From a virus: a DNA stretch of 37,380 bases. Below the pieces are notes generated by a model. The model was given only the letters and a program-made list of their open reading frames with translations. It did not search any database and was not told where the DNA came from. Within the stretch, counting starts at the first letter, position 1. Every line of letters begins with the position of its first letter. A program made the translations under genes and the position numbers. The stretch is taken from UHGV virus genome UHGV-0349822; one strand, 5' to 3'. Shown here in pieces: positions 1-37,380 of the stretch.

Positions 1-185
1 TGCCAGCATCCTTTTTGTATCGGACGTAAACGGGCCAGCATTGAAAGAATGCATATTTTATTTAATAGCTCCCGTTCGTGTTTTCTCTTGTTAATGGCAT
101 CTTCAGTAAATACAGGGTTACTGATAGTGACACCAATTTCAAAACAACCTTCAGACGTATTAACGTTTGGTAATAACGTTTCCAT
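1..185 (-). CDS. hypothetical early-left protein, N-terminal part only (gene runs off the window start)
   Basis: Reverse-strand ATG at 185-183 preceded by GAGGA Shine-Dalgarno; frame stays open to position 1 (METLLPNVNTSEGCFEIGVTISNPVF...). Absent from the ORF track because there is no stop in the window. Confidence 0.4.
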   Translation of the reverse strand, partial: METLLPNVNTSEGCFEIGVTISNPVFTEDAINKRKHERELLNKICILSMLARLRPIQKGCW

Positions 186-717
186 TATCGCGTCCTCAAC
201 AATGAATTTTGTGATGCGGTGCCTGGTGCCTCCAGGTGACGTTAACCAGTTAACAATTAACGCCGGATACAGAGAATCCACCCATAACACTGTTTTTGGT
301 TTTAACTGTTCCGCGTGCGCTCAGCCGCATTCACCACATCACAAAATTCACTTTAAAAAGGGCGGCAGAGCAGTCACGGAGTAAAACTGATACCGCCAAA
401 CGTCACCAGAAAATTGATAACAGAGGGCGTTGCAGCGGGGTTGTCACTTAAGCGTATGGTCAACCTGACAACCCGGTGTCCTCAATGGGGGAAGGAATAA
501 CCCCGCCATACTTACCGCCGCGCCATTTCGCGGATTGCCACAACCGGAAGCGCACGGTCGACGAAAATTTAACGACAGGCTATCTATGAACCAGCTACCT
601 CGCTGTGCGCTTTCGCGTTATGGTCTGACTTTTCAGGGAAATATCCTTTCAGTAAACTGTCAGTGCCGGATGCTCACCCGTGTCCGGCGCACGCACTCCA
701 CCTCACCTGTGAATAAA

Positions 718-1104
718 TTAATGATTAATTGATATTTTGTTGTTTGATTCAACTTTCCCATCGGATGTGTGATGCTTTAAATCACAGGAATTAATACTGC
801 TTGCTGTAAAATGATTTTCAAGGGGAGCTATTCGAATCCCTTTCTTTTTCATTAACAAGCCAAATCCTTTATTAATGATGTCCATTAATTCCAGAAAGTA
901 TTTTTCATGTAAATCCTGGTTATCAGAGAGCTGCTTCTCTTCGTACAGCCCGATAAAGGCTCGGCGTACGTTACCGGATATATTGTCGATGGTTTCTTTT
1001 TCTACGGTACTCAGGTCAAGAGTCGCCAGTTGAGAGCGAACCACATTCGATGCCATTTCCTGGAATGGTACTGGTAAATCTTTAAATTCCATCGTCAACC
1101 TCAT
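718..1104 (-). CDS. hypothetical protein (128 aa), second gene of leftward early operon
   Basis: ORF in track; start overlaps the stop of the upstream gene (TGATG), indicating translational coupling. AT-rich, N/K/I-rich composition. Confidence 0.5.
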   Translation of the reverse strand: MRLTMEFKDLPVPFQEMASNVVRSQLATLDLSTVEKETIDNISGNVRRAFIGLYEEKQLSDNQDLHEKYFLELMDIINKGFGLLMKKKGIRIAPLENHFTASSINSCDLKHHTSDGKVESNNKISINH

Positions 1105-1349
1105 CAGTCAGTGTTTCTGGTTAACCAGCGACGCGCGCCAGCTTCAGTTTTAAACGTTTTGCTTCTGGTATACGTCATCGCGGTAAACGTACCGTCCTGG
1201 TTGGGGAACACGCCACATACCAGAGATTCGCTGTTGCCAAGATCGATAGTATCCATGCTGACCTCATTTCCCCTTAACGCCGGGGTAGCGGAACAAAAAC
1301 CTGCTGCATAGTTATTAAAGTTGAACCCTGCCGTCATGTTCTTACGCAT
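1104..1349 (-). CDS. hypothetical protein (81 aa), first gene of leftward early operon (sits at the N position but has no arginine-rich motif)
   Basis: ORF in track, immediately downstream of the left operator cluster and transcribed away from the repressor gene. Confidence 0.5.
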   Translation of the reverse strand: MRKNMTAGFNFNNYAAGFCSATPALRGNEVSMDTIDLGNSESLVCGVFPNQDGTFTAMTYTRSKTFKTEAGARRWLTRNTD

Positions 1350-1441
1350 CGGGCTGGCTACTTAACCCCTGACCACTGCCTGGTAACTCGAGGTATTGCC
1401 CTGTATTGTGTGGGACGGGATGGGTTGGTATGGGAAAACTA

Positions 1442-1480
1442 TAGGAAATGCCTAATTACTTGTCAATAGGCTATGCCTAA
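1442..1480. promoter_or_regulatory. left operator cluster (OL-like) with repressor-binding palindromes
   Basis: ATAGGCTATGCCTAA at 1466-1480 is the exact reverse complement of TTAGGCATAGCCTAT at 2105-2119 on the other side of the repressor gene; a TTAGGC/GCCTAA half-site family. Confidence 0.45.
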
Positions 1481-1574
1481 TAATTTGGGCGCGACCTAAT
1501 AGGTGATGGTTTGTGGGAGAGGTAGTAGGAGTTAACTAACGGGAACTAGGAATTTCCCGTCGGACCATATAAGT

Positions 1575-2051
1575 TTAAGTTCCTGTCTTGGTGATGTTCT
1601 GGCTTTTCCGTTTTGATTCTTGATTTTTCAGATAGTTAGCTACCTTCATTTCCATTGCGGCAATGTAGGCGCGAACGTCATGATCAACCCAACTAGGCTC
1701 CGTAGCATTTCCAGATAAGAGGAAAGCCACAATTGCTCTTTTTTCATCAGAGGCGGCTTGATAAAGGCTGTTTATGTCTAAAAGTTCACTTTTTGTATCT
1801 GAAGTGGATGGGGTTGGTATGGGGTATTCGTTAAGCCCCCAATGCTCTGGACCAACCACATCAGAAAAGAAACGCCATAGTTCTGGAAGTTTGTCTTTAC
1901 TTATCGAACCTTTCTTAATCCAGTCATGGATTGATGGTGGTTGGACTTTGAAATGACGTGCGATTTCCGCCTTTGATTTGACGGCTCCTGATGCAATTTT
2001 TTTGTTAATGGCCTGCTCAATCGCTCGGCCTAAGTCTTTACCACTAAGCAT
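1575..2051 (-). CDS. prophage repressor, helix-turn-helix (cI-like; RacR-like by size and context)
   Basis: 158 aa; N-terminal HTH-like segment (SKAEIARHFKVQPPSIHDWIKKG); divergent from a Cro-like gene and flanked by operator palindromes. Confidence 0.75.
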   Translation of the reverse strand: MLSGKDLGRAIEQAINKKIASGAVKSKAEIARHFKVQPPSIHDWIKKGSISKDKLPELWRFFSDVVGPEHWGLNEYPIPTPSTSDTKSELLDINSLYQAASDEKRAIVAFLLSGNATEPSWVDHDVRAYIAAMEMKVANYLKNQESKRKSQNITKTGT

Positions 2052-2077
2052 TGCTTAATAGTCTCCTATGCGCATCG

Positions 2078-2150
2078 CGTTAGGCAATCCCTACTCTCGA
2101 TGTATTAGGCATAGCCTATTGACAATTGCATTAGGCTAAGCCTAATATTG
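2078..2150. promoter_or_regulatory. right operator/promoter region (OR-like) between divergent repressor and cro-like genes
   Basis: Palindromes TTAGGCATAGCCTAT (2105-2119) and TTAGGCTAAGCCTAA (2131-2145) containing TTGACA-like hexamers; divergent gene arrangement. Confidence 0.5.
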
Positions 2151-2175
2151 TTGCGTGTTTTTTGGAATTCATTCG

Positions 2176-2499
2176 ATGAAAAAAGATAACTATTCATTCA
2201 AACGAGCTTGTGCTGTTGTCGGTGGGCAATCAGCAATGGCTAGGCTTTTAGGTGTATCTCCTCCAAGCGTAAATCAATGGATCAAAGGTGTACGTCAGTT
2301 GCCTGCTGAGAGATGTCCTGCGATTGAACGAGCAACAAAAGGTGGTGTCCTGTGTGAAGAACTTCGTCCTGATGTTGATTGGACATACTTACGACGCTCG
2401 TCATGTTATTCGCAGAATATGTCGATGAAGCAACCAAATGACGAAAACGATCATACCCGAAGCATCAAGAGGCAAATGATTCATGAAAATCAAACATGA
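2176..2499 (+). CDS. Cro/YdaS-like HTH regulator
   Basis: ORF in track (start taken at ATG 2176); HTH segment QSAMARLLGVSPPSVNQWIKG; first rightward gene from OR. Confidence 0.6.
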   Translation: MKKDNYSFKRACAVVGGQSAMARLLGVSPPSVNQWIKGVRQLPAERCPAIERATKGGVLCEELRPDVDWTYLRRSSCYSQNMSMKQPNDENDHTRSIKRQMIHENQT

Positions 2500-2908
2500 G
2501 CACATCCGCATGGCGATGAATGCTTGGGCATACCCTGATGGTGAGAAAGTTCCTGCAGCTGAAATAGCCCGGACTTATTTCGAACTGGGGATGACGTTCC
2601 CTGAACTGTACGACGACAGCCATCCGGAAGCCCTGGCCCGTAATACACAGAAAATTTTCCGTTGGCTGGATAAAGACACCCCTGATGCTGTTGAAAAAAT
2701 TCAGGCTCTGTTACCGGCGATCGAAAAGGCAATGCCGCCTCTGCTGGTGGCCCGTATGCGCAGTCACAGCTCTGAGTATTACCGGGAGATTGTCGAACGG
2801 CGGGATCGGCTGGTGAAGGATGTCGACGATTTTGTTGCGTCAGCGGTTGTTTTGTATGACCAGATGAATCGCGGCGGCCCGGCAGGGAATGCTGTGGTGA
2901 TGCACTAA
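2483..2908 (+). CDS. YdaT/CII-like regulatory protein
   Basis: 141 aa starting MKIKHEHI..., as remembered for the Rac prophage YdaT family; overlaps the upstream gene stop. Confidence 0.55.
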   Translation: MKIKHEHIRMAMNAWAYPDGEKVPAAEIARTYFELGMTFPELYDDSHPEALARNTQKIFRWLDKDTPDAVEKIQALLPAIEKAMPPLLVARMRSHSSEYYREIVERRDRLVKDVDDFVASAVVLYDQMNRGGPAGNAVVMH

Positions 2909-2930
2909 AAGCACGGTGTTCGGGGGTTTT

Positions 2931-3893
2931 ATGAGCAGCAAGCTTCATGGTCTTGTCTGGGAAGGGTGCGCCTTCACCGGCATGATCTTATCCAGGGTGG
3001 CGGTTATGGCCCGTCTTGCAGACTACAGCAATGACGAGGGCGTGTCATGGCCTGCCATTGAAACTATCCGGCGTCAGATCGGTGCAAGAAGTGAATCCAC
3101 AGTGAAATCGGCTATTGCAGAACTGGCGAAAGAGGGCTGGCTGACGAAGGAAGAGCGTAAGGTCGGTGGGCGTAATGTAAGCAATATCTATCGACTTAAT
3201 GTGGAAAAACTCGAAGCAGCTGCGGCGGCGGCGCGTGAGTCATATAAACCGAAAAGAAAAATTAGCCCGGCAAAAAATGACCCGTTAACAGTTGACCCGT
3301 CAAATATTGACCCCTCAACGGTTGACCCGTCAAATTTTGATGGATCAACTGTTGATAAAAAACTGCCGATTAGGGGGGCGATGATTGACCCCGATCCGTC
3401 AGTATTAAAACCTGATCCGTCAGATAAAAGATCTTCTTGTCCGGACGCTTCGCAACCGGACCCGCAGACGGCTGAACAGGATTTTTTAACCCGACACCCT
3501 GACGCGGTTGTGTTCAGTGCGAAAAAACGCCAGTGGGGAAGTCAGGAAGATTTGGTGTGCGCACAGTGGATCTGGGGACGAATCGTGAGTCTTTACGAGC
3601 AGGCGGCCAGCTATGATGGCGAGATCACTAGACCGAAAGAACCCAACTGGACAGCATGGGCCAATGACGTTCGCACAATGCGGATGCTGGATGGCAGAAC
3701 TCACAGACAAATTTGTGAAATGTTTGGGCGTCTCCAGCGGGATTCGTTCTGGGTAAAAAACATCATGAGTCCGGCAAAACTCCGGGAAAAATGGGATGAA
3801 CTGGTTATCCGCCTGGGGCGTTCGCCTGCGCAGCGTTGCGTGAATCACATTTCTGAACCGGACACTGAAATTCCGCCGGGCTTCAGGGGGTAA
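2931..3893 (+). CDS. replication initiator (lambda O-like N-terminal DNA-binding domain; linker encodes origin iterons)
   Basis: ORF in track; start chosen at ATG 2931 after a GGGGG Shine-Dalgarno; 5-aa periodic peptide (DPLTV DPSNI DPSTV DPSNF DGSTV) coincides with a 15-bp DNA repeat array. Confidence 0.7.
   Translation: MSSKLHGLVWEGCAFTGMILSRVAVMARLADYSNDEGVSWPAIETIRRQIGARSESTVKSAIAELAKEGWLTKEERKVGGRNVSNIYRLNVEKLEAAAAAARESYKPKRKISPAKNDPLTVDPSNIDPSTVDPSNFDGSTVDKKLPIRGAMIDPDPSVLKPDPSDKRSSCPDASQPDPQTAEQDFLTRHPDAVVFSAKKRQWGSQEDLVCAQWIWGRIVSLYEQAASYDGEITRPKEPNWTAWANDVRTMRMLDGRTHRQICEMFGRLQRDSFWVKNIMSPAKLREKWDELVIRLGRSPAQRCVNHISEPDTEIPPGFRG
3276..3425. repeat. origin-of-replication iteron array inside the initiator gene
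   Basis: Tandem 15-bp units, with GTTGACCCGTCAAAT exact at 3291-3305 and 3321-3335 plus variants (ATTGACCCCTCAACG, TGATCCGTCAG), followed by an AT-rich stretch at 3421-3437. Confidence 0.6.
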
Positions 3894-3933
3894 GTGTTAA
3901 TTTCTGGTCATGAGGTAATTTTCAGGAGGGCTT

Positions 3934-4356
3934 GTGGCAAAAGTTTTTACACAAGAAGAGCGGGAAAAAATTAAAGGGCAGGTTGTTGAACTCGTACGCC
4001 AGAGTGGGCGCGAGACGTTACGACAACTGGAAACTAAAACTGGGGCAACAAGATATCTGATGAGCGTTCTGGCCAGAGAGCTGGTTGCCAGCGGCGATGT
4101 ATACAACTCCGGCTACGGGTTATTCCCCTCTGAACAGGCGCGTAAGGACTGGCAAAACGCCCGCAAAAAACTCTCGAGGGCAAAGGTGAAGAAACCTGCT
4201 GTGGTTGATCCGGACCTTATCTGGTCATCACCTGACGGAGAAATACGTCGCTACGACAGTCGCCTAAACATAATCTGTCGCGAGTGCCGGAAGAGTGAAG
4301 CTATGCAGCGTGTACTGGCTTTCTATCAGGGTAATTTTCAGGAGGCGGTACTGTGA
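3934..4356 (+). CDS. hypothetical early protein (140 aa)
   Basis: ORF in track, GTG start after AGGAGG; flanked by a 16-bp direct repeat GGTAATTTTCAGGAGG (3914-3929 and 4329-4344). Confidence 0.5.
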   Translation: MAKVFTQEEREKIKGQVVELVRQSGRETLRQLETKTGATRYLMSVLARELVASGDVYNSGYGLFPSEQARKDWQNARKKLSRAKVKKPAVVDPDLIWSSPDGEIRRYDSRLNIICRECRKSEAMQRVLAFYQGNFQEAVL

Positions 4357-4413
4357 GTGAAATTAGCTATCAGGCTTCAATTACCGCTGGCATTCGCATC
4401 AAAGGAGAGGAGC

Positions 4414-4770
4414 ATGGAAATAAAACCAGAGGATGAGTTAAGCAATATCGTTTTATTTCCGGTAAAAGAGGATGACCCTCGTAATCAGGTTAATTTTCTT
4501 TATGAGCCATCGGAAAGACCATATTGTCATCACGCCTCTGTCCGGGTTGACGAAAAAGAGCGTCAGGTCCGCTGTAAAATCTGCGGTGCAGTTGTGGAGC
4601 CATTTGACTGGATGCTCTCTGTGGCGAAAAGAGAAACCAGACTGGCAGATGATGTAAGGCTCTTGCGTCAAGAGGAGCGGGAAAGGCGAAAAAATATAGA
4701 AAAGCTAATTCAGATTGAGCGTAACGCGAAAGCGCGGATACGCAGGGCGACAAAATCCAGAACTGAATAA
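4414..4770 (+). CDS. hypothetical protein with C-x2-H...C-x2-C zinc-ribbon-like motif and basic coiled-coil tail
   Basis: In-frame ATG at 4414 after a GGAGAGGAG Shine-Dalgarno within track ORF 4357-4770; motif PYCHH...CKICG. Confidence 0.5.
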   Translation: MEIKPEDELSNIVLFPVKEDDPRNQVNFLYEPSERPYCHHASVRVDEKERQVRCKICGAVVEPFDWMLSVAKRETRLADDVRLLRQEERERRKNIEKLIQIERNAKARIRRATKSRTE

Positions 4771-4863
4771 TTAAATTTAGCTCTGTTAAAAATTTAATCC
4801 TTAACCGGAGGGATTTCTGCACCCTCAGAACATCAGGAGGCCGCCCGAAAGGGCGGTAGTTAA

Positions 4864-5046
4864 ATGCGAAAGTTTAAAATAATTATTGAAACGGGAATAG
4901 CCGGTGGAGATTTCGAGGATGAATTCGAAGTGGATGATGATGCGACGCCTGATGAAATACATGACGAAGCAAAAGATATTTTCTTTAACTACTGCAATTA
5001 CTCATATCACGAAATAAAAGACGAAGAGGAAGAACAAAATGGCTGA
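4864..5046 (+). CDS. small highly acidic protein (60 aa)
   Basis: ORF in track; D/E-rich (FEDEFEVDDDATPDEIHDE...EIKDEEEEQ); GC-rich GNRA hairpin lies between its Shine-Dalgarno and ATG. Confidence 0.45.
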   Translation: MRKFKIIIETGIAGGDFEDEFEVDDDATPDEIHDEAKDIFFNYCNYSYHEIKDEEEEQNG

Positions 5047-5215
5047 TTTTGGTTCAACTAAATACAACGTCAGTTTTGAAGAATGGCATGAACTGTTAAT
5101 GGACTATGCAGAGTTACGTGGTGGCAGTGCTGCTGATGCTGAAGCATGGCGTGATGATTATGAAGCAGGAAAAACTCCGGTCGAAGCATATTGTGATGAG
5201 TGGGGCGATGAATGA
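5039..5215 (+). CDS. small acidic protein (58 aa)
   Basis: ATG 5039 overlaps the upstream stop; translation MADFGSTKYNVSFEEWHELLMDYAELRGGSAADAEAWRDDYEAGKTPVEAYCDEWGDE; stop TGA at 5213-5215 overlaps the next ATG. Below the ORF-track length cutoff. Confidence 0.4.
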   Translation: MADFGSTKYNVSFEEWHELLMDYAELRGGSAADAEAWRDDYEAGKTPVEAYCDEWGDE

Positions 5216-5479
5216 GCGAGGTTAATTATCAGGAAGGGCATGAAACGGCGGGGCAAGCAAAAACAGTGGCATGGCGATATCGCTACGTGAAAAAAAAGGC
5301 GTTACGGACTTTCAGGGGAAGTAGTGGTCTGGTGACTGGAAATATGTACCGAAAAAAGAGGATTGTAACGACAGGCCGAACTATGAAATTCAGGCCTTAT
5401 TCACTGCCCCGCCAGTCCCGGTTACATCAGAAGAACTGGTTAAAGCTGTGCACTTTTATGAACAACTAAAACGCGAAAA
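5212..5479 (+). pseudogene. early gene of unknown function, interrupted by IS2 (3' remainder at 6816-6867) and also split across two frames
   Basis: Two overlapping frames (5212 frame and the frame of ...SGDWKYVPKKEDCNDRPNYEIQALF...VHFYEQLKREN) run into the IS2 end at 5480. Removing IS2 plus one target-duplication copy restores ...LKRENPPASGNLITDSQIRQ*. Confidence 0.4.
5475..5479. repeat. IS2 target-site duplication (GAAAA), copy 1
   Basis: GAAAA directly abuts the IS2 terminus at 5480; identical pentamer at 6811-6815. Confidence 0.8.
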
Positions 5480-5490
5480 TGGATTTGCCC

Positions 5491-6396
5491 CTATATTTCC
5501 AGACACCTGTTATCACTTAACCCATTACTGGCCTGCTGCCGCAGATATTCCCGTGGCGAGCGATAACCCAGTGCACTATGCGGATGCCATTCGTTATAAT
5601 GCTCGAACGCCTCTGCAAGGTTCTTTGCTGCCGTTAACCCGTCTGGTTTAGGCATGATACTGATGTAGTCACGCTTTATCGTTTTCACGAAGCTCTCTGC
5701 TATGCCGTTACTCTCCGGACTCCGCACCGCCGTGTTCTTCGGTTCAAGCCCCAACATCCGGGCAAACTGCCGTGTTTCATTAGCCCGGTAGCATGAACCA
5801 TTATCCGTCAGCCACTCTACTGGAGACGCCGGAAGCTCGTTGCCGAAGCGGCGTTCCACCGCTCCCAGCATGACGTCCTGTACTGTTTCACTGTCGAAGC
5901 CGCCCGTAGTGACTGCCCAGTGCAGTGCCTCACGGTCACAGCAGTCCAGCGCGAACGTGACTCGCAGTTTTTCTCCGTTATCACAGCGGAACTCGAACCC
6001 GTCAGAGCACCATCGTTGATTGCTTTCTTTCACGGCCACTTTGCCAGTATGTGCCCGTTTCGATGGCGGTACAGCGGTTTTTCGCTCAAGCAACAGCGCA
6101 TTCTGTCGCATGATCCGGTAAACACGTTTGGCATTGATCGCAGGCATACCATCAAGTTCGGCCTGTCTGCGAAGCAGCGCCCATACCCGACGATAACCAT
6201 ACGTGGGCAGCTCTCCGATAACATGGTGTATACGGAGAAGCACATCCGTATCATCTGAGTGACGGCTGCGGCGACCATCTTTCCAGTCATCGGTTCGTCT
6301 GAGAATTACGTGCAACTGCGCACGCGACACCCGGAGACAACGGCTGACTAAGCTTACTCCCCATCCCCGGGCAATAAGGGCGCGTGCGCTATCCAC
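5491..6396 (-). CDS. insD: IS2 transposase OrfB (InsD), DDE domain
   Basis: 301-aa ORF in track; recognised as the IS2 OrfB sequence. Confidence 0.9.
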
Positions 6397-6719
6397 TTTT
6401 TTGCACGCCCGTATTCAACGGCTTCTTTAAGGAGTTCATTTTCCATCGTTTTTTTGCCGAGCAGGCGCTGGAGTTCTTTAATCTGCTTCATGGCAGCAGC
6501 AAGTTCAGAGGCAGGAACGACCTGCTCTCCTGCGGCCACAGCAGTAAGACTTCCCTCCTGGTATTGCTTGCGCCAGAGAAATAACTGGCTGGCTGCCACA
6601 CCGTGTTGCCGGGCAACAAGGGAGACCGTCATTCCCGGTTCAAAACTCTGCTGAACAATAGCGATCTTTTCCTGTGTAGTACGCCGTCTGCGTTTCTCCG
6701 GTCCTAAGACATCAATCAT
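6354..6719 (-). CDS. insC: IS2 OrfA (InsC), HTH DNA-binding transposase component
   Basis: Track ORF 6354-6764 trimmed to the [13 protein letters not shown]... start (121 aa); overlaps insD as in the IS2 OrfA/OrfB frameshift arrangement. Confidence 0.9.
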
Positions 6720-6810
6720 CTGCTCTCCAATGACTAGTCTAAAAACTAGTATTAAGACTATCACTTATTTAAGTGATATTGGTTGTCTGGAGATTCAGGG
6801 GGCCAGTCTA

Positions 6811-6815
6811 GAAAA
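6811..6815. repeat. IS2 target-site duplication (GAAAA), copy 2
   Basis: Identical to 5475-5479, directly abutting the other IS2 end. Confidence 0.8.
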
Positions 6816-7034
6816 TCCACCAGCATCCGGAAACCTGATTACAGATTCCCAGATAAGGCAATGAGCTACCTGGCGCAGAACGGGCTGATAAGTATGGGGA
6901 ATGTTTTACGATGAATATTTAGACTAAAGAGTTTGTAACGCTATGTAAGTGATTTTTTCTGGTTTAGATATTTATATATCCGGCCAAATTGAGGTGTGTT
7001 TAAATGTAATTGCACATTGATTGTAGGAGGAATA

Positions 7035-7214
7035 ATGAAAAACGCATTGCAGTTTTTGTTTGTTGCGTTCTGGTTGTTCGTATCATGTATGCCCATCATC
7101 TTCACAGCAAGGTATATGGAAAAAGTTGATGTTTTGATATTAATATTTGGATATATAAATGCCCTTTTTTTAGGGGTGTTCATGGCGGTCATGTGCATTG
7201 AATACTGGCGGTAA
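7035..7214 (+). CDS. small two-helix hydrophobic membrane protein (about 60 aa)
   Basis: In-frame ATG at 7035 with AGGAGG Shine-Dalgarno (track ORF 6996-7214); MKNALQFLFVAFWLFVSCMPIIF...LILIFGYINALFLGVFMAVMCIEYWR; AT-rich locus. Confidence 0.4.
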   Translation: MKNALQFLFVAFWLFVSCMPIIFTARYMEKVDVLILIFGYINALFLGVFMAVMCIEYWR

Positions 7215-7473
7215 ATACAGCGAACGCCATTGGTTTAGTTGGATATTTACTGTGCCGGACAAAAACGGTTTGCGGGGAAATCTTAGTTAAGTAGAATGAC
7301 TGCGGGTGCTTGAGGCTATCTGTCTCAGGCATGAACACCAAAAGGCAGATAGAGAAAAGCCCCAGTTAACATTACGCGTCCTGCAAGACGCTTAACATTA
7401 ATCTGAGGCCATATCTATGCTCTACACACGTAGGTTAGCCTCTTACGTGCCGAAAGGCAAGGAGAAGCAGGCT

Positions 7474-7629
7474 ATGAAGCAGCAAAAGGCGATGCTAATC
7501 GCCCTGATCGTCATCTGTTTAACCGTCATAGTGACGGCACTGGTAACGAGGAAAGACCTCTGCGAGGTACGAATCCGAACCGGCCAGACGGAGGTCGCTG
7601 TCTTCACAGCTTACGAACCTGAGGAGTAA
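7474..7629 (+). CDS. hok: Hok/Gef-family membrane toxin (51 aa)
   Basis: MKQQKAMLIALIVICLTVIVTALVTRKDLCEVRIRTGQTEVAVFTAYEPEE shows the Hok signature (TM helix, conserved C...EVR...EVA.F.AYE); AAGGAGAAG Shine-Dalgarno; in-frame upstream ATG at 7417. Confidence 0.8.
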   Translation: MKQQKAMLIALIVICLTVIVTALVTRKDLCEVRIRTGQTEVAVFTAYEPEE

Positions 7630-7696
7630 GAGACCAGGCGGGGGAGAATCCCTCGCCACCTCTGATGTGTCAGGCATCCTCAACGCACCCGCACTT

Positions 7697-7723
7697 AACC
7701 CGCTTCGGCGGGTTTTGTTTTTT
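7697..7723 (+). terminator. intrinsic terminator downstream of hok
   Basis: AACCCGC-TTCG-GCGGGTT hairpin followed by TTGTTTTTT. Confidence 0.55.
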
Positions 7724-7795
7724 CCTAGCATTCTGGTTTACAATTCGCACACCAGCCTGAACAACTGGCACCTGCTGCGCCAGCAGAGACAACCG

Positions 7796-8074
7796 ATGGC
7801 GCACGATACCAAATTACACAATTCTGATAATTCAGCCGTCTTTGCCAGCAGGCGCGGACGGTGTTTTCACGCATTCAAATCTGACTGGTACCAGCATCCC
7901 CCATGCACTGAAGAACAGGCCGAATGGCTCATTCAGTGTTACCGCAGGCGCGGATACGAGGTTAAAAAAGCCCTTAGCCTCGACTACCGTCACTGGATAA
8001 TCTCCGTCAGGCTTCCTTACTCTGAACGCCCACCGCGTCCGTCCCGCACATTCCAGCAACGCATCTGGAGGTAA
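7796..8074 (+). CDS. hypothetical protein (about 92 aa)
   Basis: In-frame ATG at 7796 within track ORF 7667-8074; the upstream part of that ORF overlaps the hok terminator. Confidence 0.35.
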   Translation: MAHDTKLHNSDNSAVFASRRGRCFHAFKSDWYQHPPCTEEQAEWLIQCYRRRGYEVKKALSLDYRHWIISVRLPYSERPPRPSRTFQQRIWR

Positions 8075-8075
8075 C

Positions 8076-9125
8076 GTGCGGGTATTACTTCGACCTGTTC
8101 TGGTACCGGAACTCGGGCTGGTGATCGTTAAGCCGGGCCGTGAATCCATGCCGGTATTCCACAATACCCGGGTACTGGTGGAGCCGGAACCGAAAAGCAT
8201 GCGTAATCTGCCGTCCGGGGTCGTTCCTGCCGTTCGCCAGCCGCTGGCGGAGGATAAATCATTACTGCCATTTTTCAGCGACGAACGAGTGATTCGTGCT
8301 GCTGGTGGCGCTGGCGCATTGTCTGACTGGTTACTGCGCCATGTTAAATCCTGCCAGTGGCCACACGGCGATTATCACCACAGTGAAACCGTCATTCACC
8401 GTTATGGTACCGGCGCAATGGTGTTGTGCTGGCACTGCGACAACCAGTTGCGTGACCAGACCTCCGAATCACTTGAGCAACTTGCTCACCAAAACCTGTC
8501 AGCATGGATGATTGACGTCATTCGTCACGCAATGAATGGCACACAGGAGCGTGAATTATCGCTGGCTGAATTATCCTGCTGGGCGGCCTGCAATCAGGTG
8601 GTGGATGCACTACCTGAGGCAGTAGCGCGTCGTTCGCTGGGATTACCAGCGGAAAAAATCCGCTCCGTATACCGTGAGAGTGACATCGTACCGGGAGAAC
8701 AGACAGCCATCAGCATACTGAAGCAGCGCACAAAAAATATTGCGCTGCCACTTCACGTCCACCAGCAACAAAATCCACCACAGGAAAAGACGGTGGTCAG
8801 CATTGCCGTTGATCCGGAGTCTCCGGAATCCTTCATGAAACGACCTAAACGTCGCCGCTGGGTTAACGAGAAATACACGCGCTGGGTGAAGACACAGCCG
8901 TGTGCGTGTTGTGGTAAGCCAGCCGACGATCCCCATCACCTGATTGGTCATGGTCAGGGCGGAATGGGGACAAAATCTCACGATATTTTCACGCTACCGC
9001 TGTGTCGGGAGCATCACAACGAGTTTCATGCGAATCCTCTGGCGTTCGAAGAAAAGCATGGTTCTCAGGTTGATTTAATTTTTCGTTTTCTTGATCACGC
9101 CTTTGCAACTGGCGTGCTTGGGTAA
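8076..9125 (+). CDS. DUF968-type prophage protein (YdfU-like) with C-terminal HNH-like Cys/His cluster
   Basis: 349 aa; GTG start after GGAGG; C-terminal CACCGK...PHHLIGHG...CREHHNEFH motif; sits just upstream of rusA and the Q-like gene, as in Qin/DLP12-type prophages. Confidence 0.65.
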   Translation: MRVLLRPVLVPELGLVIVKPGRESMPVFHNTRVLVEPEPKSMRNLPSGVVPAVRQPLAEDKSLLPFFSDERVIRAAGGAGALSDWLLRHVKSCQWPHGDYHHSETVIHRYGTGAMVLCWHCDNQLRDQTSESLEQLAHQNLSAWMIDVIRHAMNGTQERELSLAELSCWAACNQVVDALPEAVARRSLGLPAEKIRSVYRESDIVPGEQTAISILKQRTKNIALPLHVHQQQNPPQEKTVVSIAVDPESPESFMKRPKRRRWVNEKYTRWVKTQPCACCGKPADDPHHLIGHGQGGMGTKSHDIFTLPLCREHHNEFHANPLAFEEKHGSQVDLIFRFLDHAFATGVLG

Positions 9126-9137
9126 AAGAGGTGACTG

Positions 9138-9497
9138 ATGCTCATAGATTTGGTTTTACCTTACCCGCCGACGGTGAACACTTACTGGCGACGCCGTGGC
9201 AGCACATATTTTGTATCAAAAGTCGGTGAGCGTTATCGCCGTGATGTGGCGCTTATTGTTCGCCAGCAGCAACTGAAATTAAACCTGTCCGGAAGGCCGG
9301 CAATAGAAATTATTGCAGAGCCACCGGATAAGCGCCGTCGTGACCTGGACAATATCCTGAAGGCACCACTGGATGTACTGACGCATGCGGGGCTGCTCAT
9401 AGACGACGAGCAGTTTGATGAAATTAATATTGTGCGCGGTCAGCTTGTTCCTGGTGGGCGGTTGGGGATAAAAATCACAGAACTGGAGTATGCATGA
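9138..9497 (+). CDS. rusA: Holliday-junction resolvase RusA
   Basis: 119 aa; RusA-like motifs (YPPTVNTYW...RRRDLDN...GGRLGIKITE) comparable to E. coli RusA. Confidence 0.85.
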   Translation: MLIDLVLPYPPTVNTYWRRRGSTYFVSKVGERYRRDVALIVRQQQLKLNLSGRPAIEIIAEPPDKRRRDLDNILKAPLDVLTHAGLLIDDEQFDEINIVRGQLVPGGRLGIKITELEYA

Positions 9498-10183
9498 ATA
9501 ACCAGTATTTACAGTTTGTTCGTGAGCAACTCATGATTGCCACCGCCGATTTGAGTGGATCAACAAAAGGGCAGCTTGAGGCCTGGCAGGAGAATGCCAT
9601 GTTTGATACAGGGCGTTACAGGCGTAAAAAAATCCGGTACCGCGATGAAGTGACTGGAAAAATGATAACGCGGGATAATCCACCAATCCCGGGAAAGCAA
9701 TCGCTGGCGAAGGGGGCGTCAATTCCTCTCGTCAGTCCGGTTGAGTTTTTGACATCATCGTGGCGGCGGGCTGTTCTGTCTCTTGAAGAACATCATAAAG
9801 CCTGGTTGTTGTGGTGTTACAGCGGGAGTATTTGTTGGGAATATCAGATCGCGATAACGCAGTGGGTGTGGAATGAATTTAAAACCCGGTACGGCACCAG
9901 AAAAATTGCAGGGAAAACGCAGGAGCGCGTGAAGAAGTTGATCTGGCTGGCGGCACAGGATGTCAGAGGATGGATTACCGGGTGTGAGGTCTACCAGAGA
10001 CAGGAGCTTGCCAGACTGTGTGGAGTTAAGCCTGATAACTGGAGCCATAATTATGCGAACTACTGGCGTGAGATGTGCGATATTTTTAAGAGTCTCGATA
10101 GAGAATCTGTGATTTGCACCGTGAAAATAAGAGCGCAACAAAAAGCGATTTTTTCACGACGAGATATTGCAAAAGTCAATTAA
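9494..10183 (+). CDS. putative late-gene antiterminator (Q-like)
   Basis: 229 aa; ATGA overlap with rusA; followed by a promoter-like segment and a short hairpin with a T8 run (tR'-like), then the late-gene block. Position-based call. Confidence 0.45.
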   Translation: MNNQYLQFVREQLMIATADLSGSTKGQLEAWQENAMFDTGRYRRKKIRYRDEVTGKMITRDNPPIPGKQSLAKGASIPLVSPVEFLTSSWRRAVLSLEEHHKAWLLWCYSGSICWEYQIAITQWVWNEFKTRYGTRKIAGKTQERVKKLIWLAAQDVRGWITGCEVYQRQELARLCGVKPDNWSHNYANYWREMCDIFKSLDRESVICTVKIRAQQKAIFSRRDIAKVN

Positions 10184-10242
10184 ATAGCGTACGTTTCGTA
10201 TAAATCTGATATTTTGCCGATTTTGTACGCGATGGCAAAGTA

Positions 10243-10275
10243 AGAAAAAAAACTGCCGTCAGGCGGTTTTTTTTA
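10243..10275 (+). terminator. tR'-like intrinsic terminator downstream of the Q-like gene
   Basis: A8 run, short GC hairpin (CTGCC-GTCA-GGCGG), then T8 run; a candidate pR' (TTGCCG ... ) lies just upstream. Confidence 0.45.
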
Positions 10276-10396
10276 TGCCCAAAATCGCGTCAGCACAGTA
10301 AACACGCTGGTGGTTGCGAATACGGGTCTTTCAGCTTGCTGGCTTTTTCGACAAGAGTTATTGGTATGTCACGTTAACCGGAAAAAGGAAAAAGAC

Positions 10397-10594
10397 ATGC
10401 TAAAACAGCAGGATATGACAGAAACCGCCAGAGTGGTGTTTAATGAATTAAGCGTTACCGAACCGGCGACAGTCGGGGAGATAGCGCAGAATACTTACCT
10501 TTCACGCGAACGCTGCCAGTTAATACTGACTCAGCTGGTTATGGCGGGTCTGGCAGACTATCAGTTCGGTTGTTACAGACGCCTTCCGCAGTGA
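10397..10594 (+). CDS. small hypothetical protein (about 65 aa)
   Basis: In-frame ATG at 10397 after GGAAAAAGGAAAAAG within track ORF 10310-10594. Confidence 0.35.
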   Translation: MLKQQDMTETARVVFNELSVTEPATVGEIAQNTYLSRERCQLILTQLVMAGLADYQFGCYRRLPQ

Positions 10595-10621
10595 AGGCTT
10601 TTTTATTTGTGGTAAATGGGC

Positions 10622-10652
10622 GGCTGGTGGGTGTTAGGGGCACCCACCAGCC
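10622..10652. other. perfect 12-bp-stem hairpin (GGCTGGTGGGTG / CACCCACCAGCC) with 7-nt loop, no flanking U-run
   Basis: Read directly from the sequence; lies between the small ORF and the methyltransferase gene. Confidence 0.5.
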
Positions 10653-10744
10653 ATCTGCTCATGCGTTGGGTTCACAAGCAAACCTCAGGCCCACTGCTTT
10701 GCGCAAAAGCAGAATGAGCCTATCAGAGACAGGCTTAATGATCC

Positions 10745-11794
10745 ATGCTTAATACTGTAAAAATATCCAGTTGTGAGTTAATCAACGCCGACTGCCTGGA
10801 ATTTATCCGGTCGTTACCCGAAAATTCTGTTGACCTGATAGTCACGGACCCGCCGTACTTTAAAGTGAAGCCTGAGGGCTGGGATAACCAGTGGAAGGGC
10901 GACGATGATTACCTGAAGTGGCTGGACCAGTGTCTGGCGCAGTTCTGGCGGGTGCTGAAACCTGTCGGAAGTCTTTACCTGTTCTGTGGTCATCGCCTGG
11001 CATCTGATATCGAAATCATGATGCGTGAACGCTTCAGTGTGCTGAACCATATTATCTGGGCGAAGCCGTCCGGACGCTGGAACGGATGCAACAAGGAAAG
11101 CCTGCGGGCGTATTTCCCCGCCACAGAGCGCATTCTGTTCGCGGAACATTATCAGGGGCCGTATCGTCCGAAAGATGCCGGGTATGCGGCGAAGGGCAGT
11201 GCACTGAAACAGCATGTGATGGCCCCGCTGATTTCTTACTTTCGTGATGCGCGCGCGGCCCTGGGGATAACGGCAAAACAGATTGCAGATGCCACAGGAA
11301 AGAAAAACATGGTGTCGCACTGGTTCAGTGCCAGTCAGTGGCAGCTACCGAACGAAAGCGATTATCTGAAATTACAGTCGCTGTTTGCCCGGGTGGCAGA
11401 AGAGAAACATCAGCGCGGTGAACTGGAAAAGCCCCACCACCAGCTGGTGGATACGTATACGTCACTGAACCGGCAGTATGTGGAGCTGCAGAGTGAATAT
11501 AAGCATCTGCGGCGGTATTTTGGTGTGACGGCGCAGGTGCCGTACACGGATGTGTGGACACATAAACCGGTGCAGTTCTATCCCGGGAAACATCCGTGCG
11601 AAAAACCGGCAGAAATGCTGCAGCAGATAATCAGCGCAAGCAGTCGTCCGGGTGACCTGGTTGCAGATTTTTTTATGGGCTCAGGTTCAACGGTAAAAGC
11701 TGCACTGGCGCTCGGGCGTCGTGCGATTGGCGTTGAACTGGAGACCGGACGTTTTGAGCAGACAGTCAGGGAAGTTCAGGATTTAATCGTTTGA
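10745..11794 (+). CDS. DNA amino-methyltransferase (N6-adenine or N4-cytosine), beta-class motif order
   Basis: 349 aa; DPPY catalytic motif near the N-terminus (LIVTDPPYF) and AdoMet-binding FxGxG (DFFMGSGST) near the C-terminus. Confidence 0.8.
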   Translation: MLNTVKISSCELINADCLEFIRSLPENSVDLIVTDPPYFKVKPEGWDNQWKGDDDYLKWLDQCLAQFWRVLKPVGSLYLFCGHRLASDIEIMMRERFSVLNHIIWAKPSGRWNGCNKESLRAYFPATERILFAEHYQGPYRPKDAGYAAKGSALKQHVMAPLISYFRDARAALGITAKQIADATGKKNMVSHWFSASQWQLPNESDYLKLQSLFARVAEEKHQRGELEKPHHQLVDTYTSLNRQYVELQSEYKHLRRYFGVTAQVPYTDVWTHKPVQFYPGKHPCEKPAEMLQQIISASSRPGDLVADFFMGSGSTVKAALALGRRAIGVELETGRFEQTVREVQDLIV

Positions 11795-11843
11795 AACGGA
11801 TGAGATTGCAGAATTAATTACGCACCATTATTATTCTGCTTCC

Positions 11844-11919
11844 GGCCCTTTAGCTCAGTGGTGAGAGCGAGCGACTCATAATCGCCAGGTCGCTGGTTCA
11901 AATCCAGCAAGGGCCACCA
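11844..11919 (+). tRNA. tRNA with CAU anticodon (likely Ile2/ileZ-like, AUA-decoding after lysidine modification; could be Met)
   Basis: 76 nt; acceptor stem GGCCCTT/AAGGGCC, anticodon loop CUCAUAA, T-arm GGTTCAAATCC, 3' CCA. Confidence 0.8.
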
Positions 11920-12019
11920 TCACAAACCGCCATTAGCTTATCAGGAAGAGCAGACGACACGATAACAGGGTTGTTGGTGCGGGGGCGGGTCCCCGATGGC
12001 GGTCCATTATCGGTATTCA

Positions 12020-12096
12020 GCGTTGTTAGCTCAGCCGGACAGAGCAATTGCCTTCTAAGCAATCGGTTACTGGTTCGAATCCAGTACAGCGCGCCA
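12020..12096 (+). tRNA. tRNA-Arg (anticodon UCU, AGA-decoding)
   Basis: 77 nt; acceptor GCGTTGT/ACAGCGC, anticodon loop CUUCUAA, T-arm GGTTCGAATCC, 3' CCA. Confidence 0.8.
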
Positions 12097-12203
12097 TATT
12101 CATTCTTCCAGATTCCTTTCGGCAGAGCCTTATACTGAAATATACCTGGCTCAGGATATTGTTGAAAATATTATATGTTTGTCAAAAATAAAAGTTCTGT
12201 TAA

Positions 12204-12560
12204 GTGTTGATTGAGAGTTTGTTATACGGTCTAATGGTTTTTTCAGCATTAAATATTTATCATTCATATGGTGTGGGTAGAGTGAATATTGATGAGGCGT
12301 CGGGGTGTTTCATCCTTAGGCAGCGTATTGATATAGTCAATGCAGAACGAGCAAAGGCCTTCAGCCGTTTGACAGTTTTGTTCTGTACTCCTGATCGTCT
12401 TTCGGGAAGAGACGTTATTATTCTGAATAGTGATGCTATACAGAGGGTTTGCGATGAGTTCATGGTGGCTAATTCAGAATTATTTGCTCTTGTTCAGGAG
12501 TACAACAGAATAGCCAGGACCTGTGGTATGGATGAACTTCGGATTACTCATCTGGGGTAG
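12204..12560 (+). CDS. hypothetical cargo protein (118 aa) at the stx-equivalent locus
   Basis: ORF in track (GTG start; alternative ATG at 12233); AT-rich; same orientation as late genes. Confidence 0.35.
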   Translation: MLIESLLYGLMVFSALNIYHSYGVGRVNIDEASGCFILRQRIDIVNAERAKAFSRLTVLFCTPDRLSGRDVIILNSDAIQRVCDEFMVANSELFALVQEYNRIARTCGMDELRITHLG

Positions 12561-12951
12561 ATACATATCTGGATTATCACCGGTTACGGTAAAAAGTGAT
12601 TGCTTACTGTTTTTGTGAATGGCATTGCAGCAGCCGGATAATGTCAGTGCTGGCTGACGGTGTGCTGGTGGCGGGTGTGGTGGTTGCTGCTTTCCCGTTG
12701 CTGAAAAAGAAAACGCCAGACTGTTAGCCGGGTATCAGTTAGCGGGAGAAATTTTTAAATACTTCACAATTCAGGCGGTTGACTGTTGTCTGGTTTGCGG
12801 GGAGTTTGTTAAAAGAAACTGGCATGGTGAATCCCCCTGTGCGGAGGGGCAATCAGCGAGTAGGTATATGGGATAATCGCGGATTCAGGTGCTGGTACTG
12901 AATTCACCGGGAGGCACCCGGCACCATGCAATGGCACATAGCGCCACTCTC

Positions 12952-12980
12952 CAGCCCCTCTCCGGAGGGGCTGTTTATAT
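12952..12980 (+). terminator. intrinsic terminator
   Basis: 9-bp stem CAGCCCCTC/GAGGGGCTG with TCCG loop, followed by TTTATATTGATTTT. Confidence 0.45.
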
Positions 12981-13007
12981 TGATTTTGTCAGATGTGAGT
13001 AAACTCC

Positions 13008-13343
13008 TTATGGACTTTGTTGTTTTAGCCCATAAGGACATATTTGCAGAGTGCAACGGTTATTAAAGCATTCATTCAATACGTTATCTGTATTTGTAGG
13101 GCATTCCTGGCTGTTTTTGATTAAATTCCAGAATGTTTTATTGAATGGTACTACGTTGTAAATGGTTACAGGCAGCACTTTGTTATTGAGCATGATGCCT
13201 GTGTGAGTCAGTGTAAATATACTTTCAGGAGGTAAGAAAGCATCCGATTGATACCAGATTATTAATTTTATTTTACTCCATATGACTGAAAAAGATATTC
13301 CGCATGATGGCTGGATAACTGTATCAATCACAATCCACTTCAT
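13008..13343 (-). CDS. hypothetical cargo protein (111 aa), antisense to late transcription
   Basis: ORF in track; AT-rich; convergent with ORF 12204-12560. Confidence 0.3.
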
Positions 13344-13588
13344 TTAGTTTCCTTGTTTATGCCTTGCTGGTGATGTTCTGAAAAGTATAAATGATATTTT
13401 TGATTGTAAACCATAGAGCAGAATTATTTTTCTGATGTTGTTTATTGTTTATTTAAATGCAGGGTGGTTTATATCTCGTCTTGTAGTTTATCCATGCATA
13501 TCTGCTTGATGATGAGGTTTTTAATTAAGGTATGGTTTTGTGTTTTTTCTGTATTACATGTCAGGTATTTTAAAGAATCATTTTTCAG

Positions 13589-15457
13589 ATGGTGGAAAGA
13601 ACCATGGCATTTAAACACTATGATGTTGTCAGGGCGGCGTCGCCGTCAGATCTTGCGGAAAAGCTGACACATAAACTGAAAGAGGGCTGGCAGCCGTTTG
13701 GTAGTCCGGTGGCCATAACCCCTTATACCCTGATGCAGGCGATTGCAGCAGAAGGTGATGTGGTCGTCAGTGGTGCAACTGAGCCGGAGTGGTACTACGT
13801 CATCGTACTGGCCGGGCAGTCCAATGCCATGGCTTACGGTGAAGGGCTTCCGCTTCCGGATTCATACGATGCGCCCCATCCGCGCATTAAGCAACTGGCC
13901 CGTCGTAACACAGTGACTCCCGGTGGTGAAGTATGCGTATTTAACGACATCATTCCTGCTGACCATTGTCTGCATGATGTTCAGGATATGAGTACGATTA
14001 ACCATCCCCGGGCTGACCTGAGCAAAGGGCAGTACGGCTGTGTCGGACAGGGCTTACATATTGCCAAAAAACTGCTTCCGTATATCCCTAATAACGCGGG
14101 GATCCTGCTGGTACCATGCTGTCGTGGTGGTTCGGCATTCACCCAGGGCACGGAGGGGACATTCAGCGAGTCCACGGGGGCCAGTCAGGATTCGGCTCGC
14201 TGGGGAGTGGGTAAGCCGTTATATCAGGATCTGCTTTTCCGCACGAAGGCAGCATTGCAGAAAAACCCGAAAAACGTTTTGCTGGCGATATGCTGGATGC
14301 AGGGGGAATTCGATATGACGAATGCCAGTTACGCCCAGCAGCCAGCAGCATTTCTTGCAATGGTACAGCAGTTCCGTGCTGACCTTGCCGGGCTGGCGGC
14401 GCAGTGTCACGGTGGAAGTCCGGCATCAGTCCCCTGGATTTGTGGCGACACGACATACGCGTGGAAACAAGAACACGGTACGCAATATGAAGTGGTATAT
14501 GGTGCATATAAAGGTAAAGAATCCCAGCAGATTTATTTTGTTCCCTTTATGACCGATGGTAGCGGAGTTAATACACCGACAAACAACCCGTCAGAAGATC
14601 CTGATATTGTCGGGTCTGGTTATTACGGTTCGGCATCCCGAACGAACAAAAACTGGGTATCATCAAATCGCCCGACGCATTTCAGCTCATGGGCGCGTCG
14701 TGGCATTATTCCCGATCGTATGGCAACCGCTATTCTGAACGCAGCCGGGCGCACCTCAGCCTTCATCAGTGGTAAGGCACCGGAAATCAAACCCTCGCCC
14801 GGCGGCGACACGCCATCGGGTCCGTCTGCAGATACGTCCGTTCGCACAATCTCCCTGCTGCCGACAGCCGGAGAGGCTGCTGCGCAGGGCTGGAGCATTA
14901 AGAATGGCGGAATTCAGTTGTCAGATGGTGTATTTAAGATCACCAAGCAGAGCAATAAAGCCTGGTCCCTGACGCGCCCGGTGGATGACGCAGTCTCCCT
15001 GCTGACACGGGGTGGCAGACTGAGCTGTAAGTTTCGACTGTCAGGCGCACTGACCAACAACCAGTTCGGTCTGGGAATTTATCTGTATACCGATGTAGCG
15101 TTACCTGACGTCGTGGCGATGACCGGGACTGGTAACCCGTTCCTGATGTCGTTCTTCACCCAGACCACAGACGGCAAACTGAATCTGATGCATCACAAGA
15201 AAGCCGGAAACACAAAGTTGGGCGAGTTCGGGAATTACAGTAACGACTGGCAGACGCTGGAGCTGGTGTTCACCGCCGGCAGTGCCACGGTTACTCCGAA
15301 ACTGAATGGAGTGGCTGGCCCGGCATTCCAGGTCATAAAAGACAGTCTGACAGTGGGACTAAATGCACTGACGCTGACGGATATTACCAAAAATGCAACG
15401 TATGGCGTTGAGATAGAAAGTCTGGTGCTGGAGATAAATGCACCGGCATCATCATAA
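13589..15457 (+). CDS. prophage sialate O-acetylesterase-like protein (DUF1737 N-terminus + SGNH esterase), like the nanS-p gene found downstream of stx in Stx phages
   Basis: 622 aa; GQSN block ([14 protein letters not shown]) typical of sialate O-acetylesterases; located immediately before the holin. Start may be the second ATG at 13604. Confidence 0.75.
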
Positions 15458-15606
15458 AAAGTGAGCCAGTCAAATGGAAGGTATCGTTAAACTCACCGGT
15501 AGTGTCAGTGGGTCGTCTGAGACGCCTGCATGAGTTATCAGAGCCATCAGTACTTAACTGGTGGCTTTTTTATTGTTGTCAGCTTCCGGATAACGGGAGA
15601 CGGGGT

Positions 15607-15822
15607 ATGTACCAGATGGAAAAAATCACAACAGGTGTGTCATACACCACGTCAGCGGTGGGAACGGGCTACTGGTTCCTGCAGTTGCTGGACAGGGTTT
15701 CCCCGTCTCAGTGGGCGGCAATAGGCGTGCTGGGGAGTCTGCTGTTTGGGCTGCTGACATATCTGACTAACCTGTATTTCAAAATCAGAGAGGACCGTCG
15801 TAAGGCTGCACGGGGAGAGTAA
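15607..15822 (+). CDS. pinholin (phage 21 S21-like holin)
   Basis: [71 protein letters not shown]; two TM segments and a charged C-terminus, close to the remembered S21 sequence. Confidence 0.8.
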
Positions 15823-15826
15823 TTCA

Positions 15827-16141
15827 ATGACTCAAAACTATAAACTGATTGTGAAAGGGATCCGCAATTTTGAGAATAAAGTTACGGTAACTTTAGCGTT
15901 ACGGGACAAAAAACGCTTTGACGGTGAAATTTTTGACCTGGACATCTCGCTGGACCGTGTTGAAGGTGCCGCGCTGGAGTTTTATGAGGCAGCAGCCAGA
16001 AGGAGCATCAGACAGGTCTTCCTGGATGTTGCTGCCGGGTTATGTGAAGGGGACGAGCTGTTGCCAGAAACGCGCCCCTGTTCAGAGGCGCGGTATACCA
16101 TAAAAATTAACAGTTCTGATAACTCGATTACGGGTTGTTAG
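15827..16141 (+). CDS. hypothetical protein between holin and endolysin (YdfR-like position)
   Basis: 104-aa ORF in track, same position as ydfR between holin and lysozyme in the Qin prophage. Confidence 0.5.
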   Translation: MTQNYKLIVKGIRNFENKVTVTLALRDKKRFDGEIFDLDISLDRVEGAALEFYEAAARRSIRQVFLDVAAGLCEGDELLPETRPCSEARYTIKINSSDNSITGC

Positions 16142-16196
16142 CTTTTTGCAGTTGGCTTTCCGGTATCTTTCATTGGTAGCATCCTGATAAATATCC

Positions 16197-16730
16197 ATGA
16201 GCGCAAAAATCAAATACGGCCTGTCAGCTGCTGTTCTGGCGCTGATTGCTGCAGGCGCGTCTGCTCCTCAAATACTTGACCAGTTTCTGGATGAAAAAGA
16301 GGGTAACCACACTACGGCATACCGCGATGGTTCCGGTTTATGGACCATCTGTCGTGGTGCCACAATGGTGGATGGTAAGCCCGTCATACCGGGAATGAAG
16401 CTGTCGAAGGAAAAATGCGACCAGGTTAACGCTATTGAACGTGATAAGGCGCTGGCATGGGTGGAGCGCAATATTAAAGTACCACTGACCGAACCACAGA
16501 AAGCGGGTATAGCGTCATTCTGTCCCTATAACATTGGCCCCGGTAAGTGTTTCCCGTCGACGTTTTATAAGCGGCTGAATGCCGGTGATCGTAAGGGCGC
16601 ATGCGAGGCGATTCGCTGGTGGATAAAAGATGGTGGGCACGATTGCCGCATACGTTCAAATAACTGCTATGGACAGGTTATTCGTCGTGACCAGGAAAGC
16701 GCATTAGCCTGTTGGGGGATAGATCAGTGA
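16197..16730 (+). CDS. SAR endolysin (T4-lysozyme-like muramidase with N-terminal signal-anchor-release domain)
   Basis: 177 aa; N-terminal weakly hydrophobic SAR segment ([17 protein letters not shown]) followed by an E...D...T catalytic region ([23 protein letters not shown]). Confidence 0.8.
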
Positions 16731-17185
16731 GCAGAGTCGCAGCGATTATTTATACTCTGGTTATCTGCACCATCGTCTGCCTGTCGTGGGCGGTCAATCA
16801 TTACCGTGATAACGCCATCGCCTACAAAGAGCAGCGCGATAACAAGGCCAGTGAACTGGAGAAGGCGAACGCCACCATCGCTGACATGCGGAAGCGTCAA
16901 CGTGATGTAGCAGAACTCGACGCAAGATACACAAAGGAGCTTGCTGATGCTAACGCGACTATCGAAAGTCTCCGTGCTGATGTTTCTGCTGGGCGTAAGC
17001 GCCTGCAAGTCGCCGCCACCTGTGCAAAGTCAACGACCGGAGCCAGCGGCATGGGCGATGGAGAAAGCCCAGGACTTACAGCAGATGCTGAACTCAATTA
17101 TTACCGTCTCCGAAGTGGAATCGACAAGATAACCGCGCAGGTCAACTACCTGCAGGAGTACATCAGGACGCAGTGCTTAAAATAA
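16727..17185 (+). CDS. Rz: i-spanin Rz
   Basis: GTG start overlapping the endolysin stop; [33 protein letters not shown]... closely parallels lambda Rz. Confidence 0.8.
16941..17132 (+). CDS. Rz1: o-spanin Rz1 (lipoprotein) embedded in the +1 frame of Rz
   Basis: Signal peptide with lipobox (LLGVSAC) then a proline-rich stretch ([13 protein letters not shown]); fully nested in Rz. Confidence 0.7.
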
Positions 17186-17225
17186 TTTTAATTTCACTGA
17201 AATTTAATACGTGACTTTCAGGAAA

Positions 17226-17251
17226 ATGCCTCGCAGATGCGGGGCATTTTT
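17226..17251 (+). terminator. intrinsic terminator after the lysis cassette
   Basis: ATGCCTCGC-AGAT-GCGGGGCAT hairpin followed by TTTTT. Confidence 0.6.
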
Positions 17252-17601
17252 GTACAGGTATTTCACCGCGCACCGCAGCGCACTCAACCACGTCGAACCA
17301 AACCCTTTGGAATGAGCCTTTGAGTAGTCAGTTAGTGCTGGTGAGCCTTGACGGGCTGATCTCCTATGCAGCAAAGGTTCATCTCAAAGTAAGGCGAACG
17401 CTATGACAAACCAAGATTCTATAGACCTATCTGATCTTCGTGGAATGGTCAGTTTTCCAGACAAAAGGTAATCACCATAGTCGTATGGCTATGAATCTTG
17501 TTGCTGCAGATAAGCATTTTGTGATTGAAGTGGTCAAATCTCTCAAATGCAGTAAAATGCAGTGCGCTATAATTCAATAACGGAGGGAGTAAGGAGAAGT
17601 C

Positions 17602-18222
17602 ATGAAAGATCAAGATGTTAGGTTCGCGGTGCATCATAAGCTTTTGAAAGAATCGCATTTAGATCCAGACTGCCTTGTGGTCGATGAATTTTCCATATCC
17701 CTTGGCGCCAGTAGAGCAGACATTGCTGTAATAAATGGTGTTATACACGGGTACGAGCTCAAAAGTGAATATGACTCTTTGGAGCGTTTGCCTCTTCAAA
17801 TCAAGCATTATTCTTCTGTAATGGACAAGGTTACTCTTGTCGTAGCTGAGAAACATCTTGAGGGAGCATTAAAGTTAATCCCAGGTTGGTGGGGCGTTAA
17901 AACGGTTTCTGTTGGGCCAAAAGGCGCCATTCTTATAAAGCACATGCGTGGAGAAAAGCTTAATCGAAACCATGACACATTGATGCTCGCTCAATTGCTT
18001 TGGAAAGATGAATGTATCGACGTACTTGAACGATGGGGCTATTCCAAAGGAATCAAAAGCAAGCCCCGATTTGAGTTATGGAATATTATTGCGGAAAATA
18101 TTCCAATAGCGAATCTCAGGCTTGAAGTCAGAACAGCCTTAAAGAAACGCGTAGGCTGGAAAGTTAAGGCTTGGCAGGCTGAGTCTGCGCCAACCAATAA
18201 AGCTGTTTCACGACTAACGTAA
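17602..18222 (+). CDS. cargo protein A (206 aa) with PD-(D/E)xK-like motif (putative restriction-endonuclease-fold nuclease)
   Basis: AGGAGAAG Shine-Dalgarno; motif E29...D40-x11-E52-L-K54 (VVDEF...RADIAVINGVIHGYELK); AT-rich, with several ATA/AGA/AGG codons. Confidence 0.6.
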   Translation: MKDQDVRFAVHHKLLKESHLDPDCLVVDEFSISLGASRADIAVINGVIHGYELKSEYDSLERLPLQIKHYSSVMDKVTLVVAEKHLEGALKLIPGWWGVKTVSVGPKGAILIKHMRGEKLNRNHDTLMLAQLLWKDECIDVLERWGYSKGIKSKPRFELWNIIAENIPIANLRLEVRTALKKRVGWKVKAWQAESAPTNKAVSRLT

Positions 18223-19231
18223 TATGGTGCGTATGTGCAACTTTACGCCATTCTTTAGAGCCGCCAGATTTGTTAGCGCCTAATGATCTTTGGTAAATGT
18301 AATCATCCCCCCAACTAAATTTGGAACCAAAGACTTGATACTCTGGCGAACTAACAAGGGTAGTACATAAGTTTTTAGTTTGGCCCCATCCATTTCCTTT
18401 AACTGCGGTACCTTTTACAAAGATCCATGAGGTATCGTTCGAATATCTCACTGAGACATACTGAGACATGAAGCGTGGGTCTACGCTCGTAATGGTAGAG
18501 CTAGCGGTGGGATAATCACTAAAACTTGGCGTTCTTCCATTGCTAAAATTCTGTACTACGTGCATCCAAAGATCGTATTCATGGCGCGGAATATGATGAA
18601 CTTGATGTTGCGGTATCCCTGCCTGTGATGCTGGGTATGCGGTTGAAGATAAAATCAAGTTTCTCCACGGAGCTTGGCCTGATAATGTGTTGACCATGCT
18701 TAATGCTTGTTGTTTTAAACTATCAGTTGCGTTTTGAATATCTCCAAAATCAATGATTACATCAATTAAACTAGGATGAATATTTAAGTGGTTAACCAGA
18801 CTTGTGAATTGGTGCCATGTCTGGGGGGTGATAGATATAGCGAGCCCATTGATTAAGTTGCGTTGAACAGCATGTATATAGTTTGTTGAATATGCGGGAG
18901 AAACAACAGGGATAATTTCCTTACCATTTACTCTAGCATCTTGGATACACATATCTAGAGGATGATGGCGGCTCGAACCATGTTTATCTAAATATTTAAC
19001 ATCCAGCAAAACAGGACGATTGGCTTTCCAGGATGCCGCAAGGTTAATACCGAAGTCAGATAAGTAAGAACTCAAACTCTTCTTGTAGCATTCGTTTTCA
19101 TAATCCCAGTCTATGTCTGGAATGGTAATGATCGGAGTAAAACCAGAGAGCGTAGTTTGATCTAAAAGCATCAGAGATTCATATTCAGCAGGCTTCCATT
19201 TCAGCTGTGGATAATATTGATGTTGACTCAT
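18164..19231 (-). CDS. cargo protein B (355 aa), unknown function, convergent partner of protein A
   Basis: ORF in track with AAGGAG Shine-Dalgarno 7 nt upstream of ATG; AT-rich; 3' end overlaps protein A by 59 bp. Confidence 0.6.
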   Translation of the reverse strand: MSQHQYYPQLKWKPAEYESLMLLDQTTLSGFTPIITIPDIDWDYENECYKKSLSSYLSDFGINLAASWKANRPVLLDVKYLDKHGSSRHHPLDMCIQDARVNGKEIIPVVSPAYSTNYIHAVQRNLINGLAISITPQTWHQFTSLVNHLNIHPSLIDVIIDFGDIQNATDSLKQQALSMVNTLSGQAPWRNLILSSTAYPASQAGIPQHQVHHIPRHEYDLWMHVVQNFSNGRTPSFSDYPTASSTITSVDPRFMSQYVSVRYSNDTSWIFVKGTAVKGNGWGQTKNLCTTLVSSPEYQVFGSKFSWGDDYIYQRSLGANKSGGSKEWRKVAHTHHITLVVKQLYWLAQTQPAKP

Positions 19232-19454
19232 TAAAACTCCTTAAAATCTTTACTTATCCTAAGTATAGTGTTATGGCGTAACGCCAATTGTTTTTATACA
19301 CTTGAAAACATTAGGAAAAGTTGAGCTATATCTAAATTTACAAAATTGGATGTTATAGAAATCGAGGTTTCAACTAGGCATGGAACTGCAAAATTTTTAA
19401 TGCCTGCACGCGAAAGTCGTTGGCGGGTCCTTTCCGGTGATCCAGACCGTTACG

Positions 19455-19466
19455 GGGCGGCGACCT
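19455..19466. other. cos cohesive-end site (cosN), with cosQ-like and cosB-like flanks
   Basis: GGGCGGCGACCT is identical to the lambda 12-nt cohesive end; flanks (CGTTGGCGGGTCCTTTCCGGTGATCC...GTTACG upstream; CGCGGTTTTTCACTATTTATGAAAATTTT downstream) parallel the lambda genome ends; inverted repeats at about 19561-19615 resemble Nu1 R-sites. Confidence 0.75.
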
Positions 19467-19641
19467 CGCGGTTTTTCACTATTTATGAAAATTTTTCAGG
19501 GAAAATCGTGTCGGTACTTCTCGAATATAACTTTTTGTTTTTTTTAATATTGCATTCATAAATGTCCGACATGAAAGTGTCCGAAAATGCCTTTTTCTGG
19601 CGTTTTCATGTCGGGCCTTGTATTTGATAATGGGTTGTTCT

Positions 19642-20190
19642 ATGAAGGTTAATAAAAAGAGGCTTGCCGAAATTTTTAACGTGGACCCGCGGACGATTGA
19701 ACGCTGGCAGTCTCAGGGGCTCCCTTGCGTCTCCAAAGGCAGTAAGGGCATTGAATCTGTATTTGATACTGCCATGGCAATTCAGTGGTATGCGCAGAGG
19801 GAAACTGATATCGAAAACGAAAAGCTCCGCAAAGAACTGGCCGATTTGCGTGCGGCAGCGGAGTCAGATTTACAACCCGGCACCATTGACTATGAACGCT
19901 ACCGGCTCACAAAAGCGCAGGCAGATGCGCAGGAACTGAAAAATGCCCGTGAAGACGGAGTGGTGCTGGAAACTGAACTGTTTACCTTTATTCTGCAACG
20001 TGTGGCACAGGAGATTTCGGGGATACTTGTGCGTGTGCCGTTGACATTACAGCGTAAATATCCGGACATTTCACCATCACACCTTGATGTGGTGAAAACT
20101 GAAATCGCGAAAGCCTCCAATGTTGCAGCTAAGGCCGGTGAAAACGTGGGCGGGTGGATCGATGATTTCAGACGCACAGAAGGCAGCTAA
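19642..20190 (+). CDS. nu1: terminase small subunit (lambda Nu1-like)
   Basis: [28 protein letters not shown]...[28 protein letters not shown]... closely parallels lambda gpNu1. Confidence 0.85.
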
Positions 20191-20978
20191 TGCAGCCGGT
20201 GCGATAGCTACAGGGCTTTTATCTCTCATTATTCCTGTTCCACTGACGACAGTTCAGTGGGCCAATAAACATTATTACCTTCCTAAAGAGTCGTCTTATA
20301 CCCCGGGGCGGTGGGAAACACTGCCGTTTCAGGTTGGCATCATGAACTGTATGGGCAACGATTTGATTCGCACTGTTAACCTGATTAAATCTGCCCGTGT
20401 TGGTTATACAAAGATGTTGCTGGGAGTGGAGGCTTATTTTATTGAGCGGGGGGATCGATGGCGAAATTGTCTATCAGAGGTCAAAAAAACACGGTGTTTT
20501 CCGGGTGCTGCCGGTAAAAGGTGCATCTGTTTATGGCAAGCCGGTGATCACCATGCCAAAAACCCGCAATCAGCGGGGCGTGTATCTGTGCGAAGTGGGG
20601 ACGGACACCGCAAAAGAAATTCTCTATGCCCGTATGAAAGCCGATCCCACGCCTGCGGATGAAGCCACGTCGTATGCCATCCGTTTTCCTGATGATCCGG
20701 AGATTTTTTCGCAGACAGAGGCGCAGCAACTGGTGGCGGAAGAGCTTGTGGAGAAGTGGGAAAAAGGAAAGATGCGTCTGCTGTGGGATAACAAAAAGCG
20801 GCGTAACGAAGCGCTGGACTGCCTGGTGTATGCCTACGCGGCATTACGTGTGTCCGTGCAACGCTGGCAGCTTGATCTGGCTGTACTGGCAAAATCCCGG
20901 GAAGAAGAGACGACCCGGCCAACCCTTAAAGAACTGGCAGCGAAGCTGTCCGGAGGAGTGAATGGTTACAGTCGCTGA
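20162..20978 (+). pseudogene. A: terminase large subunit (lambda gpA-like) with about 1.1 kb internal out-of-frame deletion
   Basis: N-terminal ~95 aa (to ...LGVEAYFIE, 20162-20446) and C-terminal ~175 aa (GGIDGEIVYQRSKKHG... to 20978) both match lambda gpA but lie in different frames. Nu1-to-W distance is ~0.77 kb versus ~1.9 kb in lambda. Confidence 0.8.
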
Positions 20979-21168
20979 ACTGCAGGCGCTGCGTCAGGCG
21001 CGCCTTGATTTATTAACCGGTAAACGGGTGGTGTCTGTTCAGAAAGATGGTCGCAGAATTGAATATACGGCAGCTTCTCTGGATGAGCTTAACCGGGCGA
21101 TCAATGATGCGGAGTCGGTACTGGGGACAACCCGCCGTCGCCGTCGTCCGCTGGGAGTGAGGTTATGA
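20962..21168 (+). CDS. W: head-tail joining protein gpW
   Basis: 68 aa; LTGKRVVSVQKDGRRIEYTAASL matches lambda gpW. Confidence 0.85.
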   Translation: MVTVAELQALRQARLDLLTGKRVVSVQKDGRRIEYTAASLDELNRAINDAESVLGTTRRRRRPLGVRL

Positions 21169-22757
21169 AACGAACGCCTGTCCTGATTGATGTGAACGGC
21201 GTTCCGCTTCGGGAGAGCCTCAGCTACACCGGTGGCGGTGCAGGATTTGGCGGGCAAATGGCAGAGTGGTTGCCACCCTCGCAGAGTGCCGATGCGGCCC
21301 TGCTGCCCGCGTTGCGTCTGGGGAATGCCCGTGCAGATGATCTGGTGCGCAATAACGGAATAGCGGCCAATGCGGTGGCCCTGCATAAGGATCACATTGT
21401 CGGGCATATGTTTCTGATTAGCTACCGTCCGAACTGGCGCTGGCTGGGGATGCGGGAGACCGCGGCAAAAAGTTTTGTCGATGAGGTGGAGGCGGCCTGG
21501 TCAGAATACGCAGAAGGGATGTTTGGTGAGATCGACGTGGAAGGGAAACGCACGTTTACGGAATTTATCCGTGAAGGTGTGGGCGTTCATGCGTTTAACG
21601 GCGAAATCTTTGTGCAGCCGGTCTGGGATACGGAGAGTACGCAACTGTTTCGTACGCGTTTTAAAGCCGTGAGTCCGAAACGGGTGGACACGCCAGGACA
21701 CGGTATCGGGAACCGTTTTCTGCGGGCCGGTGTGGAGGTTGATCGATATGGCCGTGCCGTTGCGTACCATATCTGTGAGGATGATTTTCCTCGCTCCGGG
21801 AGTGGACGATGGGAACGGATCCCGCGTGAACTACCCACCGGGCGTCCGGCCATGCTGCATATTTTCGAGCCGGTGGAGGACGGGCAGACCCGTGGAGCCA
21901 ATCAGTTTTACAGCGTTATGGAACGGCTGAAGATGCTGGATTCCCTGCAGGCAACACAGCTTCAGTCGGCCATAGTGAAGGCGATGTATGCAGCGACGAT
22001 TGAAAGTGACCTTGATACCGAAAAGGCCTTTGAATATATCGCCGGTGCGCCGCAGGGGCAGAAGGATAATCCGCTTATTAATATTCTGGATAAGTTCTCC
22101 ACCTGGTATGACACGAATAGCGTGACGCTGGGCGGTGTCAAAATTCCGCACCTTTTCCCCGGTGATGATCTGAAACTTCAGACCGCGCAGGATTCAGACA
22201 ATGGATTTTCGGCGCTTGAACAGGCGCTGCTGCGGTATATCGCCGCCGGTCTTGGCGTTTCCTACGAACAGTTGTCCCGTGATTACTCGAAGGTCAGTTA
22301 CTCAAGTGCCCGCGCATCCGCCAATGAGTCGTGGCGCTATTTTATGGGGCGGCGAAAATTTATTGCGTCCCGGCTGGCCACGCAGATGTTTTCCTGCTGG
22401 CTGGAAGAGGCACTTCTTCGGGGGATTATTCGTCCGCCACGGGCACGGTTTGATTTTTATCAGGCGCGATCAGCCTGGTCACGGGCTGAGTGGATTGGAG
22501 CCGGAAGAATGGCCATTGACGGGCTCAAGGAGGTTCAGGAATCAGTGATGCGCATTGAGGCCGGACTGAGCACGTATGAGAAAGAGCTGGCGCTGATGGG
22601 CGAGGATTATCAGGACATTTTCCGCCAGCAGGTCAGGGAATCTGCAGAGCGGGAAAAAGCCGGACTCTCACGTCCGGTGTGGATAGCGCAGGCGTATCAG
22701 CAGCAGATAGCGGAGAGTCGCAGGCCGGAAGAGGAGACAACACCACGTGAGACGTAA
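21165..22757 (+). CDS. B: portal protein gpB
   Basis: 530 aa; extensive match to lambda gpB (e.g. FEPVEDGQTRGAN, LLRYIAAGLGVSYEQLSR, GRMAIDGLKEVQE). Confidence 0.9.
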   Translation: MKRTPVLIDVNGVPLRESLSYTGGGAGFGGQMAEWLPPSQSADAALLPALRLGNARADDLVRNNGIAANAVALHKDHIVGHMFLISYRPNWRWLGMRETAAKSFVDEVEAAWSEYAEGMFGEIDVEGKRTFTEFIREGVGVHAFNGEIFVQPVWDTESTQLFRTRFKAVSPKRVDTPGHGIGNRFLRAGVEVDRYGRAVAYHICEDDFPRSGSGRWERIPRELPTGRPAMLHIFEPVEDGQTRGANQFYSVMERLKMLDSLQATQLQSAIVKAMYAATIESDLDTEKAFEYIAGAPQGQKDNPLINILDKFSTWYDTNSVTLGGVKIPHLFPGDDLKLQTAQDSDNGFSALEQALLRYIAAGLGVSYEQLSRDYSKVSYSSARASANESWRYFMGRRKFIASRLATQMFSCWLEEALLRGIIRPPRARFDFYQARSAWSRAEWIGAGRMAIDGLKEVQESVMRIEAGLSTYEKELALMGEDYQDIFRQQVRESAEREKAGLSRPVWIAQAYQQQIAESRRPEEETTPRET

Positions 22758-24252
22758 TCTTTCACACATTATTGCAGCAGCATTCAATGAACCGCTGCTT
22801 CTGGAGCCCGCCTATGCGCGGGTTTTCTTTTGCGCGCTGGGGCGCGAGATGGGGGCAGCAAGTCTTTCGGTACCGCAACAGCAGGTACAGCTTGATGCTC
22901 CCGGGATGCTGGCTGAAACGGACGAGTACATGGCCGGAGGTAAACGACCGGCCCGTGTTTACCGGGTGGTGAACGGTATTGCGGTACTGCCGGTGACCGG
23001 CACGCTGGTGCACCGGCTGGGGGGGATGCGGCCATTTTCCGGAATGACTGGCTATGACGGCATTGTCGCCTGTCTTCAGCAGGCAATGGCAGATAGCCAG
23101 GTGCGGGGCATACTGCTGGACATTGACAGTCCGGGCGGGCAGGCCGCCGGCGCGTTTGACTGCGCTGACATGATTTACCGCCTCCGGCAGCAGAAGCCGG
23201 TCTGGGCACTGTGTAATGACACGGCCTGTTCTGCGGCCATGCTGCTGGCGTCGGCCTGCTCCCGACGGCTGGTTACCCAGACATCCCGTATCGGTTCCAT
23301 TGGCGTGATGATGAGCCATGTCAGCTATGCCGGTCATCTGGCGCAGGCCGGTGTGGATATCACGCTGATTTACTCAGGGGCGCACAAGGTGGATGGCAAT
23401 CAGTTTGAAGCGTTGCCGGCAGAGGTTCGCCAGGACATGCAGCAGCGGATTGATGCGGCGCGCCGGATGTTTGCCGAAAAAGTGGCGATGTTTACCGGTC
23501 TGTCTATTGATGCAGTCACGGGAACAGAGGCCGCTGTTTTTGAAGGTCAGTCCGGCATTGAGGCCGGGCTGGCGGATGAATTAATCAATGCGTCGGATGC
23601 CATCAGTGTGATGGCCACGGCGCTGAACAGTAATGTCAGAGGAGGCACTATGCCGCAATTAACTGCAACGGAAGCCGCCGTGCAGGAGAACCAGCGAGTG
23701 ATGGGGATCCTGACATGCCAGGAAGCGAAAGGACGTGAACAGCTTGCCACGATGCTGGCAGGGCAACAGGGCATGAGCGTTGAACAGGCCCGGGCGATTC
23801 TGGCCGCGGCGGCACCGCAGCAGCCGGTGGCATCCGCGCAGAGTGAAGCCGATCGCATTATGGCGTGTGAAGAAGCGAACGGTCGTGAACAACTGGCGGC
23901 AACGCTGGCGGCGATGCCGGAGATGACGGTGGAAAAAGCCCGCCCGATCCTGGCGGCTGCACCACTGGCGGATGCCGGGCCCTCACTTCGTGATCAGATC
24001 ATGGCCCTGGATGAGGCAAAAGGGGCAGAAGCGCAGGCTGAAAAACTGGCGGCCTGCCCGGGAATGACCGTGGAGAGCGCCCGGGCTGTGCTGGCTGCGG
24101 GATCAGGTAAGGCAGAACCGGTCTCTGCATCCACAACCGCCCTGTTTGAACATTTCATGGCGAACCATTCACCGGCTGCGGTCCAGGGGGGCGTGTCACA
24201 GGCGTCAGAAGACGGTGATGCGGACGTGAAAATGCTCATGGCCATGCCATGA
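22747..24252 (+). CDS. C: head maturation protease / scaffold gpC (S49 family)
   Basis: 501 aa; GTG start; matches lambda gpC (AFNEPLLLEPAYARVFF, GIAVLPVTGTLV, VWALCND, TLIYSGAHKVDGN). Confidence 0.85.
   Translation: MRRNLSHIIAAAFNEPLLLEPAYARVFFCALGREMGAASLSVPQQQVQLDAPGMLAETDEYMAGGKRPARVYRVVNGIAVLPVTGTLVHRLGGMRPFSGMTGYDGIVACLQQAMADSQVRGILLDIDSPGGQAAGAFDCADMIYRLRQQKPVWALCNDTACSAAMLLASACSRRLVTQTSRIGSIGVMMSHVSYAGHLAQAGVDITLIYSGAHKVDGNQFEALPAEVRQDMQQRIDAARRMFAEKVAMFTGLSIDAVTGTEAAVFEGQSGIEAGLADELINASDAISVMATALNSNVRGGTMPQLTATEAAVQENQRVMGILTCQEAKGREQLATMLAGQQGMSVEQARAILAAAAPQQPVASAQSEADRIMACEEANGREQLAATLAAMPEMTVEKARPILAAAPLADAGPSLRDQIMALDEAKGAEAQAEKLAACPGMTVESARAVLAAGSGKAEPVSASTTALFEHFMANHSPAAVQGGVSQASEDGDADVKMLMAMP
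23690..24110 (+). repeat. three tandem in-frame copies of a roughly 45-aa module in the C-terminal scaffold region of gpC
   Basis: RVMGILTCQEAKGREQLATMLAGQQGMSVEQARAILAAA / RIMACEEANGREQLAATLAAMPEMTVEKARPILAAA / QIMALDEAKGAEAQAEKLAACPGMTVESARAVLAAG; lambda C is remembered as having one copy. Confidence 0.5.
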
Positions 24253-24288
24253 AGTCAGTGCTGAACATCAATACGAGGTTTTAACAAT

Positions 24289-24636
24289 ATGGTGACGAAA
24301 ACCATCACTGAACAGCGTGCGGAAGTACGTATTTTTGCCGGTAATGATCCGGCTCACACCGCCACAGGCAGCAGCGGGATTTCCTCGGCAACACCGGCAC
24401 TGACACCCCTGATGCTGGATGGGGCCACCGGGAAACTGGTGGTCTGGGACGGACAGAAAGCCGGTAGTGCGGTTGGCATACTGGTACTGCCGCTTGAAGG
24501 CACAGAGGCGGTGCTGACCTATTACAAGTCGGGGACCTTTGCGACGGAGGCAATCCGCTGGCCTGAAAGTGTGGATGAACACAAAAAGGCCAACGCCTTT
24601 ACCGGCAGTGCCCTGAGTCACGCGGCGCTGCCGTAA
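24289..24636 (+). CDS. D: head decoration protein gpD
   Basis: 115 aa; DPAHTATG...TPLMLDG...YKSGTF matches lambda gpD. Confidence 0.85.
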   Translation: MVTKTITEQRAEVRIFAGNDPAHTATGSSGISSATPALTPLMLDGATGKLVVWDGQKAGSAVGILVLPLEGTEAVLTYYKSGTFATEAIRWPESVDEHKKANAFTGSALSHAALP

Positions 24637-24693
24637 CACGTTATCAGGCCACCGCGTTGGCCTGACTGATTTCTTAATGAAAGGAACTGATTT

Positions 24694-25722
24694 ATGGGAT
24701 TGTTTACGACCCGCCAGTTACTCGGTTATACCGAACAAAAAGTTAAATTCCGTGCGCTGTTTCTGGAGCTGTTTTTCCGCCGTACGGTGAATTTCCACAC
24801 CGAAGAGGTGATGCTGGACAAAATTACCGGAAAAACGCCGGTGGCGGCCTATGTCTCCCCGATCGTTGAAGGAAAAGTGCTTCGCCATCGCGGTGGTGAA
24901 ACCCGCGTGTTACGTCCGGGCTACGTCAAGCCCAAACACGAATTTAATTACCAGCAGGCGGTTGAGCGCCTTCCTGGTGAAGATCCGGCTCAGCTGAACG
25001 ACCCGGCCTACCGTCGTCTGCGTATCATTACCGATAACCTCAAACAGGAAGAGCACGCCATTGTCCAGGTGGAAGAAATGCAGGCGGTGAATGCCGTGCT
25101 GTATGGCAAATACACCATGGAAGGGGAACAGTTTGACACGGTCGAGGTGGATTTCGGACGCTCTGAAGGAAATAACATTGAGCAGGCCGACGGTAAAAAA
25201 TGGTCTGAGCAGGACCGTGATACGTTTGATCCGACGCATGATATTGACCTTTACTGCGATCAGGCCAGCGGTCTTGTGAATATTGCCATTATGGACGGTA
25301 CGGTCTGGCGTCTGCTGAATGGCTTTAAGCTGTTCCGCGAAAAACTGGATACCCGTCGCGGCTCAAATTCACAACTCGAAACGGCAGTGAAAGACCTGGG
25401 AGCGGTGGTGTCTTTCAAAGGGTATTACGGTGATCTGGCCATTGTGGTGGCGAAAACGTCTTATGTGGCAGACGACGGTACCGAAAAACGTTATCTGCCG
25501 GTGGGCACACTGGTCCTGGGGAATACGGCAGCAGAGGGCATTCGTTGCTATGGTGCCATTCAGGATGCGCAGGCGTTGTCCGAAGGTGTGGTGGCCTCTT
25601 CCCGTTATCCGAAACACTGGCTGACTGTGGGCGATCCGGCCCGTGAATTCACCATGACGCAGTCCGCACCGCTGATGGTGCTGCCGGATCCGGATGAGTT
25701 TGTGGTGGTGCAGGTGAAATAA
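24694..25722 (+). CDS. E: major capsid protein gpE
   Basis: 342 aa; closely parallels lambda gpE (LDTRRGSNS.LETAVKDLG, GDPAREFTM.QSAPLM). Confidence 0.9.
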   Translation: MGLFTTRQLLGYTEQKVKFRALFLELFFRRTVNFHTEEVMLDKITGKTPVAAYVSPIVEGKVLRHRGGETRVLRPGYVKPKHEFNYQQAVERLPGEDPAQLNDPAYRRLRIITDNLKQEEHAIVQVEEMQAVNAVLYGKYTMEGEQFDTVEVDFGRSEGNNIEQADGKKWSEQDRDTFDPTHDIDLYCDQASGLVNIAIMDGTVWRLLNGFKLFREKLDTRRGSNSQLETAVKDLGAVVSFKGYYGDLAIVVAKTSYVADDGTEKRYLPVGTLVLGNTAAEGIRCYGAIQDAQALSEGVVASSRYPKHWLTVGDPAREFTMTQSAPLMVLPDPDEFVVVQVK

Positions 25723-25730
25723 TCCGTGAG

Positions 25731-25759
25731 CGGGGGCGAAATGCCCCCGTGTCTTTTTT
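25731..25759 (+). terminator. intrinsic terminator/attenuator after the major capsid gene
   Basis: CGGGGGC-GAAAT-GCCCCCG hairpin followed by TGTCTTTTTT. Confidence 0.55.
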
Positions 25760-25773
25760 CACAGGAGGCTGAG

Positions 25774-26157
25774 ATGGCAACAAAAGAAGAAAATCTGAAT
25801 CGTCTTCGTCAACTGGCTGGCCTGCTGGGGCGCGAGGCGGATATGTCGGGGAGTGCTGCGGATATTGCGCAACGTGTGTCTGAGTGGGAAGAGGAGCTTG
25901 CTGTTTCCCCGGAGGGCATTATGCACTCTGATGAGAGCGGGGCTGATCAAAATCACACAGACGATGGTGAGCAGTTGAACAACACGGATGCTCCGGATGA
26001 TGTTAAAGCCGTCCGGGTACGGAAGTGCCTGCAAGTAATGGGGTATTGCCCGGAGACAGGTCGTCCCGTTGAGCTGGCGTTACGGGGTATGCGTGTTCTG
26101 GTGCCATCATCACTGGCAACGGCCATGATACAGCACGGAACGGCTGAATATGCGTGA
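25774..26157 (+). CDS. FI: DNA-packaging/head assembly protein FI-like
   Basis: ATG after AGGAGG within track ORF 25726-26157; acidic protein at the lambda FI position. Confidence 0.65.
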   Translation: MATKEENLNRLRQLAGLLGREADMSGSAADIAQRVSEWEEELAVSPEGIMHSDESGADQNHTDDGEQLNNTDAPDDVKAVRVRKCLQVMGYCPETGRPVELALRGMRVLVPSSLATAMIQHGTAEYA

Positions 26158-26503
26158 TTTTCAGAATGCCTTTGATGCTGCCCTCGCCGGGGTAGACAGT
26201 ACGATCGTTGAAGTGATGGGACTCTGTGCGCAGTTCACCTCGGGGGCACAGTGTGGCAGCGAAGTTCAGGGGGTTTTTGACGATCCGGAGTCGCTGGGGT
26301 TTGCCGGTGGCGGGGTCCGTATTGAAGGAAGCTGCCCGTCATTATTTGTGCGGACGGATACGGTTCGTGCCGTGCGGCGTGGTGACACGCTGACCATTAA
26401 TGGTGAGACATTCTGGGTGGATCGTGTTTCTCCGGATGACGGGGGCAGCTGTTATCTCTGGCTCAACCGTGGGCAACCACCCGCAGTTAACCGGCGACGA
26501 TAA
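26150..26503 (+). CDS. FII: head-tail connector gpFII
   Basis: 117 aa; GVFDDPE...FVRTD.VR..RRGDTLTI...FWVDRVSPDDGGSC.LWL.RG.PPAVNRRR matches lambda FII. Confidence 0.85.
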   Translation: MRDFQNAFDAALAGVDSTIVEVMGLCAQFTSGAQCGSEVQGVFDDPESLGFAGGGVRIEGSCPSLFVRTDTVRAVRRGDTLTINGETFWVDRVSPDDGGSCYLWLNRGQPPAVNRRR

Positions 26504-26517
26504 ACGCAGGGTGAATT

Positions 26518-27093
26518 ATGGCGATAAAAGGGCTTGATCAGGCGATTGACAATCTGAGCCGGGTTCGTAAAAACGCCATTCCGGCTGCTTCTGCAATGAC
26601 CATTAACCGCGTGGCCATAACGGCGATTAATCAGTCTTCGTCACAGGTTGCCCGGGAAACCAGGGTGAGACGGAAACTGGTAAAGGAACGGTCCAGACTG
26701 AAACGGGCGACGGTCAGAAATCCGAATGCCAGAATTATCGTTAACCGCGGTGATCTCCCTGTGATTAAGCTGGGGATCAGAATGCTGGGGCGTCGTCCGA
26801 ACAGCATACTCAAAGCCGGTCAGCATCGTTATCAGCGGGCATTTATCCAGCGATTAAATAATGGGCGCTGGCATGTTATGCAACGTCTTCCCCAGGCCAG
26901 ATATGAGGAGGGCAATGACGACAAGGGAAGGAAAAAGCGTAATCGCCTTCCCATTCAGGTGGTGAAAATCCCGATGGCGGCCCCACTGAAACAGGCATTT
27001 GATGAGAATGTTGACCGTATCCGGCGTGAACGCCTGCCTAAAGAACTGGCATACGCGCTGAAACAACAACTGAGGATTGCGATAAAACGATGA
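26518..27093 (+). CDS. Z: tail completion protein gpZ
   Basis: 191 aa; MAIKGL.QA..NLSR...NRVA..AI.QS.SQVARET.VRRKLVKER.RLKRATV matches lambda Z. Confidence 0.85.
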   Translation: MAIKGLDQAIDNLSRVRKNAIPAASAMTINRVAITAINQSSSQVARETRVRRKLVKERSRLKRATVRNPNARIIVNRGDLPVIKLGIRMLGRRPNSILKAGQHRYQRAFIQRLNNGRWHVMQRLPQARYEEGNDDKGRKKRNRLPIQVVKIPMAAPLKQAFDENVDRIRRERLPKELAYALKQQLRIAIKR

Positions 27094-27485
27094 AACACAC
27101 TGACATTCGTGCCGCAGTGCTGGATGCACTCGAGCAGCATGAACACGGGGCGACGCTGTTTGATGGTCGCCCCGTTGTTTTTGACGAAGAGGATTTTCCT
27201 GCGATCGCGGTTTATCTGACGGATGCAGAGTATACCGGTGAAGAGCTGGATGCAGATACCTGGCGGGCCACGCTGCACATTGAGGTGTTTTTACCGGCAC
27301 AGGTACCGGATTCAGAGCTTGATCAGTGGATGGAAAGCCGGATTTACCCGGCGATGACCGCGATCCCGGCACTGGCAGGACTGATTACCACGATGGTTAC
27401 GCAGGGCTATGAGTATCGTCGTGATGACGATATGGCGTTATGGAGTTCTGCAGATCTGACTTATTCCATTACATACGAGATGTGA
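27090..27485 (+). CDS. U: tail terminator gpU
   Basis: 131 aa; [44 protein letters not shown] matches lambda U. Confidence 0.85.
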
Positions 27486-27492
27486 GGACGAT

Positions 27493-28245
27493 ATGGCAAC
27501 ACCAAATCCCCTTGAGCCGGTAAAAGGTGCCGGTACCACTCTGTGGGTTTACAACGGCAAGGGTGATGCTTATGCAAACCCGTTGTCAGACGATGACTGG
27601 CAGCGACTGGCTAAGGTGAAGGATCTGACGCCGGGCGAGATGACGGCAGAATCCTACGATGATAACTACCTGGATGATGAAGACGCGGACTGGACCGCGA
27701 CCGGGCAGGGGCAGAAATCTGCAGGTGATACCAGTTTTACGCTGGCCTGGAAACCGGGAGAGGAAGGCCAGAAAGGGCTTATAGGCTGGTTTGAAAGCGG
27801 CGATGTCCGGGCCTATAAAATCCGTTTTCCGAATGGCACGGTGGATGTGTTTCGTGGCTGGGTCAGCAGTATCGGTAAGGCCGTGACGGCGAAAGAAGTG
27901 ATCACCCGCACGGTGAAAGTCACTAACGTGGGTAAACCTTCTGTAGCGGAAGAACGCAGCAAAATTACGCCGGTCAGTGCGATTAAGGTGACGCCGACAT
28001 CCGGTACGGTGGCAAAAGGGAAAACAACCACCCTGACGGTTTCTTTTGAGCCGGAAAGTGCAACCGACAAGACGTTCAGAGCGGTTTCCGCCGATCCGTC
28101 GAAAGCCACCATTAGTGTGAAAGATATGACAATTACGGTAAACGGCGTGGCGACAGGTAAGGTGCAGATCCCTGTGGTGAGCGGAAATGGTCAGTTCGCC
28201 GCAGTGGCTGAAGTCACCGTTACTGAAGCGGGCGCTGCAGGGTAA
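27493..28245 (+). CDS. V: major tail tube protein gpV (with C-terminal Ig-like domain)
   Basis: 250 aa; near-colinear with lambda V. Confidence 0.9.
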
Positions 28246-28258
28246 ACGGAGGTAATAC

Positions 28259-28690
28259 ATGTTTCTGAAAACAGAACAATTTGAATATAACGGTGTGTCT
28301 GTCACGCTTTCCGAATTGTCTGCGCTGCAGCGTATCGAGCATCTTGCCCTCCTGAAACGGCGTGCAGAACAGGCAGAATCCTGCGGCAACCTGCAGGTAA
28401 GCGTGGAAGATCTCGTCAGAACCGGCGCGTTTCTGGTGGCGATGTCCCTGTGGCATAACCATCCACAGAAAACGCAGTCACCGTCAATGAATGAGGCCGT
28501 GATGAAGATAGAGCAGGAAGTGCTCACCACCTGGCCTGCCGATGCCATTGCCCGGGCGGAAGACGTGGTGTTGTGCCTGTCCGGGATGATCGAAGCTGTT
28601 CGTCCGGATACTGATATTACTGAAGTGGCGAAAAATAACACGCTGACTGATGATGATTTTTCTGCGGGAAAGTCTTCGACGGCGAGCTGA
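28259..28690 (+). CDS. G: tail assembly chaperone gpG
   Basis: 143 aa; MFLKTE.FE.NGV.VTLSELSALQRIEHLAL.KR.AEQAES matches lambda G. Confidence 0.85.
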   Translation: MFLKTEQFEYNGVSVTLSELSALQRIEHLALLKRRAEQAESCGNLQVSVEDLVRTGAFLVAMSLWHNHPQKTQSPSMNEAVMKIEQEVLTTWPADAIARAEDVVLCLSGMIEAVRPDTDITEVAKNNTLTDDDFSAGKSSTAS

Positions 28691-29130
28691 ACTTTGCCCT
28701 CAGACTGGCGCGTGAGATGGGGAGACCCGACTGGCGCGCCATGCTTGCCGGGATGACATCCACCGAATATGCCGACTGGCACCGTTTTTACCGCACGCAT
28801 TATTTTCAGGATACCCAGCTGGATATGCATTTTTCCGGGCTGACGTACGCTGTACTCAGCCTGTTTTTTTGCGATCCGGATATGCATCCCTCTGATTTCA
28901 GTCTGCTTGTCCCCCGGCATGAGGAAGAGCAGGTGGAGAGGCCGGATGAGGACAAAATGCTGATGCAGAAAGCGGCAGGACTTGCCGGAGGCGTCCGGTT
29001 CGGTGGGGACGGAGGGCGCGATATTTTATCGTCTGCGGATGTGGCGGATGTCATGGTGGATGATGCCGCATTAATGATGGCTTCAGCGGGGATTCCGGGA
29101 GGTGTGAGATATGTCCCAGCCGGTTGGTGA
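28259..29130 (+). CDS. T: tail assembly chaperone G-T fusion made by -1 programmed ribosomal frameshift
   Basis: T reading frame (track ORF 28717-29130) is in the -1 frame relative to G and open back to the GGGAAAG slippery heptamer at 28666-28672. Confidence 0.7.
28666..28672 (+). promoter_or_regulatory. -1 ribosomal frameshift slippery site G GGA AAG
   Basis: Heptamer in the G frame, identical to the lambda G-T slippery sequence. Confidence 0.7.
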
Positions 29131-31684
29131 TCTTGTTATTGACCTGAGTCTGGATGCTGTCCGTTTCGATGAGCAGATGAGCCGGGTAAGGCGTCATTTT
29201 TCAGGTCTGGATACCGACGCCAGAAAAACCGCCAGTGCTGTTGAACAGGGCCTGAGCCGCCAGGCGCTGGCTGCACAAAAAGCCGGGATTTCCGTCGGGC
29301 AGTATAAAGCGGCCATGCGAACCCTGCCCGCACAGTTTACGGATATCGCCACGCAGCTTGCAGGTGGTCAGAATCCCTGGCTGATCCTGCTGCAACAGGG
29401 CGGTCAGGTGAAGGACTCCTTCGGCGGGATGATCCCCATGTTCAGGGGGCTTGCCGGTGCGATCACCCTGCCGATGGTCGGGGTCACCTCGCTGGCGGTG
29501 GCGACAGGTGCGCTGGTGTACGCCTGGTACCAGGGAGATTCCACGCTTTCAGCGTTTAATAAAACCCTGGTTCTTTCCGGTAATCAGTCCGGACTGACTG
29601 CCGATCGTATGCTGACTCTCTCAAGAGCCGGGCAGGCAGCAGGGCTGACGTTTAACCAGGCGAGAGAGTCACTGGCAGCCCTGGTGAATGCCGGTGTGCG
29701 TGGTGGTGAACAGTTTGATGCCATCAACCAGAGTGTCGCGCGTTTTGCGTCTGCATCCGGTGTGGAGGTGGATAAAGTCGCTGAAGCCTTCGGGAAGCTG
29801 ACCACTGACCCGACGTCGGGACTGATGGCGATGGCGCGCCAGTTCCGTAACGTGACGGCAGAGCAGATTGCGTATGTTGCACAGCTGCAGCGTTCCGGAG
29901 ACGAGGCCGGGGCATTGCAGGCGGCGAACGATATCGCCACGAAAGGCTTTGATGAGCAGACCCGTCGCCTGAAAGAAAACATGGGAACACTGGAGACCTG
30001 GGCGGATAAAACAGGGAAGGCATTCAAATCGATGTGGGATGCCATTCTGGATATCGGTCGTCCGGAATCCTCAGCGGATATGCTCGCCAGTGCGCAGAAG
30101 GCATTTGATGAGGCGGATAAAAAATGGCAGTGGTACCAGAGCCGGAGCCAGCGCCGCGGTAAAACCTCCTCTTTCCGGGCCAACCTTCAGGGCGCATGGG
30201 ATGACCGGGAAAATGCCCGTCTGGGTCTGGCAGCGGCAACGCTGCAGTCGGATATGGAAAAAGCCGGTGAACTGGCGGCAAGGGACAGGGCTGAGCGTGA
30301 GTCGTCACAGCTGAAGTATACCGGAGAGGCGCAGAAGGCGTATGAGCGCCTGCTGACGCCACTGGAGAAATATACCGCCCGGCAGGAAGAGCTGAATAAG
30401 GCCCTGAAAGACGGGAAAATCCTGCAGGCGGATTACAACACGCTGATGGCGTCGGCAAAAAAGGATTATGAGTCGACGCAGAAAAAGCCGTCCGGTGTGA
30501 AGGTGTCTGCCGGTGAGCGCCAGGAAGACCAGGCGCATGCAGCCCTGCTGGCGCTTGAAACCGAGCTCAGGACGCTGGAAAAACACAGCGGTGTGAATGA
30601 GAAAATCAGCCAGCAGCGCCGGGATTTATGGGAAGCGGAAAATCAGTATGTGGTCCTGAAAGAGGCCGCCACGAAACGGCAGTTATCTGAGCAGGAAAAA
30701 TCCCTGCTGGCCCATGAGAAAGAGACGCTGGAGTACAAACGCCAGCTGGCTGAGCTGGGCGACAAGATTGAACACCAGAAACGGCTGAATGAGCTGGCAC
30801 AGCAGGCGGCGCGGTTTGAACAGCAGCAGAGCGCGAAGCAGGCGGCAATCAGCGCAAAAGCCCGCGGACTCACCGACCGTCAGGCGCAGCGGGAGTCGGA
30901 AGAGCAGCGCCTTCGTGAGGTGTACGGTGATAATCCGGCTGCGCTGGCGAAGGCCACATCTGCACTGAAGAACACCTGGTCTGCGGAGGAGCAGCTTCGT
31001 GGAAGCTGGATGGCCGGGATGAAGTCCGGCTGGGGCGAGTGGGCGGAAAGTGCGACGGACAGTTTTTCGCAGGTTAAAAACGCGGCCACGCAGACCTTTG
31101 ACGGTATTGCACAGAATATGGCAGCGATGCTGACCGGCAGCGAACAGAACTGGCGTGGTTTCACCCGTTCTGTGCTGTCCATGCTGACAGAGATTTTTCT
31201 GAAGCAGGCGATGGTGGGGATAGTCGGGAGTATCGGCAGCGCCATTGGCGGGGCTGTTGGTGGTGGCGCATCCGCGTCAGGCGGTACAGCCATTCAGGCT
31301 GCGGCGGCGAACTTCCATTTCGCGACCGGGGGATTTACGGGGACGGGGGGTAAATATGAACCTGCGGGGATTGTTCATCGCGGGGAGTTTGTCTTCACGA
31401 AGGAGGCGACCAGCCGGATTGGTGTCGGCAATCTGTACCGCCTGATGCGGGGCTATGCGGAAGGTGGTTATGTCGGCGGTGCCGGAAGTCCGGCGCAGAT
31501 GCGGCGGGCGGAAGGCATTAATTTTAATCAGAACAATCACGTGGTGATTCAGAACGACGGCCCCAACGGGCGGGCAGGGCCGCAGCTGATGAAAGCGGTG
31601 TATGAGATGGCCCGCAAGGGGGCACAGGATGAACTCCGGCTGCAGTTGCGTGATGGCGGTATGTTATCAGGGAGCGGTGGATGA
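29111..31684 (+). CDS. H: tail tape-measure protein gpH
   Basis: 857 aa; long alpha-helical/coiled-coil protein with Gly-rich C-terminal region at the lambda H position and of similar length. Confidence 0.9.
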   Translation: MSQPVGDLVIDLSLDAVRFDEQMSRVRRHFSGLDTDARKTASAVEQGLSRQALAAQKAGISVGQYKAAMRTLPAQFTDIATQLAGGQNPWLILLQQGGQVKDSFGGMIPMFRGLAGAITLPMVGVTSLAVATGALVYAWYQGDSTLSAFNKTLVLSGNQSGLTADRMLTLSRAGQAAGLTFNQARESLAALVNAGVRGGEQFDAINQSVARFASASGVEVDKVAEAFGKLTTDPTSGLMAMARQFRNVTAEQIAYVAQLQRSGDEAGALQAANDIATKGFDEQTRRLKENMGTLETWADKTGKAFKSMWDAILDIGRPESSADMLASAQKAFDEADKKWQWYQSRSQRRGKTSSFRANLQGAWDDRENARLGLAAATLQSDMEKAGELAARDRAERESSQLKYTGEAQKAYERLLTPLEKYTARQEELNKALKDGKILQADYNTLMASAKKDYESTQKKPSGVKVSAGERQEDQAHAALLALETELRTLEKHSGVNEKISQQRRDLWEAENQYVVLKEAATKRQLSEQEKSLLAHEKETLEYKRQLAELGDKIEHQKRLNELAQQAARFEQQQSAKQAAISAKARGLTDRQAQRESEEQRLREVYGDNPAALAKATSALKNTWSAEEQLRGSWMAGMKSGWGEWAESATDSFSQVKNAATQTFDGIAQNMAAMLTGSEQNWRGFTRSVLSMLTEIFLKQAMVGIVGSIGSAIGGAVGGGASASGGTAIQAAAANFHFATGGFTGTGGKYEPAGIVHRGEFVFTKEATSRIGVGNLYRLMRGYAEGGYVGGAGSPAQMRRAEGINFNQNNHVVIQNDGPNGRAGPQLMKAVYEMARKGAQDELRLQLRDGGMLSGSGG

Positions 31685-32010
31685 AAACCTTTCGCTGGAA
31701 AGTGAAGCCGGATATGGAGGTGAACTCGCAGCCATCGGTGCGTGAAGTGCGTTTTGGTGACGGGTACTCACAGCGTATGGCGGCAGGGCTGAATGCTGAC
31801 CTGAAAACATACAGGGTGACGCTTTCCGTGACCCGGGAGGAGGCCCGGCATCTGGAAGCGTTCCTGGCAGAGCACGGTGGCTGGAAGGCATTTTTGTGGA
31901 AGCCACCCTATGCATACCGGCAGATAAAGGTGACCTGTGCCGGGTGGTCTGCGCGGGTCGGGATGTTGCGCGTTGAGTTCAGCGCGGAGTTTAAGCAGGT
32001 GGTGAACTGA
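31681..32010 (+). CDS. M: tail tip protein gpM
   Basis: 109 aa; MKTFRWKVKP.M.V.S.PSVR.VRFGDGYSQR matches lambda M. Confidence 0.85.
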   Translation: MKTFRWKVKPDMEVNSQPSVREVRFGDGYSQRMAAGLNADLKTYRVTLSVTREEARHLEAFLAEHGGWKAFLWKPPYAYRQIKVTCAGWSARVGMLRVEFSAEFKQVVN

Positions 32011-32708
32011 TGCAGGATATTCGAGAAGAAAGTCTGAACGAGTCGGTTAAGTCAGAGCAGTCACCGCGGGTGGTACTCTGGGAAATCGACCTGACGGTAC
32101 AGGGTGGTGAGCGGTATTTTTTCTGTAATGAGCTGAATGAAAAAGGGGAGCCGGTCACCTGGCAGGGGCGTAAGTATGAGGCATACCCGATTGACGGCAG
32201 CGGCTTTGAGATGAACGGCCGGGGCAGCAGTGCCAGACCGTCGCTGACGGTGTCCAATCTGTTCGGTCTGGTCACCGGGATGGCGGAAGACCTGCAGAGT
32301 CTGGTGGGGGCCACGGTGGTCCGCCGCCGGGTGTATGCCCGTTTTCTGGATGCGGTGAATTTCGTTGCGGGCAATCCGGAGGCGGACCCGGAGCAGGAGC
32401 TGAGTGACCGCTGGGTGGTGGAGCAGATGTCGCAGCTGACAGCCATGACGGCCTCGTTTGTGCTGGCTACACCGACCGAGACGGACGGGGCGCTGTTTCC
32501 CGGTCGCATCATGCTGGCGAACACCTGTATGTGGGATTACCGGGGAGATGAATGCGGGTATAACGGTCCTGCGGTGGCGGATGAGTTCGACAACCCCACC
32601 ACGGATATCCGTAAGGACAGATGCAGCAAGTGCATGCGCGGGTGTGAACTGCGCAGGAATGTCGGCAATTTTGGCGGTTTCCTTTCCATTAATAAACTTT
32701 CGCAGTAA
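32010..32708 (+). CDS. L: tail tip protein gpL
   Basis: 232 aa; ...GNFGGFLSINKLSQ C-terminus and overall colinearity with lambda L. Confidence 0.85.
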   Translation: MQDIREESLNESVKSEQSPRVVLWEIDLTVQGGERYFFCNELNEKGEPVTWQGRKYEAYPIDGSGFEMNGRGSSARPSLTVSNLFGLVTGMAEDLQSLVGATVVRRRVYARFLDAVNFVAGNPEADPEQELSDRWVVEQMSQLTAMTASFVLATPTETDGALFPGRIMLANTCMWDYRGDECGYNGPAVADEFDNPTTDIRKDRCSKCMRGCELRRNVGNFGGFLSINKLSQ

Positions 32709-32718
32709 ATCCCGGTTT

Positions 32719-33462
32719 ATGACACAGACTGAATCAGCGATTCTGGCGCATGCCCGGCGGTGTGCGCCTGCGGAGTCGTGCGGCTTCGTGATAAGCACGC
32801 CGGAGGGGGAGTGGTATATCCCTTGTGTGAATATTTCTGCAGAGCCGGAGGCGTATTTTCGTATCGCACCGGAAGACTGGCTGCGGGCAGAGATGCAGGG
32901 GGAGATTGTGGCACTGGTCCACAGTCATCCCGGTGGGCTGCCCTGGCTGAGCGAGGCTGACCGGCGGCTGCAGATAAAAAGCGCACTGCCCTGGTGGCTG
33001 GTCTGCCGGGGTGACATTCACAAATTCCGCTGTGTGCCACATCTGACAGGACGGCGCTTTGAGCACGGGGTGACGGACTGTTACACGCTGTTCCGGGATG
33101 CTTATCATCTGGCGGGGACTGAAATGCCGGATTTTCATCGCGAGGATGACTGGTGGCGCAACGGTCAGAACCTTTACCTGGACAATATGGCGGTCACCGG
33201 CTTTTACCGGGTGCCCCTGTCCTCTGCACAGGCGGGCGATATTCTGCTGTGCTGCTTTGGTGCTTCGGTACCGAACCATGCCGCCATTTACTGCGGCAAC
33301 GGTGAGCTTCTTCACCATCTGCCTGAACAACTGAGTAAACGGGAGAGGTATTCCGAAAAATGGCAACGACGAACGCATTCTGTCTGGCGTCACCGCCACT
33401 GGCACGCATCTGCCTTCACGGGGATTTACAACGATTTGGCCGCCGCCTCAGCCTGTATGTGA
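32719..33462 (+). CDS. K: tail tip assembly protein gpK (JAB/MPN + NlpC/P60-like)
   Basis: In-frame ATG at 32719 within track ORF 32458-33462; MTQTESAILAHARRCAPAESCGFV...HSHPGG matches lambda K. Confidence 0.8.
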   Translation: MTQTESAILAHARRCAPAESCGFVISTPEGEWYIPCVNISAEPEAYFRIAPEDWLRAEMQGEIVALVHSHPGGLPWLSEADRRLQIKSALPWWLVCRGDIHKFRCVPHLTGRRFEHGVTDCYTLFRDAYHLAGTEMPDFHREDDWWRNGQNLYLDNMAVTGFYRVPLSSAQAGDILLCCFGASVPNHAAIYCGNGELLHHLPEQLSKRERYSEKWQRRTHSVWRHRHWHASAFTGIYNDLAAASACM

Positions 33463-34040
33463 ACACGGCAGCGGAAGCCATCCGGGCGCTGTCGTTACAG
33501 GTGCCGGGCTTTCGCCGTCAGATGAACGAAGGCTGGTACCAGATACGTATTGCCGGTTATGACACGGCACCGGAGGCGGTGTACGCCCGTCTTCACGAAC
33601 AGCTGGGTGAGGGAACGGTCATCCATATTGTGCCGCGACTGGCCGGGGCCGGAAAGGGTGGACTGCAGATTGTGCTGGGGGCGGCAGCCATCGTGGGCTC
33701 TTTCTTCACTGCCGGTGCCTCGATGGCGTTATGGGGTACAGCCCTGAGTGCCGGCGGTTTTTCTGCCACCACGATGCTGTTTTCACTGGGGGCCAGCATG
33801 ATACTGGGCGGTGTGGCCCAGATGCTGGCCCCGAAGGCAAAAACACCGGAGTACAAAAGCACGGATAACGGTAAACAGAACACGTACTTTTCCTCCCTGG
33901 ATAACATGATTGCCCAGGGTAACCCGATGCCGGTGCCTTACGGGGAAATGCTGGTTGGCTCCCGCCGTATATCCCAGGACATCAGTACCCGTGATGAAGG
34001 CGGGGGCGGAAAGGTCGTGGTTATCGGGCGGCAGGGGTAA
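33360..34040 (+). CDS. I: tail tip assembly protein gpI
   Basis: 226 aa; ARICL.GDLQRFGRR...KQNTYFSSLDNM.AQGN matches lambda I. Confidence 0.8.
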   Translation: MATTNAFCLASPPLARICLHGDLQRFGRRLSLYVNTAAEAIRALSLQVPGFRRQMNEGWYQIRIAGYDTAPEAVYARLHEQLGEGTVIHIVPRLAGAGKGGLQIVLGAAAIVGSFFTAGASMALWGTALSAGGFSATTMLFSLGASMILGGVAQMLAPKAKTPEYKSTDNGKQNTYFSSLDNMIAQGNPMPVPYGEMLVGSRRISQDISTRDEGGGGKVVVIGRQG

Positions 34041-34384
34041 AAAGAATAAAAAAATCCCGCAGTGATCGCGGACAGGAACTGCGGGAGAGTTACGAAGATT
34101 AAGTGTAAGGAATTATTCTTATATCACGACAAAAAAATTAACGCAGAGAAATTATACGCGCCACAGTCAGTTTGTGAAAATGTGAAGATATTCAGAATTT
34201 TTATGCCATTACCGGTTTTAACCAACAGGATTATCGGTGGGCATGAAAGAAAACCCCGGTATCTGCTGATACCGGGGTTTCTCTTTAGCATGGCAGAAAT
34301 GTGTTTCATGCTTTTCGGGCGAAGGATATCCGACTTCTGTACGGAATGGCAAGTGGCGGTTAATTTATTCAGGGGAAGGCTGTA

Positions 34385-37380
34385 TGGGAAAAGGTGGCGG
34401 TAAGGCACACACGCCTCGTGAGGCGAAGGATAATCTCAAATCCACGCAGATGATGAGTGTGATTGATGCGATTGGTGAGGGACCGATAGAAGGTCCGGTG
34501 AAGGGACTGCAGAGTATTCTGGTGAACAAAACCCCACTGACGGACACGGACGGCAATCCCGTGATACACGGTGTGACGGCGGTCTGGCGCGCCGGGGAGC
34601 AGGAGCAGACACCACCGGAAGGCTTTGAGTCCTCCGGAGCTGAAACCGGACTGGGCGTGGAAGTGACGAAGGCAAAACCGGTGACGCGCACCATTACGTC
34701 CGCGAACATTGACCGCCTGCGGGTTACCTTCGGGGTGCAGTCACTGGTGGAGACCACCTCAAAGGGTGACCGTAACCCGGCATCCGTCCGCCTGCTGATT
34801 CAGTTACAGCGTAACGGTAACTGGGTGACAGAAAAGGACGTCACCATTAACGGCAAGACCACCTCACAGTTCCTGGCCTCGGTGATTCTGGATAATCTGC
34901 CTCCCCGGCCCTTTAACATCCGGATGGTCAGGGAGACGGCGGACAGCACCACGGACCAGCTGCAGAATAAGACGCTGTGGTCGTCATACACCGAAATCAT
35001 CGATGTGAAACAGTGCTACCCGAACACGGCCATTGTGGGGCTGCAGGTGGATGCGGAGCAGTTCGGCGGCCAGCAGATGACGGTGAACTACCATATCCGC
35101 GGTCGCATCATCCAGGTGCCGTCAAACTATGACCCGGAAAAACGCACGTACAGTGGTATCTGGGACGGCAGTCTGAAACCGGCATACAGCAACAACCCGG
35201 CCTGGTGCCTGTGGGACATGCTGACTCACCCGCGCTACGGCATGGGAAAACGTCTGGGGGCGGCGGATGTGGACAAGTGGGCGCTGTATGCCATCGGGCA
35301 GTACTGCGACCAGACGGTCCCGGATGGTTTCGGGGGGACCGAGCCGCGGATGACCTTTAATGCGTACCTGGCACAACAGCGTAAGGCGTGGGACGTTCTC
35401 AGTGATTTCTGCTCTGCGATGCGCTGTATGCCGGTATGGAACGGTCAGACGCTGACGTTCGTTCAGGACCGCCCGTCGGATGTGGTGTGGCCGTACACCA
35501 ACAGCGATGTGGTGGTGGATGATAACGGCGTGGGATTCCGCTACAGCTTCAGTGCCCTGAAGGACCGGCACACGGCGGTGGAGGTGAATTACACCGACCC
35601 GCAGAACGGCTGGCAGACCTCCACGGAACTGGTGGAAGACCCGGAAGCCATACTGCGCTACGGACGCAACCTGCTGAAGATGGACGCGTTCGGCTGTACC
35701 AGCCGCGGTCAGGCCCACCGTGCCGGACTGTGGGTGATAAAGACCGAACTGCTGGAAACGCAGACGGTGGATTTCACGCTCGGGTCTCAGGGGCTGCGGC
35801 ACACACCCGGTGACATCATTGAAATCTGTGATAACGACTATGCCGGGACCCTGACCGGCGGACGTGTCCTGTCCATTGATGCTGCCACCCGCACCCTGAC
35901 GCTGGACCGTGAAGTGACACTTCCGGAGACCGGTGCCGCCACGGTGAACCTGATTAACGGCAGCGGTAAGCCGGTGAGTGTGGACATCACCGAACACCCC
36001 GCGCCGGACCGGATACAGGTCAGTACCCTGCCTGATGGTGTGGAGACATACGGGGTGTGGGGACTCTCCCTGCCGTCACTGCGCCGTCGTCTGTTCCGCT
36101 GTGTCTCCGTCCGGGAAAACACGGACGGCACCTTTGCCATCACGGCGGTGCAGCACGTACCGGAAAAAGAAGCCATCGTGGATAACGGTGCCCGCTTTGA
36201 GCCGCAGTCAGGTTCCCTGAACAGCGTCATCCCACCGGCAGTGCAGCACCTGACGGTGGAGGTGAGCGCAGCTGACGGCCAGTATCTGGCGCAGGCGAAA
36301 TGGGACACGCCGCGGGTGGTGAAGGGTGTGCGCTTCAGTCTGCGCCTGACCAGTGGTAAGGGAACGGATGCCAGACTGGTGACCACCGCCATCACCGCAG
36401 ACACGGAGCACCGTTTCAGCGGCCTGCCGCTCGGGGAATACACCCTGACGGTGCGGGCGATAAACAGCTATGGCCAGCAGGGTGAACCTGCCACCACCAC
36501 CTTCCGGATTACCGCACCGGCAGCACCGTCGCGGATTGAGCTGACGCCGGGCTATTTTCAGATAACCGCAACGCCACATCTTGCCGTTTATGACCCGACG
36601 GTACAGTTTGAGTTCTGGTTCTCGGAAAAGCGGATTGCGGATATCAGGCAGGTTGAAACCGCAGCCCGCTATCTTGGCTCGGCGCTGTACTGGATAGCTG
36701 CCAGTATCAATATCAAACCGGGCCATGATTATTATTTTTATATCCGCAGTGTGAATACTGTTGGCAAATCGGCATTCGTGGAGGCTGTCGGTCGGGCGAG
36801 CGATGATGCGGAAGGTTACCTGGATTTTTTCAAAGGAGAAATCGGGAAAACACATCTGGCCCAGGAGCTGTGGACGCAGATTGATAACGGTCAGCTTGCG
36901 CCGGACCTGGCTGAAATCAGGACGTCCATTACGAATGTCAGCAATGAAATCACGCAGACCGTCAATAAAAAACTGGAAAATCAGAGTGCGGCAATCCAGC
37001 AGATACAGAAAGTTCAGGTTGATACAAATAATAACCTGAACAGCATGTGGGCCGTGAAACTGCAGCAGATGCAGGACGGACGCCTTTATATTGCGGGTAT
37101 CGGTGCCGGTATTGAGAATACGCCAGCAGGAATGCAGAGTCAGGTGCTGCTGGCGGCAGACAGGATTGCGATGATTAATCCTGCGAATGGCAACACAAAG
37201 CCGATGTTTGTTGGTCAGGGCGATCAGATATTTATGAATGAAGTGTTCCTGAAATATCTGACGGCTCCCACCATTACCAGCGGCGGTAATCCTCCGGCAT
37301 TTTCCCTGACACCGGACGGGCGGCTGACGGCGAAAAATGCCGATATCAGCGGTAACGTGAATGCGAACTCCGGGACGCTC
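34385..37380 (+). CDS. J: tail tip/central fibre protein gpJ, 5' part (runs off the window end)
   Basis: ATG at 34385; [39 protein letters not shown]... colinear with lambda J; no stop in window. Confidence 0.85.

What the first reader, a model, noticed from the sequence alone, without database searches (positions are those of the whole stretch)
12097..13588. AT-rich cargo segment at the exact locus where Stx phages carry stx, but with no toxin genes
The order Q-like gene, methyltransferase, tRNAs, cargo, sialate O-acetylesterase-like gene, holin, endolysin, Rz mirrors the late region of Shiga-toxin-converting phages, where stxAB lie between the tRNAs and the esterase gene. Here that slot holds ~1.5 kb of AT-rich DNA with two convergent ORFs (12204-12560 plus strand, 13008-13343 minus strand), a possible 28-codon hydrophobic ORF (12641-12727, MSVLADGVLVAGVVVAAFPLLKKKTPDC) and an intrinsic terminator (12952-12980). 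Nothing resembles StxA or StxB. Any plus-strand gene here would be expressed from the late promoter under Q control on induction.
Basis: partly seen in the sequence, partly recalled or inferred. Interest (0 to 1): 0.6.

Follow-up and report, generated by a model that had tools for sequence, protein, structure and literature searches.

The report
Known iraL/STnc100 cargo in Stx-phage slot
The stretch where Shiga-toxin phages carry their toxin genes here holds already-described cargo: the stress-response regulator gene iraL, a known small RNA (STnc100) and two small conserved genes of unknown function, so it is real but largely ordinary.

Summary
Window 12097-13588 lies between the phage tRNAs and the nanS-p-like esterase gene of a lambdoid prophage whose late region is built like a Stx phage. 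It is AT-rich (GC 0.40 vs 0.52) and has no Stx similarity.

It is not anonymous DNA:
- The minus-strand ORF 13008-13343 is IraL, identical in protein to the characterised RssB anti-adaptor of CFT073. The published transcription start maps to 13376.
- The "terminator" is the 3' hairpin of the sRNA STnc100 (12793-12982, 132 bits), called EcOnc27/sRNA103 where it lies 3' of stx2B.
- The "28-codon ORF" belongs to a DUF3927 (TciB-like) micro-protein gene (12596-12727).
- The first ORF is a real gene, probably 12282-12560 (92 aa, phrog_2873, dN/dS 0.24), of unknown function.

Backbone comparison with phage Stx2_EH2201 shows that only 12105-12763 (orf92 + DUF3927) replaces stx2AB. iraL occupies a neighbouring sub-slot between STnc100 and the esterase gene. 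Stx2c phages and some Stx2a phages carry both stx2 and an IraM-like gene there.

The whole slot is 97% identical in CFT073. At least 80% of it is present in 863 of 5,426 complete E. coli genomes. Low novelty; orf92 and DUF3927 remain unexplained.

The parts
11844..11919 (+). tRNA with CAT anticodon (ileZ-like; PGAP calls it tRNA-Ile, ARAGORN tRNA-Met). Part of the conserved left flank of the slot.
   Evidence: same tRNA in 933W
11927..12003 (+). Degenerate remnant of the middle (argN-like) tRNA. The acceptor stem is kept but the anticodon arm is scrambled. Neither ARAGORN nor Rfam calls it.
   Evidence: sequence comparison by eye with CFT073 L008 4923-4999 and 933W argN; searches give no tRNA call
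12020..12096 (+). tRNA-Arg (TCT), argO-like. Homology to Stx-phage backbones ends 8-13 bases after it (12104-12109).
12105..12763 (+). Variable cassette. This is the true positional counterpart of stx2AB, bounded by conserved flanks (tRNA-Arg on the left, STnc100 on the right).
   Evidence: blastn breakpoints against L004, L007, L012, L013 on the left (12104-12109) and L003, L004, L007, L009, L012, L013 on the right (12755-12764):
12282..12560 (+). orf92: conserved small protein of unknown function (phrog_2873), predicted helical hairpin. GTG 12282 is the likelier start.
   Evidence: dN/dS 0.24 in frame against 1.1-1.3 in the shifted frames, third-position bias 41 vs 19/18, no indels; PHROG E 2.5e-58; homologues of 91-95 aa start here; PGAP calls the 92-aa form in ETEC4075; AlphaFold pLDDT 83.6
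12596..12727 (+). One predicted hydrophobic helix followed by KKK.
   Evidence: Pfam PF13064 92.7 bits; phrog_1470; PGAP WP_001438304.1; alignment with JLK-2012 TciB
12793..12982 (+). STnc100 sRNA (RF02076), the family that includes Hfq-binding EcOnc27/sRNA103 found 3' of stx2B.
   Evidence: Rfam 132.4 bits, full model 1-206; same element after stx2B in 933W, 2851 and Stx2_EH2201; PMC12711010, PMC12370729
12952..12973 (+). GC-rich hairpin followed by TTTATATT: the intrinsic terminator and 3' end of STnc100.
13008..13343 (-). iraL, the RssB anti-adaptor. The protein is identical to CFT073 IraL (c1429, WP_000871291.1).
   Evidence: NCBIfam NF007393 162 bits vs cutoff 121; identical translation to CFT073; same WP accession; 62% identical to K-12 IraM; PDB 8twd IraM E 9e-32
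13344..13420 (-). iraL 5' UTR and promoter. The TSS is at 13376, with a -10-like TATACT at 13384-13389 and a -35-like TTTACA at 13405-13410, read on the minus strand. Region 13344-13603 is 30% GC.
   Evidence: The published 5'-RACE sequence matches 31/32 at 13376-13345 (PMC4045071). The hexamers are my own reading of the sequence.
13604..15457 (+). nanS-p-like esterase gene (DUF1737 + SASA + DUF6645), the conserved right flank of the slot.

Best explanation
The segment is the accessory-gene ('moron') slot of a Qin/Stx-like lambdoid prophage. It consists of two independently exchangeable sub-slots separated by a conserved sRNA gene.

Sub-slot 1 (12105-12763) is the position stx2AB occupies in Stx2 phages. 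It carries orf92 and a DUF3927 micro-protein gene, both co-oriented with the late operon. They would therefore be transcribed by Q-modified RNA polymerase after induction (inferred). Their function is unknown.

STnc100 (12793-12982) follows. It is an EcOnc27-type sRNA whose 3' hairpin ends the cassette's transcripts when Q is absent (inferred).

Sub-slot 2 (about 12983-13603) carries iraL, transcribed leftward from its own sigma-70 promoter (TSS 13376) against the late operon. [quoted passage not shown] This was shown for the identical protein in CFT073. iraL is therefore a lysogenic-conversion gene acting in the uninduced lysogen. Late transcription on induction would run antisense through it (inferred).
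For: Identity of the parts. IraL is identical to CFT073's and the RACE-mapped TSS matches 31/32. IraL function, TSS and distribution come from PMC4045071. Its expression is up in a fur mutant (PMC7157518) and on a shift to 37 C (PMC12890032). The whole slot 11805-13823 is 97% identical in CFT073.

Modularity: mEp460_ev081 shares 11805-12930 only. The vB_EcoS phages share 12764-13823 only. JLK-2012 goes from STnc100 straight to the esterase gene. Stx2_EH2201 shares 10249-12104 at 93% and then 12764 onward, with stx2AB in between. An STnc100 copy lies between the cargo and the esterase gene (or its remnant) in eight of the nine comparison loci that keep one, and ends only a few bases before the convergent AsxR or iraM-like gene in 933W, Stx2_EH2201 and 2851.

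Coding selection on orf92.

Prevalence: iraL is in 1,446 of 5,426 complete E. coli genomes, the orf92 region in 1,312, and at least 80% of the full composite in 863.
Against: No expression data were examined for this window. Q-dependent read-through, termination at the STnc100 hairpin and antisense interference with iraL are all inferences. The consensus promoter scan found no more sites than shuffled sequence gives (7 vs 5.6 +/- 2.3), so an independent promoter for orf92/DUF3927 is undemonstrated. PGAP does not call orf92 in ST648, CFT073 or OkiPb01694. The start codons of orf92 (12282, 12204 or 12235) and DUF3927 (12596 or 12641) are unresolved. STnc100 scores lower here (132 bits) than in 933W (208 bits) and lacks part of the central region. 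The hairpin is not followed by a T-run on the minus strand, so how iraL transcripts terminate is unclear.
Confidence: 0.88

Rival explanations
1. Non-coding filler or a degenerate remnant: the slot is decayed DNA left after loss of stx or other genes, and the ORFs are chance frames.
For: PGAP leaves 12097-12595 unannotated and marks a pseudo-CDS at 12812-12937. The middle tRNA is degenerate. The region is AT-rich.
Against: All four elements match curated families well above threshold. orf92 shows purifying selection. IraL is experimentally characterised (PMC4045071). There is no residual stx similarity at the DNA or protein level. The pseudo-CDS overlaps STnc100 on the opposite strand and is probably an annotation artefact.
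Confidence: 0.03
2. iraL is the functional replacement of stx: one cargo gene swapped for another at the same insertion point, so that Stx and IraL are alternative payloads.
For: iraL is reported as less frequent in EHEC/STEC than in commensals (PMC4045071).
Against: Stx2c phages and some Stx2a phages carry stx2AB, then STnc100, then an IraM-like gene together in this interval. Homology breakpoints put stx2AB opposite 12105-12763, not opposite iraL. iraL faces the opposite way and has its own promoter, unlike stx.
Confidence: 0.05
3. orf92 + DUF3927 form a late-expressed functional pair, for example a small membrane toxin or lysis modulator with a partner, or a superinfection-exclusion or defence module. 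They would then be the slot's real induction-dependent payload, analogous to Stx.
For: They occupy exactly the stx2AB position and orientation. They lie 35 nt apart, and both are conserved in 1,183 genomes at 80% coverage or more. DUF3927 is a hydrophobic one-helix peptide grouped by PHROGs under 'moron / host takeover'. In JLK-2012 the DUF3927 gene sits in the same place after tciA.
Against: Neither protein hits PADLOC or any Pfam family of known function. Fold searches return only generic helical hairpins. orf92 moves without DUF3927 (ETEC4075) and DUF3927 without orf92 (JLK-2012), so they are not an obligate pair. The TciB name is an annotation label and, to my knowledge, has no experimental basis.
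Confidence: 0.2

Closest known systems
iraL locus of uropathogenic E. coli CFT073 (c1429; 'potB genomic island' prophage), Hryckowian et al. 2014, PMC4045071
   Same: The IraL protein is identical. The 5' UTR and TSS sequence match 31/32. The whole interval from tRNA through orf92, DUF3927, STnc100 and iraL to the esterase N-terminus (11805-13823) is 97% identical and colinear.
   Different: CFT073 has an intact middle tRNA, an IS200C copy upstream of the tRNAs, a different Q gene, no methyltransferase, and a truncated esterase gene with only a DUF1737 remnant. DUF3927 differs by one residue.
Late-region cargo slot of Stx2 phages (933W; phage 2851; Stx2_EH2201)
   Same: The scaffold is the same: Q, (methyltransferase), ileZ/arg tRNAs, cargo, STnc100, a convergent small gene, nanS-p esterase, holin, endolysin, Rz. 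Stx2_EH2201 shares the hypothetical-gene, methyltransferase and tRNA stretch at 93%.
   Different: stx2AB (about 1.37 kb) is replaced by orf92 + DUF3927 (about 0.66 kb). The convergent gene is iraL here. In 2851 and Stx2_EH2201 it is a 107-aa IraM-like subtype, 75% identical to IraL and 65% to K-12 IraM. In 933W it is the anti-sRNA AsxR.
IraM of E. coli K-12 (b1160, beside e14), the Mg2+-starvation anti-adaptor; crystal structure 8twd
   Same: Same protein family (NF007393), 62% identity over 107 residues, conserved N-terminal 80 residues and cysteines. Both sit in prophage-derived, AT-rich DNA.
   Different: The genomic context differs, with no STnc100, tRNAs or esterase gene nearby in K-12. 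Regulation differs: iraL is reported to act in log phase and IraM under low Mg2+. [quoted passage not shown]
STnc100 / PasD family of prophage sRNAs next to sialate esterase genes (bioRxiv 10.64898/2026.05.13.724894; EcOnc27/sRNA103 in PMC12711010)
   Same: Full-length covariance-model match, the same position just upstream of the esterase gene, and a terminal intrinsic terminator.
   Different: The copy here is diverged (71-77% identical to Stx-phage copies) and lacks about 20 nt of the central loop region. Its targets are unknown.

Membership tests
IraM/IraL RssB anti-adaptors (NCBIfam NF007393) | Sequence match to the family model above the curated cutoff | tested here: met
   162 bits against a cutoff of 121, covering residues 1-110; PDB 8twd IraM E 9e-32
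IraM/IraL RssB anti-adaptors (NCBIfam NF007393) | Belongs to the IraL subtype, not IraM: identical or >=95% identical to CFT073 IraL and about 59% to K-12 IraM | tested here: met
   Translation identical to the CFT073 gene; 62% identical to K-12 IraM by BLASTP; the paper reports 58.9% by ClustalW
IraM/IraL RssB anti-adaptors (NCBIfam NF007393) | Conserved iraL promoter and TSS region | tested here: met
   The RACE sequence matches 31/32 at 13376-13345; gene plus upstream region (13008-13480) is 98.9% identical to CFT073
IraM/IraL RssB anti-adaptors (NCBIfam NF007393) | Binds RssB and stabilises sigma-S | not testable with these tools
   Shown for the identical protein in CFT073 (PMC4045071); not measured for this strain
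STnc100 sRNA (Rfam RF02076) | Covariance-model score above the gathering threshold over the whole model | tested here: met
   132.4 bits against 47, model positions 1-206, E 9e-30
STnc100 sRNA (Rfam RF02076) | Position 3' of the cargo and just upstream of the esterase gene in lambdoid prophages | tested here: met
   Same placement in 933W, 2851, Stx2_EH2201, JLK-2012, PPwrbA_EH2201 and CFT073
STnc100 sRNA (Rfam RF02076) | Expressed as a discrete Hfq-binding RNA | not testable with these tools
   Reported for EcOnc27/sRNA103 in O157 (PMC12711010). The fold z-score here is only -2.26.
DUF3927 (Pfam PF13064) / TciB-like phrog_1470 | Match above the Pfam gathering score | tested here: met
   92.7 bits against 25; phrog_1470 E 1.5e-11. 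The family has no known function.
phrog_2873 (orf92 family) | Profile match and evidence of coding selection | tested here: met
   E 2.5e-58; dN/dS 0.24; 22 representatives in a library of 1.84 billion proteins
Shiga toxin (StxA / StxB) | Any sequence similarity to Stx2A or Stx2B | tested here: not met
   Best tblastn E 0.21, outside the slot; no DNA similarity to stx2AB
Known anti-phage defence systems (PADLOC) | orf92, DUF3927 or IraL matches a defence-protein model | tested here: not met
   No hits at E <= 0.01
GapR / UPF0335 nucleoid proteins (a lead for orf92) | Significant and consistent sequence or profile match | tested here: not met
   Only marginal PDB profile hits, E 0.04-0.2. None of the nine family members hits the corresponding Pfam family. 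Foldseek gives nothing at E <= 0.001.

The most novel reading that the evidence does not exclude
The interval between the tRNAs and the esterase gene of Stx-like lambdoid phages may be a structured two-bay cassette site, with STnc100 copies acting as the homology anchors that swap payloads. Supporting observations are the recurrent breakpoints at about 12105, 12755-12764, 12975 and 13603, and the duplicated or tandem STnc100 copies in vB_EcoS-640R1 and OkiPb01694. On this reading, orf92 + DUF3927 would be an uncharacterised payload expressed at induction, deployed like Stx2 from the late promoter. IraM-family genes in the second bay, including a third subtype next to stx2B in Stx2c phages, would couple prophage carriage to RpoS stability.
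Probability: 0.2. Interest if true: 0.5.

Novelty: already known. Interest (0 to 1): 0.2.

Why it matters
The result resolves an apparent "mystery cargo at the toxin locus" into known parts. It also corrects the positional reading. The toxin's real counterpart is a pair of small genes of unknown function (orf92 and DUF3927), present in about a fifth of complete E. coli genomes. The RpoS-stabilising anti-adaptor occupies a neighbouring bay that real Stx2c and Stx2a phages also fill with an IraM-like gene. For Stx-phage biology, this means that some toxin phages carry a putative sigma-S stabiliser right beside stx2B. I found no paper in the searched library that discusses this. It is a modest lead and deserves a test.

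Tried and rejected
1. Function of orf92. Pfam, NCBIfam and PADLOC gave nothing. An exhaustive profile search found only a small family with no annotated domains. One 727-aa hit (P0036) looks like a low-complexity or composite protein and was ignored. The AlphaFold model is a helical hairpin. Foldseek against the PDB and BFVD returned only generic coiled-coil matches, none at E <= 0.001. A marginal GapR/UPF0335 lead was not reproduced by per-member Pfam scans and was dropped.

2. The literature search for tciA/tciB returned only Trypanosoma genotype papers. The 'TciB' label stays an unsupported annotation name.

3. The consensus promoter scan was no better than shuffled sequence, so I claim no promoter for orf92/DUF3927.

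4. 'Replacement of stx by iraL' was rejected after stx2AB and an IraM-like gene were found together in phage 2851 and Stx2_EH2201.

5. 'Degenerate remnant of stx' was rejected, because no residual similarity exists.

6. The first Python call failed on file naming and was repeated. One alignment call failed on a stop codon and was repeated.

Full report
OBSERVATION

The window maps coordinate-for-coordinate onto a lambdoid prophage of E. coli ST648 (NZ_CP008697.1). There are only two mismatches before an indel near 19545.
- DUF968 and RusA genes
- Q (9494-10183, PF06323)
- a 65-aa ORF
- N6/N4 DNA methyltransferase (10745-11794)
- tRNA(CAT) 11844-11919 and tRNA-Arg(TCT) 12020-12096
- the slot
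- a DUF1737-SASA-DUF6645 esterase (13604-15457)
- class II holin, DUF1327, lysozyme and Rz

Phage 933W has the same order with stx2A/stx2B between the tRNAs and the esterase gene. The slot is AT-rich overall (GC 0.397 vs 0.519) but not uniformly: 0.39 at the left, 0.55 in the middle and 0.33 at the right. No similarity to Stx2A, Stx2B or their DNA exists anywhere in the window.

WHAT THE PARTS ARE

1. The minus-strand ORF 13008-13343 matches the NCBIfam IraM model (162 bits, cutoff 121). It is 62% identical to K-12 IraM. Its translation is identical to the single IraM-family gene of CFT073, which is iraL (c1429; PMC12890032). The 5'-RACE sequence published for iraL mRNA (PMC4045071) matches 32/32 in CFT073 and 31/32 in the window. 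That places the TSS at 13376, with TATACT and TTTACA hexamers upstream (the hexamers are my reading). [quoted passage not shown]

2. The 'terminator 12952-12980' is the 3' hairpin of a full-length match to Rfam STnc100 (12793-12982, 132 bits, E 9e-30). In 933W this element starts 75 nt after stx2B and is followed by the anti-sRNA AsxR on the other strand. The literature equates it with, or overlaps it with, the Hfq-binding sRNA EcOnc27/sRNA103 (PMC12711010; PMC12370729). It is also linked to the PasD family next to esterase genes (bioRxiv 10.64898/2026.05.13.724894).

3. The 28-codon hydrophobic ORF is the C-terminal two-thirds of a PGAP-annotated 43-aa DUF3927 protein (12596-12727). It scores 92.7 bits in Pfam and matches phrog_1470 'TciB-like'. 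Alignment with JLK-2012 TciB shows a conserved core, SSRIMSVLADGVLVAGVVV.AFPLLKKK, with a different N-terminus. The DNA homology breakpoint (12628) falls inside the gene, so the start codon (12596 or 12641) is unresolved.

4. ORF 12204-12560 has no Pfam or NCBIfam hit and is not called by PGAP in ST648, CFT073 or OkiPb01694. It nevertheless has diverged homologues at 55-64% amino-acid identity. Against the ETEC4075 copy (72% DNA identity), dN/dS is 0.24 in frame and 1.1-1.3 in the other two frames. Differences by codon position are 19/18/41. There are no indels over 92 codons, and the start and stop codons coincide. PGAP calls that copy as a 92-aa protein. More distant relatives are 91-95 aa and align from the same point. 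The match to phrog_2873 has E 2.5e-58. The gene is therefore real and most likely spans 12282-12560 (GTG start). The AlphaFold model is a two-helix hairpin (pLDDT 83.6). Structure and profile searches give no functional lead.

ARCHITECTURE OF THE SLOT

Pairwise blastn against nine other loci gives recurrent breakpoints.
- Stx-phage backbones (933W, PPwrbA_EH2201, 2851, Stx2_EH2201) lose homology at 12104-12109, just after tRNA-Arg. They regain it at 12755-12764, just before STnc100.
- Stx2_EH2201 is 93% identical from 10249 to 12104. Between these two points it has stx2A-stx2B where the window has orf92 and DUF3927.
- So only 12105-12763 is the positional counterpart of stx.
- To the right of STnc100, JLK-2012, 933W and PPwrbA_EH2201 resume at 13603-13611, the esterase start. 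This defines a second bay (about 12983-13603) that holds iraL here and AsxR in 933W.
- In 41 phage records, mostly Stx2c- and Stx2a-converting phages, that bay holds a convergent 107-aa IraM-like gene, 75% identical to IraL and 65% to IraM.
- stx and an IraM-family gene therefore co-occur in one slot, and iraL is not a substitute for stx.
- The left module alone occurs in mEp460_ev081 (11805-12930, 98.5%). The right module alone occurs in the vB_EcoS phages (12764-13823, 96.7%). STnc100 is the shared overlap.
- CFT073 has the complete composite at 97%.

PREVALENCE

iraL plus its promoter is present in 1,446 of 5,426 complete E. coli genomes. The orf92 region is in 1,312, and at least 80% of the full 1.49-kb composite is in 863.

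MECHANISM

Shown elsewhere for the identical protein: IraL is made from its own sigma-70 promoter in the lysogen and blocks RssB-dependent ClpXP degradation of sigma-S.

Inferred from layout:
- orf92 and DUF3927 lie downstream of Q, of a tR'-like hairpin at 10255-10267 followed by a T-run, and of the tRNAs. They would therefore be read by Q-modified polymerase on induction.
- The STnc100 hairpin would stop unmodified polymerase.
- Late transcription would run antisense through iraL.
- None of this was tested here. The consensus promoter scan is uninformative.

COMPARISON AND NOVELTY

The locus is, in effect, the published iraL locus of CFT073 on a slightly different prophage backbone, and every element belongs to a described family. 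The new points are clarifications: the two-bay structure, the corrected orf92 gene model with evidence that it is coding, and the presence of a third IraM/IraL subtype beside stx2B in Stx2c and some Stx2a phages. That subtype is annotated 'iraM' in LC567829, but I found no discussion of it in the papers searched. The functions of orf92 and DUF3927 remain unknown.

VERDICT

Novelty: already known. Interest is low (0.2), with a modest residual lead in orf92/DUF3927 and the Stx-phage IraM-like gene.

Noticed in passing
L009 (E. coli OkiPb01694, NZ_AP042564.1) 3665-3877 and 5637-6616: The same slot in this strain holds five STnc100 copies, four of them in a head-to-tail series about 260-270 bp apart just upstream of the esterase gene. 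It also holds a TolA-like gene, an HTH gene and an unannotated orf92 homologue (5069-5344). vB_EcoS-640R1 (L003) has two STnc100 copies (3561-3754 and 4030-4218).
   Followed up: partly
L012 4501-4824 and L013 4501-4824 (Stx2_EH2201; phage 2851): Stx2c phages and some Stx2a phages encode a 107-aa IraM/IraL-like protein (75% identical to IraL, 65% to K-12 IraM). The gene is convergent with stx2B and separated from it only by STnc100. This third subtype is unannotated in phage 2851, and I found no paper discussing it.
   Followed up: partly
window 17602-19231: An overlapping, oppositely oriented gene pair lies between Rz and the small terminase gene: an sce7726-family protein (+, 17602-18222) and a 'beta family' protein (-, 18164-19231). 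Both hit PADLOC models (cll E 4e-31; PD-Lambda-2_C E 3e-32; beta E 2e-10). It is a candidate anti-phage defence moron in a second cargo slot.
   Followed up: partly
window 11927-12003: This is a degenerate middle tRNA. The acceptor stem (ACCGCCAT...ATGGCGGT) and T-arm are retained, but the anticodon arm is replaced compared with the intact argN-like tRNA of CFT073 and 933W. ARAGORN and Rfam do not call it.
   Followed up: partly
window 12812-12937 (-): PGAP annotates a partial pseudogene 'hypothetical protein' here in ST648 and CFT073. It lies wholly inside STnc100 on the opposite strand and is probably an annotation artefact.
   Followed up: no
window 10184-10270: A hairpin plus T-run at 10255-10267, 72 nt after the Q stop codon, looks like tR'. 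The short pR' transcript would be the counterpart of the StxS-type RNA of Stx phages. A sub-threshold Rfam hit to STnc370 lies on the opposite strand (10240-10315, 43.7 bits vs gathering score 54).
   Followed up: no
window 1-7700: The early region is Qin/Rac-like: dicB with DicF RNA (360-411, minus strand), racR, a YdaT-family toxin gene, and a hokD/sok locus (sok 7304-7479, hokD 7474-7629). An IS3-family element is inserted at about 5491-6719 and truncates an adjacent ORF. In ST648 the S49 head protease gene (23858-25364) is annotated as frameshifted, so the prophage may be defective.
   Followed up: no
L010 (ETEC4075) 5032-5938: Here the orf92 homologue sits after the methyltransferase gene with no tRNAs, DUF3927, STnc100 or esterase gene, and is followed by a convergent DUF1883 gene. 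This shows that orf92 moves as an independent module.
   Followed up: no

What the first reader, a model, noticed from the sequence alone, without database searches (positions are those of the whole stretch)
17252..19454. AT-rich convergent two-gene cassette between the lysis genes and cos: candidate undescribed accessory or anti-phage system
The Rz-to-cos interval, which carries bor and other morons in lambda, here holds two genes with their own strong Shine-Dalgarno sequences, a visibly lower GC content than the flanking phage genes, and convergent orientation with a 59-bp 3' overlap (18164-18222). Protein A (206 aa) has a PD-(D/E)xK-type arrangement (E29, D40, E52-L-K54), suggesting a restriction-endonuclease-fold nuclease. 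Protein B (355 aa) has no motif I can assign. A direct repeat AATGCAGT(A)AAATGCAGTG sits just upstream of a TATAAT-like hexamer before gene A, suggesting autonomous regulation. I cannot place either protein in a named defence family from the sequence alone.
Basis: partly seen in the sequence, partly recalled or inferred. Interest (0 to 1): 0.85.

Follow-up and report, generated by a model that had tools for sequence, protein, structure and literature searches.

The report
Gop-less P4 beta/cII-type prophage cassette
The two genes between the lysis genes and cos are distant relatives of the beta and cII genes of satellite phage P4, carried here as a stand-alone, tail-to-tail overlapping pair (a predicted nuclease plus a TIM-barrel protein); this pair appears to be the shared core of two published anti-phage systems, but has not itself been tested.

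Summary
Gene A (17602-18222, +, 206 aa) and gene B (18164-19231, -, 355 aa) converge with a 59-bp overlap. Both have AAGGAG ribosome sites, and the module is 40.5% GC against 51.9% for the window. The cassette is not unplaceable. A is an sce7726 / Phage_P4_cII protein and B is a Pfam Beta_protein. Both match PADLOC models of the P4 gop-beta-cII system, and B also matches PD-lambda-2_C. B models as a divergent TIM barrel. There is no gop, HigB or Xre-peptidase partner here. The same pair occurs across many phyla. It was convergent in 77 of 80 genome loci, and every overlapping case shares one relative reading frame. In P4 it follows gop. In PD-lambda-2-like loci it follows HigB plus an Xre-M78 peptidase. 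In E. coli it is variable cargo at the Rz-cos position, present in 126 of 5426 complete genomes. The most likely role is a prophage-borne defence or abortive-infection module, with A as the effector. That role is inferred, not shown. I rate it a new variant of a known kind, of moderate interest.

The parts
17510..17601 (+). Conserved leader of gene A. It holds a promoter-like site TGGTCA-16-TAAAAT (17531-17558), the direct repeat AAATGCAGT at 17545-17553 and 17555-17563, TATAAT at 17568-17573 and the Shine-Dalgarno AAGGAG at 17591-17596.
   Evidence: Sequence, repeat finder and promoter scan. DNA similarity to four other genera begins at 17510-17545, and the repeat and -10 element are conserved there. 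Promoter or operator function is inferred.
17602..18222 (+). Gene A, 206 aa: an sce7726 / Phage_P4_cII family protein and predicted PD-(D/E)xK nuclease. It has E29, D40, E52-x-K54 and Q66-x3-Y70, a helical C-terminal half and a disordered tail at 189-206.
18164..18222 (.). The 59-bp stretch where the 3' ends of A and B overlap and both strands code.
   Evidence: The overlap is 2 mod 3, the same relative frame as in all 75 overlapping genome loci and 62 further distinct pairs. No terminator-like hairpin follows either stop codon.
18164..19231 (-). Gene B, 355 aa: a Beta_protein family member with a predicted divergent TIM barrel. E16, D77, R216, D239 and H336 are invariant even when P4 beta is included.
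19232..19335 (-). Leader of gene B. It holds the Shine-Dalgarno AAGGAG (19237-19242), the palindrome GGCGTAACGCC (19275-19285) and a conserved upstream block of the form TTAGATnTAGCTCAA ... TTTTCA ... TATAAA.
   Evidence: Sequence and alignment with four other genera. Promoter function is inferred.
17252..17509 (.). Spacer between Rz and the cassette. It is not part of the conserved module. Positions 17252-17406 are a remnant resembling a phage anti-repressor gene.
   Evidence: 82% identity to an 'anti-repressor' gene of phage IdasGreatGrand. It lies outside the similarity to other genera.

Best explanation
The cassette is a self-contained, horizontally mobile two-gene module of the P4 beta/cII type. 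It is carried as a moron in the variable Rz-cos slot of a Rac-immunity lambdoid prophage of E. coli. Gene A encodes a PD-(D/E)xK nuclease with an intact, invariant active site. Gene B encodes a stand-alone TIM-barrel protein whose invariant acidic, basic and histidine residues lie at or near predicted strand ends, which suggests an enzyme. I propose that the pair is a prophage-encoded anti-phage or abortive-infection module. A would be the effector nuclease. Beta would be the partner that restrains A or senses infection. Their ratio would be set by obligatory convergent transcription, because the two mRNAs are complementary at their 3' ends. What is shown: the family assignments, the predicted folds, the conserved architecture, the mobility, and the absence of gop, HigB or Xre partners. 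What is inferred: the defence role, which protein is the effector, and the antisense coupling.
For: Both proteins hit families and PADLOC models of validated systems. P4 gop-beta-cII protects against lambda and P1 (PMC9122126). [quoted passage not shown] A phage gene triggers gop-beta-cII toxicity (10.1101/2023.04.06.535777). The nuclease fold and its invariant D40, E52 and K54 are supported. The pair was convergent in 77 of 80 genome loci across many phyla, and 18 of 21 plasmids found from the beta side also carry the partner. No third gene is conserved among 113 flanking ORFs. The cassette is variable cargo: it is in 126 of 5426 E. coli genomes, other genes occupy the slot elsewhere, and the identical cassette sits between divergent Rz and Nu1 alleles. 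Relatives lie in P4-like satellites, directly downstream of a CI-type repressor in Acinetobacter prophages, and beside R-M, KAP-NTPase and RT genes. The module carries its own conserved leaders.
Against: No experiment addresses the two-gene form. In both validated relatives the demonstrated toxic component is another protein, Gop in one and the Xre-peptidase in the other, and both are absent here. The cloned PD-lambda-2 fragment extends only 396 bp beyond the beta-like gene. If that gene lies on the minus strand, as the order of its protein accessions suggests, the fragment cannot hold an intact cII-like gene, so beta can contribute to defence without it. P4 cII was named for a phage plaque phenotype (from memory), which hints at a role in the element's own biology. 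The fold of beta does not identify a substrate. The host prophage has a truncated terL, so retention of the cassette could partly reflect hitch-hiking.
Confidence: 0.6

Rival explanations
1. The pair is an addiction or stabilisation module. A toxic nuclease and its neutralising partner keep the prophage or satellite in the lineage, with no role against incoming phages.
For: Rousset et al. read P4 gop and beta as a likely toxin-antitoxin pair. The pair rides on many mobile elements and plasmids. The tight interlocking prevents the two genes from being separated.
Against: Both experimentally studied relatives protect against phage. Canonical type II pairs are co-directional operons with a small labile antitoxin, whereas here the partner is a 355-aa TIM barrel with enzyme-like conservation. 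Stabilisation and defence do not exclude each other.
Confidence: 0.15
2. The pair is a restriction-modification-like system. Beta, a TIM-barrel enzyme, would modify DNA or a nucleotide pool, and A would cut DNA of the wrong modification state.
Against: The TGT and DpdA matches score no better than dozens of unrelated TIM barrels, and Foldseek ranks TrpA and TIM first. No methyltransferase or known modification domain was found. Profile searches of PDB sequences found nothing.
Confidence: 0.1
3. The genes serve the carrier element's own life cycle, for example lysogeny control or DNA processing, rather than conflict with other phages.
For: P4 cII was named from a clear-plaque mutant (from memory; the primary paper, PMC249035, was not readable). 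In the lambdoid host, gene A lies sense to the late transcription unit.
Against: The cassette is absent from most related prophages and other cargo replaces it. It occupies unrelated positions in unrelated phages, satellites, plasmids and chromosomes. Rousset et al. describe the P4 copy as non-essential.
Confidence: 0.1

Closest known systems
P4 gop-beta-cII (satellite phage P4 hotspot system; PADLOC models gop, beta, cll)
   Same: Both the beta and cII homologues are present. Beta is 22% identical, with the same 355-aa length, and cII is 27% identical. The two genes converge in both. Both cassettes lie next to cos on a mobile element. The P4 system protects against lambda and P1.
   Different: There is no gop: no minus-strand ORF of 40 aa or more lies upstream of B, and tblastn finds nothing. 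A lacks the C-terminal 60 or so residues of P4 cII. The genes overlap by 59 bp, whereas P4 has a 27-bp gap with an annotated terminator. B scores far better against PD-Lambda-2_C than against the P4 beta model.
PD-lambda-2 (Vassallo et al. 2022; HigB-like A, Xre-peptidase B, beta-like C)
   Same: B matches PD-Lambda-2_C at 2.7e-32. [quoted passage not shown] Relatives of that architecture carry the same convergent, overlapping cII-like gene. I saw this in 10 of 80 genome loci and in all three independently sampled loci.
   Different: The window has neither the HigB-like nor the Xre-M78 peptidase gene. The published system is described as three genes with no cII-like partner, and its clone leaves only 396 bp beyond the beta-like gene. 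HigB plus Xre-M78 also occurs alone on plasmids.
MmcB-like / SPO1766 and other PD-(D/E)xK nucleases (3dnx, Can2, NucS, type II restriction enzymes)
   Same: The predicted core fold and the order of catalytic residues match: D on strand 2, ExK on strand 3 and a Q-x3-Y helix.
   Different: Sequence identity is 5-18% and no sequence-level match to any PDB chain was found. A has an extra helical C-terminal half and an obligate beta partner.
Lambda-type morons and exclusion genes (bor in the Rz-cos interval, rexAB beside cI)
   Same: The cassette has lower GC and its own expression signals. Acinetobacter relatives sit directly downstream of the repressor gene, as rexAB does. The comparison with bor and rexAB rests on established knowledge of lambda.
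   Different: The proteins are unrelated. This is a likeness of position and lifestyle only.

Membership tests
P4 gop-beta-cII defence system | Beta homologue (Pfam Beta_protein / PADLOC beta) | tested here: met
   Pfam 1.8e-55, PADLOC beta 2.3e-10, BLASTP against P4 beta E 3e-7 over the full length.
P4 gop-beta-cII defence system | cII homologue (PADLOC cll / sce7726 / Phage_P4_cII) | tested here: met
   PADLOC cll 4.3e-31, NCBIfam 2.3e-54, BLASTP against P4 cII 1e-18. The family carries PF26915 in the precomputed annotation.
P4 gop-beta-cII defence system | gop gene directly upstream of beta | tested here: not met
   No minus-strand ORF of 40 aa or more lies between 19232 and nu1. tblastn of P4 Gop against the whole window gives nothing better than E 0.48.
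P4 gop-beta-cII defence system | Protection against phage infection | not testable with these tools
   This needs cloning and plaque assays.
PD-lambda-2 | HigB-like toxin gene (component A) | tested here: not met
   No ORF lies upstream of B. In true PD-lambda-2-like loci the HigB gene is obvious (PADLOC 1e-37, Pfam HigB_toxin).
PD-lambda-2 | Xre-HTH / M78 peptidase fusion (component B) | tested here: not met
   No ORF of about 400 aa lies upstream of B. Compare L060 at 7.4e-140.
PD-lambda-2 | Beta-like component C | tested here: met
   PADLOC PD-Lambda-2_C 2.7e-32 and 2.2e-25.
PD-(D/E)xK nuclease superfamily (protein A) | Restriction-endonuclease-like alpha-beta-beta-beta-alpha-beta core | tested here: met
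PD-(D/E)xK nuclease superfamily (protein A) | Conserved D ... (D/E)xK catalytic residues | tested here: met
   E29, D40, E52 and K54 are invariant in 47 homologues that share 39-85% identity with protein A. Q66 is invariant and Y70 nearly so.
PD-(D/E)xK nuclease superfamily (protein A) | Metal-dependent nuclease activity | not testable with these tools
   This needs a biochemical assay.
TIM-barrel fold (protein B) | Eight-fold beta/alpha barrel | tested here: met
Canonical type II toxin-antitoxin pair | Co-directional two-gene operon with a small antitoxin | tested here: not met
   The genes are convergent, each with its own leader, and the partner is 355 aa.
Restriction-modification system | A DNA methyltransferase or other recognised modification enzyme | tested here: not met
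   No such domain appears in A or B with Pfam, NCBIfam or PADLOC.

The most novel reading that the evidence does not exclude
The beta/cII pair is an autonomous two-gene immune module and the true conserved core of both gop-beta-cII and PD-lambda-2. In this reading gop and HigB/Xre-peptidase are interchangeable add-ons. A TIM-barrel enzyme would control a PD-(D/E)xK nuclease through a small molecule or a nucleic-acid modification. The interlocked, frame-fixed 3' overlap would act as a built-in antisense switch that sets the ratio of the two proteins.
Probability: 0.3. Interest if true: 0.75.

Novelty: new variant of a known kind. Interest (0 to 1): 0.5.

Why it matters
Two published anti-phage systems, P4 gop-beta-cII and PD-lambda-2, have so far been read as toxin-antitoxin-like operons with an unexplained beta 'accessory' gene. 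The comparison here shows that beta is almost always locked tail-to-tail to a cII-type nuclease gene. It also shows that this pair stands alone in many phages, satellites, plasmids and chromosomes across phyla. The beta family has about 3,750 cluster representatives at 50% identity. If the pair alone protects, it would define a widespread minimal system. Defence-system scanners that require gop (as I recall their rules) would miss it. It would also change the reading of the two published systems, and it would offer a clean model for regulation by obligatory convergent overlap. If the pair does not protect, the cassette is simply an annotated prophage moron of unknown role.

Tried and rejected
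- **PDB sequence searches.** Single-sequence and profile searches found no relative for either protein.
- **Foldseek on beta.** It gave only weak, generic TIM-barrel matches, so I make no claim about substrate.
- **NCBIfam on beta.** Six beta homologues were scanned, including one from Sorangium, and none hit any NCBIfam model. My recollection that beta might be the 'sce7725' partner of sce7726 therefore found no support, and I dropped it.
- **gop.** tblastn of P4 Gop against the window found nothing.
- **Known RNAs and terminators.** Rfam shows no known RNA in the cassette. Neither the terminator scan nor folding found a credible terminator after either stop codon.
- **Scan seeded from beta.** The IMG/VR scan seeded from beta recovered only close relatives, so it could not test whether beta occurs without cII. 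The plasmid tblastn was used for that instead.
- **E. coli PD-lambda-2 locus.** The profile search with the Xre-M78 peptidase returned only environmental sequences in its top 120, so I could not inspect that locus directly.
- **Domain fusions.** The 150 best beta representatives are all single-domain, with complete ones around 340-420 aa, so fusions give no functional clue.
- **Primary P4 paper.** PMC249035 is not held in the library.
- **Literature.** Searches for sce7726, PF14350, gop_beta_cll and Beta_protein found no functional study of the two-gene form.
- **Upstream small ORF.** The 46-aa ORF at 17440-17580 is not conserved in the nearest relatives, so I did not treat it as a gene.

Full report
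**1.

The ORF list gives gene A at 17602-18222 (+, 206 aa) and gene B at 18164-19231 (-, 355 aa). They converge and share 59 bp. Each has AAGGAG five nt before its ATG.

The module is 40.5% GC. The lysis genes are 50.7%, nu1 to portal is 53.9% and the window as a whole is 51.9%. The repeat AAATGCAGT occurs twice, 10 nt apart, just before a TATAAT. The window carries a lambdoid prophage. It is 99.98% identical to a Rac-immunity prophage of E. coli ST648, with Rz upstream of the cassette and cos/nu1 downstream.

**2. Identity of the two proteins**

- **Protein A.** It matches NCBIfam sce7726_fam (2.3e-54), PADLOC 'cll' (4.3e-31) and phrog_984. The precomputed Pfam label for the family is PF26915, Phage_P4_cII.
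- **Protein B.** It matches Pfam Beta_protein (1.8e-55), PADLOC PD-Lambda-2_C (2.7e-32), PADLOC 'beta' (2.3e-10) and phrog_9159.
- **Comparison with P4.** A is 27% identical to P4 cII (E 1e-18). B is 22% identical to P4 beta over the full length, and both beta proteins are 355 aa.
- **Existing annotation.** RefSeq already labels the two genes 'sce7726 family protein' and 'beta family protein'.

**3. Predicted folds**

**4. What is missing**

P4 has gop directly upstream of beta. The window has no minus-strand ORF of 40 aa or more upstream of B, and no Gop-like sequence anywhere. It also lacks the HigB-like and Xre-peptidase genes of PD-lambda-2.

**5. The pair is a conserved, interlocked unit**

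A scan of species-representative genomes with the A profile found relatives in 389 stretches. They span Proteobacteria, Firmicutes, Myxococcota, Acidobacteriota, Bacteroidota, candidate-phyla-radiation bacteria and others.

- In 77 of the 80 loci kept, a beta homologue lies immediately downstream on the opposite strand. Of the other three, two end at or near a contig edge, and one (L011) is a solo gene with no beta remnant.
- In 75 of the 77 the 3' ends overlap, by 11-158 bp with a median of 56. All 75 overlaps equal 2 mod 3.
- A further 62 distinct overlapping pairs from other fetched loci share that frame.
- The cause is a very tight junction. The codons of A-R183 and B-H336 are exactly 39 nt apart in 69 of 79 loci, which I calculate places the conserved cores within about 1 nt of each other. 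The window's clade has 78 nt.
- These loci share ancestry, so they are not independent trials. The point is that the junction has been kept across deep divergence.
- Seeding from beta gives the same picture: 18 of 21 plasmid hits have an sce7726 gene annotated under the beta match.
- Phages Rac-SA53, DumpsterDude, Powerball and Mycofy1 show the same layout.
- P4 is the exception, with a 27-bp gap and an annotated terminator.

**6. Three architectures around one core**

No neighbouring gene is conserved. Among 113 flanking ORFs from 36 loci, the commonest family appears four times.

- **Core only.** The window and most loci carry just the two genes.
- **HigB plus Xre-M78 plus core.** In 10 of 80 loci, beta is preceded by a HigB toxin gene and an Xre-M78 peptidase gene. 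These match PD-Lambda-2_A (1e-37) and PD-Lambda-2_B (7e-140). Three loci sampled from the peptidase side also carry beta and an overlapping Phage_P4_cII gene. They lie beside a type I R-M gene, a DNA methyltransferase or a KAP NTPase.
- **gop plus core.** This is P4.

HigB plus Xre-M78 also occurs alone on plasmids.

The published PD-lambda-2 clone ends 396 bp beyond the system, on the side where I place the beta-like gene from the order of its protein accessions. That is too short for an intact cII-like gene. If one exists in ECOR42, it was truncated in the clone. This is an inference from coordinates only.

**7. The cassette is mobile cargo**

It is 100% identical in 126 of 5426 complete E. 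coli genomes. Elsewhere the Rz-nu1 slot holds DUF1398 plus YlcI, DUF6979, PerC, KilA-N or Rha genes. In IMG/VR contigs the identical cassette follows Rz alleles of 79-100% identity and precedes Nu1 alleles of 38-99% identity.

DNA similarity to the Edwardsiella, Klebsiella, Pantoea and Pectobacterium copies runs from about 17510 to 19244, and a conserved block extends to about 19335. Both leaders therefore travel with the genes. Relatives sit in P4-like primase-bearing elements and directly downstream of a CI-type repressor in Acinetobacter prophages.

**8. Likely mechanism**

P4 gop-beta-cII protects against lambda and P1 (PMC9122126). PD-lambda-2C is needed for defence against lambda-vir (PMC9519451). 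A coliphage gene triggers gop-beta-cII toxicity (10.1101/2023.04.06.535777).

By homology and context, I think the pair is a defence or abortive-infection module. A would be the effector and beta its controller or sensor. No terminator follows either stop codon, so the two mRNAs must be complementary at their 3' ends. That would allow mutual antisense control.

In the lambdoid host the cassette lies inside the late transcription unit, with A in the sense direction and B antisense. This follows from lambda biology, not from any test here. All of the mechanism is inference. In both studied relatives the known toxic protein is one that this cassette lacks.

**9. Verdict**

- The cassette is a new variant of a known kind: the partner-less core of the beta/cII systems.
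- The beta family is large, with about 3,750 representatives at 50% identity, and the 150 best hits are all single-domain.
- Interest is moderate, at 0.5.

Noticed in passing
window 20447 (terL, about 20161-20978): Compared with the otherwise 99.98% identical ST648 prophage, 1,111 bp are missing from inside the large terminase gene. The deletion leaves a frameshifted remnant, so this prophage copy is probably unable to package DNA.
   Followed up: partly
L060, L225-L229 and nine other genome loci: Loci of the PD-lambda-2 type (HigB, Xre-M78 peptidase, beta) carry a fourth, convergent and overlapping cII-type nuclease gene. The published three-gene description does not include it.
   Followed up: partly
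window 17223-17250: A near-perfect hairpin, AAAATGCCTCGCA/TGCGGGGCATTTT, followed by a run of T, lies just after Rz. It looks like a terminator at the end of the lysis genes.
   Followed up: no
window 17252-17406: This stretch is 82% identical to part of an 'anti-repressor' gene of Escherichia phage IdasGreatGrand. It is a gene remnant between Rz and the cassette, perhaps left by earlier cargo.
   Followed up: no
window 360-411 (-), 7304-7479 (+), 12793-12982 (+): Rfam finds DicF, the sok antitoxin RNA and STnc100. By the ST648 annotation, hokD lies just after sok.
   Followed up: no
window 11844-11919 and 12020-12096: Two phage-borne tRNA genes lie downstream of a DNA methyltransferase gene. 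One has a CAU anticodon (RefSeq calls it Ile, ARAGORN calls it Met) and the other is Arg(UCU).
   Followed up: no
window about 5491-6719 and 13001-13500: An IS3-family element is inserted in the early region. A second AT-rich block (33.6% GC) holds iraM on the minus strand.
   Followed up: no
L011 (Xenorhabdus koppenhoeferi): This locus has a cII-type gene with 2.8 kb of downstream sequence and no trace of beta. It is a rare solo copy.
   Followed up: partly

Follow-up and report, generated by a model that had tools for sequence, protein, structure and literature searches.

An internal out-of-frame deletion in the phage 21-type large terminase gene of a lambdoid prophage

The window analyzed here is a stretch of 37,380 nucleotides (UHGV virus genome UHGV-0349822), and between positions 19400 and 22800 it shows the lambda-type order of packaging and head genes, cos-1-2-W-B, as in phage 21. 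The cosN sequence, GGGCGGCGACCT, was read directly at 19455-19466 on the plus strand, within a phage 21-type cos region (about 19400-19641) upstream of gene 1; two phage 21 records, OL657228 and X02501 ('bacteriophage 21 cos segment'), align from window position 19455 with 98.0-98.4% identity. Gene 1 (19642-20190, plus strand) is intact and encodes a Nu1-like small terminase subunit (TerS) of 182 aa, which matches positions 1-163 of 164 of the Pfam profile Phage_Nu1 (E=2e-81) and is identical to the PGAP terminase small subunit WP_000867575.1. Gene W (20962-21168, plus strand), which overlaps the 3' end of the large terminase gene (terL) by 17 nt, is also intact; it encodes a head-tail joining protein of 68 aa (Pfam gpW over its full length, E=1e-22) that is annotated in the relatives of this prophage. 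The intact portal gene (21165-22757, plus strand) encodes a 530-aa protein identical to the PGAP 'phage portal protein' WP_000831818.1 of L001, a complete Escherichia coli genome (strain ampC_0069) that served as the intact reference and was compared by blastn with the whole window. Phage 21 is the closest named phage, with 97.7-98% DNA identity over cos, gene 1, gene 2, gene 3 (W-like) and the portal gene. The identity over cos and gene 1 (97.7-98.4%) and the presence of the cosN sequence given above assign the region to phage 21 packaging specificity.

In the relatives, the prophage measures about 49 kb and is located between ompW and yciE/trp, with the integrase and excisionase genes (int and xis) next to ompW and outside the window. 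The early region is Rac-like and includes racR, a ydaS-like gene, ydaT, an O-like replication gene and a Ren-like gene. The prophage also carries Q, a DNA methyltransferase gene, two tRNA genes, IraM and a NanS-like esterase gene. Its lysis cassette is full, and its lambda-like set of head and tail genes is complete. The genes described in the original prediction as apparently intact (Nu1, portal, capsid, tail and lysis) are identical to those of relatives that PGAP annotates as intact, and the same applies to the cos region. Apart from terL, the window differs from the L001-type relatives by three point substitutions only.

The terL gene is of the phage 21 type (gene 2, a homologue of lambda gpA), and both of its ends are retained in the window at 20162-20978. 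When lambda gpA (from NC_001416) was used as a tblastn query against window positions 20100-21000, gpA residues 18-99 matched positions 20213-20458 in one frame (68% identity, E=1e-34), and residues 457-638 matched positions 20400-20954 in another frame (58% identity, E=1e-71); PF05876 and PF20454 were both detected above their gathering thresholds. The blastn comparison with L001 placed window positions 1-20447 at L001 602-21048 and positions 20447-37380 at L001 22160-39093, with three substitutions in 37.4 kb (99.99% identity between the prophages). Exactly 1,111 bp of the L001 gene, corresponding to terL nucleotides 287-1397 or codons 96-466, are missing from the window. Since this length is not a multiple of three (1111 mod 3 = 1), the deletion is out of frame. 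The two alignments bear out the original prediction that N- and C-terminal parts of a gpA homologue are joined in different frames near 20446/20447 by an internal deletion of approximately 1.1 kb. Such an arrangement could not have arisen by chance.

The 5' remnant of terL (20162-20446, plus strand) comprises codons 1-95, the last native residues being LLGVEAYFIE, and is identical to L001 20763-21047. The junction itself is a single C at position 20447 (plus strand) that can be assigned to either side. Native sequence resumes from 20448 at GGIDGEIVYQRSKKHG, codon 467, and the 3' remnant (20448-20978, plus strand), which is identical to L001 22161-22691, contains codons 467-642 and the stop codon (20976-20978). 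The two remnants together occupy 817 bp, compared with 1,929 bp (642 aa) for the intact gene of L001 (20763-22691), which is annotated as 'phage terminase large subunit family protein', and the interval between gene 1 and W contains no continuous open reading frame (ORF) of approximately 640 aa. In the window, 771 bp lie between the stop codon of the Nu1-like gene (20190) and the beginning of W (20962), compared with 1,882 bp in intact relatives, which corresponds to the predicted spacing of ~0.77 kb instead of ~1.9 kb. In an intact relative, the sequences flanking the deleted segment are ATTGAGC/ATAAAT on the left and GGGACAC/CGGGGGG on the right, so that the overlap is limited to the single C (1 bp); no direct or inverted repeats bracketing the segment with the right spacing were found at the endpoints.

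The 5' ORF begins with the ATG at 20162, the expected terL start overlapping the end of gene 1, and reads MISDAQ. According to the ORF listing, it continues beyond the junction into an out-of-frame read-through (20447-20662, plus strand) of 71 nonsense codons (RGDRWRNCLSEV...) that terminates at the stop codon at 20660-20662, giving a predicted product of 166 aa. The two remnants do not share a reading frame, and the 3' remnant has neither a start codon nor a ribosome-binding site of its own. The 642-aa protein of the intact relative is collinear with lambda gpA throughout (67% identity); therefore, the missing segment belongs to the core terminase, and it is the deletion that represents the derived condition. 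For the same reason, we rejected the idea that the 1.1 kb present in the relatives is a mobile insertion such as an intron, an intein or an insertion sequence.

The Pfam domains of the two remnants are fragmentary: the 5' ORF covers only positions 2-53 of 247 of the GpA_ATPase profile and the 3' ORF only positions 150-287 of 294 of GpA_nuclease, whereas both domains are complete in the intact relative. Motif positions were taken from PMC6379665 and the domain layout of TerL from the summary in PMC9026076; up to about residue 530, residues carry the same numbers as in lambda. Residues 1-95 retain the TerS-binding N-terminus and the Walker A motif (KSARVGYT, residues 76-83). A complete ASCE ATPase center was not found, because Walker B (VVCYD) and the catalytic Glu179 lie within the deleted codons 96-466; the same deletion took out the lid subdomain and the proximal half of the nuclease domain, to which the AGIDSQ strand (residue 401) belongs. 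Residues 467-642, i.e., the distal nuclease domain, a coiled-coil helix and the portal-binding tail, persist as untranslated DNA; no complete C-terminal endonuclease domain was present, and the residual part is not translated in its native frame. The statement in the original prediction that most of the ATPase and nuclease region is missing holds in this respect, with the correction that Walker A and the TerS-binding N-terminus have survived.

None of the 11 Glu179 substitutions tested in lambda yielded detectable phage (PMC6379665). Deprived of Walker B, Glu179, the lid and the proximal half of its nuclease domain, the terL allele is, by analogy with lambda genetics, presumably a complete null for cos cleavage and DNA translocation. 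The incapacity to cut cos and package DNA that had been predicted is consistent with these data, in that the lost elements are indispensable in the lambda terminase (PMC6379665). Compared with gp2 of phage 21 and gpA of lambda (PF05876 plus PF20454), the terL of the window lacks codons 96-466, its remainder is out of frame, and it is a pseudogene. A frameshifted deletion allele of terL is an inactivating lesion in an essential gene, essentiality being taken from lambda genetics (PMC6379665), which places the prophage among defective prophages.

The terL gene type was found in 1,977 of 5,426 complete E. coli genomes, and at least 80% of its length was covered in 1,922 of these. A megablast search with window positions 19400-21400 listed 30 matches to the terL locus at approximately 100% identity, every one of which was split and spanned 3,113 bp against the 2,001 bp of the query; the listed matches therefore carry an intact terL. 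The 20-kb left arm of the prophage was shared at a coverage of at least 80% by 32 of the 5,426 genomes. The junction was absent from all 5,426 genomes when a 120-nt junction-spanning query was used in megablast, with no match extending beyond the left 61 nt. Exact scans with the junction 39-mer (GGCTTATTTTATTGAGCGGGGGGATCGATGGCGAAATTG) and with 22-mers detected it in none of the species-representative genome, IMG/VR and JGI metagenome contig collections, and exact look-ups of the predicted 166-, 180- and 193-aa ORF products gave no match, probably because the locus is treated as a pseudogene, or given other starts, during annotation. The absence of the junction from the 5,426 genomes and the intact terL of the listed relatives indicate that the lesion is very young and rare.

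A homology search with the 166-aa product revealed one junction-bearing protein, P0001, of 143 aa, which is 100% identical to the query and cut by a contig end. It contains the same junction followed by the same frameshifted tail and is encoded on L006, a Logan contig of 3,610 bp built from the reads of SRA run SRR12234493. L006 contains the junction 39-mer and is identical to window positions 17003-20612 at all but two of its 3,610 positions (window 17279 and 20591). A de Bruijn graph is unable to join sequences that share one base. Because an assembly of this type cannot produce a join with a 1-bp overlap, the junction must be present in the reads of SRR12234493, and the deletion is probably real. 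Our literature search found nothing on SRR12234493, nor on the prophage or the terminase allele in ST648-type strains.

At the two variant positions, one on each side of the deletion (L006 277 and 3589, corresponding to window 17279 and 20591), L006 has a T where the window has a C. The T alleles at both sites exist in other prophages (L016; L009, L011 and L013-L015), and all four combinations of deletion presence or absence with the C and T alleles were observed; the L006 haplotype was found in no complete genome. L006 may derive from the same isolate as the window or from a sister lineage, and recombination or the smoothing of a second prophage copy into the contig may account for the allele pattern. 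Compared with its best left-arm relatives, the window has at least one private substitution in each arm; its source genome is therefore not among the complete genomes.

These observations bear on several alternative explanations. The isolate might have an intact terL from which 1.1 kb was lost during assembly, scaffolding or editing of the record; the junction was found in no complete genome or contig collection searched, and the truncated ORF products are not recorded as called genes, as would be expected in that case. However, an identical junction with the same frameshifted tail occurs in the independently built Logan contig from the raw reads of SRR12234493, the endpoints contain no repeat that could collapse an assembly, and the window carries private SNPs as expected for a real isolate, so that an artefact of this kind is unlikely. 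That an essential packaging gene has a clean internal deletion while the rest of the prophage is untouched would also be compatible with a prophage disabled on purpose in the laboratory. Against this, the deletion is out of frame and not bounded by codons, no scar (FRT, loxP or a marker) was observed, restriction sites are not present at both ends, and the relatives with a listed host or source are mostly from humans, with others from dogs, a dolphin and the environment; we consider engineering very improbable. The occurrence of two ORFs with terminase similarity, and nothing further, might suggest a functional terminase from another family that is short or split by nature. This reading was rejected and has next to no probability, since the pieces are 100% identical in DNA sequence to the two ends of the relatives' 642-aa gene, each Pfam domain is only partial, the 3' piece could not be translated from signals of its own, and the catalytic Glu179 and Walker B are absent (PMC6379665). 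The alignment of 20162-20978 with gpA in all frames, which yielded the two-frame match, likewise excludes a short terminase of a different family.

The original prediction had also regarded the lesion as the hallmark of a domesticated or cryptic prophage and its cargo as fixed in the host, and neither claim was upheld. If the deletion were kept for the benefit of the host, as a phage disarmed together with its cargo or through an N-terminal decoy, the retention of the native start, the translational coupling to gene 1 and the TerS-binding region in the 5' fragment would be understandable; in lambda, the N-terminal region of gpA binds TerS (Wu et al. 1988, as cited in PMC4669245). The junction is moreover known from two slightly different sequences, the window and L006, and potential cargo genes are present (the sce7726/Beta_protein pair, the methyltransferase, the NanS-like esterase and Lom). 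On the other hand, none of the 5,426 complete genomes has the allele, not even those with the same prophage, whose terL is intact in the matches listed, and the sequences have hardly diverged since the deletion arose (3 SNPs in 37 kb). Conservation of the lesion across a host lineage was not observed, its one other occurrence being in a single SRA run (SRR12234493), nor was there any loss of host-killing functions: Q and the holin, lysozyme and Rz-like genes are identical to the intact genes of the relatives, so that induction would still kill the cell and the deletion does not protect the host. It is doubtful whether a product with a nonsense tail of 71 residues would be stable. A conserved, selected state is thus not supported, and we regard it as quite unlikely. 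The more specific idea that the 166-aa product acts as a dominant-negative decoy, titrating 21-type TerS and blocking packaging in phages that share this specificity, whether superinfecting or co-resident, is highly improbable; if true, it could explain the same junction in two slightly different sequences and would represent a terminase-fragment form of superinfection interference. As for fixation of the cargo, the relatives retain int and xis, so excision and loss could still occur, and both packaging in trans of the Sp4 type and recombination are known (PMC2669165).

The most probable explanation is that the window contains a genuine and very recent spontaneous deletion of terL in an otherwise complete lambdoid prophage, i.e., a case of ordinary deletional decay. 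Independent terL lesions are common in public assemblies of the same prophage family, and the window deletion fits this general process; they inactivate the same gene, but their endpoints and sizes differ from those of the window deletion, and the junction at 20447 occurs in none of them. The absence of homology at the endpoints beyond 1 bp suggests illegitimate recombination, which would have fused codon 95 out of frame to codon 467. The deletion allele is undescribed; the kind of event is well known. The cryptic lambdoid prophages of K-12 (Rac, DLP12, Qin and e14) have lost most of their structural genes and are conserved across a lineage. The window prophage resembles them in its early region (racR, ydaS-like, ydaT, dicB and hokD), and deletional decay is a process general to both, but it differs in being of full length (about 49 kb in relatives) with one rare and recent lesion. 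A closer parallel is Sp4 of O157:H7 Sakai, in which nu1 is disrupted by an insertion sequence and which is packaged in trans by the Sp14 terminase, whose cos is nearly identical (PMC2669165); recombination between lambdoid prophages also regenerates functional (transducing) phages (Asadulghani et al. 2009, PMC2669165). Both are lambdoid prophages with an intact cos and a terminase lesion as the packaging defect, and such elements can be mobilized in trans or by recombination. In contrast to Sp4, which is affected in the small subunit by an insertion and has several other defects, the window prophage carries a plain deletion in the large subunit with the rest intact.

Under the preferred explanation of a recent spontaneous deletion, the only product expected from terL would be the 166-aa polypeptide, in which 71 nonsense residues are attached to the TerS-binding N-terminus and Walker A, and the remaining nuclease domain and portal-binding tail would not be translated. 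On induction, the prophage should excise, replicate, build proheads and tails and lyse the cell; however, cosN nicking and DNA translocation would be lost, and no infectious particles would be expected from the prophage alone. Rescue might be possible through a co-resident or superinfecting phage that supplies a terminase of 21 specificity, or through repair of the gene by recombination. The practical consequences are modest, and no new biological question is opened. This copy of the prophage and its cargo (the candidate defence pair, methyltransferase, NanS-like esterase and Lom) should not spread from the strain as its own virion, and prophage-prediction tools that score the prophage as 'intact' would be wrong. 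As an example of a very young lesion, the case involves one event in a 49-kb prophage that is otherwise perfect, and it also shows that a broken terminase by itself is no evidence of domestication.

Several of the other terL lesions were located at recurrent positions. In L017, L020, L021, L022 and L023, terL is broken at codon 72-73, at GTTAAC (L001 20979-20982; window 20372-20384, codons 71-74, ...CGCACTGTTAACC...), giving four independent rearranged remnants. The right-hand partners at this site were gpT, joined by a 9.3-kb deletion; a 52-bp piece of the W/portal junction followed by the end of the tape-measure gene; a 54-bp piece of the portal gene end and then the tail-fibre region; and an inverted FII/FI segment. 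The deletion measures about 9.3 kb in L020 and L021 and is larger in L017 and L022. The junctions show 2-5 bp of microhomology, and the left arms are mutually diverged; the site looks like a deletion hot spot. The two junctions tested, those of L020 and L017, were absent from the 5,426 complete genomes. An A7 run at window positions 20488-20494 (nucleotides 1428-1434 of intact terL, near codon 478) carries indels of 1-2 nt, as gains or losses, in L007-L011, which are NCBI/ENA assemblies of related prophages; these indels split terL into ORFs of about 490-514 aa and 141 aa, and the 141-aa ORF is indexed in 77 blocks of the collection. The run is either a true slippage hot spot or a site of homopolymer sequencing errors. 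L016 (GCA_005508815.1, NXEQ01000084.1), which has the same sce7726/Beta_protein cargo, contains at 6390-7330 a tandem duplication of approximately 250 bp that includes the 3' end of terL and the start of W; two gpW genes (49 aa and 68 aa) were called, and the region corresponding to window position 20591 occurs twice.

Other features of the window were recorded outside the packaging region. Within 5212-6719, an IS3-family element (transposase gene at 5491-6719, minus strand) abuts a truncated and frameshifted ORF of the nin region (5212-5480); the insertion is common to all close relatives and is therefore an older scar that was already in the prophage. Between the lysis cassette and cos lies a convergent gene pair (17602-18222, plus strand, and 18164-19231, minus strand) with a 59-bp overlap, encoding sce7726-family and Beta_protein (PF14350) products. 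The pair matches the PADLOC models cll (4e-31), beta and PD-Lambda-2_C (3e-32) and occupies a known lambdoid moron position, which makes it a candidate anti-phage defence cargo. The two tRNA genes, at 11844-11919 and 12020-12096, are located downstream of the DNA methyltransferase gene, and after them come IraM and the NanS-like SASA esterase gene. The first was called tRNA-Met (anticodon CAT) by ARAGORN and tRNA-Ile by PGAP and is presumably of the lysidine-modified Ile2 type; the second is tRNA-Arg (TCT). Of the three substitutions relative to L001, the G-to-A change at 2167 is private to the window and was found in none of the complete-genome relatives listed. It converts GGAG into GGAA at a distance of 9 nt upstream from the start codon (ATG) of a ydaS/cro-like gene (2176-2499), the first gene of the rightward early operon, and would probably weaken its Shine-Dalgarno sequence. 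The other two substitutions are an intergenic change at 1453, which is common to some relatives, and a synonymous change at 31264 in the tape-measure gene.
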